DNA from: Bispira polyomma
Lineage: Eukaryota
Direction: 5' to 3'
NCBI GenBank assembly: GCA_965649765.1
Contig: OZ287752.1
Coordinates: 24,986,001 to 25,050,000 of the forward strand
DNA length: 64,000 bases
Position 1 is the stretch's first letter, and each line of letters starts with the position of its first letter. This document shows positions 1 through 64,000 of the stretch, piece by piece. The translations under genes were made by a program, and so were the position numbers. Below the pieces are notes generated by a model. That model ran no database searches. It was not told the origin of the DNA and worked only from the letters and a program-made list of their open reading frames with translations.

Positions 1-440
1 AGGCAACCAGTGCAGCCTTTTTAAAACTGGAGTGATATGGTCAAATTGTTTTAGTATTTGTCACGGGCTGTTGCATTCTGAACACTCTGTAGTTTGTCCA
101 GAGGTCTTTTCCTGTAGCCCATGACATTGGCATAGTCCAATTTTGAAATTACAAGAGCATTCACAATAGTTTTTTGGGCATCTTCAGTTAAACATTGTCT
201 AATTCTATAGATAATCCTGATCCAAATGAAGCAAAGCTTGCAAAGTTTGTTGATATGCTGCTCCATGGTCAAGTTCTCATCAATTATGACCCCAAGCTTT
301 ACAGCTGAAGGACTCGATGGAATTTCTATTCCTACAATAGTGACAGTGTTTTTAATTAAGCACCTCAGATATTTTGCCATGCCATAAGTCAGGAATTCGG
401 GCTTGTCACTGTTAAGCTTTAACAAATTCACATAGAACAA
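1..440 (-). mobile_element. Non-LTR retrotransposon (L2/CR1-group LINE) ORF2 C-terminal fragment
   Basis: Translation LKLNxDKxEFL...LGVIIDENLTMEQHINKLCK...IVNALVISKLDY..LQSVQNA, followed out of frame by HITPVLKRLHWLP. Homologous to the LINE at 28194-28931. Confidence 0.85.
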
Positions 441-1174
441 CTTTTTATAGAACCACCTTAATGTTTTTTATTCTCTAATAATTGATTTTGTAAGTGTTAT
501 AATATGTTTCAGTATATTGGATAAATGTGCTTATCTCCAAGAACAACAATCAGTAAAACCGTAACCTGATATACATGTATAGTTATATTTGGTCATACTA
601 TTAATTATTTTTAATAAACTGGTTTTCTTCAAATAAACATTGAATATCAGCATAAATTTTAAAGTTGGATAACAAATTTCCACTGGGGTTTCTGCTAAAA
701 AAATCATACAACTTATTTTATAGCCAAATTGATGACTATTCAGGTGTGGAATGCGATGTGCAAATAGAAGCAGACTTAAGTCAATCCTAGTGAACACAAA
801 ATTCAAATTTATTGTATGTTGCTTTAGTTTTACAAGGCAGTGGTATTGATGAAAAAGGTTAAAAAAAGTGGCTTAAATTGTGGTTGAAAATTGGCACAGA
901 AAATGTTTCTCACTGAAATGTTTACTGGTGTCTGATTGTCCGATAGTGTGTCTCTGTACATTACTAAAACTTGTGTGTGTAAAATGATCAACTCCAAATG
1001 TATTCTGTACAATAGTTAATGTGTTATAAATATTTTTCATCAATCAATTCTTAGCTGTGGCTTCTCTCTGTTTCTGTTGGACTGATACTATATTGCATAC
1101 AATCCAGAGTATTTGGTCCATTCTTTATAGTTATTCTATCATAATTCACAGAAATGTTTACTTTTCTATTACAG

Positions 1175-1497
1175 TTACCCTGGCACAAGATGAGACAGTG
1201 TATACCAAGATTTCTACGTCAGTAAGGCTAGCCTGTCCTTCATCTTCAACCCCTTCTCAAGTGTCATGGTTTAAAAAAGAAGATCAAACCAACCTGGATA
1301 ATAGGATTGTGTTGCATCTTCCAAATAGTAATGATGTCTTCCAAGGCACTGCATATGATGGACAAAAACATGAATACAGTGATGTTGACTACTCCCTGAC
1401 TCTGAAGAACACTACACCGATGAGATGAAGTATACCTGTTTTGTGTCACTTCCTGATGCTGGAACTACTACTACAGTCATTCAACTAATAGTATTAG
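1175..1497 (+). CDS. Gene A exon: V-type Ig domain (frameshifted near 1417)
   Basis: VRLAC...VSWFK...YSLTLKNTT in one frame, DEMKYTCFV...IQLIVL in another; acceptor ttacag, donor Ggtaa. Confidence 0.8.
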
Positions 1498-4400
1498 GTA
1501 ACACTTATTATGTTTGCATTTATTAGTTAAATGTTTTGTTACAAAGAAAGGTATGCCAGACCATTTTTTTCTTTAAATTGCAATGATTGGTACTAAAATT
1601 ATATGTACAATTTGGATGCTTTCCATTTCTAACCTACATTTGGTGTTTTCAATATTTATTGTTTCATGACTGTCGTGTACCTAGCTAAGTTCAAATCACA
1701 AAGTTAAATACTTTAAAGTAACATTACAAAGTAAAAAGCCAAATGTAGTTATATGTGATGAACAGCAATGGTTTATTATTCTGTAAATATACATATATTT
1801 CAAACTTTAAAATTGGTAACTATTTTCTCAATAAACAACAGTAGAATTTCTCTAAACATTTTTCTAGTAATCAGTAAATTATTATAATATTTATTGATTA
1901 TACATCATGAAATATATTCCACGTATTTTGAAGAATCAGTTTTATGAACATTTTAATCATGTTTTCATTATTTTATACTAACTACATTTGGTAGAATTAA
2001 AGATTGACTTGTTTCCTGAATATAATGTTTAAAAGATAAATGTTTGTCTAATAGTAGTTCTAATCCTAACAAATCACAGTTCCGTGTCCATAAACTACAA
2101 AAGAGTATCAGTGCCATAGTAGTGGTGTCATAATATTGGTATATTGGTTGTGTTGGCGAAAAATACGGTAGTGTTGGCCAAAAAAGCAGCTGTGTTGGTA
2201 AAAAAACAGTAGTGTTGGCAAGAAGAAACACAAGTGCTGGTGAAAAAATGAAAGAACAGTAGTGTTGGTGAACTTTTTTAGTGGTGGTGCTGATTTTTTA
2301 GTAGCATTGCCAAACTTTTTCACTAGTGTTGGCGAAAAAAAGAAAGACAAAAAGTGTGTAAACTTATTCAATAAATACTACCAATTTAAAGTCAATATTT
2401 TAGGTTCCAAGTAAATATTTTGAGTTAGAATTCACCAACACTACAATATAAAGTCAATGTTTTGGATACAAAGTCAAAATATTCAGTTAAAAACGCCAAC
2501 ACTACACGGGCGTTTATAATAAAGGCGACTGGAGATAACTGTCATATCAGTGGTCTTGTTAGACAAAATAATTTTGATATATGACAACATAACCTAATGT
2601 TATCATAGTATTATAGTAACATCTATAATATAATTAAACTGTCAACAGGATGTCCAGATGTTTAACCACAAGTAATTTGTTTAATCTAACAAAATAAGGA
2701 TGGATACATTGAAATACGCTTCGTTACACCGCCGCCGCGTCTGTGTGTGTAAAGATTTTACCATTACCACTCGGAAAACTTTTACACCAAGGCTCCTGAA
2801 ATTTACAGAAAATCTTCTTTATTAAAAAAGCTTACCTAGAGTAATTTTTGCCTTATTTTGAAAAACAAGATGGTCGCCATGGGCGTTTATTTGAAAATAA
2901 TTAGCCTTTTAACTGTGTCTGTTTCTCAGCTGTAGAAGGTTTAATCTCTTTACGAGTGATATGTTTAACAGATTTATATGTCCTGTATAAGCATGCAGAT
3001 ATTTTACCTTGAATCTTCTTATTCAAGGTCATCGACAGAGTGCCAAAGTACCCCAAGTGACCTATTTTGACCAAACTTAAAAGTGCCTATATCTCGCCTT
3101 TATTCATATTGTTCCTAGAGGTTCGGAATCTGGAGCCAATCTATAGGAATTCATGACCAGTGAATCATTTGATGCCCTCAGATTTGACCTTGGGCCTCTT
3201 GTTCAAGGTAAAATGTGGATGGCCAAACTTAATAGTGCCTTTATCCCATTTATTATTGGTGCCAGAGGCTAGGAGTGCCAAACCAACCTATAGAAAATCA
3301 TGGGTTGGGAATCTTTTGATGTGATCATATTTGACCTTGCGCCCCTCGTTCAAGGTCGAATGCGGATGGGTAAACTTAAAATCTCGCTTATTATTGGTCA
3401 TAGAGCTTTGGGATGTGAAACCAACCTACAGGTCGAATTTGACCTTGGACCCCTCGTCCAAGGACAAATGGGTAGGCCAAACTTAAAAGAGGCTATCTTA
3501 CACTTATTATTGGTCCCACAGGTTTGCAATGTGAAACCAACTTGTGTCATTTAAGGCTTTAGCATAAATGCCCTATAGGAAATCATAGGCTTGGGTGCTA
3601 GCTAGGGTACTTGCTACCCTGGGTGCTTGGTTTTTCTGGTGGATCCAAATATGCATCGGTTCAGCGATGCGCTAGGTCTAGTTGATTAATTGCAATGCAG
3701 CTCAATAGAAACTATGTGTAAACATATGTATGGTGGCCATTTTGATTTTGTATGTTTAAATCTAAATTTTCCAATTAAGTTAATCTATAAGTCGGTGGGT
3801 GAAGGCTGTTTATTCAAGTTTAGGTGAAATAAAATACAATCAATATTGGGTGTTTACTACACAGTTCTGTGTATGATAAACTAGATAAATTTGAGGAATC
3901 GAATCCACATCCAGCAATCCTCATAATATCTCTGATCTGTTTGTGCATTTTTGTGTGGCATTAGAACTGTGGTTTTCAAGTTGGCCTGGTAATAAGAATG
4001 TGCCTGGCTGAACTCCTACTTAGTTTAGTTCAACTGGTGATTGGAAGGTCCCTTGTTCGACTCGTACTAATGCTACTACGTTCATTGGTGGGATCCAAAG
4101 ATATAAATACACCATTGCCTACTGGTGACAAGCCAGGCTATCTTGTAGGCCTATTCCTTTTAAAGAATGTGTGCCTGATATATCAATAGAGCGTGGCTTA
4201 GAGAATGTAGTGTTTTAAAGAATGTTTCAATAATAATAATAATTTGTCTGTCATGTATATCTCTCTTCTTGCGTATCATTGTTAGCTTTTCTGTATTTAT
4301 CACCGGAATATCATAATTGATATACATGTTTAAGATCCTTAAGTAATATGTTTTCAACTTTTACAAATATTTGGTACATGACAGACTATTTCTGTTGTTA

Positions 4401-7400
4401 CAATTTTAATACATTTGATGTTTTTCTAAACATTGCATTGCATGATATAAATTCAATCAGACCTGTATATCAGGTAAAATATTGATAGAACGAAATGTTT
4501 GTTATTGTAGTTGCTCCATCACAACCAGTCTTTACTCATATCAATTTCCAAGAGACCACTCCTACTTCCACACAGTGCAGAGTGTCTTCAGTAAAGCCAG
4601 GTGTGGGCAGTGTAGTGTTTACAGTGACTGTAGATCCAGACTTCAGTGTACAGAGTTCAGACAGTGGTTTATCAGAGGGGTCAGCATATCCTACAACAGG
4701 AGCTGTATCAGTCACTTACTCACCACATATCTCACTACAAAGAAAACACAATGGACAGCAGGCTGTGTGTAAGGTGGTCTGGATGGGAGGGGAGAAAACT
4801 GTGACATCAGAGGGGAAAATTGTGAATGTGAAATGTAAGTATAGAAGTGTAAAAACACAATAGGCAGTTGGCTCTGTGTGAGATGTAAGTATAGTACATG
4901 TATATTAACACAATAGAGGGGATGTGTGTTAGGTGTATGTATAACACAATGGACAGGCTGTGTGTGAGTTTAATGGTAATCACCACTTTTGGTTGTTTAC
5001 AGGTTTTTTTTAATAAACACAGTTTAGTATAAAATATGTTATTAATCAAATTTGGAAAACATTAATGGTGGACAATACAATTAGTGGAATAAAACAAATT
5101 GCAATAGGTGTGTATTTAACACAATGTAACATTGATACACTATTCTAGTTTCAGCGACCACTATCACTATGACTCAGTCACCTAGTGGTTTAGTCCCAGA
5201 GAACACACCAATAACCTTTAGCTGTATGACTGATGAAGCCTATCCTACAGCTACTGTGACATGGACTGTAGATGGTAGTAGTAGGACTTCTACCAGTGAC
5301 TCTACTGTAGATGATGGTGTTTACAGTGCAGTGAAGAGACAGAGTGTATTGACACTGACAGCAGAGAAGGGATTACATCATAAAAAAGTCAAATGTGTGG
5401 TCAGTGAGAATGCAGGAGTGAGTGCTGAAAAAACATTAAACATAGCTTGTAAGTACAGTGGACATTGATTTTAACATACTTTTGTGATTGCATTCTACTG
5501 AATATACCAGTAATTGTAAAATATGATGTTGTAGTATCAGATATAAAGTCTGGTCTTATGAAAGTGCTTATCAGCATATCATAATGCTTGTATCAGCATT
5601 TTTGAGGGTTAAATCTTCCATTCAGCAAGGACCTCAATTTAGTGAAATGAATTTTTCATTCTATCACACTTGCAACTTGTTAGGTTAATATTTTTTTTCA
5701 GATGTTGGCACAATGAACGATTTCACTTTCACATTATCACCTGACAGCAGTAATCCAGTGCCAGTGGGAACCTCTGTGACTTTTACATGTTCATTAGATG
5801 CCAACCCACCACCAAGTTACTCTATTTGGACAAATAATGGACAATCACAGAAGTGGGTAGACTTCGATACAAACAAGAACAGTGTCATATTGTCACTGCA
5901 GAAACAACATAACAAAGTCATACTGTTCTGTAGAGCTAATGGATCTCTTACTGCTTACCCTGTGAGTTCAGTAAGAAAGTCATATACAGTTGAATGTAAG
6001 TTACAATGTTTTATAGCGAGTGTTGCACTGGTGTACTATTTTATATTAAAAAAGAAACGTATATCATGGAAGTTTAAGTACTATTAACTGATTGAGTAGT
6101 TAAGCTCATTATGTACAAAATATAAACTTAAATTTAAGTACAAATGTTTTTTGTTTATTGGTGGGTGTTGCCCTTTTTGAAGATTGCTCGCGTCAAGTGC
6201 ATATAAATACATGCAATACAATCTTTAATTTGTAAGGAGATACATATAATTTTATAACAGAGAGTTTAAGATTCCTGTACATGATGTTGTGTGTCAAAGG
6301 TGGTTTTTTTATGTAATTTTAATATTTTTCTTGCACTGTATAACACTTGTAGCAACATGTAAATATGTCACAGATGAAACAGTTGATTTATGACTTGGAT
6401 CACTTCGGGTAACATTTTATGCTAAACTTTTAATGAATAATTAAATAAAGTCTAGCAGTCGATGTGATAGTATAATATCTTGTAACTATACTGTATGTAT
6501 AAATATTGTGTGACATATTGCATGGACATTGTAAAAAGGGAGTTGTAAATTTTTAGAATCTCCAGATGTATCTAGGTGAGTGGTTTAAGTATATTGAATT
6601 GAATCCGTGCATTATAGCTAGCGTCAGGTGTCAGTTTTCCCAGGCTGATCTATTAACAGAATGCACATTAAGCCTCCACTGGTGCCAAACTTTCCCGCCA
6701 AAAGTTGTTTACCAGTGCAAGGAAATACCCACAAACCCCATTCTAAAATAATTGTTGGAGAGACAAGGGAAAAATACGAACGTTAGAATAAACTTAACTA
6801 CGTATTTTTTATGGATCATTTACATATATTTTAGTGGTCTTTTTTATACAACTGTGTCCTTAATCTGTTGGATATGCACGGATCATAGTGAGAGCTACAA
6901 ATCACTCAATGTGGGCCCAAAACACAACACCAGTAGTCAAACAAGAGAAAGATGTTATAAATGCAGATCACTCCATCAGGTACCCGTTAGTAACTTATGT
7001 CGAACAAAAGACATGGCCAACAACTCATTATCTTCTTCTGGTGCTGATTCGCCAACGCCGTGAGATGATCCTGGCATGTCCAGTCTACAGCCAGAGGCTC
7101 TTATACAGCAACTGACACATAACTCCAAAGCAGAAGCTCAAGGCAAGGACTCTCTAGTGCACGTGGACGCACGACCAAAGACTGGTGAGAAGTGTCCTAT
7201 GTCCTAATATGAAGTAATCAATACTTGAGCCTTACTTCTCTAATTATAGACATGACTCTTTGCTGCCTCTCCCTCATTGCATAGGCAGACTCTCATTGGC
7301 TGGAGAGCAGCCACTAAGCTTCCTTAATTATAATAATTGGATCTACCTCTATATAAACCCACCCAGACAGGAGTGCGGTCTCTCACTGGCTCTCTCTCTC

Positions 7401-10400
7401 TCTCCGGCTCTGTTCAGCTCTGCTAGCCCTCCTGGGCTAAAGCCTCCCAGAGGCAGAGAACACTATGTGTTGTGTATGTTGAATGTTGTTATTAGAATAA
7501 AAGAAATAGAGATGCAAACACAGTGTTTCCATTCAAGACTCTTACGAGCCTGAACTTATACCTATGCTCTACGCTACCCCCCAGTTCAGGTTACGACAGA
7601 AGGCAGCAATAAAAAAACATGTGGGGAATGCAGAGATCATGGCCAAGTTGGATTGAGCTCTGGACAGAGTTAATCGGCTGGAGGACAAGGTCAACAAACA
7701 GGACCACAGACACGATAGTGACTTCTCTATCTTCACAGGATCTTCAGCCCACAGCTCACAAGACAACACACGAACGCCGGGATGTTGCACGTCATGCAAG
7801 ATACCCAACTAAATTACCTACCATGTACTATCTCCATGCAGACTCAAGCATACAGGATGAAGTAGACAAAAGACTGAGGCAATATTAGAATGTTTCACGC
7901 GAGGACATTACAGGTATTCTTATCAATTAAAAAGCTATTAAATCGGGCAGACATCGAGAAGGGGACCAAAAAGTTAAGGTGGCAGTGCCGTGGCCACATG
8001 AGCATTGTATGCTTAATGAGCCGATGAAAATTCTCACATACACAGATCTGACATTATGTCAATGGGTACAAGGCTATTCGTGGTGTGTACTCCAGGAGAC
8101 TGATCAGAATGTGCGAAAAAAACATGCTCCAATATCAGTACCTGCTAATGCAGGACGCTATAGATTTGTCTTGACCAATCACAAAACAGGCGCACGCAGC
8201 CGTCCTATGTGAAATAGAGAGGGGTAATGTTAGCTGTGAGGACCTGGGGGAAATCGACAGAATCCGTCAGCGTTTTACACAAAGAATAATATAAGGCTTA
8301 AGTGCCCAACCAAAGAACAAAATCAACAGAACAAGGCAATTAGCTAAGCCTTAGGGTTAGGGTCACCTTAAAACCAATATAGTGACGTACACTTACCTTG
8401 GTGACCTCAACTTAAGGTAGTCCTAGTGTTAACGTATCAGGTTACCTTAAAGCCACAGTATGGTGGCTAGCCACGTGTTAATGTCACCTTATCTTAGTTA
8501 GAGTATTATATTATTAACATAGATACATATATATATATAGAAGTATGTGTATTTAATAAAATAGCCCAAATATGTACAAATTCGTTATCTCTTCTGTGTT
8601 ACCTCTCTAAAATACCTGGCCGGTAATCTTGGGTAATCTTGATCACTTACCTGAGCAGCCTGGGAAAACTTCACAAGCATTTATTACAATAATACTCTTT
8701 ATGTAAATATATTCAGTCATATAAATGTTTATAGGTAAGATCCATCCATATCTCATTCTCACTCTTAAATGCTCATACTTTTTGCAATTAAGCATAAAAC
8801 ATCACATCAATTGTCAAAATCTGGCCTTGAATATCTGTCTTATACAGATACCACAAGGCGCTGTATGACAGTTTCATGGGCCACACAAGTTGATTGAAAG
8901 GCAGAACTTTTTCAACACATTAGGAGTTTTATTACTAAAACATTTATTAGTTTACATTTAGTTAGCATTGTTAAAACACCCAGTTAGTGAATACTACACT
9001 ACCCTATCTACATATGTACATGGGTAGTCAGTACTTAACAGTATTTGTTGCTATGCTGTGTGATCAACGTGATTTAATAATAGTAATCATGTTTGGCATG
9101 ATATCGTTAACATACGGCTTACAAGTCTAGGACTTTTGTTGTACTACTTGGCTCACAACCATACTGTGTTAGCTATATACCTCAAATTAATTGAAATTGA
9201 ATACCATGAAAGTACCAAGTTAACTTTGATATCACTAATATTTCAATATTATGTGCATATACTAAGGGGGGGGGGGCATTGGGTGGAAACTTGTAACACA
9301 CGTGAGGCAGGAATTTCTGATAACTGATTTCTTTTGTAAAGAACCTCAGCCTTTACAGACAACTATCCCAGATATTTTTTCTCAAAGCCATGTGGCCGAC
9401 TTTAAAAAGTTTTAGACAGTTCACCTGCTAGACAGTATACCCACTGTAGAATAATTATCCCTCGAGTTCTTTTGATTTGGGTTAAAAAACAGAAGCCATC
9501 ATGTGCTTCTGGTAATTGCTCTGCCCCCAGACAGTGCACCTAGTTTTTCCAAAGTTTCAATTTGGTTGAACTTCACTGGTTATATCATGTGATTCTATTC
9601 TTGGTTTGACATTTTAACCCTTTTAATGCCATATACTAAATACAACCTTTACATTGTTAATACACAAGTTTAACTCAAAATTGGTAACAAATTTTAAAAA
9701 ACATTACCAAAATTATTACATGTATTCATCAAATATGAGCTTACCATTGACAAAGTGTCATGGTAATTTGCTAATTTATTTTATGTATAAATATACTAAA
9801 ACTAGTGAACCATATATGAAAGCTTAAACAGTAATATAAATAATTACTAAAGTTACTTAGTCTTGTCATTCTACCGATGTTCTTTAGAAATACAGAGATA
9901 AATTAGTGAAACAAAGGTCAGCTATTCAGAAGTAGGTTAATATGTACACTTAATCGTTTTTAACTTTCTGATAATTCACATTGTCAAGTTTGGTACTTTA
10001 CTAATTACATGAAATAAAGTTTTTCTTATACATGTTCTTAAAGTCAACATGATGTAAATGAATGTACTGTTCAACAGTATACATTTCTCCCTAACAACAT
10101 ATCGGATATATGTCATACTGTTTTTTTAATGGCTCTGTGAATGCGCTATATATTATGTATACAGGGCTAATTCCCCTGGATAGTTCAGCTTGTGGTGCTT
10201 GCTACTCAGCAGTTCCACCATATAATATGGGTAATCTACCAATGCATGGTAAAGTCAAGAAACGGCATGTGGAAATAAATTAGTTAGCTTAGTGATTTAT
10301 TCTATATTGATAAACTGCTACTTGAAGGTTTACAAGACGATGTATGTATTGCTGCTTTTCATCTTGCCGTTATATGGTTATTTTGTCTTATCAGTTTCAG

Positions 10401-13400
10401 CTTCCACTATTACCATGACCCAGTCTGGCTTTGGTGCAGTCTCTGAGAACACACAAGTGACCTTCACCTGTGTGACTGATGAGGCTGAACCTACTGCTGA
10501 TGTGGTGTGGACTGTAGGAGGGAACAGTGTCAGTTCTACTGGTGACACAACAGAGGATGGGATGTATAATACAGAGAGGATGATAAGTGTCTTAGAGCTG
10601 AGAGTGGACAGAACACTGAACAACAAGGAGGTGGTGTGTTATGTTAATGGAAAGTCAAAAGTGAGAGATACAGTAACAATAGATGTTAGATGTAAGTAAT
10701 AAATTAAGGTGTTTTTGGAATGTTAGTTGGAAGTCAGTAGTAAGGGGTACAGTGACACTGGATGTTAGATGAAAGAAATAGATAAAGGTGAAGTGTTATG
10801 TCAGTGGAAAAGAAAGTCAGTTGTGAAAGATATTGTAATACTGATATGTTAGGGAGAAGTTAGCAGTGAGAGATATAGTAATCCTGTGTGAAGATCAAGG
10901 GCGATCAAAGGACCAACTTACGGCGGAATAATGGACGAGGGCCGATAGTTTGTGCATTAATTAGTTTACTATAACAATATTTAAACAACCCCCAACTATA
11001 CATATAGTCCAGACACCAATTATTATGACGTCACAATGCAAATAAATGCCAATAAGGAGTTGTTACCATAAGAATTAACTTGAAATTGGTAATTATAAAA
11101 AACTAAAAATCGAGTTGAATTTAACATTCTGTTCTTTAAGGTTGATATTTTGTGTTAACCACACTATTTATAAACATTCTATCGGAAATATTCAATAAAA
11201 ATGACAAATGCTGAAAATTACCGTAACTAGCATAGATTTCATATGCATTTTCACGGGCGCCAGTTCATACAAAAACTATTTTGTAAATATGTTACTTTAT
11301 ATTCAAATGTCGTCTCCTGTGGCCTTCTAGTTAGGCAGTTAGTATTGGGAGATAACATTCTCAGATACAATGTGAACATGCCATTGTCCATTGATGATGT
11401 ACAGTCCAGATAAGGTCAGGGCCCATGACACCAGAAGAACAAGAGGGTTGCCAATCATTAAATTTATTCTAATCATCACCAAATATAGTATATGTATACA
11501 TGATAATATGTAACAGTCAAATCAAACCATGAAAATTATAATTACCACACCATTTTCTAGATAATTACCCCTTAGGTAAATTGTGATAGAAGAAGTACAC
11601 CTGACACCAACCAAACATTATTACCGGAACAAGTAATGTCAAGAGCTAATTACGATGCTATGACTTAAGATACACAGACTGTTGCCCAATGTCTCAACCA
11701 GATTTATAATACAAAGTATTAAGTATTTCATAATTTATAAAATTATAATATTGTATGTCTATATTGATACTACATATAATATAGTTAAACTTTCAGCTAC
11801 TCAAACTCCATACATGATTACGATTACGAATATAACATACATGTTCATTAATTGTTTTATTTTATTGTTTTAGTTTCACATGATGTTGCAGTCCAGATCA
11901 GTCCCTCAGATTCTGTTTTAGAAGGCTCTAGTCTGACCTTGACCTGTAAAGCTACAGGAGGTAACCCGACTAATGTGTTGTTTTATAGCTGGAGTTTTGT
12001 ACCTCGGTATAAAGAGAGCAGTGAGCTGAGTAGTGACACAGACAGAGAGTTACAGTTTGACAGTGTAGAGTACAGACAGGCTGGAGTGTACAGATGTGAG
12101 GTGACTAATGAGGGAGGTGTAAACAGTGGGAGTAAAGAAGTACTTGTACAATGTGAGTAATCTAACCTAGCATTATAATAGTAAATAGTTTGGCACTGAA
12201 GAGGCTGAAGTGTACATTGTGTAACAGTTATAAGGTTAGTAATAGAACACAAATAATTTATTTTAATGGTGAATTAGAGGGGGGCTAGACAATAAGTAAT
12301 TAATATAGGTGAAACCATTAGGCAAATGATTTAGGCAATGCAATAAGCGCTCTCTTGGTGTTTGTATTGTGTAAACTTAAAACCGTAATAGTTTGATTTC
12401 TAGATATTTGGAACAACTATGAATCAAGTTTTAATGACTAATATCTTGAACAGACAAAATGTTTTTGTCATATGTGTTTACATATTTAAAAAAAAATAGC
12501 AAATATATAAAAAAATTATGACCAGTGATCTTTTTGTAACTTATTGTACCTAAACAAAGAAATCAAAGAATAATGACGCCAATGTGATGTATGTTGCATG
12601 CAACTGAGTTTGATGAGGCATTAGGCATAGGTCATCTGTGAGATATGATTGGAGCAAATTCTGGAACATATATATTGGTTTAGATAAAGGGTTTGAGTTA
12701 ACAATGTATTGTATTTGAAATGAAATTTCTTTATTCTTTTCATTGTTTCAGTTTCCCCAGGAGATGTCAGTACAGCTATACAGAAGATTACAAATACAGA
12801 AGTAAATAGAAAGGCATTACTAAATTGCACAGTGAGGGCTTACCCAGTAGTGATTACTGATCACGTGGATGTCATTTTTAAAGGGGCTGAAATACCTGCT
12901 AACAGGATACAGGTGAAACTAGTGGAGGACAAAGTAGATGAGACTCTTATAGAACTGACATTTGACCCTGTAACATCTCAGAACTTTGGTTTGTATCAAG
13001 TTGTACTGAATAATGGTGTAGGAGATGACGTATTGATTGAACTAAACTTGATTGAACGAGGTGAGTAATCATAGTGTTTCAACTTTCTTGGTTGTTAATA
13101 ATTATTATAACACTTTACTCTGTATGAGCTATCAGATGAATTAAGTATACTTTGATGATTGTGGCATAGAATCAGGGATTAGACCGAATACAAACACCTG
13201 AATGTTTTATTTTCAGTTGTTTTACAAAAATCTGAACAACAACGCTAAAATTCAATCGTCTATTACAAATTACAAATATTATTTGGCTCATGTAGATCTG
13301 CAGAGACTTTTGTGTCATTGCCGAGTTATAAACTCGATATATCCCAGACTAAATCTTATTATAATTACAATGCTTGTTTAATTCAGCTATAGATACTCCT

Positions 13401-15177
13401 GAGGAGCCATAGATATCGTTGCCTTGGCAGTTATGGCTCTGACATTGAAAACAATGTCTTAACTATATATCTGAAGAAACTGTTGTGAAATATTTATGTT
13501 GTTTTCTCAGTTGTACCAGAACCACCACATTCCTTGGTATTTGAGTCAGTAACTGCCGTATCAGTGATTATGTCATGGGTCCCAGGCAGGAGTCCTGTAG
13601 AACAAACATTTACAGTGTATTACAGACATCTGGGGGACACTAAAATACTGTATTATGGTGGAATACAGAACATGGAAAACAGTAAAAGAATTATGTTCAA
13701 ATTATTGAATTTATTACCCGATACAGAGTACTTTTTGAGGGTTCAAGCACAAAACCAATATGGAGAAAGTGATCATCAACCAGAGATATCAGTTACAACT
13801 TTAGGTACTTATAGATGTTGCATGCACTTCTTAAAATTATAATAATGATAAAGGCATAGACCTGGGCATCACTGAAACATTATTAGAATGTTTTGAATTG
13901 GCAAACTGTATGAGTTCTACTGTACCAATGACTGAAGTTATACATCATGATAGTTCAATTGATTGCAATATTTATATTATATTCAAATCACATTAGGTAT
14001 ACCAACAGTGAGAGGGATATTGGAGGCAAAGATTTATGCAGATGTTGTTGTACTCTACTGGAAACAGATCGATGGAAACTACACAAGAGCTGTTTTATTA
14101 AAGTGTCCCACTGGACGGCAAAATTGCATTTCAATTTACCAGATTACTGATGCCAATGTTACAATATATGCAGTGGACACAGTATATGATGGGGAGGAGT
14201 ATTACCTTATAATATATCAGGATAATGATGAAGTAACAGCCCAGCGATTTACAATAACTGACAAATGTAAGTTTACTACTAAAAAACCATTACCACTTTC
14301 TGTTAGATACAGTTATATATGGATGAATGTACATTCTTCAAACAATGGATTTAAAGGGATAAAGCTTCTTTCCTTTCAACCACTGCTGCAGGAATGGTTA
14401 CATTGACTTTATTGTACGGACAAAACTAAGTGTACCAGCAAAACCATTAAATATAAGATTAATTATTTTTACTAGTTTACCTCTTGATGTGATGAAAATA
14501 ACAGCTTCATTGTGATAATGTTTAAGCTGTTCTATATTTATTCCTAATAACTTGATGGTAACTTACCATTGTATCTTATCTTTTAGTGTGTGTCACAGAA
14601 GATGTAATACACAAAAATACAGGACTTGTAGCTGGAATAGCGGTAATTTCCGCCATATGTGGTTTAACTATAGTGGTATTGGTTGTAGTAACTGTGTTGT
14701 TTAGAAAGAGGCTAAACCAAGAAGATAACAATATCAAATGGAAATCAGTGAGTCACTAACATCTTTGAAACTGCTATACAAATGATAGCTTACATGATGC
14801 ATGCATCACATTTCCAAGCTTCATTACATGTGTTTATTAGACTTCACCATTAAATTAATACAATTATGTTCAATCTGAATATATTTGTTTTTTTGTAAGA
14901 ATTCTGCCTCAACCACATACGAAAATGTTGCGTCTACAAATGAAATCAGCAACTATGAGATGACAAAACCAGAGAATCCGACACCACCAGCTGAGTATAC
15001 AGATTTGAAGGTATAATAATTGGTACAAATCTGACGCTTGTTTTACAAACCATTATTTGAACTTCTTTAAAGCATACATACTTATATTATTTATTTTGTG
15101 ACATATTTAAAAATTAACTTAAATAATATATAATACAATTATCATTACAGCAAGTAACATATGAAGCCATTAACTGA
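1175..15177 (+). CDS. Gene A: multi-Ig/FN3 single-pass receptor (nephrin-like architecture) with an ITSM/ITIM-type tail and no kinase; 5' exon not found; frameshift in first Ig exon (possible pseudogene, null allele or assembly error)
   Basis: Exons with AG/GT ends: 1175-1497, 4511-4834, 5149-5448, 5702-5995, 10395-10691, 11874-12152, 12752-13060 (7 Ig-like); 13511-13804 (FN3); 13997-14266 (FN3-like); 14587-14747 (TM); 14900-15010; 15151-15177 (stop TGA). All ectodomain exons are phase 1-1 and multiples of 3 except the first (323 nt). Confidence 0.85.
2109..2515. repeat. Foldback/MITE-like element built from GTAGTGTTGG units
   Basis: Many gtagtgttgg copies in the left part and inverted ccaacactac copies at about 2434 and 2496. 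Confidence 0.5.
2715..3681 (+). mobile_element. Non-autonomous Helitron/Helentron-like element carrying a ~150 bp tandem array
   Basis: 5' ccgccgccgcgtctgtgtgtgt microsatellite; 3-4 internal units containing tttgaccttg...caaggt and aaacttaa; 3' hairpin GCATCG-gttcag-CGATGC (3653-3670) followed by CTAG|T (3678-3681). Confidence 0.55.
4511..4834 (+). CDS. Gene A exon: Ig-like domain 2 (C1/C2-like, no C-strand Trp)
   Basis: QCRVSSVKPG...RKHNGQQAVCKVVW; 324 nt, phase 1-1. Confidence 0.85.
5149..5448 (+). CDS. Gene A exon: Ig-like domain 3
   Basis: FSCMTDEAYPTATVTW...KKVKCVV; 300 nt. An alternative in-frame acceptor lies 6 nt downstream. Confidence 0.85.
5702..5995 (+). CDS. Gene A exon: Ig-like domain 4
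   Basis: FTCSLDANPPP...LFCRA; 294 nt. Confidence 0.85.
7260..8300 (+). mobile_element. Ngaro/DIRS-like element 5' part with degenerate gag
   Basis: TATA-like ctctatataaa at about 7348. Broken ORFs give IQDEVDKRLRQY..KSGRHREGDQKVKVAVPWPHEHC..QWVQG..AHAAVLCEIERGNV, matching the gag at 30378-31091. Confidence 0.75.
10395..10691 (+). CDS. Gene A exon: Ig-like domain 5 (paralogous to domain 3)
   Basis: FTCVTDEAEPTADVVW...KEVVCYV; 297 nt. Confidence 0.85.
11874..12152 (+). CDS. Gene A exon: Ig-like domain 6 (I/C2-set)
   Basis: LTCKATGGNP...YSW...QAGVYRCEVTN; 279 nt. Confidence 0.9.
12752..13060 (+). CDS. Gene A exon: Ig-like domain 7 (lacks F-strand Cys)
   Basis: LNCTVRAYP...NFGLYQVVLNNGVG; 309 nt. 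Confidence 0.85.
13511..13804 (+). CDS. Gene A exon: fibronectin type III domain
   Basis: PEPP...SW.PG...NLLPDTEYFLRVQAQNQYGES; 294 nt. Confidence 0.9.
13997..14266 (+). CDS. Gene A exon: membrane-proximal FN3-like domain
   Basis: VVLYW...CPTGRQNC...YYLIIY; 270 nt; aligns with gene B 50310-50600. Confidence 0.8.
14587..14747 (+). CDS. Gene A exon: transmembrane helix
   Basis: GLVAGIAVISAICGLTIVVLVVVTVLF followed by RKR; donor gtgagt, phase 0. Confidence 0.9.
14900..15010 (+). CDS. Gene A exon: cytoplasmic tyrosine-motif exon
   Basis: NSASTTYENVASTNEISNYEMTKPENPTPPAEYTDLK; 111 nt, phase 0-0. Confidence 0.8.
15151..15177 (+). CDS. Gene A last coding exon (QVTYEAIN-stop)
   Basis: Acceptor ttacag at 15150; ITIM-type VTYEAI; TGA at 15175-15177. 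Confidence 0.7.
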   Translation, partial: QVTYEAIN

Positions 15178-15350
15178 AGACGAAATAAGGTTGCGGAATT
15201 GAACAGATGCCCACAGTGAAAGTTTTAAAAGCTACAGTGTATATGTACTTTTGCTTCTGACATTTATGACATTGACATGCCTCACATTATCTAATAATCC
15301 TACATTCGAATATTTAATATGTTGTGTATAGAAAATACTAACTCATATTC

Positions 15351-15356
15351 AATAAA
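15351..15356 (+). terminator. Candidate polyadenylation signal of gene A
   Basis: AATAAA about 175 nt after the stop codon. The background is AT-rich, so support is weak. Confidence 0.4.
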
Positions 15357-15540
15357 ACATTAACTGTTTAGCTTATATATAAGCATCAGTACATTCTCAA
15401 TTTGCACAAAATACATACACTAATCCTATTTTGAAATAAACGTCTTAACATTTGACCTAAATCTTAATTGATAGCACCATCATAGGATTTTTTATTGCTA
15501 TAATATTTTTGTATTCATACTTTTTGTAATTTGGACTTTT

Positions 15541-15665
15541 GATTTTTTATGCGTCTTATTGATGCTAGGCATCTCTTAAAGTGCAACAACAGAGTCAGTA
15601 GACCAATAGACATGTTCAAAAACAGGGCTAAAGTCGTAAGGAAGGATGTGGGGGTGTATAGGAAG
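15541..15665 (-). mobile_element. LINE 3'-end fragment (same family as 28049-28950)
   Basis: ttattgatgctaggcatct..aaagtcgtaaggaagga is shared with 28081-28170. Confidence 0.65.
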
Positions 15666-15784
15666 TGAACTATATATTCAAACTGACTTATCTTTGTTTA
15701 TTATATTAATATATAATGGGATAAAGACCTAACTAACTTGAAATCTTGACATGTTCTCTCTATTTTAAACACATATTATCAGAT

Positions 15785-16270
15785 CCTCATTAAAGTAATA
15801 AGCAGGCCAAAAATAACATTGACAGAAATTATTAGTCCAGATCATGTAGGGTATATGGAAAAAAGGTACTGTGGTGAAAACATTCATGTTTTATCCTTCT
15901 AGCAGACTTTGAAAAGCCCTGATACTGTTAAATGGTCCTTTTTGAGGAAAATACTTAAATATTATTGTTTTGGTGTTAATTTTCAGAACTGGATTTCAAT
16001 TTTATATAAAATTGTGAAAGTTGTGTCACAACCAATGGTTATTTGTCTGCTTACATTAAACTTACTTAAAGCAAGGTGCAGTGTTGTTTTTGTTAGTTGC
16101 AGCAATTATAGCAATTATATTAAGGCAAGAAAAATTATGTAAATGGTATACACATTAAAAAAAACAGAGATAAAATTATGCCAATTGCAGACGATATGAC
16201 ATTGTTTTTAACTGGTATAGAATCAGTGAAAGTAGAGTTTTATCGTTGTGCAGTATTAAAATTAAACAAC
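15785..16270 (+). mobile_element. Degenerate L1/Tx1-type reverse transcriptase fragment
   Basis: Frameshifted remnants IISPDHVGY..RYCGENI, ADFEK.PDTVKWSFL...FGVNFQNWISILY, ADDMTLFL. Confidence 0.65.
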
Positions 16271-18019
16271 GGGAAAGACTAAAGCATCTCAGGCATCCAC
16301 CTTAACTACAGAAGGGGGACCTTAACTTGGTGTGAACTTCTGAATGGATTAAACCACCCAGTTTAAAGTTACCCTAATAGTTTAACCTTGAAATTAAGGT
16401 TGATTGACATTACGATAATGTTGCCTTATCAACCCAAAGAAAGGTAACCTTAAAATTTGAAAGTTTTCAAAGTAATGAGCTTAAGGTTGCCCCTTTTAAG
16501 GTAACCTTAGATTTTGACTATTTGTTTAGAATTTGATTTAAAGTTAGCTAGAAATAGCATTACTATATTCCTGTAATGCATTATAGTTAGTTGATGTTAA
16601 GGCGGTCTTAAATGTTAAAATATTGAGTTTAAATTTATAGTAGTGTAGTTTACTAAAGAGATATCACCATCACTTGGCTTTACTGCCTAGCTAAAGCCTA
16701 AAACCTACTCACAGATGCTGATTGCTTGTATAGAGTCATTGTCCATGCATTTAAGAAAAAACTCACTAGACCTAAATTTGGCTGCTATTCAGCCCCTTGT
16801 TACATTAGTTGCAGATCAGCTCAGACTAATGAGACAATTCCTTAAGCCTAACACATTCAGCTAGCACTGATGACTTGATTCACTGTAGCTGTGGTTTTGT
16901 GAGCAGAGGACTTCCCGCTGTATTGTTAGTGCTCCATGAGTTGGTACTTCAGCTTAAACTAGACACTCTTGTTAGCATATGAACCAGATTGCATACATAA
17001 TAAATATTATATACAATATACACACATATAATACTTTTCACTCTGAAAAACATGCAATTAGATGAGATATTTACATTTTTAATGGAGCATTGATGGTCCG
17101 TCCTAGCATCTAATCTATGAAAGTAGATGGAGATGGAGATGGGGGTGGGTAAACATAATTTTTTATTAGATGGCGTCTTGCCCTTATGTGTTTCAATGGC
17201 AAACTGAAACCTAAATGCTTTTTGGCGACAATATGCTAAGTACTGGGGTCACTAATTAACCAATCTACTGTTAGGTCGTTAGAGACAAAAATAGTTTTAA
17301 CAATACTTGTTTTAGCTGCACTGACCCGGCTATCCCTTGGGGGCTACCTTGCATTTTTGAATATAGTAACATGTTATACTATACAAAGAGAGTTATCTGG
17401 TTATTAACTTTACCTTTAAAACGATAGGAGCATGTTTTTCACTAGTCCACACCAATACTATAAAATATCACAGAACAAATGAATACTAAACAGATTAATT
17501 AAAATCATGGCAAAGTAGATACTGAACTCTAAAAGGTAAAATAATTGATTGCTCCACATATTTTACAATTAACTTCAGTCCTTTCTTTTACTTCGAAATT
17601 CCTGTCCGATTTGGACATTATATTTTACAATTTGTAAACTGTAGCATTTGTAGCACAGTAGATAAGTTGGAACATTGTTTTTACTAAAATATCTAGATTC
17701 TAATAATTTTTGAAAACAGAAAATGGTTGATAAACCATAATTGTGGTAATTTTGATTTAACGTTTGATTTAAAGTATTTGAAGAGAAACTTAGTTTATTG
17801 TTAGATTTTCTTCTGTGTGCATAGGCTTATTTTGATTTTTGCAATGTACTCAAAATTGTAATTGATAATATCTGTTATGTTTCGTGTAGCAATTGTACGT
17901 ATAATATCTTGATATAGTATATTCTGTGCCCAGCATAACAACTTCATAGGTCTGCTGTCTCACTTCATATACCAACTTCAAAAACAACACTTGTTCTACT
18001 TTCTGTCTATCCCCCATAC

Positions 18020-18650
18020 CTCACTGGCCAATCATTAATTAGCCTCCCTTTAATTAGTATGGGTGTCCCCACTTAAAGACTCTATTTTAGAACAACATTT
18101 AAAGGATAAACACCCAGGAACAGAAAAGCAAGTTATTTTATTTCAAATATAATGATTTTAACACACAGTTTTTACACAAACGTACAACTATGGGAAGGAT
18201 CAAGAAAATTCCAGGCAGTGGTCCACAGACGAAAAAACAGACTGTAACAAGGAAAGCTACTACTGGAACATTGAGAGGGTTAACTTCAAGAGGAGATCCT
18301 TCAAGGCCATCTAGCAGAAGCAAACACGCAAGGGACAGGTGATATTTCTGATGTAATGAGTATCCTTAAGAGGTTGGAATCCACCAACGTTAACATAAAC
18401 AAACGTTTTGATAAGGTCGAATCTCAGAACGGCCCGTTCATGGCGCCTCTCACTGTGGTACATATAAACTTTGGGACATTCAAAACAAGTTAAAATTTGG
18501 TTTTATTCCTCTTAGTGAAATGGGGAAAAAATTACTGACTACACCACTGACCAATACTTCTACTCAAACATTTTCCACCTCCACAGAGACCTCAGACAAG
18601 ATGGCCATCATAACTACAAAGGGTGTACCTGTTACGTCACAACTTATTAC
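18020..18650 (+). mobile_element. Internally deleted Ngaro-like remnant
   Basis: Basic N-terminal ORF start (MGRIKK..) and a coiled-coil remnant (SILKRLES..KRFDKVE), then FGFIPLS and HRDLRQDGHHNYKG..VPVTSQL, resembling DFGFLP..HNNVKKYNLPNYNRGRITVPSGL upstream of the RT at 26079-27584. Confidence 0.45.
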
Positions 18651-19939
18651 AAGATATTTAAGACTATAAAATACAACCCAAGACACAGTGCCAAATATAC
18701 AGTACACAATGCTAAATATGCTGTACGACCCACTCATACCCACAAAGAAAAACAACAAAATTGACAAAAATATTTACGGAGTATGCAAGCGACACCAGCA
18801 AATACTACCAGAAAATTTTAACACCTAAAACACAATGCCAAATATGCGGTACACAGTGCTAAATATGCTATACAACCCACTCCCGCCAAATCGGAATGGA
18901 TGATAATAGGCCGACTACTTAAATGTACACATATAAAACATAAAAAAAAGAGACTAAATCAGGTAAAAGTAGTAGAAGGATATACAGTAATGTTAATGCA
19001 TAAAATGTGACATAAATGAGATTTTAATAAATTTTGTGTTGGATATCGTAATCAAATTTGGTAAGCGGCTACTCCTATTGTACAGGTATTTGTGAAAAAA
19101 AAGCTGTGTCAGCTCATTGCCATATTAGAGTACATTAAGACAGAAACACTCTAAAGGCCATAGAAAACTTACTATCTTTTAGTTACTGTAATGTGTAGAC
19201 TCTCGTTTAAATTTAGAATAGTACACAACAGTAATACAGTTAACATTTCTCTTAAAGTTATTTTCCCCGCAAAATTAACAGAACTATAGATTGTTTTCAT
19301 GAACAATTATTTTAAATCATTTCTGCCAAGACATCAGTGAGCTGCATGCAATAAGCTCTATATATATGATGTGTACTTGTCAACTCCTAATTACAGCAGC
19401 CTAGTAAACATCATCATGGCCACTACCAGATACATTCATATACTCTAATTATGAACTGTACCAGTCTAAACAAATTTCTGTCAAACCTAGAGAACACAGA
19501 AATGGGTTGAAATGGCAGCAGCATGCTTTTTAGAGTCTTACAACATATTCTATCCACCCCAGTATCAACTCGGCACTATTCTTATTGCGCATTAACCAGG
19601 AATTCAACATGGCTGACCCTGAAAAACAGGCAGATCATGAAAATGTCAAACAAGATCTATAAGAAGTCGATCAGGAAAATTCAGACACAGTTACTGATTC
19701 TGATGTTGAAATTTTAACTCAATCCACAAGCAGCAGCACAACCACAAAACCCACACCTGCTACAAAGGACAGTACATGAAGCATCTAACACAAATAAATT
19801 TGCAGTCCCACACCCCACCACAAATATTCCCCCCCCCCCCTCTCAAGCATTAGACTAGCACCACAACCACATTTTTTTGCCAAGAAGTACAGCTACATCT
19901 ATTACAAATAGCACCCCAACTCAAGTCGCCATTGTAATA

Positions 19940-20560
19940 CTTGACAGATCACCCAAAATTCAATATAAAAAGTCTACCCTCCTTTAAACTCAAAAGCTTC
20001 TCTGTGAAAGTCACAGAAAATGCTGAAAAATGCTTAAATGACTTTGTCCTATTTGCAAACATAAACCAGTTGTAGCCAGGTAAGATAGTTAATCGTTTTA
20101 AACTATCTGTTGATAGAGCTGCAAGAATCTGGATGGACCAACTTCTTGAAGATATACTTAAGACCACAAGCTGCTTTTCTACCATTTTAAACAGACATAT
20201 TGTTCACAGGGTCTCATTTGGCCAGATGAAATATCATTCTCCAACACTACACAATGATTTGGTGAGTCAGTGGAAGATTATGCCAACAGGCTGACCATTA
20301 TTGCTGCTAAACGTCTTTAATCTGATATCTGTTTAGCACAGCAGTTTGTGAGAGGTCTTTCTCTTACCTACAAAACACACACCCTGGTGCACGGACCAAA
20401 TACATTTGATGCCTCAGTTGGGGCGGCCACTTTGTACCAAAACTCAACAAAAATGGTGATTGCCTCTGAAGTCATGGATGATGATATCTCCAGCTTACAA
20501 AAGGCAGTAGCTGACCTGAAAGAGACGAGAACCACCCCACAGACAGGCCAACCTCCTTAA
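19940..20560 (+). mobile_element. Degenerate Ty3/Gypsy-type gag remnant
   Basis: With stops: NAEKCLNDFVLFANIN...FKLSVDRAARIWMDQL...GESVEDYANRL...QFVRGL, a retrotransposon-gag pattern. Confidence 0.5.
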
Positions 20561-22976
20561 GATGCCTAAAATGACAACGTGATCCAGACAGATTTGGGAC
20601 CACAAAGTCTCATTGGAAAACAAGCATTTCAAAATCACATTAATTTCAATTTTGGTCAAACATCTTCAAAAGAAAGTAATGGTAATGATAGTGATATAGG
20701 TCATAAAGGAAATAGTAATGCACCAAGAGCAAATGGTTGTCTTAATATGGTGACTGCAGTACTTTAAGTACTAAAAAACAGGTTAATTATGCTCATAAAA
20801 CTGAGCAACTAGTGTATGACAGACAGTATCGGTCAAAAAGTCTGGAATGTGTGAGGAGTAGCAACATGGTAAATATTGTAAATCAAGGACAAACATCGCT
20901 TATAATAAGATTATTATTACAAACTTTTCTTGCTACTACTTCCAATAAAATGATCATATATACTTTGACTTTCCTGGCTAAAAATTGTAGTTAATGTATT
21001 GAATTAAAGCAAATCAGTTATGACTGGGCACATTTGTGATTATGTTTTTAAAAAATCATAAACAAAATCAGTGCATATTGTTTAGTTTCTGGGGGATAAT
21101 CTATTAGAACATTGTAAGTGTGTTCATAGTTGGGATTATATGTCACTTTCACCACGTCCTGCGTCATGTCACAAAGTGCAGCTTACTGCCAATATCCCGT
21201 GTACTCATGCACCATGGCAAATATTGGAACCCACAATTGGAGAGTGAGAGGTGAGTGTGTTCATTACCTGTTTATTTATAGAATTACTATTATCTTTATA
21301 ATAATAATTATAGCATTAGCAAACTGATAACATTATAAATATAAATGTACATAACCGTACAAGATTTGGGTTATTTTTAAATAGTTTCTAACAATGTTTG
21401 ATTGAAATAAATATGGTTTACATTAATGTGACTAATATTTAGTGTACTTCTGAAAAGGAAGATTATCACAGTACTTCCAAATGCTCAACACAATACAATA
21501 GATTAACATATACAATCTTAGGAAATTTCCCCAGCCAAAACAATGTACTAAATCTTTAATTTGGTTGGTGTAAAAATTCTACCTTTTAAGAGCTAAATTT
21601 AGTTTCTATTGAGCTTTTGCTGTTTACACTGACTTGATCATGTATCATTACCCTACTGCCTTTGTTAACATCCACTCATCCTTAAAAATAATAGTACACT
21701 TCTGTACAGTCTAGTTCAGGTGTTATTCTTTTTATTTGCTAAGAATAATCTGATGAAACTTATTTCATAACGTCAACAAATAAAAAAAATAATCAAACAT
21801 TTAAATGTGTGTAATTATAATGTTAGACATATGATAGGTTGTGTACATAAAATTACCATATTACTACACAAAAGTTTATATTTAATACACATGTCATTAA
21901 CATGCTTTGCAAAAAATACATTGATGGAATAAACCCATTTAACTTTGTGGGTCTTTGTTAAAAATGAAGTATAATATTTGGATGTCAGTAGGAACCTACG
22001 TACCTCTTCTTGGTGTGACATATTCTTAATGCTTCATATTATTAATGCATTCTTACCATGAATAGAACCACTTGACATTTGTGTTATGTTGGGGATATAT
22101 TTTGCTATTTTTCAAACTTCGTCATTGGAATATTACATAAATAAAATAACATACCTTGGCTGAAAATACTGCACAGTGTAAATTTTATATTTTAATATAT
22201 TGTAGGGTATACAGAAATGTTATATAGTGAAAACTAAACCAACACAAAGCAACACTCCCACTCAGAGCAAAATCAATTCAGTGGCTGTTAAAAAGGTGAC
22301 TTTTGATAAAGCACCGAGTGAATAATATTGATGAATAAGTCTTCAGTATGTACCCTGAGGTTATATACTTTTATGGGTGATGAAAAATTCTTCGTTCACT
22401 TTGAGAAAAATGACATCTTTTATCGATAACTGGCAAAAATGATTGGAAATATAGCTGGAGGTTAGTCAGGTCTACAATAATGTATTGCTCACAATAGTAG
22501 AAATAAAGCAATCATTTTGTACTTTTAAATGTCCCAGTCAAATAACATTTACTATCCCCAATAAAATAGTTTCAATAAATATATTTGTGAAAACTTTTCT
22601 GCCAATTTACATGTGTAATCTCTTATTTGTTAGTACTGTTTTACTTGTAATTTAGTTGTCAATCTCAGTAAGGAAACTGTATTGTACCGCTGCCACCAAT
22701 TGAAAACTCACATTTTGTGGTACTGTGTTTTATTGTATTATGGTGATGTATTATTACATTTATGTGCAAGAAGGGGTAGTTGTGTTTTTGTTTTAATTAT
22801 GTCTTGTGGCAAATAAGCCTGGTGGTAAGGCTAGTTTACACTTATATTTTAAATGAAGGGTACTACATCATTCTGTGGTATTGATTGTTTGATTGAGGTC
22901 AGTACTGGGCAGTTTTTGGAGGGAATAAATAAGAAGTAAGATTTTGTACATCGAGGGGGGAGGGGGGCTGAGATTA

Positions 22977-23073
22977 AAAGGGCAAATAGACCTGGCCGAT
23001 TTTGCTTCCAAAACCGTCATCCGACGTCCCTTTCTGTCATCCAGTCAAAGTCAGCCAGGTCTATTCGCCCCTT
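22977..23073. repeat. Short MITE-like inverted repeat (28-bp arms)
   Basis: aaagggcaaatagacctggccgattttg ... caaagtcagccaggtctattcgcccttt, 3 mismatches. Confidence 0.7.
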
Positions 23074-23414
23074 TAGTCCAAATATTACACTGTGTTGAAA
23101 GTGAAGGGGTGTAGTTTTTATCTTGGATTTTTTGTGTATGTACATAGCTTGTAGAATATCATTGAAGCTTGTTGAACATCGGCCACCATGTCCCAAATTC
23201 TGTCTTTTGTTCATCCATAATGGTAGATAAAAGATATTTAGTAAATGATGCACTACTGATATAACTAACTTACATAAAGGAAGGCTGTTGTGATATATAG
23301 AATTGATACATATGAAATTATACATTTTTAAGGCGCCTAATTCTTTAACGCAACATAATTGACAAAGTTGTTAAAATCATAGTCCATTGCCAAAGCAAAT
23401 TCATGATTGTGGTT

Positions 23415-23720
23415 GACGTGGAGGAGAAAGATTCCTATGGAGGGTAAGCAAGGTTGAAGAGATGGGTCTTAAGGTTACTGTCAAAGCCAGTGAGGGTTTC
23501 CTAGGATGATATATTGGTTGGTAAATTATTCTATAGGTTAAGTGCTGCATCAGAGAAGGTATAGGATCCAATCTGTTTACTAGTTTTGGTATCAGAAACT
23601 AAAATTCTGTTTCCCCTGGTAAGCCTGCTGAAAAACAACAATGAGGCAAGATATGGGTTTACAGATTCGTAAGTAACGTTGGTCTTAAAAATAATGCAAT
23701 ACTTGACAGGTAGCCAATGA
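23415..23720 (-). mobile_element. Degenerate LINE 3' fragment
   Basis: Reverse strand reads HWLPVK..IIFK..PYLASL..RGNRI..LKTHLFNLAYPP-like, as in 28194-28931. Confidence 0.6.
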
Positions 23721-23789
23721 CACCCTCACACAATGATTTTGACTTTATGGCACTGTCTCTTGATTGGATAAGATGTTATTTCACTCTTG

Positions 23790-24172
23790 CATTAACTTTC
23801 CTATGCCTATAGGCACAATTTTGATGATGTGTCTAGTGGATATAAGAAGCAACTTGTAATTAGTAATGCCTTAAATGAAGGTTTTGTTTCACCCGTTAGA
23901 TGCCAAAATTCACTGTATAAGCATTAATCTGGTTCTAAGTATTTAATTGACAACTATGTACCTTGTCAGCGAAAATCTTCCATTAACTTTCCTATGTCCA
24001 TAGGCACCATTTTGATGATATGTTTAGTTGATATAAGGAGCAACTTGTTAGTAGTAATTCGTCAAATGAAGGTACTGTTTCACCCGTTAGGTACCAAAAT
24101 TTACTGGATAAGCACTAATCTGGTTCTAAGTATTTAATTGACAACCATGTGCTTTGTCAGCAAAAATATCTT
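23790..24172. repeat. Tandem duplication, 2 x ~192 bp
   Basis: cattaactttcctatg...ttctaagtatttaattgacaac...gtcagc occurs at about 23790 and 23982. Confidence 0.8.
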
Positions 24173-24675
24173 GCGAAAACTCTGTTGAAATATCTTTTGA
24201 AAGATGAAAAATACAAACAATTATCCTCAGTATGGAGAGAAAAAGGATCAAAAAGGAGGTGACAGTGAGGAAGTCATAATCAAAACTATAGTTTTTTATA
24301 AAACACATTTGGAGTTTATTTTTAACCACTTCTCTTTATACACGTTAACATTTTTTAGTATTGTTAATTTCTAACATTGTTAAATTGTTCTAAACACATT
24401 TATGTTTGACAACTACTTCTATTCTACGTAACATTATTTACATAACAGCAATAAGCGTGAGCTCTGTATACAGCATATGTTTAACTACTGATTAGCTTAG
24501 AGCAATTACACAATGCCTATCTATAACATTATATATATACTTTACTTGAGTAAGCATAACGTTCCTTTGAGTGTTGGCTGTTATTTAACAGAAAGGGTAG
24601 TAAAAGCAAGTATATGTTTAAAATGGTTTACTAAAAGAAGGGCCAAACCCCAACTGTTGTAGGTTTTTATTTAGG

Positions 24676-25578
24676 CTAGTAGTTTTTGGAAAGTGGTACC
24701 ACACTGGCGGCTTTGGGCGTGGACTTCAAATATGTCCAGACTGCCTCGCTACGCCAGTTGCCGTGGGTTTTTATGTGGTCCAGGTCTATTTTATTATCAA
24801 AAGCATAAGAAGCTCCACTTCTTCTGAAGGCATGAAAGCCATATGCTTTCGGGCATAGTCCAATTTTAATTACCATGAGTTTTAAAAAAGACCGAGCTTT
24901 TGAAGCTGTAAGGAGAGTTGAACCAGCTTTTGTGTTTACCATAAATAAAGGCGACTGACTTTCAGTTTTAACCGTTTTCATCATAACTTTTAAAGCTTGT
25001 ATTGGACAAATTATTTTATTCAATAAAGGAAGCTGGACTACTTGAAATTGTCCCGAGCTTTGCATATTCTTTGTACAAGTTACCAGTAGATGGGCTCCAG
25101 GGGAACCCCATACTATATCTGCTCTTATTGGAAATCTACTTTTTTCAAAATCCTTGATTGCATTTGGGACTAGAGATGCTAATCTAAAAAAACCCGAAAA
25201 AGGCACAAAGAAATAGTGCTACATACGTTTCAGCATTTGTACAATTTTGAGTTGCCAATACTAGCTTCATTAAAAGAGATATAGATAAAATTCCTTTAAC
25301 TTTTGGCTGTAAAGGAGCATTAAGTTTTACTAACTTAATTAGCATATTGATAGTTCTTGAAAACAGTTCATTTTTGGCCAGTTGTACAAGCTGAAGAAGT
25401 GAGCCAGCACAGACATATGGTTATTCAGGGAAGCAGCGCGTAGATTGTTCTGTATTAGAAATTCCACATAGCATACCAATGTTCTTGTGCTGAAGGGGGA
25501 TGTAAATCCCATGTATACCATGAAGGCCATAAAGAGTCTGAATGTGACGTCATAGGAACCACGTGTTCGGGGTCTCAA
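24676..25578 (-). pseudogene. Tyrosine recombinase of the Ngaro element (split in two ORFs)
   Basis: 25339-25578 N-terminal domain; 24676-25206 FFRLASL...ICPIQAL...FHAFRRSGAS...HGNWRSEAVWTY (catalytic R..HxxR..H/W..Y). Confidence 0.85.
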
Positions 25579-25829
25579 TTGGAACCCTTAATCTAGCCCT
25601 CAGTTGTAGCTTGGCGGCCAGACTGCATTCTACAACATGTAAAGGACAAGCAGACTATTGTGCTTGTTTGCGGGGGGAATTACCCCCCCCCATTTTGTTT
25701 TAGATGTATACCTAGTATAATTTACATTTTATAAAAAAAATTTGGAAACAACATGTCTCTGTGTGCTGCCAACCATTGACATCTCTTTAAAAATTGAACC
25801 TCAGTAATAGGAATCGTATTGTATTCATG

Positions 25830-27584
25830 CTATCTCGACAAAATATCTGCATATACGTTATCACAGCCCCTAATATGTTTGACTTGTAATTTTATATTAT
25901 ATGCAGCCAGGTAGTACCAGGCTGTTCTTAGACATGCCATGAGCCATGGATCTTTAGCTTTACCAGAACTGAACGCACAAACTACGGATAAGTTGGCCCA
26001 TATGGTACACCATAGCTTAAGTGCCAGCAATATATTAGCAGCCTCAAAATGGACTATTGAGTTATTGCTCTTTACATGTCATGGTATATCGGCTGTGTAA
26101 ACCATTCGGTCGTGATATCCTCCTACACTTTCAAGTGAGGCATCGACATATACTATAAAATCTGGTTTATGGTCATTATGTATTTCAACTATACCATTAA
26201 AAGTATCCAAAAATAAATTAAACCATGAAACGTCCTTAAAGAACATCTGTGGGAGTTGTATGGAGCCTTTAGCAGGAGTACTACGTAAAACTTGCAGTAT
26301 ACGATTAATGAAAATATGGGCAGGTTGAACACATCTGTGAATATACAAAAGCTTCCCTGTCAGCTTCTGAAGCTGAATTCTTGTAGCACAAGTTTTACTA
26401 ATCCACTGTTTGCACATTTGTTTTACTTCTAGTAATTTACTATCAGGAATAGTTAATTTCCCCAACTTAGCATTAATATTAATGCCTAGACAGTTAATTT
26501 CTTCTGCTGGAGGTTCTAATTTTTTGGGATTGATTGGCAAACCAACATTCTCAATTAGATTTTTTAAACTTAGGAAATGTGATTGAGCCAATTGAGGAGG
26601 ACTTGCTCCAATGAAATCATCTAAATAGTTAATGATCCAGATATCATGTTGACGCAACGCTGACGTTATTGCATCTGTGCAAAGCTGGCATGCAGCTGCG
26701 CCCATCTTAAAACCAAAGGGGAGCCCTATGTCAATATACTTCTGGTTTTGCCAACACAATCCCAATACTGGGTAGTCATGGCGGTCAATTCGAAGGCTAC
26801 GGAAAGCCTGTTGAAGGTCAATTTTAAATAACAGTGTATTGTTACCAAAAGTTTTAATCTTTTGAACCACTCGATCAATGGTAGGAGATTTAAGTGTAAA
26901 GTTAATATTACCATAGCTTTCTGCAGGAACGCAACTATTTACCACTTCCCCTATAGACCAAGACAAATCGACAATCACTCTGACTCCACCATCTGGCTTA
27001 GGTCTTGCCACGAGGGGGGAATAGTGGGTACTGCTAAAAGGATTATTTTCAAATGGACCCACCATGGCTCTGTGCCCCACCTCAACTTCAAAGTATTTAT
27101 TTACTCCTGCGGGTTGACAAAATGCAGATTTATGATTATCTTTCTTCTCATTAAATTTAAAACTATTGTAATCAATATTAAGTGGGAATCCAAATTGGAG
27201 GTATTCCCCTAATATTTCAAGTGGATAACCTTTTAATAACTGTCGCCAAGCAGGTATATTCAGACCAGATGGTACAGTAATTCTACCCCTATTATAATTT
27301 GGCAAGTTATATTTTTTAACATTATTATGGATTTTGTTTAACCATTTTATTGAAGGTTGAAAATCTGTATCACTAAAAGGCAAAGATATTATTAATGGAA
27401 TTGGACCATTTGGTAAAAACCCAAAGTCCCGTGGTTCATTACACTGTTTATTCCATGCATATCTACTGCCATTATGTATGACTTCTGTTCTATTATGTAT
27501 AGTCTTTACCCCACCCTTGTTTACTAAGTCGCTATAACGTCTTTCACTATTTTTAACAGTCGTAGACATATAAATAAGTTGCAT
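25830..27584 (-). pseudogene. Reverse transcriptase-RNase H of the Ngaro element
   Basis: VRVIVDLSW, KIDLQQAFR, LPFG, NYLDDFIG, YVDAS in 26079-27584; RNase H end HIRGCDNVYADILSR in 25830-26030 after a frameshift. Confidence 0.9.
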
Positions 27585-28048
27585 TCATTTGCCATAAATG
27601 ACAATAACTGTCATCATCAGCATCTGTTTGCATTAATTTGGTATTAATTACATTTAGTTGTAATGAATAGCTATTACTAGCACTGACCATATTACTACAT
27701 CTTATTTTAAATTCACTATTACATGTGTCATTACACATAGTGTTGTTCGTATCCATTGATTGAGGTAGCAAAGGACAAGAACCATCAACATATTGACCAC
27801 CATGCAGCAGATATGATTCATTACCAAACACGTGTATAATAGAACTATTAATACTTACTGAATCATTTAACTGAATCATTGAAGGAAATCCATAGTATGC
27901 AATACACGTGTATGTGTCATAGCCTCTTACATACATGTGTACACTATGATTCCCATCAATATCAGACGTATCAGTCATAGTGCACCCCAATGTTGATATA
28001 GGTTGCACATTATGACTTTCATTAACATTAGACGTATCAGAGTATGCG

Positions 28049-28950
28049 TTATTATTATTATTATGGATTTTTAACGCGCTTTATTGATGCTAGGCATCTT
28101 CTAAAGCGCAACAGCAGAATCATTAGTCCAATCATTAAGTCCGTGGAAATTGCAAAGTCGTAAGGAAGGAAGTGGGAGCGTGCATGAGGAAAGCTAAGGT
28201 GGGTAGGCAAGATTAAAAAGATAGGTTTTAAGCTTTTTCCTAAAACCGTTAAGCGTATCAACTGATCTGAGGTCGACTGGGAGACTGTTCCATAACCGTG
28301 GAGCTGCAGTGGAGAATGCTCTGAAACCCGCCTTTCTGATTGGTCTGACCGAAGTGACAGAGAGTCTGTTGCCTCTCTTACGGTTACTGAAGGAAAGAAG
28401 GGAGGCAAGGTAGGGTGGCTGTTGAGTGACTACAGCCTTAAAAGTGGTAACGTGAATCTTAAACAAAATTCGAGATTCAATGGGCAACCAGTGTAATTTT
28501 TTGAGGTAAGGAGTGACATCTGTGCGACAACCCAGGCGAAAAATGACCCTACATAGGTAGTTTTGGATGGACTGGAGCTTTTTAATGTTTGACTTGTTTG
28601 CTTCGTACAAGAGAGAATTGCAGTAGTCGAGGCGGCTACTCACAAGGGCATTTGCCACAGTTATCGCTGTGTCCATGGACAAGTGGTTTCTGATTCTTTT
28701 GATGTCACGTATGTGGTAATAGCAGGAGCGACAGATGTTGGCAACATGCGTATCAAACGAAAAAGCTGAATCAAAAGTGACACCCAGGTTTTTAGCATTT
28801 TCGGAAGGTAGTATGTCTTTTCCCAGCAGGGAGATGGGAAACAAAGATTTTAGGAGTTCACTGTTTTTCTTGTTTCCTATGAGGATGAATTCTGTTTTGT
28901 CCGGGTTAAGCTTTAATTTGGAGTAGTTCATCCACGCCTGGACATCATCC
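28049..28950 (-). mobile_element. 5'-truncated L2/CR1-group LINE nested in the Ngaro element; ORF2 C-terminus open (28194-28931)
   Basis: LKLNPDKTEFI..NLGVTFD..LVSSRLDYCNSLL..LHWLPI..RAFSTAAPRLWNSLP..KKLKTYLF, then a 3'UTR and a (TAA)n tail at 28049-28063. Confidence 0.9.
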
Positions 28951-30377
28951 TGCTACATGCATGTGTACGTAATGATTCCCGTCAATATCAGACGTATCTG
29001 TCATAGTGCACCCCAATGCAGATGTAAATTGAACATTATGATTTTTATAAACATCCGACGTACTAGTCATAATGTACTCCATTTGTGATACGGGTTGGAT
29101 GTTATGACTATTGTGGAAGTCATAACGGTCGCCCGTTCTAAAATAATCTTATTTACATACATCATATACAATACTGGAGGATGTTATGTTCCTGTTAACC
29201 ATTGCTATATTGCTGTCCTCACGTTCAGCAATATCTATATTCAATGTATCATTCTGATAATTGTAGACATTTTGGCTAGTATAATTTGTTAATAAAGTGT
29301 TCTTAATTAAACTAAAACTATCATGTGATAAATGGAAATATAAACCTTTAGTAAATTCACATGTACACTTGTTAATATCATGGTTACCATAAAAGTTACC
29401 TTTAACTAAACTAAAATGATTGTAAAAACACTTAGTTTGATAGTTGTGAATATCACTACAAGCTTTATCAGGAGAGACTAGATCAATATTAACTGAATTA
29501 TTAGCCAGCCCCACACAAGCGGCGTCTACTTCAGTGTGTATATGAACACAGTTCTCATTCTCATATTGACTATTACCACCTTGGTCTATATTGTTCCCTG
29601 GTTTAATATGTGTATTGATACAACCCTTGCAGATTTTGCTGCAAGATAGAACACATGAACCCTGAATACTGTCAAGTGTAGAATCAAGGCCGTGATACAT
29701 ATTTTTGTTGAATATTCCAGACATTGCTCGGCACATAGACTGTGCAATATGTAGTTTGGACCTATGGACCAGACAAGGGTCATATCTCCTCACATCCAGA
29801 TCACTACAATATATAGCTTTTTTTGTCACTATTATTTTGAGCATTAGTATTATACTGCCTAATAACTGTACTTCGACTTTGATCAGTTGTTTTATTTGCA
29901 GTCTCGTTTACCCATACCCTGTCACTAGTTTGAACTGGATCAATGCTATTTAACACCACGTAGTCCTTTTTAGGGACACCAGGTGTATATTGTTTCACCT
30001 CAAATTTACACCAGCTGATATTAGGTGATACTTTATCAGCTTTGTTCTCACAATAATACTTCCACCACGTGGAATTATAATACCCATCAAAATATTCAAT
30101 TTTTTCACCAAAATTCATATTAGTGTACATACTATCATTGTTAGACGGTCTGCACCCAGTTTTAAACTTAGTATTACTAATTTCAGACTTAAACTTCTGA
30201 CCCTTCCGACCACCTTCTATATAAGACGGAGCCTCTGGGTTAAGTATATAACGAGGTTTGTCAAGATATTGCAAACCATGAAAACTCGTGTTTTTATCCA
30301 ACTTTATACCATTGTTACTTAGGTTATGAAATTGATCATTCCCAATAAACACCTTAGGTACAAATAAACCTTGTTTG

Positions 30378-31091
30378 TTAAACCCGCTGTTCAGTACTTT
30401 GAGCAGTGTTCTTATGCCTTACACATTTACAAAATGGATGCTCGTGTTTTCTTTCCGTAGTTTCTTTGAAACAATATGTGCAGTAGTGCTCATATTTGGC
30501 CCCTTTTGTGACATGGTCCTTTTCCAAACGACATGCCCCTTTATTATATAAAACACACGCCTTAGTTTCTGAAGCCTTGGGTTCAGATGAATGAGCTGAG
30601 CTGTGTACCATTCTTTGTGTATTACCTGCCCTAATTTTCTCCACCAGTTCAATAGAACTCCAAGTAACCTTGCCCTTTTCCATCTCTTGTAAGACGGCCG
30701 GGTGAGCACGCTTGGCTGCTTCCAGCCCTATCTCTACCGCGTCTTGCACAAGGCCAATATAGTAACTAAATATGGTATTTCTAGTTAAACTATTGGATTT
30801 CTCCAGTGCACAACACATTAAACCTTGAGCCCACTGAATCCCAGACATATTATCATAGGTAGGTTGTTTGCTACCATGTACTACTGTGCAGTAATCTTGT
30901 GGCCAATTAACGGGGATCATTACTTTATGGGTACCAGCCCTATATCTCCCAGACTTAAGAGAAGACGTATTCTTACCCTTATTTTCAAGTCTAGAGGTTC
31001 CCTCATAGTTTCTGATCCTCCGTTGCACTTCTGTCTGTATCTTGGAGTCCGTTTTCAGGTCCTCGAAAGACGGCAAGTTAGCTGGGCTCAC
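30378..31091 (-). CDS. Ngaro element gag-like protein
   Basis: KSGRYR..VNWPQDYC..QWAQG..AHPAVLQEMEKGKVTW and a C-terminal CVLYNKGAC...H...HYCTYC...HPFCKC finger; upstream of RT in the same element. Confidence 0.75.
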   Translation of the reverse strand: MSPANLPSFEDLKTDSKIQTEVQRRIRNYEGTSRLENKGKNTSSLKSGRYRAGTHKVMIPVNWPQDYCTVVHGSKQPTYDNMSGIQWAQGLMCCALEKSNSLTRNTIFSYYIGLVQDAVEIGLEAAKRAHPAVLQEMEKGKVTWSSIELVEKIRAGNTQRMVHSSAHSSEPKASETKACVLYNKGACRLEKDHVTKGAKYEHYCTYCFKETTERKHEHPFCKCVRHKNTAQSTEQRV

Positions 31092-33159
31092 TTCTTTCTG
31101 CTTCAGTGACTGAGTTGTGACGCAGCCTTGGGGGAACTCTGCGCGGATGGTACGGCAGAAATGTTTTGCATGCTTACACGTTATTCCTGCCTTTGGATAC
31201 GCTCGTCTGTAGCTGTGAACCCATAGCCTTTACAACAAGTAATAGTTCATCAATTTTGCTAGAAACAGACGGACCACTTTCAACTTTCTCCCCTATGTCC
31301 ATTATACCCGCTATAGCTCCCCCGTCCTGCTGGTTACTGTTCAGTTCACTTTTATCACTACTTTTATTACTGTTTTTACCAGCCAGTAGAAATCAAAGCC
31401 ACATCCCCAAAAATTTCAAAGAATTTCAATTGAAGTTTCCCAAATGAAATTCAGAGAAATTTTATAGCCCGCCTGTAGTAACTCTTTTTCACAACTAGCT
31501 TGACCATGGCTGGTTTGGGGTTTTATATAGACACCCGAAGGGAGGCCTCAGCTAGACTTTCTGTGGTGTGGTTGCATCACTCAGGGAAACTCACCTTTTC
31601 AATACAATGTATTGTTTTCAACTATTTTGCATGTCCCCACTTTTCAAAGTCACCCTTAGAAAAGTTTTTAAGGCCAAATTTGGCTATTTGTATGTTTTGT
31701 TTTTCCTTCAATACTGATTTGGGTGTGCTACTACATACGCCTCACCTTTCACAGAACAGTGTCCCTCTATAACTTCAATGGACGAGGTGGTACTTCTTCA
31801 AATCCATGTATTTCTTCCATTTGTATTTGTTCACTAACACATGAACAATATTTACCAAGAAATTACAAAATTCTGGTATAAATGTAGGATACGTAGCAAT
31901 TTTCATTTCTCTGTGGATCCTTGCTAACTGCAGTGATGTATAGAATAGCTTCATAACATATGAAATCCTCTTAAATAAAACAACATTGGTCAGATGTAGG
32001 TTGATGTACAGCAAAACAGTTTAATTTGGCTGCAGTGTAATGTGCAGTAAATATGTAATTGCCAAAATGATTTTTAGCACTGCTGCTTTTAAATGTGAAT
32101 AAAGTAATTGATACTATATGCTTTTCAACAAATATGTGTCAGTCTTGTTCATTGTGAACCAGTCTTAATGCTATAATTTTCTCAAGAGTGGAACAATGAC
32201 TAACAAATTTATATCAGTTTAAAATATTACTTTTAAATATCGTCACTTTACTGAATTAAAAAAAGGTATATTAAGTTTGTAAAATGGGATAATAGTCCCT
32301 CGTATTACAGCTGCTGTAGGCAATTGTCATTAAATAAATTATCTTTAAATGAAAAAAAAAAAAAAAAGTCTGGTTATATACAGCTGTCAATGTTAACGTT
32401 AAATCTTTAGTTCTGCCTGAGGTCAAGACTGACATTACTCCTTGGATGTCAACTAGTGTAATATTTTTGGGCCTGTGATTGTGATAGCAAGGCTATAATG
32501 ACAACTATGACGTTTATCAATTGCAAGTTTTTAACGCCAAAAGACATTTTAGATATATGTGGACTATTCAATTGATACAACGGACTGACAAAATATACAA
32601 GGGTAAGGGATGTGTGTTATGTTGGAGCAAGGTTGTTTAAAATGACTATAGTTGGATGCATTTATTTGGTGACAGAGAATTTGAGCAGTACACCAGAAAT
32701 GTGTGACCTAGGCATAAACCATTTATAGAGGTACAAACATGAGTTGAGAAGGACTAAATGCAGATTATTTGCCACAATTTGAAATCAGATCTAAAGTTAT
32801 TGGCAAACTGGAAAAGTTATAAAGTTTATACAGTGAATATATTAATTTCCCCAATCAAAATAATGGTTTTGAATCGCCTTAATTCAGACACTACACACAT
32901 TGGAGTGCATTTTACTAGGAGATCTGTGGCAATTTATTTGTAACTTATATTTGATATACAAAACACAATATTGATGCTAGATTAAATAATCATTTTTAAT
33001 TGTTCTAAAACATTCATTAAATAAATTTAATTTTATTTATATATATTTTAGGTATGACTTTTGTGATATATTTACAAAGGTTCATTTAAATTTTGGTAAT
33101 CTTATAGTAAGGACTATATAAACAATGTATAAAAGACATACAGTATTTTTGTGTGAAGT

Positions 33160-33305
33160 AAGTAGACCGGAAAGTACACATGTAACTTTGATATATGAGA
33201 GTAGTCAAATACTAATCACTATAATGAAGCCATTATAAATGCAGGAAGTAAATATTAGACACAAAACTGTGTTATGGATAAATCATACTACCCATTTCCT
33301 ACTTT
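33160..33305 (+). promoter_or_regulatory. Candidate proximal promoter of gene B with GGAA-core (ETS-like) motifs
   Basis: accggaaagt (~33166), caggaagt (33242) and atttcct (~33294) within 200 nt upstream of the ATG. The motifs are short. Confidence 0.25.
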
Positions 33306-33358
33306 GAATGGATATATTATTATTAATGACACAGAACTAATGTATACTGTTAAATCTT

Positions 33359-33401
33359 ATGACAATGGAGATAAATGGAATAACACTTTCATTATTTCTA
33401 G
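33359..33401 (+). CDS. Gene B exon 1: signal peptide start
   Basis: MTMEINGITLSLFL + G|gtaaac joins exon 2 to give ...LSLFLVLTGCVQA/DV, a plausible cleavable signal peptide. Confidence 0.7.
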
Positions 33402-36400
33402 GTAAACTTTTCTGTAATTACAAGTTTATAATAGTTATCTTTGTGTAATATTTGGCGAAATGAGAGTATTTTGGCCAGTATATTGTTTTGTGATTATGGA
33501 TACATATTCTGCTGTGACAAATAATAAGTATAAAATTCAATTTAATAGTATATTTAACACTGTTTTGATTGTTATGTACATTATACCATACATAAACTTA
33601 TACCAACTGTCCTCGACAATACTTTGATAAACTGACGTACGCATGTTGAGGAACAGAGTGTTATCATAAGCCAAACTTAACAAATCTGACATGACAGTTT
33701 ACTATATACTATACCACGGGAAAGATGATAGTTGTCTGTTATATTTGCGGTATCTGTTGATTTGTTGACTTTTATTTATGGTAAACGCTATGTCTCTAGC
33801 CGTGCGCATATCAAAGTATAGTTGAAGACAGAAAACTCAGTCTGACACAAACTGTGAGTGGCTATATATAAATGGGTAGATATATGGTGATATTGTGTGC
33901 ACTATTCTACTTAAGAAAACAAGTATATTATTTTCAATGATTTTTTTAAAAATTATTTCTTTATTTTATTATCAACTGTGACGTAAGTATGACGTTTTCA
34001 TGGCTGATACGGTTCATTGTATCACCCGGCGCTCGTGAATGTATATATGAAAAACATTTTCCAAGGTTTTAGTCTCAATTTTATGCAATATTCAGGTAAA
34101 AACTTGACAAAAAGTGTGGCTAACATAAAATATGGACCTCAAACAACATAATGGTATATGAAATGAAAATATTAATGAAACCAATACCTTTAAATCTGTA
34201 TTTTACTACCCCACCGTTTTTAAGTTTGGGAGTTCAAAGTAACAATTATGTATTTGGTGACTTATTGTTAGGTACAACTTTATTTCTAGATGTCTGATAT
34301 GTATGTACCTGACTTCATTATGTACTCATATAAGATCCACTGGTCTATATACACTGGTAAAATGTCCCCTTGGATATTAATACTGCTATTCAGTAAACAT
34401 TTGAACAACAGATTGTTTACTGTCAGTGTAACTACAAGTTATTTTTTGCTTTTGTGTGTTTTAACAGTACTAAATTTAATGAATAATAAATGCAACATTT
34501 GTATCTATTTTGTATCCATTTGTATTGTCTGGATCTGACTAAAAACAAGTTTATTCACCTTGCTTAATTTATTTGCAGTACTGACTGGGTGTGTGCAAGC
34601 AGATGTAACTGTTACTTACACGTCAGAATATGAGGGTAACAACATTGTGAACGGAGAGTCACTTCTTCTTCACTGTAGTTATACTGATGATATATTTGAA
34701 CTGAGTTGGCTTGCTGGTGAAGATGGAATATTTACTGTTACAAAAGTAGATACAACACCTCAGGATACTGTGCTCAGTGACACAGCATATACAGACAGGA
34801 TTCTAAACTCTACACACATAACAGGAGCTCATCAACTTCTGATTACTGTGGATAGGGGCCAGGATGAAGGACAGACGTTCACATGCAGAGTCTTAACACA
34901 ACCATTTCAGGATGAGACTGGAAGTACAACAATAAACAATATATTGTGTAAGTATCAATTAATGGTTTTGAGTAAGGAATAATGAATCAAGTTTTATTGT
35001 TTACATATGTTTATTAATTTAACAATTTTATTTTAATGAAATAAACGGTCATTGGATAAAATTGTTCAAGTGGAACTAGTGGGACAACTTTGTGTAAAGC
35101 ACCTTGTCCAAAAGTACAATCTCGAGGCCTAAAGTATTCTGTAGTGTTGTATTACTCTTTTAACTAAAATACGCAAAACCTGGTTTGGTAAGATAACATA
35201 TTGACACATGTTTACATTTTCTCTGAGAATTATTTTTCAGTGTTAGCGCTCATCAGCAAAATCCAGATTAAGCATTCACTTATTGATGTACAAAGCACGA
35301 TCACTTCAGGGGCTGCTTGTTCAGTTTAACCTTCATTTAGGTGGTGCTACCTTAGCTAACACCAATGAGTTTTTCTTGCTTGAATTACAATCTGTCTATC
35401 CTCATCCCCATGTCCAATAATTTTATTTTACCTGTCACACTAGGCTTCTTGCATGGCAAACATTGCCTATTATACGCCACTGTGTCAGAATTAAGTATCG
35501 CTGCCTATTTAGTTGAGTATGTCAGGGGTTTAAACACAGGTTCGGACGTGTTTATTTAAGTTTATCTATTATTATTTTTATACACTTTGAATATGGATAT
35601 GAAAGAGACTAAGTCTAAACATAGAGCAGAAGGTGGTTCTGAAATCAATGAACTTCGACAGAGGTGAGAGATATGCCTGTGAGTGTGGACAGTGGAGGTA
35701 CAACTATATAGCACAGTGATGCCATTGGCTGGAAGGTCATAGAACAGGATTCAGTCAGAAGTAATGTTACATATCCCTTTCTGCTGGCGTGTTCCAGAAA
35801 TACAGAAACTGGCTTTTTGACATTTTTAGACTTTCTCCTTGACATGTATTAGGAGTACACAATGTCACTGCCTACCATGTGTCCTGATGGTTTGTCTATG
35901 CAATAGACAGAAACAAATTGTGTCGAACTCGACAGACAAGTCAAGAAGGGTTAGATCAACTACATTATTTCTATCCAAGACCATGTTGATATCATTGTTA
36001 ATTGTCAGTAGTGCTGTTTTAGTTGAATGGTATTTTCTGTTAGCTGATTGGTGTGGGTGCCCTATATGGTTGGTGGACAAGAATTACATTTATTTATTCA
36101 TATATATATTGAAATATATAAAACAATGCCATGTAATAAATAATTATAATTTTGTTTCTAAAAAGGTTTAAAATACCTGCCAAGATATAAAATCAGCTTA
36201 ATTTCTACAAAATTTAGTTGAAGAACTTTGCAAGCAGATAAAGTTTGTTACACATTCATGATTAATCACATGTTTCCTTACAGCCTTGCTATGCCCATGA
36301 ACTTTACGGTTGGATCACTGATTTTGCTGTTGCGCTTTAGAAGATGCCTAGCATCAAGAAAGCACATTAAAAATCCATAATAATAACATATTAATACTTT

Positions 36401-39400
36401 CATATTGTTGACGTTGACGGTGTTTTAACAACTACTGAACAATCAACTTTAATTAATAATGATAGCAGGAGCCCCAGACAATGTTCTGACGTAAGTTTTA
36501 AAATAAATGAACTACATTACAGGTTTTGTCAGGTTTCAGCTCAATTATTACATTTATATCTTCGTGAAATGAGCACTTAAACCTTATTAGAAATTTGTTC
36601 AATACTCGACCTTTTTACCCAAGAAGTGTAAAAGAAGAAATGTGTCCAATTTCCAAGTACAATTACACCTTTAATGTTAATGTGTGTTAACATTTTGCAC
36701 ATTATAAAACTCGAATACAAATGTAGCATTAGATTTAGGGAGATTATCAGATATTGAATAAAGGCATACTACAACAAACCCAAAACCACAACGCATCTTT
36801 GAATATAAGACAAAGTTAATGGTCTATATGGGTAAAGTGCTCCTCGCCTGAGATCATAAGTTCACATTTCTCATTATTTTAGCATGTGCCTGCTGCTGGA
36901 TACATGTTAGTATTGTCAGTCATATTATTCACACTGATAACTTTATTAATTGTGTTTTGTCGATGCTTTGTTCCTAAAATATTTGGGTGTGTTCTAATCT
37001 CATGACTTTCATTTCACTGTGGCCTAGTGGTTAGAAACGGTAGCTTCACAATAATTGGCTTCTCACCAATGAAAGTTAGAACCCTGTTTGCTCCTTAATT
37101 TAGGAAAGTTTGTCAGATACTTGCCGTAGGCCGTTGGTTTACAGTGCTTTGGTACTGGTTTCTTCCATCCTTAAATCTGGCTGTCACAACAGGACAAATG
37201 CTGTTGAATAATGGATCACCAGTAAAACATGTGTATACATAGAGATATGTATGAAAAACAAGCTAATGGAAATTACCACATTTCTAAAGAATTGACCATT
37301 AGGAACTTATTACTTTAGTTATGTAATTACAATTTCAGCCACCCCTTTTCCACATTAAGAAGCAATTAGCTTTAAAAACAACAACATAATACTACATATC
37401 CTGTCTGATATCGACTAGGTAAATAGATTGAATATGAGAGCTTTAATGTGTAATCATTTAACTAAACATGTGGTGATAAAAATTATACATGTTATTCACT
37501 CATATATTTACCTCAACTATTGAGCTATTTAGCTCTGACTCTTTTGTTAATTTGGTCTGACATGTAACATATTTTGTAGCTTCCCCTCAGTCAGTGAGTG
37601 TCTCTACTATCGGTCCTGTTCTCAAAGATGTACCACAGACTATCACCTGTACAGTGTCCTCTATCTACCCTGGTAAAGACTCCACAGAGTTCAGACTGAA
37701 AGTTGGTGACCAGTACTACAGACAAGGTACAGAGACTGAGGTACAGAAAGATAGTGATGTCACAGTCACTAAAACATTTACTCTGAGTTTTACTCGTGAT
37801 CAACATGGTAATGATGTTTTGTGTGAAGTGACCTGGATGAAGGACACTAGTGTACAGACAGTGAGAGAATCAAAAATACAGGAGTTGATGGTCTATGGTG
37901 AGTTATAGCTATGATGTATAAGCACCACACAAAGATAATATATAGAAATCAACAATTCATGGCACAGAGAAGTTGTAATATATAAACGAATAAACAAATA
38001 GTATATTAAATATGTGGTCTATAATCGGCTGACTTGTCCACATTAAGAATCAATTAGCTAGAAAAAACAACAACGTAATCTTACATATCCTGTCTGATAT
38101 CGACCAGGTAAATAGATTGAATATGAGAGCTTTAATGTGTAATAATTTAACTAAACATGTGATGATAAACGAGATGAATATTATTCGCTCATATATTTAC
38201 CTCAACTATTGCGCTATTTAGGTCTCACTCTTTTGTTATTTTGGTCTGATATGTAAAATATTTTGTAGCTTCCCCCCAGTCAGTGAGTCTGTCTACGGTT
38301 GGTCCTGTTCTTAGAGATGTACCCCAAACTATCACCTGTACAGTGTCCTCTATTTACCCGGGTAAAGACTCTACAGAGCTTAGGCTGAAGGTTGGTGACC
38401 AGTACTATACACAGGGTACAGAGACTGAGGTACAGAAAGGTAGTGATGTCACAGTCACTAAAACATTTACTCAGAGTTTTACGCGTGATCAACATGGTGA
38501 AGATGTGTTGTGTAAAATGACCTGGATGAAGGACACTAGTATAAAGACATTAATGAAGTCGGAGACACAGCAGTTGGGGGTGTATGGTGAGTGTAAAATG
38601 AAACCTGATTTTACATGTTTAGGTGGAAAATTAATCAATTTTATGTTCAATGAATCACATACTAATCATCAGTTTTATGTTTATATGTAAGTTTAATACC
38701 AACCTGATATAGTTATTTCATTTCTGCATTGTGAAATTGTTGAATATCTCTTACATTTTGTTGTAATTGCCCCTAAAACTAAAATTAAACTAATACACTG
38801 GCAAGTGTATAATATTTCTGTTATAGCTGTTATTCTGTTTTCTGCAATTACAGTATAGGCAGTAAATTGAATGTTGCATCTGAAATGTGTTACGTGATTA
38901 AGTGTATCATAATAATTTAAAAGTCTAGTTATTATTTACATTTGAGAAAATACTAAATTACGTATGCAATCTAGCCTGCTGAGAGGAACTACCCAATGGA
39001 AATTACTGAAACATTCTAATAGTTGAGGTTGAAATAAAGGGGTTTGCATTTAGAGGCTTGCACAAGAAGTTTGATCTCGATGGTCAAATTAAAGAGTATT
39101 GAACAAAAGGCTAGAGAAGTAAAAAAGAGGTTGATATGAAACAAGCTTAAAGCATATACATATATTCAGGCAATATGATGGTATAATAATAGTACAATTA
39201 AAGACAATAATTACATACCAAATACCTGTTAATACCGGCAAGAGATATGTGAATTTACAAAATAGCTGTGCTTCTAAGAGCCTGATATTAGAATGAAACT
39301 AACTGCTGTAGAATGGGGAGATGAAGTGATCAATTTTTGTCGATGGTGTTTTTTTGACGTTTGTGATTCAATATGGTAATAGCTAAGGGAGCACACCTGA

Positions 39401-42400
39401 CTGAGAAGAAGGAATGATTTGATTTGTCATTGTGTGATTGGTCACTCAGGCATAATAGAAGTATATGAACTGAAGTGCTCTTCCCCTGTAGGGTAGCAGG
39501 TGGTTGCTAGCCGCAGGTTCAAAATAGTGTAAATTGTCTCCGGCAGTGTCAAAACCGGTTGTTTTTTGTAGGTGATTGCTTGAATAGGTTACACTGTAAT
39601 TTGATTTATACTTCACCCAGGGAATCAATCATTACTCCAAGTTTCTACTACTGGATTGTCAGCAAAGACAGAAAAAAAGATTTAATGTATGCCAACAAAA
39701 GTGGATCTCATATGTAATCTGATAACTACACATTTATGTAGAAAATGGATATCAGATTTATACAATAACGTAAAACAGAACAGTATAATCCATTGCATTG
39801 AAGTGTTCTTTGTAGAATTGTAACTTTCACTGAAATAGGTAAAATAGAACAGGTGAATCATACAACAATTCATCAACAATCATAACAATGATTTTACTAG
39901 ATTGTAGACACATTAATGTCTGATATTTATATTTTAATTTTAGCTCTCCCACAATCAGTCAGTCTTTCTTCCAAAGAGTTTGTAGTTGAAGGTAAATCTA
40001 TACATCTCCAGTGTACAGTTCCCTCTATCTACCCTGGAAAAGAGTCCACAGAGTTAAGACTGAAGGTTGGTACCCAGTACTACACACCAGGTACAGAGAC
40101 TGAGGAGACAGATGATATTAACATAAAGGTTACTGCAAGTTTTACTTTGTCATTCAACCGTGAGCAGCAAGATGATGCAGTAAGTTGTGCAGTCACTTGG
40201 ATGGGAGGGACGAGTATGGAAACAGTGAAACAGTCAGATACACAGAGACTGGATGTTTATTGTGAGTGAGATCAATCTATTACTTTTTGTCAGACAGTTG
40301 TTTTTAATATTGTACTTCTGATTTTCTTAAGACATAGTGTCAAATAAAAGGATACCATAAATGACTCTATATTGGCATTTATAGGTGATACTAATATATG
40401 AATTTGTAGTATTAATAGAACTACAAAGTACTTAAACAAAAGAAAAAATAAGCGTATTACCTCACTGCCAACATAAAAATGGTTTTGGCTCATTTACTTT
40501 AGGGTATTAAACATTTCTGCACTATATATTAATCATGAGGTTATCATAGTTATCTCTTACTGAGCATTAATTTTGGACCCATTCCACAGAACAAGACTAC
40601 CTTTCCAACCAACGTAAAAATCGCTTGAGCTCATTTAAACAAAAAAACATTGCAGTTATCATAACCAAATTTAATTTAATTATTTGATTTACAACTAGCG
40701 AGTACTTCAATTTAATTATTTGACTTACAACTAGCAAGTACTTTAAAAACTAGAAACTGAACTCATATTGGAGGCATTACTTCGATTGGCTGATTAAAAT
40801 ATACTTCGCTTTAAAATTCATTTGCAAACAAGTAAACAACCACGCCACTACATCTGGGCCTTACAAAATGGTGAGAATGTTTTGCAAACAATGTGGTAAT
40901 TAGTGTGTCAAGTGTCAGGTGTAGAGGTAAGAAACTAGAATGGTGGAAGGTAAACCAATTTTCACATGCTTTCCTAATAACAATGTAGCACTTGGTCATT
41001 AGTTTTGATTGCTTTAATTATACATGTATTAGCCAACTGATTTTATATTTGTTGCATTAAAACATGTTTATTGTTTACAATTGTTAAGATCCCCCTACAT
41101 CAGTTACCAAACCTACTGTCTTCGCTCCATCACCACTGTTAGAAGGTACAGAAGTGAATGTCACTTGCACAACAAACAGTTACCCCAGTCCTAGACTAAG
41201 ATTGTACAGGCAGGGGACTACTGGGAAACTCAAACAAGTAAATGATAACACACTGAGTTGGGTTAAGACATTGACTAGAAGTGACAATGGAGTTCAACTT
41301 TACTGTAAAGCTGATGATGATGGATTGTATACAGGATGGGAATTTGATGTGACATCAGAAAGACTGCGAATAGATGTTTTGTGTAAGTGCTATAAATTCT
41401 ACTAAATTTTAGGAGCACTTAGTGAATTAAAACTTTATCTTGCTGCTGACATTACAGATTTTAACAGATGTCCCTTGTGGTGTATGTTTTGTTTTGCTTA
41501 TAATAACAGTGTTTTCAGGGCTGATAAATGTCATACTGAATAAAAGCCCAGAATTTAAAAATTTCATTATCAACCTTTTACTAAAATAATAGAAGTATTC
41601 TGGCAGAAAAACTGTATATATCAGAAGGAAAAACAACTTATACAGTACAGTAACTATTTTTGTTTATTATAACAATTGTGACTACCACACTAACTATTCG
41701 TAAAGCTTCTAGAGATATAGTACAGGAATAAAGACACATATAACTTTAAATGTAAGTCATCAAGATAAATGATTGCACATATAAATGTCCTTCTATAATT
41801 CAGTAATTGCATACATTCATCTGTATATACTTATTTGTATTTTGTTTTTTATATCACATTTGTAGGCATGTACTAAACCCTGAAAATGTTTGCATTTTAG
41901 TTATCATTGGATGAATTCTCTGTTGCTGACTAGTAAACAAAGTAAAACGTTCACTACAACCATTATTAATGGTATTGTCTTTGTTTTAGTTGAGGCAACA
42001 TCAGTATCAATAGAACCAGTCTTCTCATCACCACTTAATGAGGGTGACACCAATCAGATCATATGTGAAACAGAAGCAAATCCTGCTCCAATACTAACCT
42101 TGTACAGAGGTACAGATTTAGAGAAAGTACAAATAGACAGTAGTTTACAGACAAACATTACAGTCCAGAGAGAGATCAATGGGTTAAAATTCTACTGTAC
42201 AGCTACATCATCAGATACTGATGTTCTAGAGTACAGTGTGACATCAGTTGGTGTGTATTATACAGTGATATGTAAGTATGAATGCTTCACTACATTCAAT
42301 CTGTAATATCTCATTTTATGTAAAACATCAATGACTTAATATAATACACTTATAACTAAACACCTACCACTTGATGCAACATTATCTTTGGTTTTTAATG

Positions 42401-45400
42401 GGAAAAGTGTCTTTATTTATTTGTGTACCCATTTTGTTTTGTGTATATTTAAATCTAGCTTTACTATTTTTTTTAATCATTTTGGCAATGCATGGTATCT
42501 GCTGTTAGAGTTGATCAATTAACAGGAGGGACAAAATTTGAAGTGGTTTGCCATGTCACACCACTACTAGAGCTTTTTCTGTGTCCCTTTTGATGAATTT
42601 ACTCACAATAATTAGCAGTTTAAACTGTTAGATCAGATAGTTTGTTCGTTATTAAGATTTACTTACGATTTGCTTGCATAATAAAGCTATTATCTTGATA
42701 CTCTCTATTTAGAATTAGTCAGCATTGAAGTCACCACTACACAAGTTGTGCTCAAACCATTTAACACATTATTTATCCACATGTGACTATCGTTACAAAA
42801 TATATTTTTTCCAGTTTAATGATATTTGTTTTATTTTATGATTTAGAACTTAAATGATTTAGTACTGTATTTGAATATTGTGACCGATGATATTTTGACA
42901 CAACCGGTATTTTGAGAATTAAGGTGTTGCCAAAATATCCGTTGATATGCCACAATGACATTTCGGGTTGCTGAATGGTGTTTTTGTGAAATGGTTTTGT
43001 AAGTTAATCTTACCACTTGAATTATGCAGAAGTGTTCCTAAAGTAACAAAAAACACCACAGAAATACAATGAACCACTTTATATATGTTTCAAAATTGTA
43101 TTACCAAACTAATTTCTTAAATGTTCCTGCCAAATTACTTCTTCAAGGGCCTCCTGTCTCAGTCCACACAAAAAATTTATTCTCCACCTAAATTCATTAT
43201 TCAGCTGCTATAGCTAACCCCTTCTTTCTTTTGCCCACCCTCTATTAACCAATAACAACCCTTTATACATTGCATCCAAGCTTTACCTGATGGAATCAGT
43301 TTTATTATTACTTTGAACTGCAAACACAAAGGATGTTCAATCAACATTTTGGTTGACATTTTATTGACCACTGGAATTAATTTTACATAAGGTGTATCGG
43401 TATGGTTAATATAATATTGTGCAAGTATGGGAAGAACGAAAAAGAAACCACTTCACAATATCATGAACCCAATAAACCAACCATAAGAAAGAATACAACT
43501 CAAGAAAAGATTTTGCAAGAACAAGCGTCAGGTAGCCAGGTAAAAACTAACATTCTGGCAAATACATACATCCCACTGGCAGCAGCTCAGAACCCATTAG
43601 ATCGGTCATCTGATAACGTTCACATTGAAACAGTTGGTAATCAAATTACACCTCAAGCTATGTCAGAGAATGCAAACTATAACCATCCGGCTGCATATCA
43701 GTCCTTAGCTCAGCTGTTGGTGCCACCGTTAGTGAAGAACTGCTAACGTTCAGATCAATATAAGACTGGAAAGGATTGAAGGAAAGGCATGAAACTCTAC
43801 TCCACTCGGGCCCCAACTAATGAGATTCATAATGGCATGCTGTTTGAACCTAGGACCAACAACACGAGCACACCAAGATGGGATTGTTCCCAACCTGGAG
43901 ATGTTGCGTGCAATCCCTAATGTGCAAACAGCAGTCAACAAACAAATGGTTGGTTACCAGATAGCTTCTCAGAGAGAATTGTACCAAGGTAAGGTTAACC
44001 CTCGCCTGTGTTCAGGACTTTTTAACAATACAGATGGGACATCGACCTCAAGCGTAGAGGGCCCAACGAAGGTTGGGTGGGGGGTTATGCCAAGAAAAAA
44101 ACAACGTTCAACGACCTCTTGCTCATTTAATAGACTGCTGGCCAGTTAACTAATGCCCTACTTATATCCGACATTGGAAAATATGTTGCAATACTTAACA
44201 TGAGCGAAAGTAAAAACAATTTTTTGTTTAGGAAACAATCGTGAGATATGGCTTTTAAAACAATTTGCAGGACAACAGAAGATCCAATTTGGATTACTTC
44301 AATTTCAAAATTGTAGATGCTGTCCATAGCTGCAACACAAACAAAGCTGCTATCAGTATTACAAATGATATATATATTTCCTTATTATTACACTTCTAGA
44401 TCAACAATGACTTACAACTACTGCTTACAACTACTGCTTACTTTCTCTTCCTAACAAGTGTAACCATTCTTAAATCAAAACTTTTTAAAACTTTGTATAA
44501 TATCCAACACGTGTGTCCTTAACGAAAACCAAATGAAGAACTTTTGATATGAAAGCATACACATATGTCACAACCAAATAAACAGCCGAAATTGTGATGT
44601 CTCAAACGAAGTTAAAGCTTCAAGGGAACAATGACTTTAAATGGTTATAAATATAAAACAAACTCTATTTTTTTGGTGCTTTTAATGTTGTAATATGTCG
44701 TTCATAGTTAGCATTCGAACAGACATGACCCTTTTAGGCAGTTTAACTTACACAATTAAGGACTCATTTCATCATTTCTAATAGCTTAGGATACATAACT
44801 TAAAAGGATGTGTGAGCATATATATTTGCTTCAATGTGACATGTTTTTGTGAATAATAAATTTTTATTATGAATAAAATATGTACAGCTTAAACCCTATA
44901 TAATTGTTACTCAAGTCGTTTATTGTATAAATACTGTTTGATAGTGCTGGTGAATCAAAAACTGATTTATTTTGAAACAAAATGTTCATGCCATCTTGTT
45001 TTCATATGTTAACAGTTTCACCAAATTCCAACACCTTGAATCCTGAAGCATCCGATGCAGTACTAGCGGGAAGTAACAAAACACTGACATGTACAACAGG
45101 AAGCAGTAACCCTGTCAGTTATATGGTGTGGGAGAAGAGAGGGACAGAGGTGACATCTGGTGTGACATCACAGATACAGGATGGAGAGTATGGAGGAAAA
45201 GTGTTAAAAAGTAGTTATACATTTACAGCTGGGAAGTCAGATAATGGGTTACTGGTGTCATGTACTCCAGTGTGGGAAGTAACAGACGTTATACAATACA
45301 GAAGAGAGGTCAATATCAATGTCAGATGTAAGTAATATACACACTTTTTGATCAATGATTATAGTGATGTTAGACATACAACATTATTTACTACTATGTT

Positions 45401-48400
45401 ATTACTACTACATATCTAAATATATATATGTTTACCATACAATAGAGTTCATGTGATTAATACTGCACACTGACAATACAGATATTTGCAACATAAATAT
45501 AACATTCAAGAGACTACACAAAATAATTCCGTGATACAATGTGGCTTTGATTATTTAATTGTAGAATACAACTCTGACAACTGGTATATTTTTCAGAAGA
45601 TATTGTGAAGAATTATTACTGCAGTATTTAGTGATATTGTATTCATGATATTGCTATTTTTAAAATATAGATAACTTTCAACAAGCCTCATTCGTTGGTT
45701 TACTCATTAGAATAATATATAAGCATTCTTAATATCATAATCATACAGTTTATCATCACTAATACCTCTCATCGGTCACATTTACACAAATAGTCACTTC
45801 TAATATGTCACCAATAAAACTGTGACGAAAACTACATGTCAGAATATTTTGAAATGTTTAAGAACTGTCTTGAAAAATGAGGATTAGTAGCTCCGCAAAA
45901 AATGTATGAAACTGTTGAAAAATAGCAACCTGGTTGTGCCATCTGGCAGGCTCCAGGGTCGTTTTCCCATTGTAGTTACATTTCCATAAGTCTGCTAAAA
46001 TTGGGATTAGTGACCATAACTAACTAGTTTGTGTACATTTTTGTGGCCAATTGTTTATAAAAGTGAAGATTAGTGAACGTAAGTGTACATTCACTAGTGT
46101 AAGTGTAAATAATAATGTGAAATATTGTCTCATATCCCTCATTCATTAGAGTTTTTGACTTATAGGTCATATATATATTTAAGCTAGCCAAAAAAACAAC
46201 CCGAAATAACCATTAGTAACATTGAATCAGAATAAGACATCTGTGAGTGTAGCATGTTGTAGCATGATATTAAAAGTACCTGAACAACTTATTTATTCCA
46301 ATAGTTTCAGCACAGAACAACTGAAAATACAATTTCACTTATTTAGTTTTAGAATAAGATTATAAAGTTACAGGAGCAAGATGTTATGTTAACCAACACA
46401 ATAGAGAAGCCTGTTAAAATCCATACTATGGTTTAGTGGTAAGAGAAGTGATAGGAAATAGGTCTCTGTGGTAGCCATAATGATGCAGGTGGATACAATT
46501 ATTATTTGTCACTTATTTTTAATGGTATGTTTTATAATTTATTATATAATGACAACAGAGACAGATTTGGCATTTGTTATATTCATGTTGGTATTAATTG
46601 ATTGTGTATCTCTTATTTTATGAAGTTTCTCCAGCGGTAACAGTTGAGGCTACGCCTTCTCCGATAGATGAGGGGTCAGGTATTGCTATTAATTGTACTA
46701 TAACTGATGGCAACCCCAAGTCACTTACAAGTCTATCCTGGGAATTTAAACCCAAGTACCCCGACAGTCAGTCCCAGGCTGTACCGACAAATAACAGAGA
46801 ACTGATGATAGAGAACACAGTGTACACTGATGCAGGGACTTATAGATGTACTGTAGGGAATACAGTGGGAAGTGATACAGGGGAGATACAGATTGTTGTA
46901 CATTGTAAGTTATTATGTAAATGTACTGCAGGGAATACATTGGGGAGTGATACAGTAAGGATAGAGATTGTTGTACATTGTAAGTAATTATGAAGTTGTA
47001 CTTTAGGGAATACAGTGGGGAGTTATACAATAGAGATACATATAGTTGTACATTGTAATTATGTACATTTACTACAGAGCATAAAGGGGGGGGAGTGTTA
47101 CAGGGGGGATACAGCTAGTTGTACTTTGTAAGTAATTATGTAGATGTAGCAAGGCAATGCAGATTGTTGTACATTGTTAATAATTATATAGATGTTCTGC
47201 AGGGAATAAAGTGAGGAGTGATGCAGGAGAGATACAGATTTTTTACTTCGTAATTATGTAGATGTACTGCAGGTATTACAGTCGGAAGTGATACAGGACA
47301 GATAAGCATTTGTGTACATTGTAAGTAATTACTATGTAGATGTGCTGCAGAGAATACAACTTAGACGAATGAGGATTAAATAAATCTGGTTGTGAATTGT
47401 ATGTGGCATACCATTATTGTTGTATACGATTCTAGAACATGCGTAATATTTACATAGTTGCATTAAAGTTCAAGTACATTGGCAAATGAGTTTTGGTTTT
47501 TATACCATTTGTTATCTGCTCATTTATTTATAGATCCACCACAGTTGGATGGCATGGATAATCTGGTATTCTTTTCTGGATTAAATGAGAAAGTCATCCT
47601 CAGTTTGAAATTGAGAGCTTTTCCAGAGTTCACAAATCTAGAATCAGCATTTACCTGGATAAAGCCACTTGGTGTAAATAGCAGCGATGCTGTAGTTGGT
47701 TCCTCCAGACTAAGTGATGAGGTATTTGAATCTCTTTTCACCATAAACTCTGTAATGCCAAGAGATTATGGGAATTACGCAGTGTCTGCAGATAATGGAG
47801 TGAAGGGGGCTGTCAAGTTTACACTGGAACTTCAACAAAATGGTACACATCCATCCTAACTTCTATTATTTAACTTCTAAGTTAATGAGATTTTATCAGA
47901 AACTATGAACACATACGACAATATTGATATAACATACACAATCATGTCTACTACTGTGGCCTAGTAGACATGACACTCTTTTAGCGCTAATCCGAAGGTA
48001 CAGATAGGAGCTCACTGAGCACTTATATTAGGGGATCTCAATCATTGAGTCTCATATCAACTGGCTAAAACAATGGGGTTGTTTAAAATTTATATTCTAA
48101 AGCCTATATCTTATTTCAAGAAACTATTATATAGTTGTTCTGTTTCCACTTTTATAGTGATGAAATGGTTACTTTGGGCTTTAAATCTTGTGTAAGAGGA
48201 TGTATTACCCTACGGTTAAATGTGAATCAGATCATTGGCTTAGAATTAAACAATGTCATAATATAAACTTGTGACAGTGGAAGTGTGTTCTTTCATCAAT
48301 CAAAATGGATAACAAAGTAATTACAGATGATGTATTGGCCACCATATCCCTTTCGTATTTTCTGCATCAAGTTATCTTGGTCAGTATATAATTAACAAAT

Positions 48401-51400
48401 TATCCTCTATGACTCTTTCTTTGACTGATTATTTAATTACCAATTGTAATACAAGACCATTTGAATGTGCATTACTGTAAAAGTACTCACTATAAAAAGT
48501 ACTTGTCTCTTTTATATAATTTCAATTGCTGTTTTATGAAAATTTCATTACTGAAAACAAACTCAAACTACTTTCTAATTGGATATTAGAAGTTCTTCTA
48601 TGCAGCAAATCACATGTATTACATTTGTAGGTCCACCTGAAGCTGCCCGCGATGTGTCAGTTAAGGCCAGGGCGGCTGAAGAGGCTGTCGTATCTTGGGT
48701 TGTTGGATTAAATGGGGGAAGTATCCAAACTTTTAAAATCGTGCTGAAAAACACATCATCCAAGGAAAATGTTACTTTTGAGACAGACTTTTTGGATCCA
48801 CCTTCAGGAAAATATTTGGAATCAAACATAACAAATCTGAAGGCAGAGACTAAATACAAATTACACATTGTCAGTATAAACTTGTACAATGGAAGCAGTG
48901 AAACAAATAGTGATGAAGTGGCACTGATAACAAGAGGTGAGTAAGGTTATGTTATCATTACTAATTAGTACTAATTAATACAATAGTATTTCATCCTAAT
49001 TTTCATTCGAATAGATTACCAGCAGTTAGCACGTGTTGAGTCAGGGAATGATTTACCTAGTAATGTGAGATATCACACTGATTCTAGTTGCTTCCAAATT
49101 AAACTTAAATACAGAACTTTTATTACCCTTAACATCTTCTTACTTTCCGTCTTTGTGCTTTAAGGTAGTAACATCATTTTCAATGGAATGGACTTTTCAG
49201 GTTTCAATAAATAAATAAATATATGTACTTTTGTAATAATAAAGACGAAACCAATGACAAAATGGAGGACCGATGCATGTTGAAGATAACTGTAATACAT
49301 TTTCCGTGAAAAAAATAAAATTTAAATTTAAAGAAGTTGTTTTGGCAGCCATAATGTTTTGTTTTTAAAAATGAGGCCAAAGTTCAGCAGGAGAAAGATT
49401 TTGTAGGACAATCCCTTCTTGGTGTTAACAAGTTGCTTCAAATGAAATATACAATAGAACAGTAATGCTACAGTAATTAAGATTAAGTTGATTTTTTTTT
49501 TAAATAAGTATATAATTTACAACAAGTGAAAAAATATTTGTTTAATGACAACAATCAGTTAAGAATAACAATCATGGTGGAGCAGTCAAAGTATCCTGAA
49601 AATTAGGTGAGGCTGGCCCCAATAGTAGTATTGAGGCAAACTGTTAACTTTGGTAAAGAAATCTCTATTGGCTTTTCTGTTAATGATATAGATCATTTTT
49701 AAGGAAGTTGTCGTAGCGGCCATCTTTTTTTACAAGTGAGGCCAAAGTACAGCAGGAGCAAGCTATTATAGCAATAAACATATCCTCAAAATGTTGGGAG
49801 GCTACACGCAATATTATTCCTGTCAGACCATTAATAAAGAAAATCTCTATATACAGCATTTAAAACAAAGTATTCACAGTAGATAAACTAGCAACAGCCC
49901 ACACCACCAGGCACGGTTTTGAGAAGATCATAAAATATATGTAGACAAATGTCAGAATTATATTTTTGTAACTCAAGTATTCTATCAATACTAAAGTAGG
50001 ACACCCACAACCCTCAAACACAGTTGAGTTTTGATATTATAGATTATAACATGGTTTTATTAAATGAGACAGCTTACTATTGTGGACATTATGTTAAAGG
50101 ATAGCACTTTTAGTGCTAACGATCAGTAATTAAAGTATCGACCTTGTAGAATAGTAAAATGATAGATGAGAAATTATTCTAAAAGGATTAGTTATTAAGT
50201 ATATAAATGAAGTAGTCACCTTTGAGTAATTCAATTTATATTTTATTTTACCCACATTAAAATGTATTTTGATGAAAACCAATTAATCAATATAAGATTC
50301 ATATTACAGCCAAGCCCAATATAAAACAAGAAAGACTACTTGTTGATATTGATGGATCCACTGCAACATTGACTTGGGAATATACAGTTTTAGAATCAGA
50401 TTCCACTGTAGTGATTATAGAACAGTGTAGATCATCAGGAGATTGTATAGAGCACAATGTGACAGATAACACAGACCAGAGGTTAGAGGTTACTGTGACA
50501 GGTGGAAACGTCTTCTACTTAGTTATCTATTTGGATGGACTGCAGGCTTACAGGAGTGAGGAGTTCAATCAAATGTTGCCCAAATCAACAGAAGCCCCGG
50601 GTAAGCACCATAGAGTTAAAGATTTCACTGATATATCTAAACACACATCAAATCGAAATTGAGCATGGGGATGTTTGATAAACCTTTATATTACATTGAT
50701 ATAAGATATTGTCTAATGTCATTCTTTTTACATGCACATATAACAAATTGAACTTCTGTTGCACATTAAATCTTCATTATTTAAATAACTCATATTCCCC
50801 TTGGCAATAAAATCCTCGGTAAAAATGTGCCACTATGGCATTAATTAAACAAAGTAGAATAAAATTGTTTTTAAAAACACTAAATTTAAAAAAAATAACT
50901 ATTATTATATTTACTAAACTTGTTGCAAAACTTACTTAAATCTATCTTTTATTCTTAGGCAACTATTTTTTCCTCAGAATATTTTAACACAGATAACATG
51001 ATATAGGGATGTCTTTGGAACCTTGAAGTAGCATTTCTAAAGAAAATAACATTTATCCATTAGCAAATAGTTGTGAGGGCAACACAATAAACAAATCATT
51101 AATGTGTTTCTACTTTATTTTTCAGAACACATATCTGTAAATGATTTAAATATATATTATTCTTATATGCAAGTTGTTGTAATTTACATTGTGATCTACA
51201 ATATCATTCAAAGGAATTGGTAATTTGAAAACCATTTGTTTTTTATAATTTTCAGATGTAAAATCACTGCCTGTTGGTGAAATTGTTGGTGGAATCATTG
51301 CTGTTGCTGCTATTGTTATTATTGTATTACTAAGCATTTGGGTTTGCAGGAAAAAAAGACAACCAAAAGTATGTAGAATTGATGCTACATGGTGTTAATG

Positions 51401-54400
51401 AAAGCTAAAATCTATTTAACCAAATAGACTAGTTAAAATGCTTCAGTACAATTCAGTTTTTACTTTGTAAAATGTTTAATAATATTTACATTTAATAGGA
51501 AACCTCTGAAACTGAAATGGGTGTTTCTGAAGCCCCTTTTTACGTGAATGTGAAAAGATTAGATGAAGGAAATTATGAAGATTTAGGTAAAAGGAAATTC
51601 ACCGAGAAGTCATTTTATGCAGATCTAAAGGCTTTGGGCTCACAAGAACTGTGTACTTCTAATGAGGTAATACATTGTCACATTTGCATTTTCCCCTAAA
51701 TATTAAATTAACAGAAAATTAATTTATAGTTGGTTGCAATGAAACAAAGATATACCTAACAATACATGGTTTTACTATTTTTACTAACAAAACAATACAT
51801 TTTACAATTTACGTGATACAAACTTACAGGGATATCTGACGGTTCAGTTCCCGCAATTGCTACCTTAATCATTTAAAACAAATCATTTGGTTCCTATTTT
51901 TGTTTGCTAGCTTTAATCATTTTGTCACTCCCTGACCAATGATGGATGATGACCAATTAAGCTACATTTATACCCACAGTGCTACACTATCACATTCATA
52001 AGGCAAAGGATCAACAAGGAAAACATTCTCGTCGCCTAATCCCACCTCCCCAGCCAAGTAACAATTAATTTGAATTTGGATATTTAACATCCACTCTAGT
52101 ACCTGTTTATATTGGGACGGGTAGTTGGAAACGCTGGAGGAAACACTGCATACAGTTGATCAAGGTTCTGCACTGAAACCAGCGGCCCACAGTAAGGAAC
52201 TACCACCTTTCTCACATAGGCATCAAAGGGAGTCGCACTCATGCCGCCCAAAGGTCAGGGACCAGTGATTGTGAAGTGCAATGCTTGCTAACCACTAGGC
52301 CACCGCGGCCCCCAAATAACAATTAAGCTACATTTATACCCTCAGTGCTACACCATCAAATTTAAAAGGCAAAGGGCCAACAAGGAAAACATTCTCACTG
52401 CCTCCCCAGCCTACGGCAAATTATGAACTTAATATTATGTCATTTGACATTTTCAATCTTAGTCAAATCCATCTCTGCAATTAGAATAAAGTTGAGGAAT
52501 TCACACTAGCAGATCAGTTTTAGGTAAACATGCCTGGCTTACTAGGCGAGCAGCAATTATGATTCCCAATTACTATGCATAGGGATAGTCATATTAGGTT
52601 AAACCTATTATAAGTAACTGTCATATTGATTTATAACAATGCCAATTCCAATGTTTCACCTTGCTTGCACCTAGGGTGGTGTTTTAGTTATGAATGTACA
52701 CAGGGATTAGTATGTCTCTTTATTAAAGCTAGGTTCAGTTAATACAGATGACATGGTTGCTTTGTATACACATTGAACCATAATATTATGTTATATTGTA
52801 TGACGCCGATTGGTGTAGATTGCCTTGGTTGTGATCTGTGGTCTTACAAGATCTAACTCTGGGGCTAGTCCATGTGTCTAACACGTATGAATTCATTTTA
52901 AAGCTTGTAGCAACTTTAAATTTTACAATATTTTGTAAATACATAAGCATTTTACACAATTATACTAATTTGTACCAAAAAAAGTCCCCATCCACAATAG
53001 ACTGTGCTATGGTTTCAATTCTCACCCCTACCGTTGTCCTGATCTGACCTTCCTTTCCATTACTTCACTAAAAATTCTGCTTCAAAAGTGAAACACATTA
53101 TTATATGCATAGAAACCTTCATTTGACATTGAGGTTAAAAATTTTCTGCCACTGATGGAATGGCCTTAACAGTAAGACACATAATTAGTTTTGTGATTCA
53201 TGAAACCAAGCGTTTACATCATCTCTCAGTTAAATAGCTTTCACCTGTACTACTGTACTTAATGTTGGCCACCTCCAGAGACCCATAGGCTTCATGTGAA
53301 AGCATAGAAGCCTTCCTTTGACAATGAGGTCAAAATGTTACTGCCACAGATGGAATGGCCTTTAGCTTGGTAATGCCTATCCCATATATCTCAAACCTAA
53401 GTATATTCACCTTGCTCTTAACAATTTTACTGACATAGACAAAATGGCTATTGGCTTAGTGTTGCTTACCCTATACACTTAATACTTAAAAATATTAACC
53501 ATGATTTGACAATGGAGTCAAGATTGTACTCCGTAGGTAAACTGGTTAGGGTGTGATCTCACCATTTGCATCTTCATAAGTTTAATTACTAATTTCATTA
53601 TTATAAGCCGATTTGGGTAAATTGGTAAATCATATTCAGCCAAGTTCAGAAATTAAAACAGCACACATAATTTACAAGCTACAATAGTTATGTCCCTAAC
53701 TTAATGAACAGCATTCGATTATTAGATTACACTTAAGATTATTCAAATCCCTAAATATTATTAAGAGACATATATTTGGGGTACAATAATATTAAGACTA
53801 TAAAGTATTGCTTAAATTGGGATTATATGCTATATATGACTATTATCAAGTATTTTACACTGTATCAAAGACAAATGATACAGTGTAAAATACTTGATAA
53901 TAGTCATATAAAGTTATGACATGGAGGTTTTATATTTATAGTTCATTATTGACTGTGATTTTAGGTGAACCTCTATGAGAACAGTGACCAAGTATCTGTG
54001 TACAATGATGGTGATCTCAATATGGGTAATATATTGTGTAAAGGCCAGTACACCGTCAACAGACTAGGAATACTGAAAACCAAAGTTGGCAAAATTCCTG
54101 TAATGGTTAAAATGCCCAAAGGTATACATTTTCTTTATTGCAAATAATTACTCCATAATACATGATATTGTTCTCTTGCATGGTGTAAGCAACAAAAATT
54201 TTCTTCTATTTCCAAATATCTGTTTCAGCTGATGCTAAAACATTTCAAGCTCAGTACATTTTGAACCAGCGGGCATGTTTAGTAGGAATTGGACCAAACA
54301 AACATGTAGTAGAAATCTTCACTGTGGCATTAAATGGTATGATTTTTATTTCTCAATGAAATAATATGTTTTTATTTAATATATACATTTAATCTGTTAC

Positions 54401-56099
54401 CATTATAAACATTGTGCTAATGTTAGTTTGATATTTTCCATTAATAAAGGCACTTTTAAAAATGATCACCATTATACACTTATACTTACAGATAACCCTA
54501 ATGTGAGGCTTGTGACTAAGTATTATGCTACTGGCAATTTGAAGAAATATATAAATACATTTCCACAAAACCCAAAAAACAATGGCATAAAAAGACATTT
54601 GCTGGAGTTAACCTTAGATATTGTACAAGGACTTGCATACCTGGGCACACTTCAAGTAAGTGTAATTAATTATCCCTTCAAAATGTTTATTTTCATTTAA
54701 CATATTCCATCATTGAACCAAACATTGTGCTGTTGCTTGTTGTAAACCAATATTAATCTATGTTGAAGCACATTTTATAAGAAAATTTACTTTTAAATAC
54801 CCTTATGATATTTCAATGAAAACACAACAGCCTGAAATCCTGCACTTCTGTCTTTCCGCTGAACATGTCCTTGTGGATGAAACAGGGTCCTGTAGACTGA
54901 CTGGGTTTGACTTCAAAGATCATGTTCTACAGAGAGAAATGGTGGAAGAGGAAGAAGGGGTAAGAATTCATTCCCTTTTTGGTTTATCTTTAAATTATAT
55001 ATGCAAAAACATCTTTAAGGTATAGTATATTGCAAAAACAATGGTCATTAAAGAAGACTTATTTCAATTGTTTACTGATTACAGATGTATGGAGCCATAG
55101 AATGGAAGGCCCCCGAAACCATTGAATATTGCAAAGCTCATACAAAGTTATCTGATGTGTGGGCCTTTGGAGTGCTGTTGTATGAGATTTATAATGCAGG
55201 TCAGAGTTAACAATTAACCTATACCTTGGATTTGCTAATTTACTAATAATATTTCTTTATTAGACAAGCACAAAACACACATCTATGTGTGAATATATTG
55301 AATGTATAATCATATTTTACAACAACATAGTCTATCCTCAACAAGGGCATTTGTTATTATATGTAAAAGTTTTTACATTAAAGCAATTTTACTGCAATAA
55401 AAAGCCCATCATGGTTTTTAAAAAATTTGATTTGAAAATAGTGTTCAATATAATACTGTTAACATCTGATATAATTTGATGATGTTATAGGAATGACACC
55501 ATATCAAGGTCTGATGGAACATGATATTAAATCATATGTTAAAGGTGGAAAAATCTTATCAAGACCCACAGGATGTCCAAATGATGTGTGAGTACTAACA
55601 ATTAAAATATTAATCAGTATAATTAAAAGTAGCACATACATAATTAAGTGGTGTTTTTCTGCATGAGAGATATTTTTGTGCACAAAATTCTCATAAGTGG
55701 TAAACATCAAATACACTTGCAGTGTTCTATCAAGGAGGGGCTTTCTATGAATAAAAAATAAAATAAAGAATATGCTCAATTGTGAATTTGAATATCCTAA
55801 TCAAATATTGTGCCTGTGTACATGAATATTAGTAAGGCATTATCATAGATGTAAATAACAGAATGGTATACTAATGAATATAATGCACATCACAACAATA
55901 ATATGTTAGTTATATACATATTGGTGATTTCTATCTTAGATACAGTATCATGGAGAAATGTTGGGCATACAATGCACAAGAGAGACCTGCATTCCACAGT
56001 TTCTTATCAGATATATATCTGATGATGTCTAGTTCAGAAAAATTGGGTCACAGTAATGACGCCATGGAGTATGAACCAGTGACTTTCCCAGCAGTTTAA
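33359..56099 (+). CDS. Gene B: receptor tyrosine pseudokinase, SP-9xIg-FN3-FN3like-TM-tyrosine motifs-pseudokinase, about 1549 aa, 21 coding exons
   Basis: Exons: 33359-33401, 34579-34947, 37580-37897, 38269-38586, 39944-40261, 41089-41382, 41990-42271, 45016-45327, 46626-46904, 47534-47842, 48631-48936, 50310-50600, 51256-51368, 51499-51666, 53965-54121, 54229-54336, 54492-54655, 54831-54959, 55085-55199, 55491-55587, 55940-56099. All have AG/GT ends and compatible phases; the sum is 4650 nt with no internal stop found. Confidence 0.9.
34579..34947 (+). CDS. Gene B exon 2: V-type Ig domain
   Basis: LLLHCSY..ELSW...DEGQTFTCRV; 369 nt. Confidence 0.9.
35865..36080 (-). mobile_element. LINE RT fragment
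   Basis: HQSANRKYHSTKTALLTINNDI...LLDLSVEFDTI. Confidence 0.75.
36300..36390 (+). mobile_element. LINE 3'-end fragment
   Basis: gctgttgcgctttagaagatgcctagcatcaa..aaaatccataataataa is the reverse complement of 28055-28115. Confidence 0.7.
37016..37215 (+). mobile_element. Degenerate tRNA-derived SINE
   Basis: A-box-like tggcctagtggttag, decayed B box, and a central ggaaag..gtaggccgttggttt..ggtttcttcca similar to the 52069 SINE. Confidence 0.5.
37580..37897 (+). CDS. Gene B exon 3: Ig-like (C1/C2-like) copy 1
   Basis: ITCTVSSIYPG...RDQHGNDVLCEVTW; 318 nt. Confidence 0.9.
38269..38586 (+). CDS. Gene B exon 4: Ig-like copy 2 (recent tandem duplicate of exon 3)
   Basis: 318 nt; the upstream intron is also duplicated (offset 689 nt). 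Confidence 0.85.
39944..40261 (+). CDS. Gene B exon 5: Ig-like copy 3
   Basis: LQCTVPSIYPGKESTELRLKVG...VSCAVTW; 318 nt. Confidence 0.9.
41089..41382 (+). CDS. Gene B exon 6: Ig-like domain
   Basis: VTCTTNSYPSP...RSDNGVQLYCKA; 294 nt. Confidence 0.85.
41990..42271 (+). CDS. Gene B exon 7: Ig-like domain
   Basis: ICETEANPAP...NGLKFYCTA; 282 nt. Confidence 0.85.
43870..44290 (+). mobile_element. Degenerate Ngaro-like gag remnant
   Basis: VPNLEMLRAIPNVQTAVNKQMVGY...SGLFN resembles LPSFEDLKTDSKIQTEVQRRIRNY...SGRYR. Confidence 0.45.
45016..45327 (+). CDS. Gene B exon 8: Ig-like domain
   Basis: LTCTTGSSNPVSYMVW...SDNGLLVSC; 312 nt. Confidence 0.9.
46626..46904 (+). CDS. Gene B exon 9: Ig-like domain (I/C2-set)
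   Basis: INCTITDGNP..LSW...DAGTYRCTVGN; 279 nt. An alternative in-frame acceptor lies at 46635. Confidence 0.9.
46841..47360 (+). repeat. ~75 bp minisatellite derived from the 3' end and splice donor of exon 9
   Basis: About 7 decaying units of tagatgtactgyagggaatacagtggg.agtgatacagg.gagatacagattgttgtacattgtaagtaattatg. Confidence 0.85.
47534..47842 (+). CDS. Gene B exon 10: cysteine-less Ig-like domain
   Basis: LSLKLRAFP...FTW...DYGNYAVSADNGV; 309 nt, same length as the gene A equivalent. Confidence 0.85.
48631..48936 (+). CDS. Gene B exon 11: FN3 domain
   Basis: GPPE...VSWVVGLNGGSIQTF...NLKAETKY...N; 306 nt. Confidence 0.9.
50310..50600 (+). CDS. Gene B exon 12: FN3-like domain
   Basis: ATLTW...CRSSGDC...FYLVIY; 291 nt. 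Confidence 0.8.
51256..51368 (+). CDS. Gene B exon 13: transmembrane helix
   Basis: IVGGIIAVAAIVIIVLLSIWVC followed by RKKR. Confidence 0.9.
51499..51666 (+). CDS. Gene B exon 14: juxtamembrane tyrosine-motif exon
   Basis: FYVNV-x7-YEDL-x10-YADLK; 168 nt, phase 0-0. Confidence 0.85.
52069..52316 (-). mobile_element. Full-length tRNA-derived SINE with a 10-bp target-site duplication
   Basis: Minus strand: ggggccgcggTGGCCTAGTGGttag (A box), gagtgcgactcc (B box), tail caaattcaaa. Flanked by TAACAATTAA at 52059-52068 and 52317-52326, and sits between two copies of a ~100 bp repeat. Confidence 0.85.
53833..53910. repeat. Perfect 35-bp inverted repeat with an 8-nt loop
   Basis: tatatgactattatcaagtattttacactgtatca-aagacaaa-tgatacagtgtaaaatacttgataatagtcatata. 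Confidence 0.95.
53965..56099 (+). CDS. Gene B exons 15-21: tyrosine-kinase-fold pseudokinase domain and C-terminal tail
   Basis: VMVK; GNLKKY; DIVQGLAYL; ILHFCLSAEHVLV; LTGFD; EWKAPE; SDVWAFGVLLYEI; GMTPY; RPTGCP..Y.IMEKCW....ERPAF; ends MEYEPVTFPAV-stop (TAA 56097-56099). Confidence 0.9.
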
Positions 56100-56476
56100 C
56101 AATATATTGTGAATTTGACTTCAAACTAACCATTGTTATGAACCAAATATATTATATTATTAGGCCATTACTTTTTTTAATCACATATTTTATACCAAGT
56201 ATCTATGATTAATCGCAATCTAGCAGTAGATTATTAACATGAGACGTAGTAAGTCATCTGTGATGACATAGTCCGCTTTTACATTCATTGCTTTAATATA
56301 CATACATTATAATAACATTCATATAATTCATTACCCTATTTTAAATAATATATTTTGGGTGTTGTATTTTTTATTCATAAAGTGCTTAATGATTTAATAA
56401 TTTGCATGAGGTAACAGGTAGAATGTAAAAAGATGTTGCTGTGACTAAAATGTATAACGTGATTGCTTTGTTCTTA

Positions 56477-56695
56477 ACTTCACAATCACTGGTCTCTAAC
56501 CTCTGGGCGGCGTGAGTTCGACTCCTGTCAATGCCTATGTGGGAAAGGTGGTAGTTCCTTACTGTAGGCCGCTGGTTTCAGTGCAGAACTTTGATCAACT
56601 ATATGCAGTGTTTCCTCTAGCGTTTTCAACTACCTATCCCAATATAACCTAAACAGGTACTAGAGTGGACGTTAAATATCCAAATTCAAAAAAAA
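56477..56695 (+). mobile_element. tRNA-derived SINE, same family as 52069-52316, opposite orientation
   Basis: cacaatcactggtc..gagttcgactcc (B box)..aaaggtggtagttccttactgt.ggccgctggtttcagtgcagaac..caaattcaaaaaaaa. Confidence 0.85.
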
Positions 56696-59689
56696 TCTTT
56701 GTTCTTAATTTACATTTTTCTCCTTATTCTTATAACTTATTCACAAATAGTTCGTTTTATTGTCCATGATGAACAGAACATATGCCATGTTATGCTTGCA
56801 AACATTTATATAAAGACTACAATTTGGAAATTGGATAACTGTCTTTTGTGCTGGTGCGCCTTAGAGTCCCCTTTGTTAAGCGGAGATTAAGCGCAATAAA
56901 AGTCTAATTACAATTACAAATGAAAGATCCAATGTCAAAATGACTTTATATCAGGTCTTGCCAGTAATTAGCCAGACATATTTTTATTCTTGATATAAAC
57001 TTTTGATGAGAGTAGCTAATGATGCTTTGTCAAATTTGTGCATCTCAAGGTTATTAAAATGAGGTCCAATTGCATTTTAGACCACAGAAGGAGTATTTGT
57101 AAAAAAGTCCAAAATGCATGCTAATTTTAGTCAAGATCGTTAATTTAAGGACATAACTCTGAGTTAAATGTGGTGAGGTAACATCATAACAAATGTAGCC
57201 CAAAATGAATGTCTGTACTAAATATGATCTGGAATTATTTCCTAATTATTTTCAGAGCATTCTTTGATGTTAGTCATTTGGCATGAAAATAAAAGTTGAC
57301 ACGAAACTTAACATTTTGGTTGTCTTGTTTTAAATATATAGTGTGTGATAATATTAATTGGATCAATTATTCAAGAGCTAAATACTCTTTGTTATATCTG
57401 TGTTATATGTGGCATTCCTTTAACCCTTTCATTACTTACATTTCAATAAAAATATCTCGTCACCTGCATCATTCTAAATTATAATCAAATAATTGGTCAC
57501 TAATATACTTTGGTCTATTTTGTTGATATATAATTTTGTTGCAACAACCAATGATAACCAAGGTTATTTTACATGATATATGACTGAGTTTGCTATGTAC
57601 ATTTGTTTGGTAGTAACTTATGTTTTGCAATTTCAATGTTACAAAGTGTATAATCAGTTAGCTACACCTTAATTGAGTTATTATTTTTGGGGCTTTTTCG
57701 TTGATATATCTAACGTCCTTTGTCATTAAAGGTTTACAGCTTGACACCATTACATAACGTAAAATAATGTTGGGCATTAGTTATTCTACAACTTGATACA
57801 TCTATATCAGTTTCAGTTTTACACAGGGGAAAGTGTTTCACACACATTTAATCTTGTGGAGAGATTGGTCCTTGCACGATACAATCTTCCACAGAAATCT
57901 TGTAGTGTGTATAGCCTAATGTACACATTCGCACCTATTCAAATTATAAAAAACAAAAATTATTTTGAAAATATCAACACATAAATGAATATTATAAATA
58001 CAAAGCAGATTACATTTCTTTGCATGGGTTATTAGAATATATATGCTACATATACCTCTTTGTTAACTGATGAAACCAGTATATGTGTGGGGTTTGTTTC
58101 CATTGGTTGACCTTTCCATTACATCAATTACGAATGTGACATTGCCAGCAACCAGTAAAACGCCATTAAATGTTGGTGAGAAATATATAAACCAACAGAG
58201 TTAATGTTTTATGGCTTTTGTAATCTTAAACTGTTTGGCTGCTAGGTTATTTATGAAAACAACTCATAATCTATTTATAAATTACTATTATGCAATATGA
58301 GGTAAACCTCTGTGTCATAAAATAGCCTATAACGTAGCAGCATTGAAATGCTGTGTTGTTATGCATCCACCCAAATGGAATGGCCACATCCAGATAATGT
58401 TCGCCATGCCAAATGATTGCTATAGTTTACTGCGTCTACATGGCCAACCTGTGTCCTGAATGCCCTCATTACATTTACTTTGAACACAACAGGGACAAGG
58501 GCATTTCTGATTGCACGTGTATTTGGAAACTTGAGTACAAATTCTGTATTATCAAAAAGTTCAATAGTCACACTCTCATAAGTAAAAGTATAATCCTTAC
58601 TATCGCAATCTTTGTGTCTGCTAAGGAGAGGTGAGCACTAAAATTATACTTAATATTTCAAGATATTGAACCACCTCAGTATTGAAGGGCAGAAAAGTGA
58701 TTTTGATGGGATTTTTAAAGGGAAATCTAAACTTAATATACTGAATTAAAATCCTTTCCAGGAGTTCAAACCTCAGCATTTATCCTAACTGGATTGGTAT
58801 CTTATAGTTGGGGACTCGGTTGACCCTGTGCCCCTAATGACATCTTCTGCTAGTAAAAGTTTAGAAATATCCAGTTTTGTTGCTATAATACAATTACAAA
58901 ATATTTCCAGAGGTACTTTTGAAATTTAGCTACATAGACCTAGCCAGCTATTGGTGTCCATCCCACTAGTGGACTAAATGTAAAAGGCCAGTTCAGAATG
59001 AGACACTTAAAGAAGCAAAATATATTGATCTAGCTCCATATCTTATGTATATATTTATACTTAATTACATCTAATGTAGCCCTATAATGCAAAACGTTTC
59101 ATGCCCATTACATAATTACTACTTGCTCCAACTAATACAGGGTTTTCAGGAATGTGCTTCATTGAATATTGTGTTCAGTGTGACCCCCACCATTGAACAA
59201 ATGGCAGGCATTGTGTTCTAAATATTTGTACTGTGTAGAGGTGTATATAAAAATATATATTTTTCTTCCCACTCCCCACCCTGGTACAAAGTGTATAATA
59301 ATAATTGCCAGGGGGTCTCTTAAACACTAAAATTTACACCACTTATTGCAGATGTATCGGTATTGGTTGTGGTCGCCATTCTAGTTACATTTCTTTGAGT
59401 TGTAATACTTGACCCTACTGTTGAGTCACATCAACTCTTGTGTGGTGTTACGCCACAGAAGACAGCCCTATTCCACCTCCTGCATGCTGGTTTCCCATGT
59501 CACCCTTACAACACCCACCACCCTACTTAACTTGCTTTACAGCATTTTCTTCTCGTCATTTTCAATAATTGGAAGCATTTCTGTCACGTCTATACTAAGA
59601 AGAAATCAATACTGAAGTATTGTACATCACTTAAAAAGGAAGACTTCAGCAATATTTAACATGTTTTAGTTTCTCAATTTAAATTTTCA

Positions 59690-61347
59690 TATGGATGTAT
59701 CAGTCCATAAATTTTACTGATTTTATCACAGTTTGACTATATCCAGCTCATCGAAGAGCCCACCCACATACATGGCCTTAGATGTGCTCTGTTTCTGAAA
59801 GTCTTTCTCTTGTGCTATTATTCCCTGTGTCATCAGGGGCCTATCAGATCACCTTGCAATATTTTTAACTGTAGATTTTCCTTTTAGAGTCGCATGCAGC
59901 TACAGACATATAAAAATGAATAAGCTAAACAAAGTAATGGTCAGGAGTTCAAGGCTGACATTACAAACTCTAACCTCATTAAGTGCCCACACAAACTGCT
60001 AGTCTCCTCAGTCACTAGTGTATTAATACCCTCCGAGATATTCTTGATAGGCCAGCATCAGAAAACAAAACAAAAGTTCTTCAACACCAAGACACTGGTT
60101 TCTTCAACAAGAAAATCCTGGCTGCCAAACGCCTCAAGTGTAAACTTGAACATCAAGACATGTCAAACATAAAACAAAACAGCTAATATGCTGCATTAAA
60201 TCACTTGAACATTCAAAAGATACACATTACACTAACCGTATAAATAAAAACCAATAAATAAATAAAAAATACTCCACAAATCCTCTACTACATGACTGCA
60301 GATTAGTGACAGACTTGGCAAATATGTTTGGTAAATTTATTTAGAAACCTTGCTACACGCACTCACATGACTGCAGATTAGTGGCAGACTTGGCAAATAT
60401 TTTTGGTAAATTTATTTAGAAACCTTACAACACCCACTCCCGTCCTTAAGATTATTCAGTCCTCCTCAAATAAGTCTTGTGATCTGGATTCAATTCCAAC
60501 GTTTTTGATAAGGGATCATATTGACATCCTTATTACACCCATTACCAGTATGGTCAATTTCTCACTTCAGAAAGACCTGTATCCAATCTGAGATATGCCT
60601 CCAAACTCATTGAGAAAGCAGTGACAAAGCAGTTAAATGACCTCATGGCCCAAGAAGGCACCTTAAACATACATCAATCAGCATACAGATGCTTTCATTC
60701 CACTGAAACTGCCCTGCTAAAAATGCAAAATGATATATCTGCTTCCATTGACAGTGCAAAAAGGTAGCACTCGCACTGTTGAAGCTCTCTGCTGCCTTTG
60801 ATACCATCGACCATACTATTCTCTTTAACTGTGTAATTGATTGGTTTGGCATTGCATCTGCCCTCTGCCGTATTGTGTGCAAGCTTGACAAATTCAGCCA
60901 TGTCTCATCTTACCTAAAGAAACTCCACTGGCTACCTGTCGAGCAGCACATTCTTTTTAAATATAACCTTCTTATGCTATCAAACACAACCAACCTCCTT
61001 ATTTTTCCTTACTCATCAAATCTAGTAGCCTCACCCAGGAACCGCCTCTTCGTTTCCTCAATCCAATCAAATAGATAATTCAGCAGGTGCTGCTTTTCTG
61101 TCGCAGCTCCTGTTAAATGAAAAAACAAACTGTCAGATCTTAAGTTAAAATCACTGGTTTCAGAAGCCATCTGAAAATATCTTTTCAGACTGACCTACCC
61201 CCTCATTAGTCACCCTTCTCTTGGTGGATGCTTTCTTGTAATGACTTTTTGCTTTGCCCCTCGACTTTCCCTTTTTGGATACCAGTGCCTTAGAGGATGT
61301 TCTCATCAATTTGGTGCTCTTTTAATGTTTTAATTATTATTATTATT
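59690..61347 (+). mobile_element. Degenerate, internally deleted L2/CR1-group LINE
   Basis: Endonuclease-end remnants (PTHIHG.LD, SDHLAI); KSCDLDSIPT..LITPITSMVNFSL; HQSAYR.FHSTETALLK.QNDI; LSAAFDTIDH; LKKLHWLPV; (ATT)n tail at about 61333-61347. Confidence 0.8.
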
Positions 61348-61489
61348 TAAAGGTGGTAAAGTGGGAAATTATATTGATATCCACCCACCCACATCACATT
61401 TTTAGTATTTTAAATCTTAATCACAATTATCAATCATGTTATCAATCATGTTATGTATGATCTGTATTATCTGAATTAGCCAAGCCGCT

Positions 61490-62020
61490 ATCATTTCACA
61501 TGCTGAAATCTGACTCACGTGTGCAGGCAGAGGTTTAGAAGTGATTGAGAGAGTACAGGGTTGCTTCCTGCTTAGATACTAAAGGGAAAAATGCTTCTAC
61601 TTAAAAGTCCGGTAGATTTAGAGCTGGCATACATAAAGTTGAACTTAAAGTTGAAAGTGCAAAAAGGGTTCTTGCTGCAGTTCTGCAGGAGATGGAGAAA
61701 GGTAGATTAGACTGGGTAAATATTGAGACAGTTGAGAAAGTCAGAGCCCGAAATACTCAAAAAGTACCTTCTTTTCATACTAATGATACTAATGCAGTTA
61801 ATGTGAACAGACAGGTAGATTCTAGAGTGTGTGCATTATTCAACAAAAGCTCATGTAATCTTGAAAAAAAAAAAAATGTTACAAAGGGTACAAAGTACGA
61901 GCATTATTGCTCATAAAGAGACCCGTGGTAAAAAAAAAACATGAACACCCCATGAATAACTGCTTTAGTTACAAAAACGCCAATAAGGACTAGAACACAG
62001 AACAGCATGTTCAACACAAT
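61490..62020 (+). mobile_element. Ngaro gag fragment, interrupted by the Gypsy LTR
   Basis: KSGRFRAGIHKV..AAVLQEMEKGRLDW..VEKVRARNTQ..CALFNKSSC..VTKGTKYEHYC, a close match to 30378-31091. Confidence 0.85.
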
Positions 62021-62798
62021 TGTTACATATAAGGACATTGTAGTATGTTAAAGCACGCTGCTGGAGTGATCTATTTATAGATTTGGGGAAACCCCTAGGC
62101 TTCTAGAAACCCGTTCTATTTTGTTTCTGAAGGTTATTGAAGTTGTATTCATATGTGTATCTCATCTCTGGAATGGCCTAGCGATTGCTTACATATTCTA
62201 GAGCATTCTCTAGCAGTTGTATATATAAGGGTTGACAGCCTGGCCACAGACCAGAGAGTAATTGAGCAGAGGTGCTATATGAATTGCTATATGAACTGCT
62301 ATACATTTCTTTGTGGATATAAACTGATTACTACATATGTTTTTATGATGAACTCATTGGAGTGAACTGGATATAAAGTGTGGATCTACCAGAGATTGGA
62401 TTTGCTGCATATTGGATATTGTTTGCATCCTGGACTGGATATCTTAGTTGTGCAGACTCTCTGGATATATACATTTTGTGTTCGTGGACACTGAACGGAT
62501 AACAGGATACAGGCATTGTGTGGACATTGAGCGGATCTCAAGACAGATTGCTGGATACAGTGGACAAACTTGTTTTATTGTTACTTATGTGGACAAGACT
62601 GTGGTCAGGTCAGATTGGTTTAATTATTGTATTATTGTGTGAACTATTAAGGGTATCTCAGTTGACTGTAATTCTGTAATTCTGTAATTGTTATTTTATT
62701 TGTTAAATAAATTTGTTAAGCGAAATTTTTTGTCTTTTCCTGTTACAACCTTAAAGCAACCGGTAATTGCTACCGCGCTTGCTCCCGTGACCGTAACA
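62021..62798 (+). mobile_element. 5' LTR (778 bp) of a Gypsy element
   Basis: Begins TGTTAC and ends GTAACA (6-bp terminal inverted repeat); TATA-like tatatataag at ~62220; AATAAA at 62706; PBS follows. Confidence 0.8.
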
Positions 62799-62805
62799 GG
62801 AAAAT

Positions 62806-62823
62806 TGGGGGCTCGTCCGGGAT
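62806..62823 (+). promoter_or_regulatory. Primer-binding site, tRNA-Pro
   Basis: TGGGGGCTCGTCCGGGAT, the 18-nt complement of the tRNA-Pro 3' end (same sequence as the MLV PBS). Confidence 0.95.
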
Positions 62824-62909
62824 CTAACCATTTGATCTAACTATTTTTATAGCTTTTTGAAAAATCATTTATTTTGTTGAAAAATATATTACAGTCAACA
62901 GTGCTCAAA

Positions 62910-64000
62910 ATGGCTAGTGCTAAAGAGTTTATACAGTCACCATCTATTGAGGTTCTAGAAACTTTTAAAAAAGATATGTTAATGCAGATAACACAGGAAT
63001 TACAGTTAGATGTGAAAAAGTCAACACGTAAACATGAACTTAAAAGGCTTATTGTTGAACAGTTAGTTGATGAAGACCTTTTGCATGATAGTTGTTTAGA
63101 AGTGTATGAACCTCTGCCAATGGAACCTTCATGGCAATTTGAGATCAGGCGATTAGAAATTGAAAGAGAGCTAAAACTTAAAGAGCTTGAAGCTCAGCAA
63201 CAACAGAGAAAAGAAGAGCTCGAAGCTCAAAGGCGAAAAGAAGAGCTCGAAGCTCAAAGGCGAAAAGAAGAGCTTGAGGCTCAAAGGAGAAAAGAAGAGC
63301 TTGAGGCTCAAAGGCGAAAAGAAGAGCTTGAGCTTGAGGCTCAAAGGCGAAAAGAAGAGCTCGAAGCTCAAAAATTTGAAAAAGAGCTTGAACTTAAACA
63401 TGAAAGGGAAATGAAGGCTTTGGAACTCAATGCTCGCCGAATTGCCCATGAAGAGTCCATGGCAACCAAATTTGATTTGGGTAAAAATATGCGACTGGTA
63501 CCACCTTTCAGCGAGTCCGAAGTTGATAAATATTTTCAACACTTTGAACGAGTGGCTCAAAATTTGAAATGGCCCACAAACCAGTGGCCTTTATTGCTGC
63601 AAAGTGTTTTCAAAGGCAAAGCCCAAGAGGCATATACAGCTTTGCCAATTTCTGAATGTAGAGATTATGACTGTGTGAAAAATGCTATCTTGAAAGCATA
63701 TGAGTTGGTACCAGAAGCATATCGTCAAAAATTCAGACATTACCGTAAGCAAGAAAATCAAACTTATGTTGAATTTGCCCATGAAAAAGAAGTGTACTTT
63801 GACAGATGGTGTAATTCTAGAGAAGTTGGTACAGACTTTGAAAAGCTTAGGCAAGTCATTTTAATTGAGGAGTTCAAAAGGGGTGTTCGTGATGACATTA
63901 AAACCTATCTGGATAAACAGAAAGTAGAAAATTTGCAAAAAGCAGCAGCTTATGCTGATGATTATGCGCTGACTCACAAGTCCACTTTTAACAAGAGTAA
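62910..64000 (+). CDS. gag: Gypsy (Gmr1-like) gag, open to the end of the window
   Basis: ATG at 62910: MASAKEFIQSPS...coiled coil...LVPPFSESEVDKYFQHFERVA..LKWP..QWPLLLQSVFKGKAQEAY..DYDCVKNAILKAYELVPEAYRQKFR..LIEEFK..AAAYADDY. Missing from the ORF track because no stop falls in the window. Confidence 0.9.
   Translation, partial: MASAKEFIQSPSIEVLETFKKDMLMQITQELQLDVKKSTRKHELKRLIVEQLVDEDLLHDSCLEVYEPLPMEPSWQFEIRRLEIERELKLKELEAQQQQRKEELEAQRRKEELEAQRRKEELEAQRRKEELEAQRRKEELELEAQRRKEELEAQKFEKELELKHEREMKALELNARRIAHEESMATKFDLGKNMRLVPPFSESEVDKYFQHFERVAQNLKWPTNQWPLLLQSVFKGKAQEAYTALPISECRDYDCVKNAILKAYELVPEAYRQKFRHYRKQENQTYVEFAHEKEVYFDRWCNSREVGTDFEKLRQVILIEEFKRGVRDDIKTYLDKQKVENLQKAAAYADDYALTHKSTFNKS
63183..63372 (+). 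repeat. 27-bp coding tandem repeat (RKEELEAQR) in gag
   Basis: About 6 units of cgaaaagaagagctygargctcaaagg. Confidence 0.9.

What the first reader, a model, noticed from the sequence alone, without database searches (positions are those of the whole stretch)
53965..56099. Kinase domain of gene B is a pseudokinase with an intact reading frame
Seen: the Gly loop GxGxxG reads CKGQYT; the beta3 Lys is kept (VMVK); the alphaC Glu position is Gln (ILNQRACL); the catalytic loop HRDLAARN reads HFCLSAEH; DFG reads GFD; the activation segment is acidic (EMVEEEEG). The C-lobe is well preserved (WKAPE, SDVWAFGVLLYEI, TPY, CP, CW..ERP.F), and all seven exons splice in frame. Established: loss of the HRD Asp and DFG Asp predicts no phosphotransfer. 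Known receptor pseudokinases (PTK7/Off-track, ROR, RYK, ErbB3, EphA10/B6) act as scaffolds, and none has a 9Ig+2FN3 ectodomain. Inference: the fold is retained for a non-catalytic role and probably represents an independent pseudokinase origin.
Basis: partly seen in the sequence, partly recalled or inferred. Interest (0 to 1): 0.75.

Follow-up and report, generated by a model that had tools for sequence, protein, structure and literature searches.

The report
Dead kinase tail of Ig receptor
This invertebrate surface-receptor gene ends in a tyrosine-kinase fold that has lost its catalytic residues yet is kept intact by selection, and it is one of at least 26 such genes in this genome, a receptor family for which I found no published description.

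Summary
Seven exons (53965-56099, + strand), all with AG/GT borders, join in frame and encode a tyrosine-kinase-like domain. A profile alignment to solved kinases gives H-F-C for HRD, His for the catalytic Asn and G-F-D for DFG, and puts the activation-loop Tyr of Src-type kinases at the acidic run. The beta3 Lys is kept. The alphaC Glu is Gln, on weaker alignments. The Gly-loop register is ambiguous, but at most one of its three glycines remains.

It is not a one-off. This scan met the same family before on other DNA of this genome (s1-694583, s1-694570). I found 26 copies of the catalytic-loop exon, 23 on one contig. None of the 25 with a readable residue has the HRD Asp, and none of the 26 has the DFG Asp. 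Twelve fragments from unnamed public assemblies show the same losses.

Selection is acting. dN/dS to the three nearest paralogs is 0.31-0.43. The coding exons hold no indels, whereas the introns hold 26 gap events in 1143 aligned bases.

The family looks derived from PDGFR/VEGFR/FGFR-class receptors, not PTK7. A juxtamembrane exon carries conserved YxN and ITAM-like tyrosine motifs. No RNA data exist. Whole-domain folding and phylogeny were left out because exons may not be joined here.

The parts
34560..34982 (+). Ig-like exon 1 (bounds are those of the open frame, not of the exon)
   Evidence: Pfam ig 21.9 bits, V-set 15 bits; ORF list
37594..37908 (+). Ig-like exon 2 (open-frame bounds)
   Evidence: Pfam C1-set 24.6 bits, ICAM D2 18.1 bits
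38283..38690 (+). Ig-like exon 3, close copy of exon 2 (open-frame bounds)
   Evidence: Pfam C1-set 15.4 bits, below cut-off; translation resembles 37594-37908
39916..40269 (+). Ig-like exon 4 (open-frame bounds)
   Evidence: Pfam ICAM D2 19 bits and C1-set 16.1 bits, below cut-off
41154..41405 (+). Ig-like exon 5 (open-frame bounds)
   Evidence: Pfam C2-set_2 20.2 bits against cut-off 21
41890..42306 (+). Ig-like exon 6 (open-frame bounds)
   Evidence: Pfam Ig_3 17.3 bits, below cut-off
44982..45335 (+). Ig-like exon 7, CD80-like C2-set (open-frame bounds)
   Evidence: Pfam C2-set_2 35.1 bits, E 1.4e-08
46598..46987 (+). Ig-like exon 8, I-set (open-frame bounds)
   Evidence: Pfam I-set 37.6 bits, Ig_3 35.9 bits
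47479..47859 (+). Ig-like exon 9 (open-frame bounds)
   Evidence: Pfam I-set 17.4 bits and Ig_3 17.5 bits, below cut-off
48579..48944 (+). FN3 exon (open-frame bounds)
   Evidence: Pfam fn3 24.2 bits, E 4e-05, cut-off 25
50276..50662 (+).
   Evidence: No Pfam family at E<=1; open frame seen
51256..51368 (+). Transmembrane exon: hydrophobic run IVGGIIAVAAIVIIVLLSIWV followed by CRKKRQPK
   Evidence: 70-76% identical in paralogs L028, L030 and L034
51499..51666 (+). Juxtamembrane exon with three conserved tyrosine motifs: FYVNV (YxN), then NYEDL, ten residues, FYADL (ITAM-like spacing)
   Evidence: the three tyrosines and the spacing recur in L034, L030, L028, L035, L033 and L031; the exon is duplicated in L029 and L032
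53965..54121 (+). Kinase exon E1: beta1-beta3, degenerate Gly loop, VMVK Lys kept
   Evidence: G27, V48 and K49 invariant in 14 of 14 paralogs; weak hhalign to the VAVKMLK exon of L050
54229..54336 (+). Kinase exon E2: alphaC to beta5, Gln at the alphaC Glu place
   Evidence: Q in 12 of 13 paralogs; hhalign read
54492..54655 (+). Kinase exon E3: hinge, alphaD-alphaE; the most variable exon
   Evidence: Pfam PF07714 17.9 bits at profile 76-119; profile against the PDB
54831..54959 (+). Kinase exon E4: catalytic loop HFCLSAEH, GFD, acidic activation segment
   Evidence: Profile alignment to EGFR, Lck, Src and Lyn; residue counts; 26 copies in the genome
55085..55199 (+). Kinase exon E5: WKAPE, SDVWAFGVLLYEI
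   Evidence: Pfam PF07714 37.8 bits; 465 solved sequences at E<=0.001
55491..55587 (+). Kinase exon E6: TPY...CP
   Evidence: Pfam PF07714 10.8 bits at profile 203-231; found in 23 paralogs
55940..56099 (+). Kinase exon E7: CW..ERP.F, tail with MEYEPV, stop TAA
   Evidence: Pfam PF07714 17.8 bits at profile 234-257

Best explanation
Gene B is a working member of a large, mostly single-contig family of type-I Ig/FN3 surface receptors. Its cytoplasmic part is a tyrosine-motif juxtamembrane segment followed by a catalytically dead tyrosine-kinase fold.

Shown: the fold has lost the catalytic base (HRD Asp to Cys), the catalytic Asn (to His) and the Mg-binding DFG Asp (to Gly). The same losses occur in every family member examined. 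The replacement residues and the acidic activation segment are themselves conserved. The gene is under purifying selection.

Inferred: the domain cannot transfer phosphate and probably does not bind Mg-ATP. It serves as a docking or allosteric module. Its pseudo-active site and its Glu-rich activation segment, which lies where related kinases carry the regulatory Tyr, form a fixed binding surface. The receptor signals when ligand-driven clustering lets a separate cytoplasmic tyrosine kinase phosphorylate the conserved juxtamembrane tyrosines (YxN and YxxL-x10-YxxL). These then recruit SH2 proteins.

Origin (inferred, moderate support): a PDGFR/VEGFR/FGFR/RET-class receptor kinase that died before the family expanded. 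That would make it independent of PTK7.
For: Catalytic residues:
- E4 profile against solved kinases fixes the register.
- Asp at the HRD place in 0 of 25 own copies (C 12, Q 11, K 2; 1 copy not aligned there) and 0 of 11 fragments.
- Gly at the DFG-Asp place in 26 of 26 own copies and 11 of 11 fragments.
- His at the Asn place in 26 of 26 and 11 of 11.

Conservation: across paralogs E4 is 63-91% and E5 62-95% identical to this gene, while E3 falls to 29%.

Selection:
- dN/dS is 0.31, 0.36 and 0.43 to L034, L028 and L030; other subfamily pairs give 0.08-0.44.
- The exon alignments to L034 hold no gaps (E4 aligned over 34 of 43 codons), against 26 gap events in 1143 aligned intron bases. Intron identity of 76% is close to the exon pS of 0.21.
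- Splice sites are conserved.

Family size: 26 E4 copies, 23 on contig C5; 34 matches with the profile.

Other assemblies: 12 of 19 hits in 1.84 billion representative proteins are single-exon fragments with HRC, HHC or HQS plus LSAEH plus GFG.

Origin:
- P0023 finds only VEGFR1, FGFR1/2, KIT and CSF1R in its best 60.
- The best non-family hits of the E4 profile that keep HRD and DFG are two genes at C5:69.9 Mb (L044/L050 and L045).
- The alphaC exon of L050 best matches PDGFRA, FLT3, FGFR, RET and KIT.
- All six kinase-domain introns of gene B have a counterpart of the same phase in L050.
- An Abl-like gene (L041) has E5 and E6 in one open frame.

Juxtamembrane motifs are conserved in 8 paralogs.
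Against: - No RNA run holds the locus, so expression and splicing are unconfirmed.
- On this gene's own branch there are 23 non-synonymous and 11 synonymous private changes. That gives omega of about 0.56, binomial P=0.084, not significantly below 1. Eight of the non-synonymous changes and none of the synonymous ones lie in E3.
- Some family copies carry stops: L032 and L033 in E7, L016 in E5.
- The class assignment rests largely on one short alphaC-beta5 stretch of a relative. By themselves this gene's exons point in different directions: E3 to BMPR2 and JAK2, E4 to EGFR and Src family, E5 to JAK, BTK and ABL. P0025 puts Src and Lyn first.
- The N-lobe alignments are weak.
- Shared intron places may be older than the PDGFR/FGFR class.
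- The signalling mechanism is inference only.
Confidence: 0.65

Rival explanations
1. This particular copy is a young pseudogene, or is drifting under relaxed constraint. Its frame is still open only because too little time has passed.
For: Omega on its private branch is about 0.56 and is not significantly below 1. Other copies of the family carry stops. There is no RNA evidence.
Against: There are no gaps in the exon alignments to L034, although the introns of the same gene pair hold 26 gap events per 1143 aligned bases. All twelve splice dinucleotides are intact. Pairwise dN/dS is 0.31-0.43. E4, E5 and E6 have few private amino-acid changes: 2, 1 and 1.
Confidence: 0.1
2. The domain is still an enzyme with non-canonical chemistry. 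The conserved His, Cys/Gln, Glu and His of the catalytic loop together with the kept beta3 Lys could form a new active or metal site, as some proteins once called pseudokinases turned out to do.
For: The substituted catalytic loop is among the most conserved parts of the protein. H12, C21 and G25 are invariant, and H5, R35 and E36 nearly so, in 37 sequences. The beta3 Lys is invariant in 14 of 14.
Against: Three catalytic residues are lost at once. The Gly loop is degenerate and the alphaC Glu is gone. The residue at the Asp place varies (C, Q, K, S) within the family, which fits a structural role better than a catalytic one.
Confidence: 0.07
3. The family is a diverged, multiplied offshoot of PTK7/CCK4/Off-track, or of an Eph pseudokinase such as EphA10. 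In that case it is not an independent origin.
For: PTK7 is an Ig-only receptor pseudokinase that is old in animals (recalled). EphA10 shares HRG..H and GFG in the table of PMC13259870, and Eph receptors have two membrane-proximal FN3 domains (recalled).
Against: PTK7 keeps HKD..N and has ALG. No PTK7 or Eph chain appears in the best 60 of any PDB search made here. Only 60 of up to 659 hits are shown per search, so lower ranks are unseen. P0023 and the shared intron set point to the PDGFR/FGFR class. No ephrin-binding domain was seen in the Ig exons.
Confidence: 0.1

Closest known systems
PTK7 / CCK4 / Off-track receptor pseudokinases
   Same: Type-I receptor with an all-Ig distal ectodomain and a dead tyrosine-kinase fold that keeps the beta3 Lys; expected to act as a scaffold or co-receptor.
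   Different: PTK7 keeps HKD..N and changes only DFG (ALG) and one Gly-loop residue (table in PMC13259870). Here Asp, Asn and DFG Asp are all replaced and the alphaC Glu is lost. PTK7 has 7 Ig, no FN3 and one gene per genome (recalled). Here there are 9 Ig-like exons plus FN3 and at least 26 genes.
EphA10 (and EphB6)
   Same: The same style of motif decay: HRG..H with GFG in EphA10 against HFC..H with GFD/GFG here; FN3 next to the membrane; juxtamembrane tyrosines.
   Different: No ephrin-binding domain was seen here. EphA10 keeps GXGXXG and the alphaC Glu and has lost the beta3 Lys; here it is the reverse. No Eph chain is among the best PDB hits shown.
PDGFR / VEGFR / FGFR / KIT / RET class of receptor tyrosine kinases
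   Same: Ig-like ectodomain. The relative P0023 matches these best. The six kinase-domain introns are shared with L050, a member of this class in the same genome. The activation-loop Tyr place is still Tyr in 6 of 11 outside fragments.
   Different: Catalytically dead; many copies; FN3 near the membrane; no kinase insert of note; ITAM-like juxtamembrane exon.
Paired Ig-type immune receptors with ITIM or ITAM signalling (for example KIR and LILR in vertebrates)
   Same: Clustered multigene family of Ig receptors. Tyrosine motifs of YxxL type. A kinase-less neighbour, gene A, has YENV, YEMT and YTDL in its tail.
   Different: Those receptors have no kinase fold. An immune role here is conjecture; no expression or ligand data exist.
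Nephrin / Sns-type adhesion receptors
   Same: A long row of C2-type Ig domains, including CD80-like C2-set_2 hits, then FN3, a transmembrane segment and a tyrosine-rich tail.
   Different: Nephrin has no kinase-like domain. The similarity is at domain-type level only.

Membership tests
Protein tyrosine kinase fold (Pfam PF07714) | Match to the family profile along the domain, in order | tested here: met
   Tested exon by exon only. E3, E5, E6 and E7 match profile positions 76-119, 167-199, 203-231 and 234-257 in order, with E5 above the cut-off. The E4 profile aligns to catalytic loops of solved tyrosine kinases. E1 and E2 are supported only by weak hhalign results. The joined domain was not scored.
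Pseudokinase (sequence definition) | At least one of the beta3 Lys, HRD Asp or DFG Asp is missing | tested here: met
   HRD Asp is Cys and DFG Asp is Gly; in addition the catalytic Asn is His. The beta3 Lys is kept.
Pseudokinase (functional definition) | No phosphotransfer activity | not testable with these tools
   Needs a recombinant protein assay.
PTK7 / CCK4 / Off-track | Motif pattern GXSXXG, VLVK, alphaC E, HKD..N, ALG | tested here: not met
   Table 2 of PMC13259870 (passages read) compared with HFC..H, GFD and alphaC Gln here.
PTK7 / CCK4 / Off-track | Seven Ig domains with no FN3; one orthologue per genome (recalled) | tested here: not met
   Nine Ig-like exons and at least one FN3; 26 copies.
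PTK7 / CCK4 / Off-track | Kinase domain nests in the PTK7 clade of a tree | not tested
   No tree was built, because exons may not be joined and no reference sequences were on hand. No PTK7 chain is among the best 60 hits.
PDGFR / VEGFR / FGFR / RET-class receptor kinases (descent from) | Kinase domain most similar to this class | tested here: inconclusive
   Met for the relative P0023 and for L050. This gene's own exons give mixed best hits. P0025 gives Src and Lyn first, then FGFR3.
PDGFR / VEGFR / FGFR / RET-class receptor kinases (descent from) | Shared exon-intron structure of the kinase domain | tested here: met
   Six of six introns have a counterpart of the same phase in L050, with offsets of 0 to 2 codons. 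An Abl-like gene differs. How far these introns reach beyond this class was not tested.
EphA10-type Eph pseudokinase | Ephrin-binding ectodomain and an Eph-type kinase domain | tested here: not met
   Ectodomain exons hit Ig and FN3 families only. No Eph chain is among the best hits shown.
ITAM-bearing receptor | YxxL/I, 6 to 12 residues, YxxL/I in the cytoplasmic part (consensus recalled) | tested here: met
   NYEDL, ten residues, FYADL. The same spacing recurs in L034, L030, L028, L035, L033 and L031. Phosphorylation and tandem-SH2 binding cannot be tested here.

The most novel reading that the evidence does not exclude
The family is an invertebrate recognition system of immune or self/non-self type. 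Its receptors have a fast-changing Ig outer part wired to a fixed signalling cassette. That cassette is an ITAM-like tyrosine pair plus a dead PDGFR/FGFR-class kinase whose frozen, Glu-rich 'always phosphorylated-looking' activation segment docks a cytoplasmic kinase or phosphatase. Kinase-less neighbours such as gene A would act as the opposing partners. This would be an independent invention of paired-receptor signalling built on a pseudokinase.
Probability: 0.2. Interest if true: 0.8.

Novelty: new variant of a known kind. Interest (0 to 1): 0.5.

Why it matters
Receptor pseudokinases are few and mostly old, single-copy genes; a recent review counts eight in humans (PMC13259870, abstract and passages). 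Here a receptor pseudokinase has been multiplied to at least 26 copies. Its pseudo-active site is conserved more strongly than the rest of the domain. That argues the dead cleft itself does a job. It offers many natural variants for working out what a dead kinase cleft binds.

If the descent from PDGFR/FGFR-class kinases holds, this is a further independent route to a receptor pseudokinase. The family also joins such a domain to ITAM-like motifs, which bears on how invertebrates build recognition receptors.

For this scan the gene is a third sighting of one family, so its added value is mainly in four points: the motif register, the selection tests, the likely parent class and the juxtamembrane motifs.

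Tried and rejected
- Single-exon searches against solved structures with E4 alone found only a GCN2 chain at E=0.74. The E1 profile found nothing. The E2 profile found five non-kinase chains.
- The look-up of sequencing runs found no RNA holder. Read laying therefore showed only DNA contigs. They reproduce the window's sequence in two samples, but the differences listed in exons look like cross-laid paralogs. They say nothing on expression or alleles.
- The representative-protein search with E4 gave no full-length annotated relative. Of its 19 hits, 12 are family fragments. Seven are long repetitive proteins of 31-53% identity or no aligned stretch. I read three of these (P0005, P0006, P0017) and judged them unrelated. 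I did not read the other four (P0012, P0013, P0018, P0019).
- The listing of cluster members gave no organism or useful name.
- The search for homologous proteins with P0023 gave four more unnamed fragments.
- P0025 against the PDB did not repeat the clean VEGFR/FGFR/KIT result of P0023. Src and Lyn came first, through an alignment that runs across intron-derived residues.
- Four literature searches found no description of this family. PMC8662651 (passages read) places CCK4 in an insulin-receptor-like subgroup and mentions unclassified sequences. Its supplements, which I could not open, may list such sequences. The Kwon et al. 2019 pseudokinase survey is not held.
- I rejected a PTK7 reading and an Eph reading; the reasons are under the rivals.
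- I left out every joined step, because a spliced model is to be searched exon by exon here. That means no whole-domain Pfam score, no structure prediction, no fold search and no kinase-domain tree. dN/dS totals are sums of per-exon counts, not computed on a joined sequence.
- I did not check the splice phases of the ectodomain exons.
Full report
**What is there.** The window is AT-rich animal DNA (GC 0.29-0.40). Between 53965 and 56099 the + strand holds seven open pieces bounded by AG and GT:
- E1 53965-54121
- E2 54229-54336
- E3 54492-54655
- E4 54831-54959
- E5 55085-55199
- E6 55491-55587
- E7 55940-56099, with TAA at 56097-56099

The intron phases are 1,1,0,0,1,2, so the exons join in frame.

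Scored one exon at a time, E3, E5, E6 and E7 hit Pfam PF07714 in colinear order. Only E5 is above the cut-off (37.8 bits). E1, E2 and E4 hit nothing.

**Register of the motifs.** E4 alone matches no solved kinase; its only hit is a GCN2 chain at E=0.74. A profile built from E4 of 26 genomic copies and 11 outside fragments (A1) does align to EGFR, Lck, Src and Lyn catalytic loops. In that alignment:
- H-F-C lies on H-R-D.
- The His of LSAEH lies on the catalytic Asn.
- G-F-D/G lies on D-F-G.
- The Glu run lies where Lck and Src have their activation-loop Tyr.

The N-lobe is much more diverged. Profiles of E1 and E2 find no kinase in the PDB.
- The beta3 Lys reading rests on an invariant V.VK in 14 of 14 paralogs. 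It also rests on a weak hhalign match of VMVKMPK to VAVKMLK of an active receptor kinase, L050 (probability 36%).
- The alphaC reading (Gln for Glu) rests on hhalign of E2 to the outside relative P0023 (probability 73%) and to L050 (14%). In P0023 and L050 that position aligns with the alphaC Glu of VEGFR1, FGFR2 and PDGFRA.
- The Gly loop can be read as CKGQYT. It can also be read as GNILCK, by continuing the alignment backwards. Either way no more than one glycine of three is left.

**It is a family.** A six-frame search of the window's own genome with E4 finds 26 places, all open. Twenty-three are on contig C5, in clusters around 18.3-19.3, 20.8-22.0 and 24.2-25.4 Mb. With the profile there are 34 matches at E<=1. 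These include more distant dead relatives (L040: HHQ and GFA; L043: HHC..N and GFT) and then active kinases.

In 13 further loci fetched at 10 kb the seven exons are colinear; E1 was not found in one of them, L039. Splice dinucleotides sit at the same places.

Residue counts at the catalytic places:

| Place | 26 own copies | 11 outside fragments |
|---|---|---|
| HRD Asp | C 12, Q 11, K 2, one not aligned | C 9, Q 1, S 1 |
| Catalytic Asn | His in 26 | His in 11 |
| DFG Asp | Gly in 26 | Gly in 11 |

E4 and E5 are the best conserved exons, at 63-91% and 62-95% identity to this gene. E3 drops to 29%. So the dead catalytic centre is the most constrained part of the domain.

Some copies are broken: stops in E7 of L032 and L033 and in E5 of L016.

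This scan had already described the family from two other places on the same contig (s1-694583 and s1-694570). My copy count of 26 agrees with the 'about 27' of the first.

**Outside this genome.** E4 against 1.84 billion representative proteins gave 19 hits. Twelve are short single-exon open frames from unnamed ENA, JGI and Logan assemblies. They carry HFC, HYC, HRC, HHC or HQS, then LSAEH, then GFG or GFD, and the exon has the same 43-codon length. No full-length annotated protein was found. The source organisms are unknown to me.

**Selection.**
- Against its three nearest paralogs the gene has dN/dS of 0.31 (L034), 0.36 (L028) and 0.43 (L030). Other subfamily pairs give 0.08-0.44.
- Introns of the L001/L034 pair are 76% identical, close to the exon pS of 0.21. 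They hold 26 gap events in 1143 aligned bases, whereas the exon alignments hold none, with E4 aligned over 34 of its 43 codons. That excludes long neutral decay.
- On the gene's own branch, however, I count 23 non-synonymous and 11 synonymous private changes. Omega is about 0.56, P=0.084, and E3 has 8 to 0. Constraint on this particular copy is therefore shown by its frame and splice sites rather than by omega.

**Expression.** No public RNA run holds the locus. The three holders are DNA from one study. Laying them only confirmed the assembly in two samples and showed a very high-copy repeat at 52067-52313.

**Where it came from.**
- P0023 is a mis-predicted 229-residue model from another assembly. 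It contains an E2-like and an E4-like exon (HRC, LSAE-Q where the other fragments have LSAEH, GFG). Among its best 60 solved chains it finds only VEGFR1, FGFR2, KIT, a CSF1R-FGFR1 chimera and FGFR1, at E 3.7e-08 to 2.4e-06.
- In the own genome, the best non-family matches of the E4 profile that keep HRD and DFG are two genes at C5:69.9 Mb.
- One of them, L050, has WEFPREKL, GEGSFG, VAVK, HRDLATRN and DFG. Its alphaC exon best matches PDGFRA, FLT3, PDGFRB, FGFR, RET and KIT.
- All six kinase-domain introns of gene B have a counterpart in L050 of the same phase, at the same or nearly the same place. The catalytic exon runs 39 residues from the His to its end in both.
- An Abl-like gene of the same genome has E5 and E6 in one open frame.
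- Six of the 11 outside fragments still have Tyr at the place of L050's activation-loop Tyr. The own-genome copies have E (11), K (9), V (3), T or Q there.

Against this, the gene's own exons give mixed best hits, and P0025 puts Src and Lyn first.

PTK7 keeps HKD..N and has ALG. EphA10 has HRG..H and GFG but keeps the Gly loop and has lost the Lys (Table 2 of PMC13259870, passages read). I conclude that descent from a PDGFR/VEGFR/FGFR/RET-class kinase is the best reading (about 0.6). A PTK7 origin is unlikely but is not excluded by a tree.

**Rest of the gene.**
- Nine Ig-like exons lie between 34560 and 47859. The clearest hits are a CD80-like C2-set at 35.1 bits and an I-set at 37.6 bits.
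- One FN3 exon scores 24.2 bits against a cut-off of 25.
- A further membrane-proximal exon has no Pfam hit.
- A transmembrane exon lies at 51256-51368 and a juxtamembrane exon at 51499-51666.
- The juxtamembrane exon reads FYVNV, then NYEDL, ten residues, FYADL. The three tyrosines and the ten-residue spacing recur in six paralogs of two subfamilies. The exon is duplicated in two more.
- Reading these as a YxN site and an ITAM-like pair is my reading of recalled consensus motifs.
- Gene A, upstream in the window, ends after a transmembrane exon in a short tail with YENV, YEMT and YTDL and has no kinase exons. This agrees with note s1-694643.

**How it most likely works.**
- Shown: the fold is dead by sequence, conserved and selected.
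- Inferred: it is a docking or allosteric module. Its fixed acidic activation segment stands in for a phosphorylated loop.
- Inferred: output runs through the juxtamembrane tyrosines, phosphorylated by another kinase after clustering.
- An immune-type recognition role is a conjecture. It is suggested by copy number, clustering, variable ectodomains and kinase-less partners, and I give it about 0.2.

**Literature.** Four full-text searches and passages of two papers gave no description of such a family. Supplements were closed and one survey is not held, so absence from print is not established.

**Verdict.** This is a new family-level variant of a known kind (receptor pseudokinase), already met twice by this scan.

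Noticed in passing
window 52067-52313: A short element in the intron before kinase exon E1 has word depths of 1e5 to 1e7 in all three DNA runs, with A/T-rich loose ends on both sides. It is probably a very high-copy SINE- or MITE-like repeat.
   Followed up: no
window 47157-47400: Partial tandem echoes of the 3' end of the Ig exon at 46598-46987, 54-72% identical at protein level.
   Followed up: no
window 14562-15013: Gene A has a transmembrane exon and then a short tail exon with TTYENV, SNYEMT and AEYTDL followed by a stop, and no kinase exons. It looks like a kinase-less relative of gene B.
   Followed up: partly
L050 (G000:C5:69890500-69899500): An active-looking PDGFR/FGFR/RET-class receptor kinase gene shares all six kinase-domain introns with gene B. 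It carries tandem echoes of exon pieces: EPLCIIMEY three times, a 14-residue unit about eight times after the catalytic exon, and two decayed copies before the WMAPE exon.
   Followed up: partly
L043 (G000:C5:87440800-87441150) and L049 (G000:C1:66967160-66967430): Two further dead kinase-like catalytic exons. L043 reads HHC..N with GFT and still has the catalytic Asn, so it may be an intermediate. L049 reads HRK..H with GFG.
   Followed up: no
L029:6336-6551 and L032:3450-3662: The juxtamembrane tyrosine-motif exon is present twice in tandem in these two paralogs.
   Followed up: no
E4 exons of L001, L027 and L031: Between subfamilies the synonymous difference in E4 (0.32-0.37) is about half that of the other exons (0.5-0.9). 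This could be gene conversion or a constraint on the nucleotides. With about 30 synonymous sites the figure is noisy.
   Followed up: no
window 29804-31091 (-), 60403-61078 (+), 61692-61916 (+): Open frames share a Cys/His-rich stretch, and one has a reverse-transcriptase-like motif. They are probably transposon remains flanking gene B.
   Followed up: no
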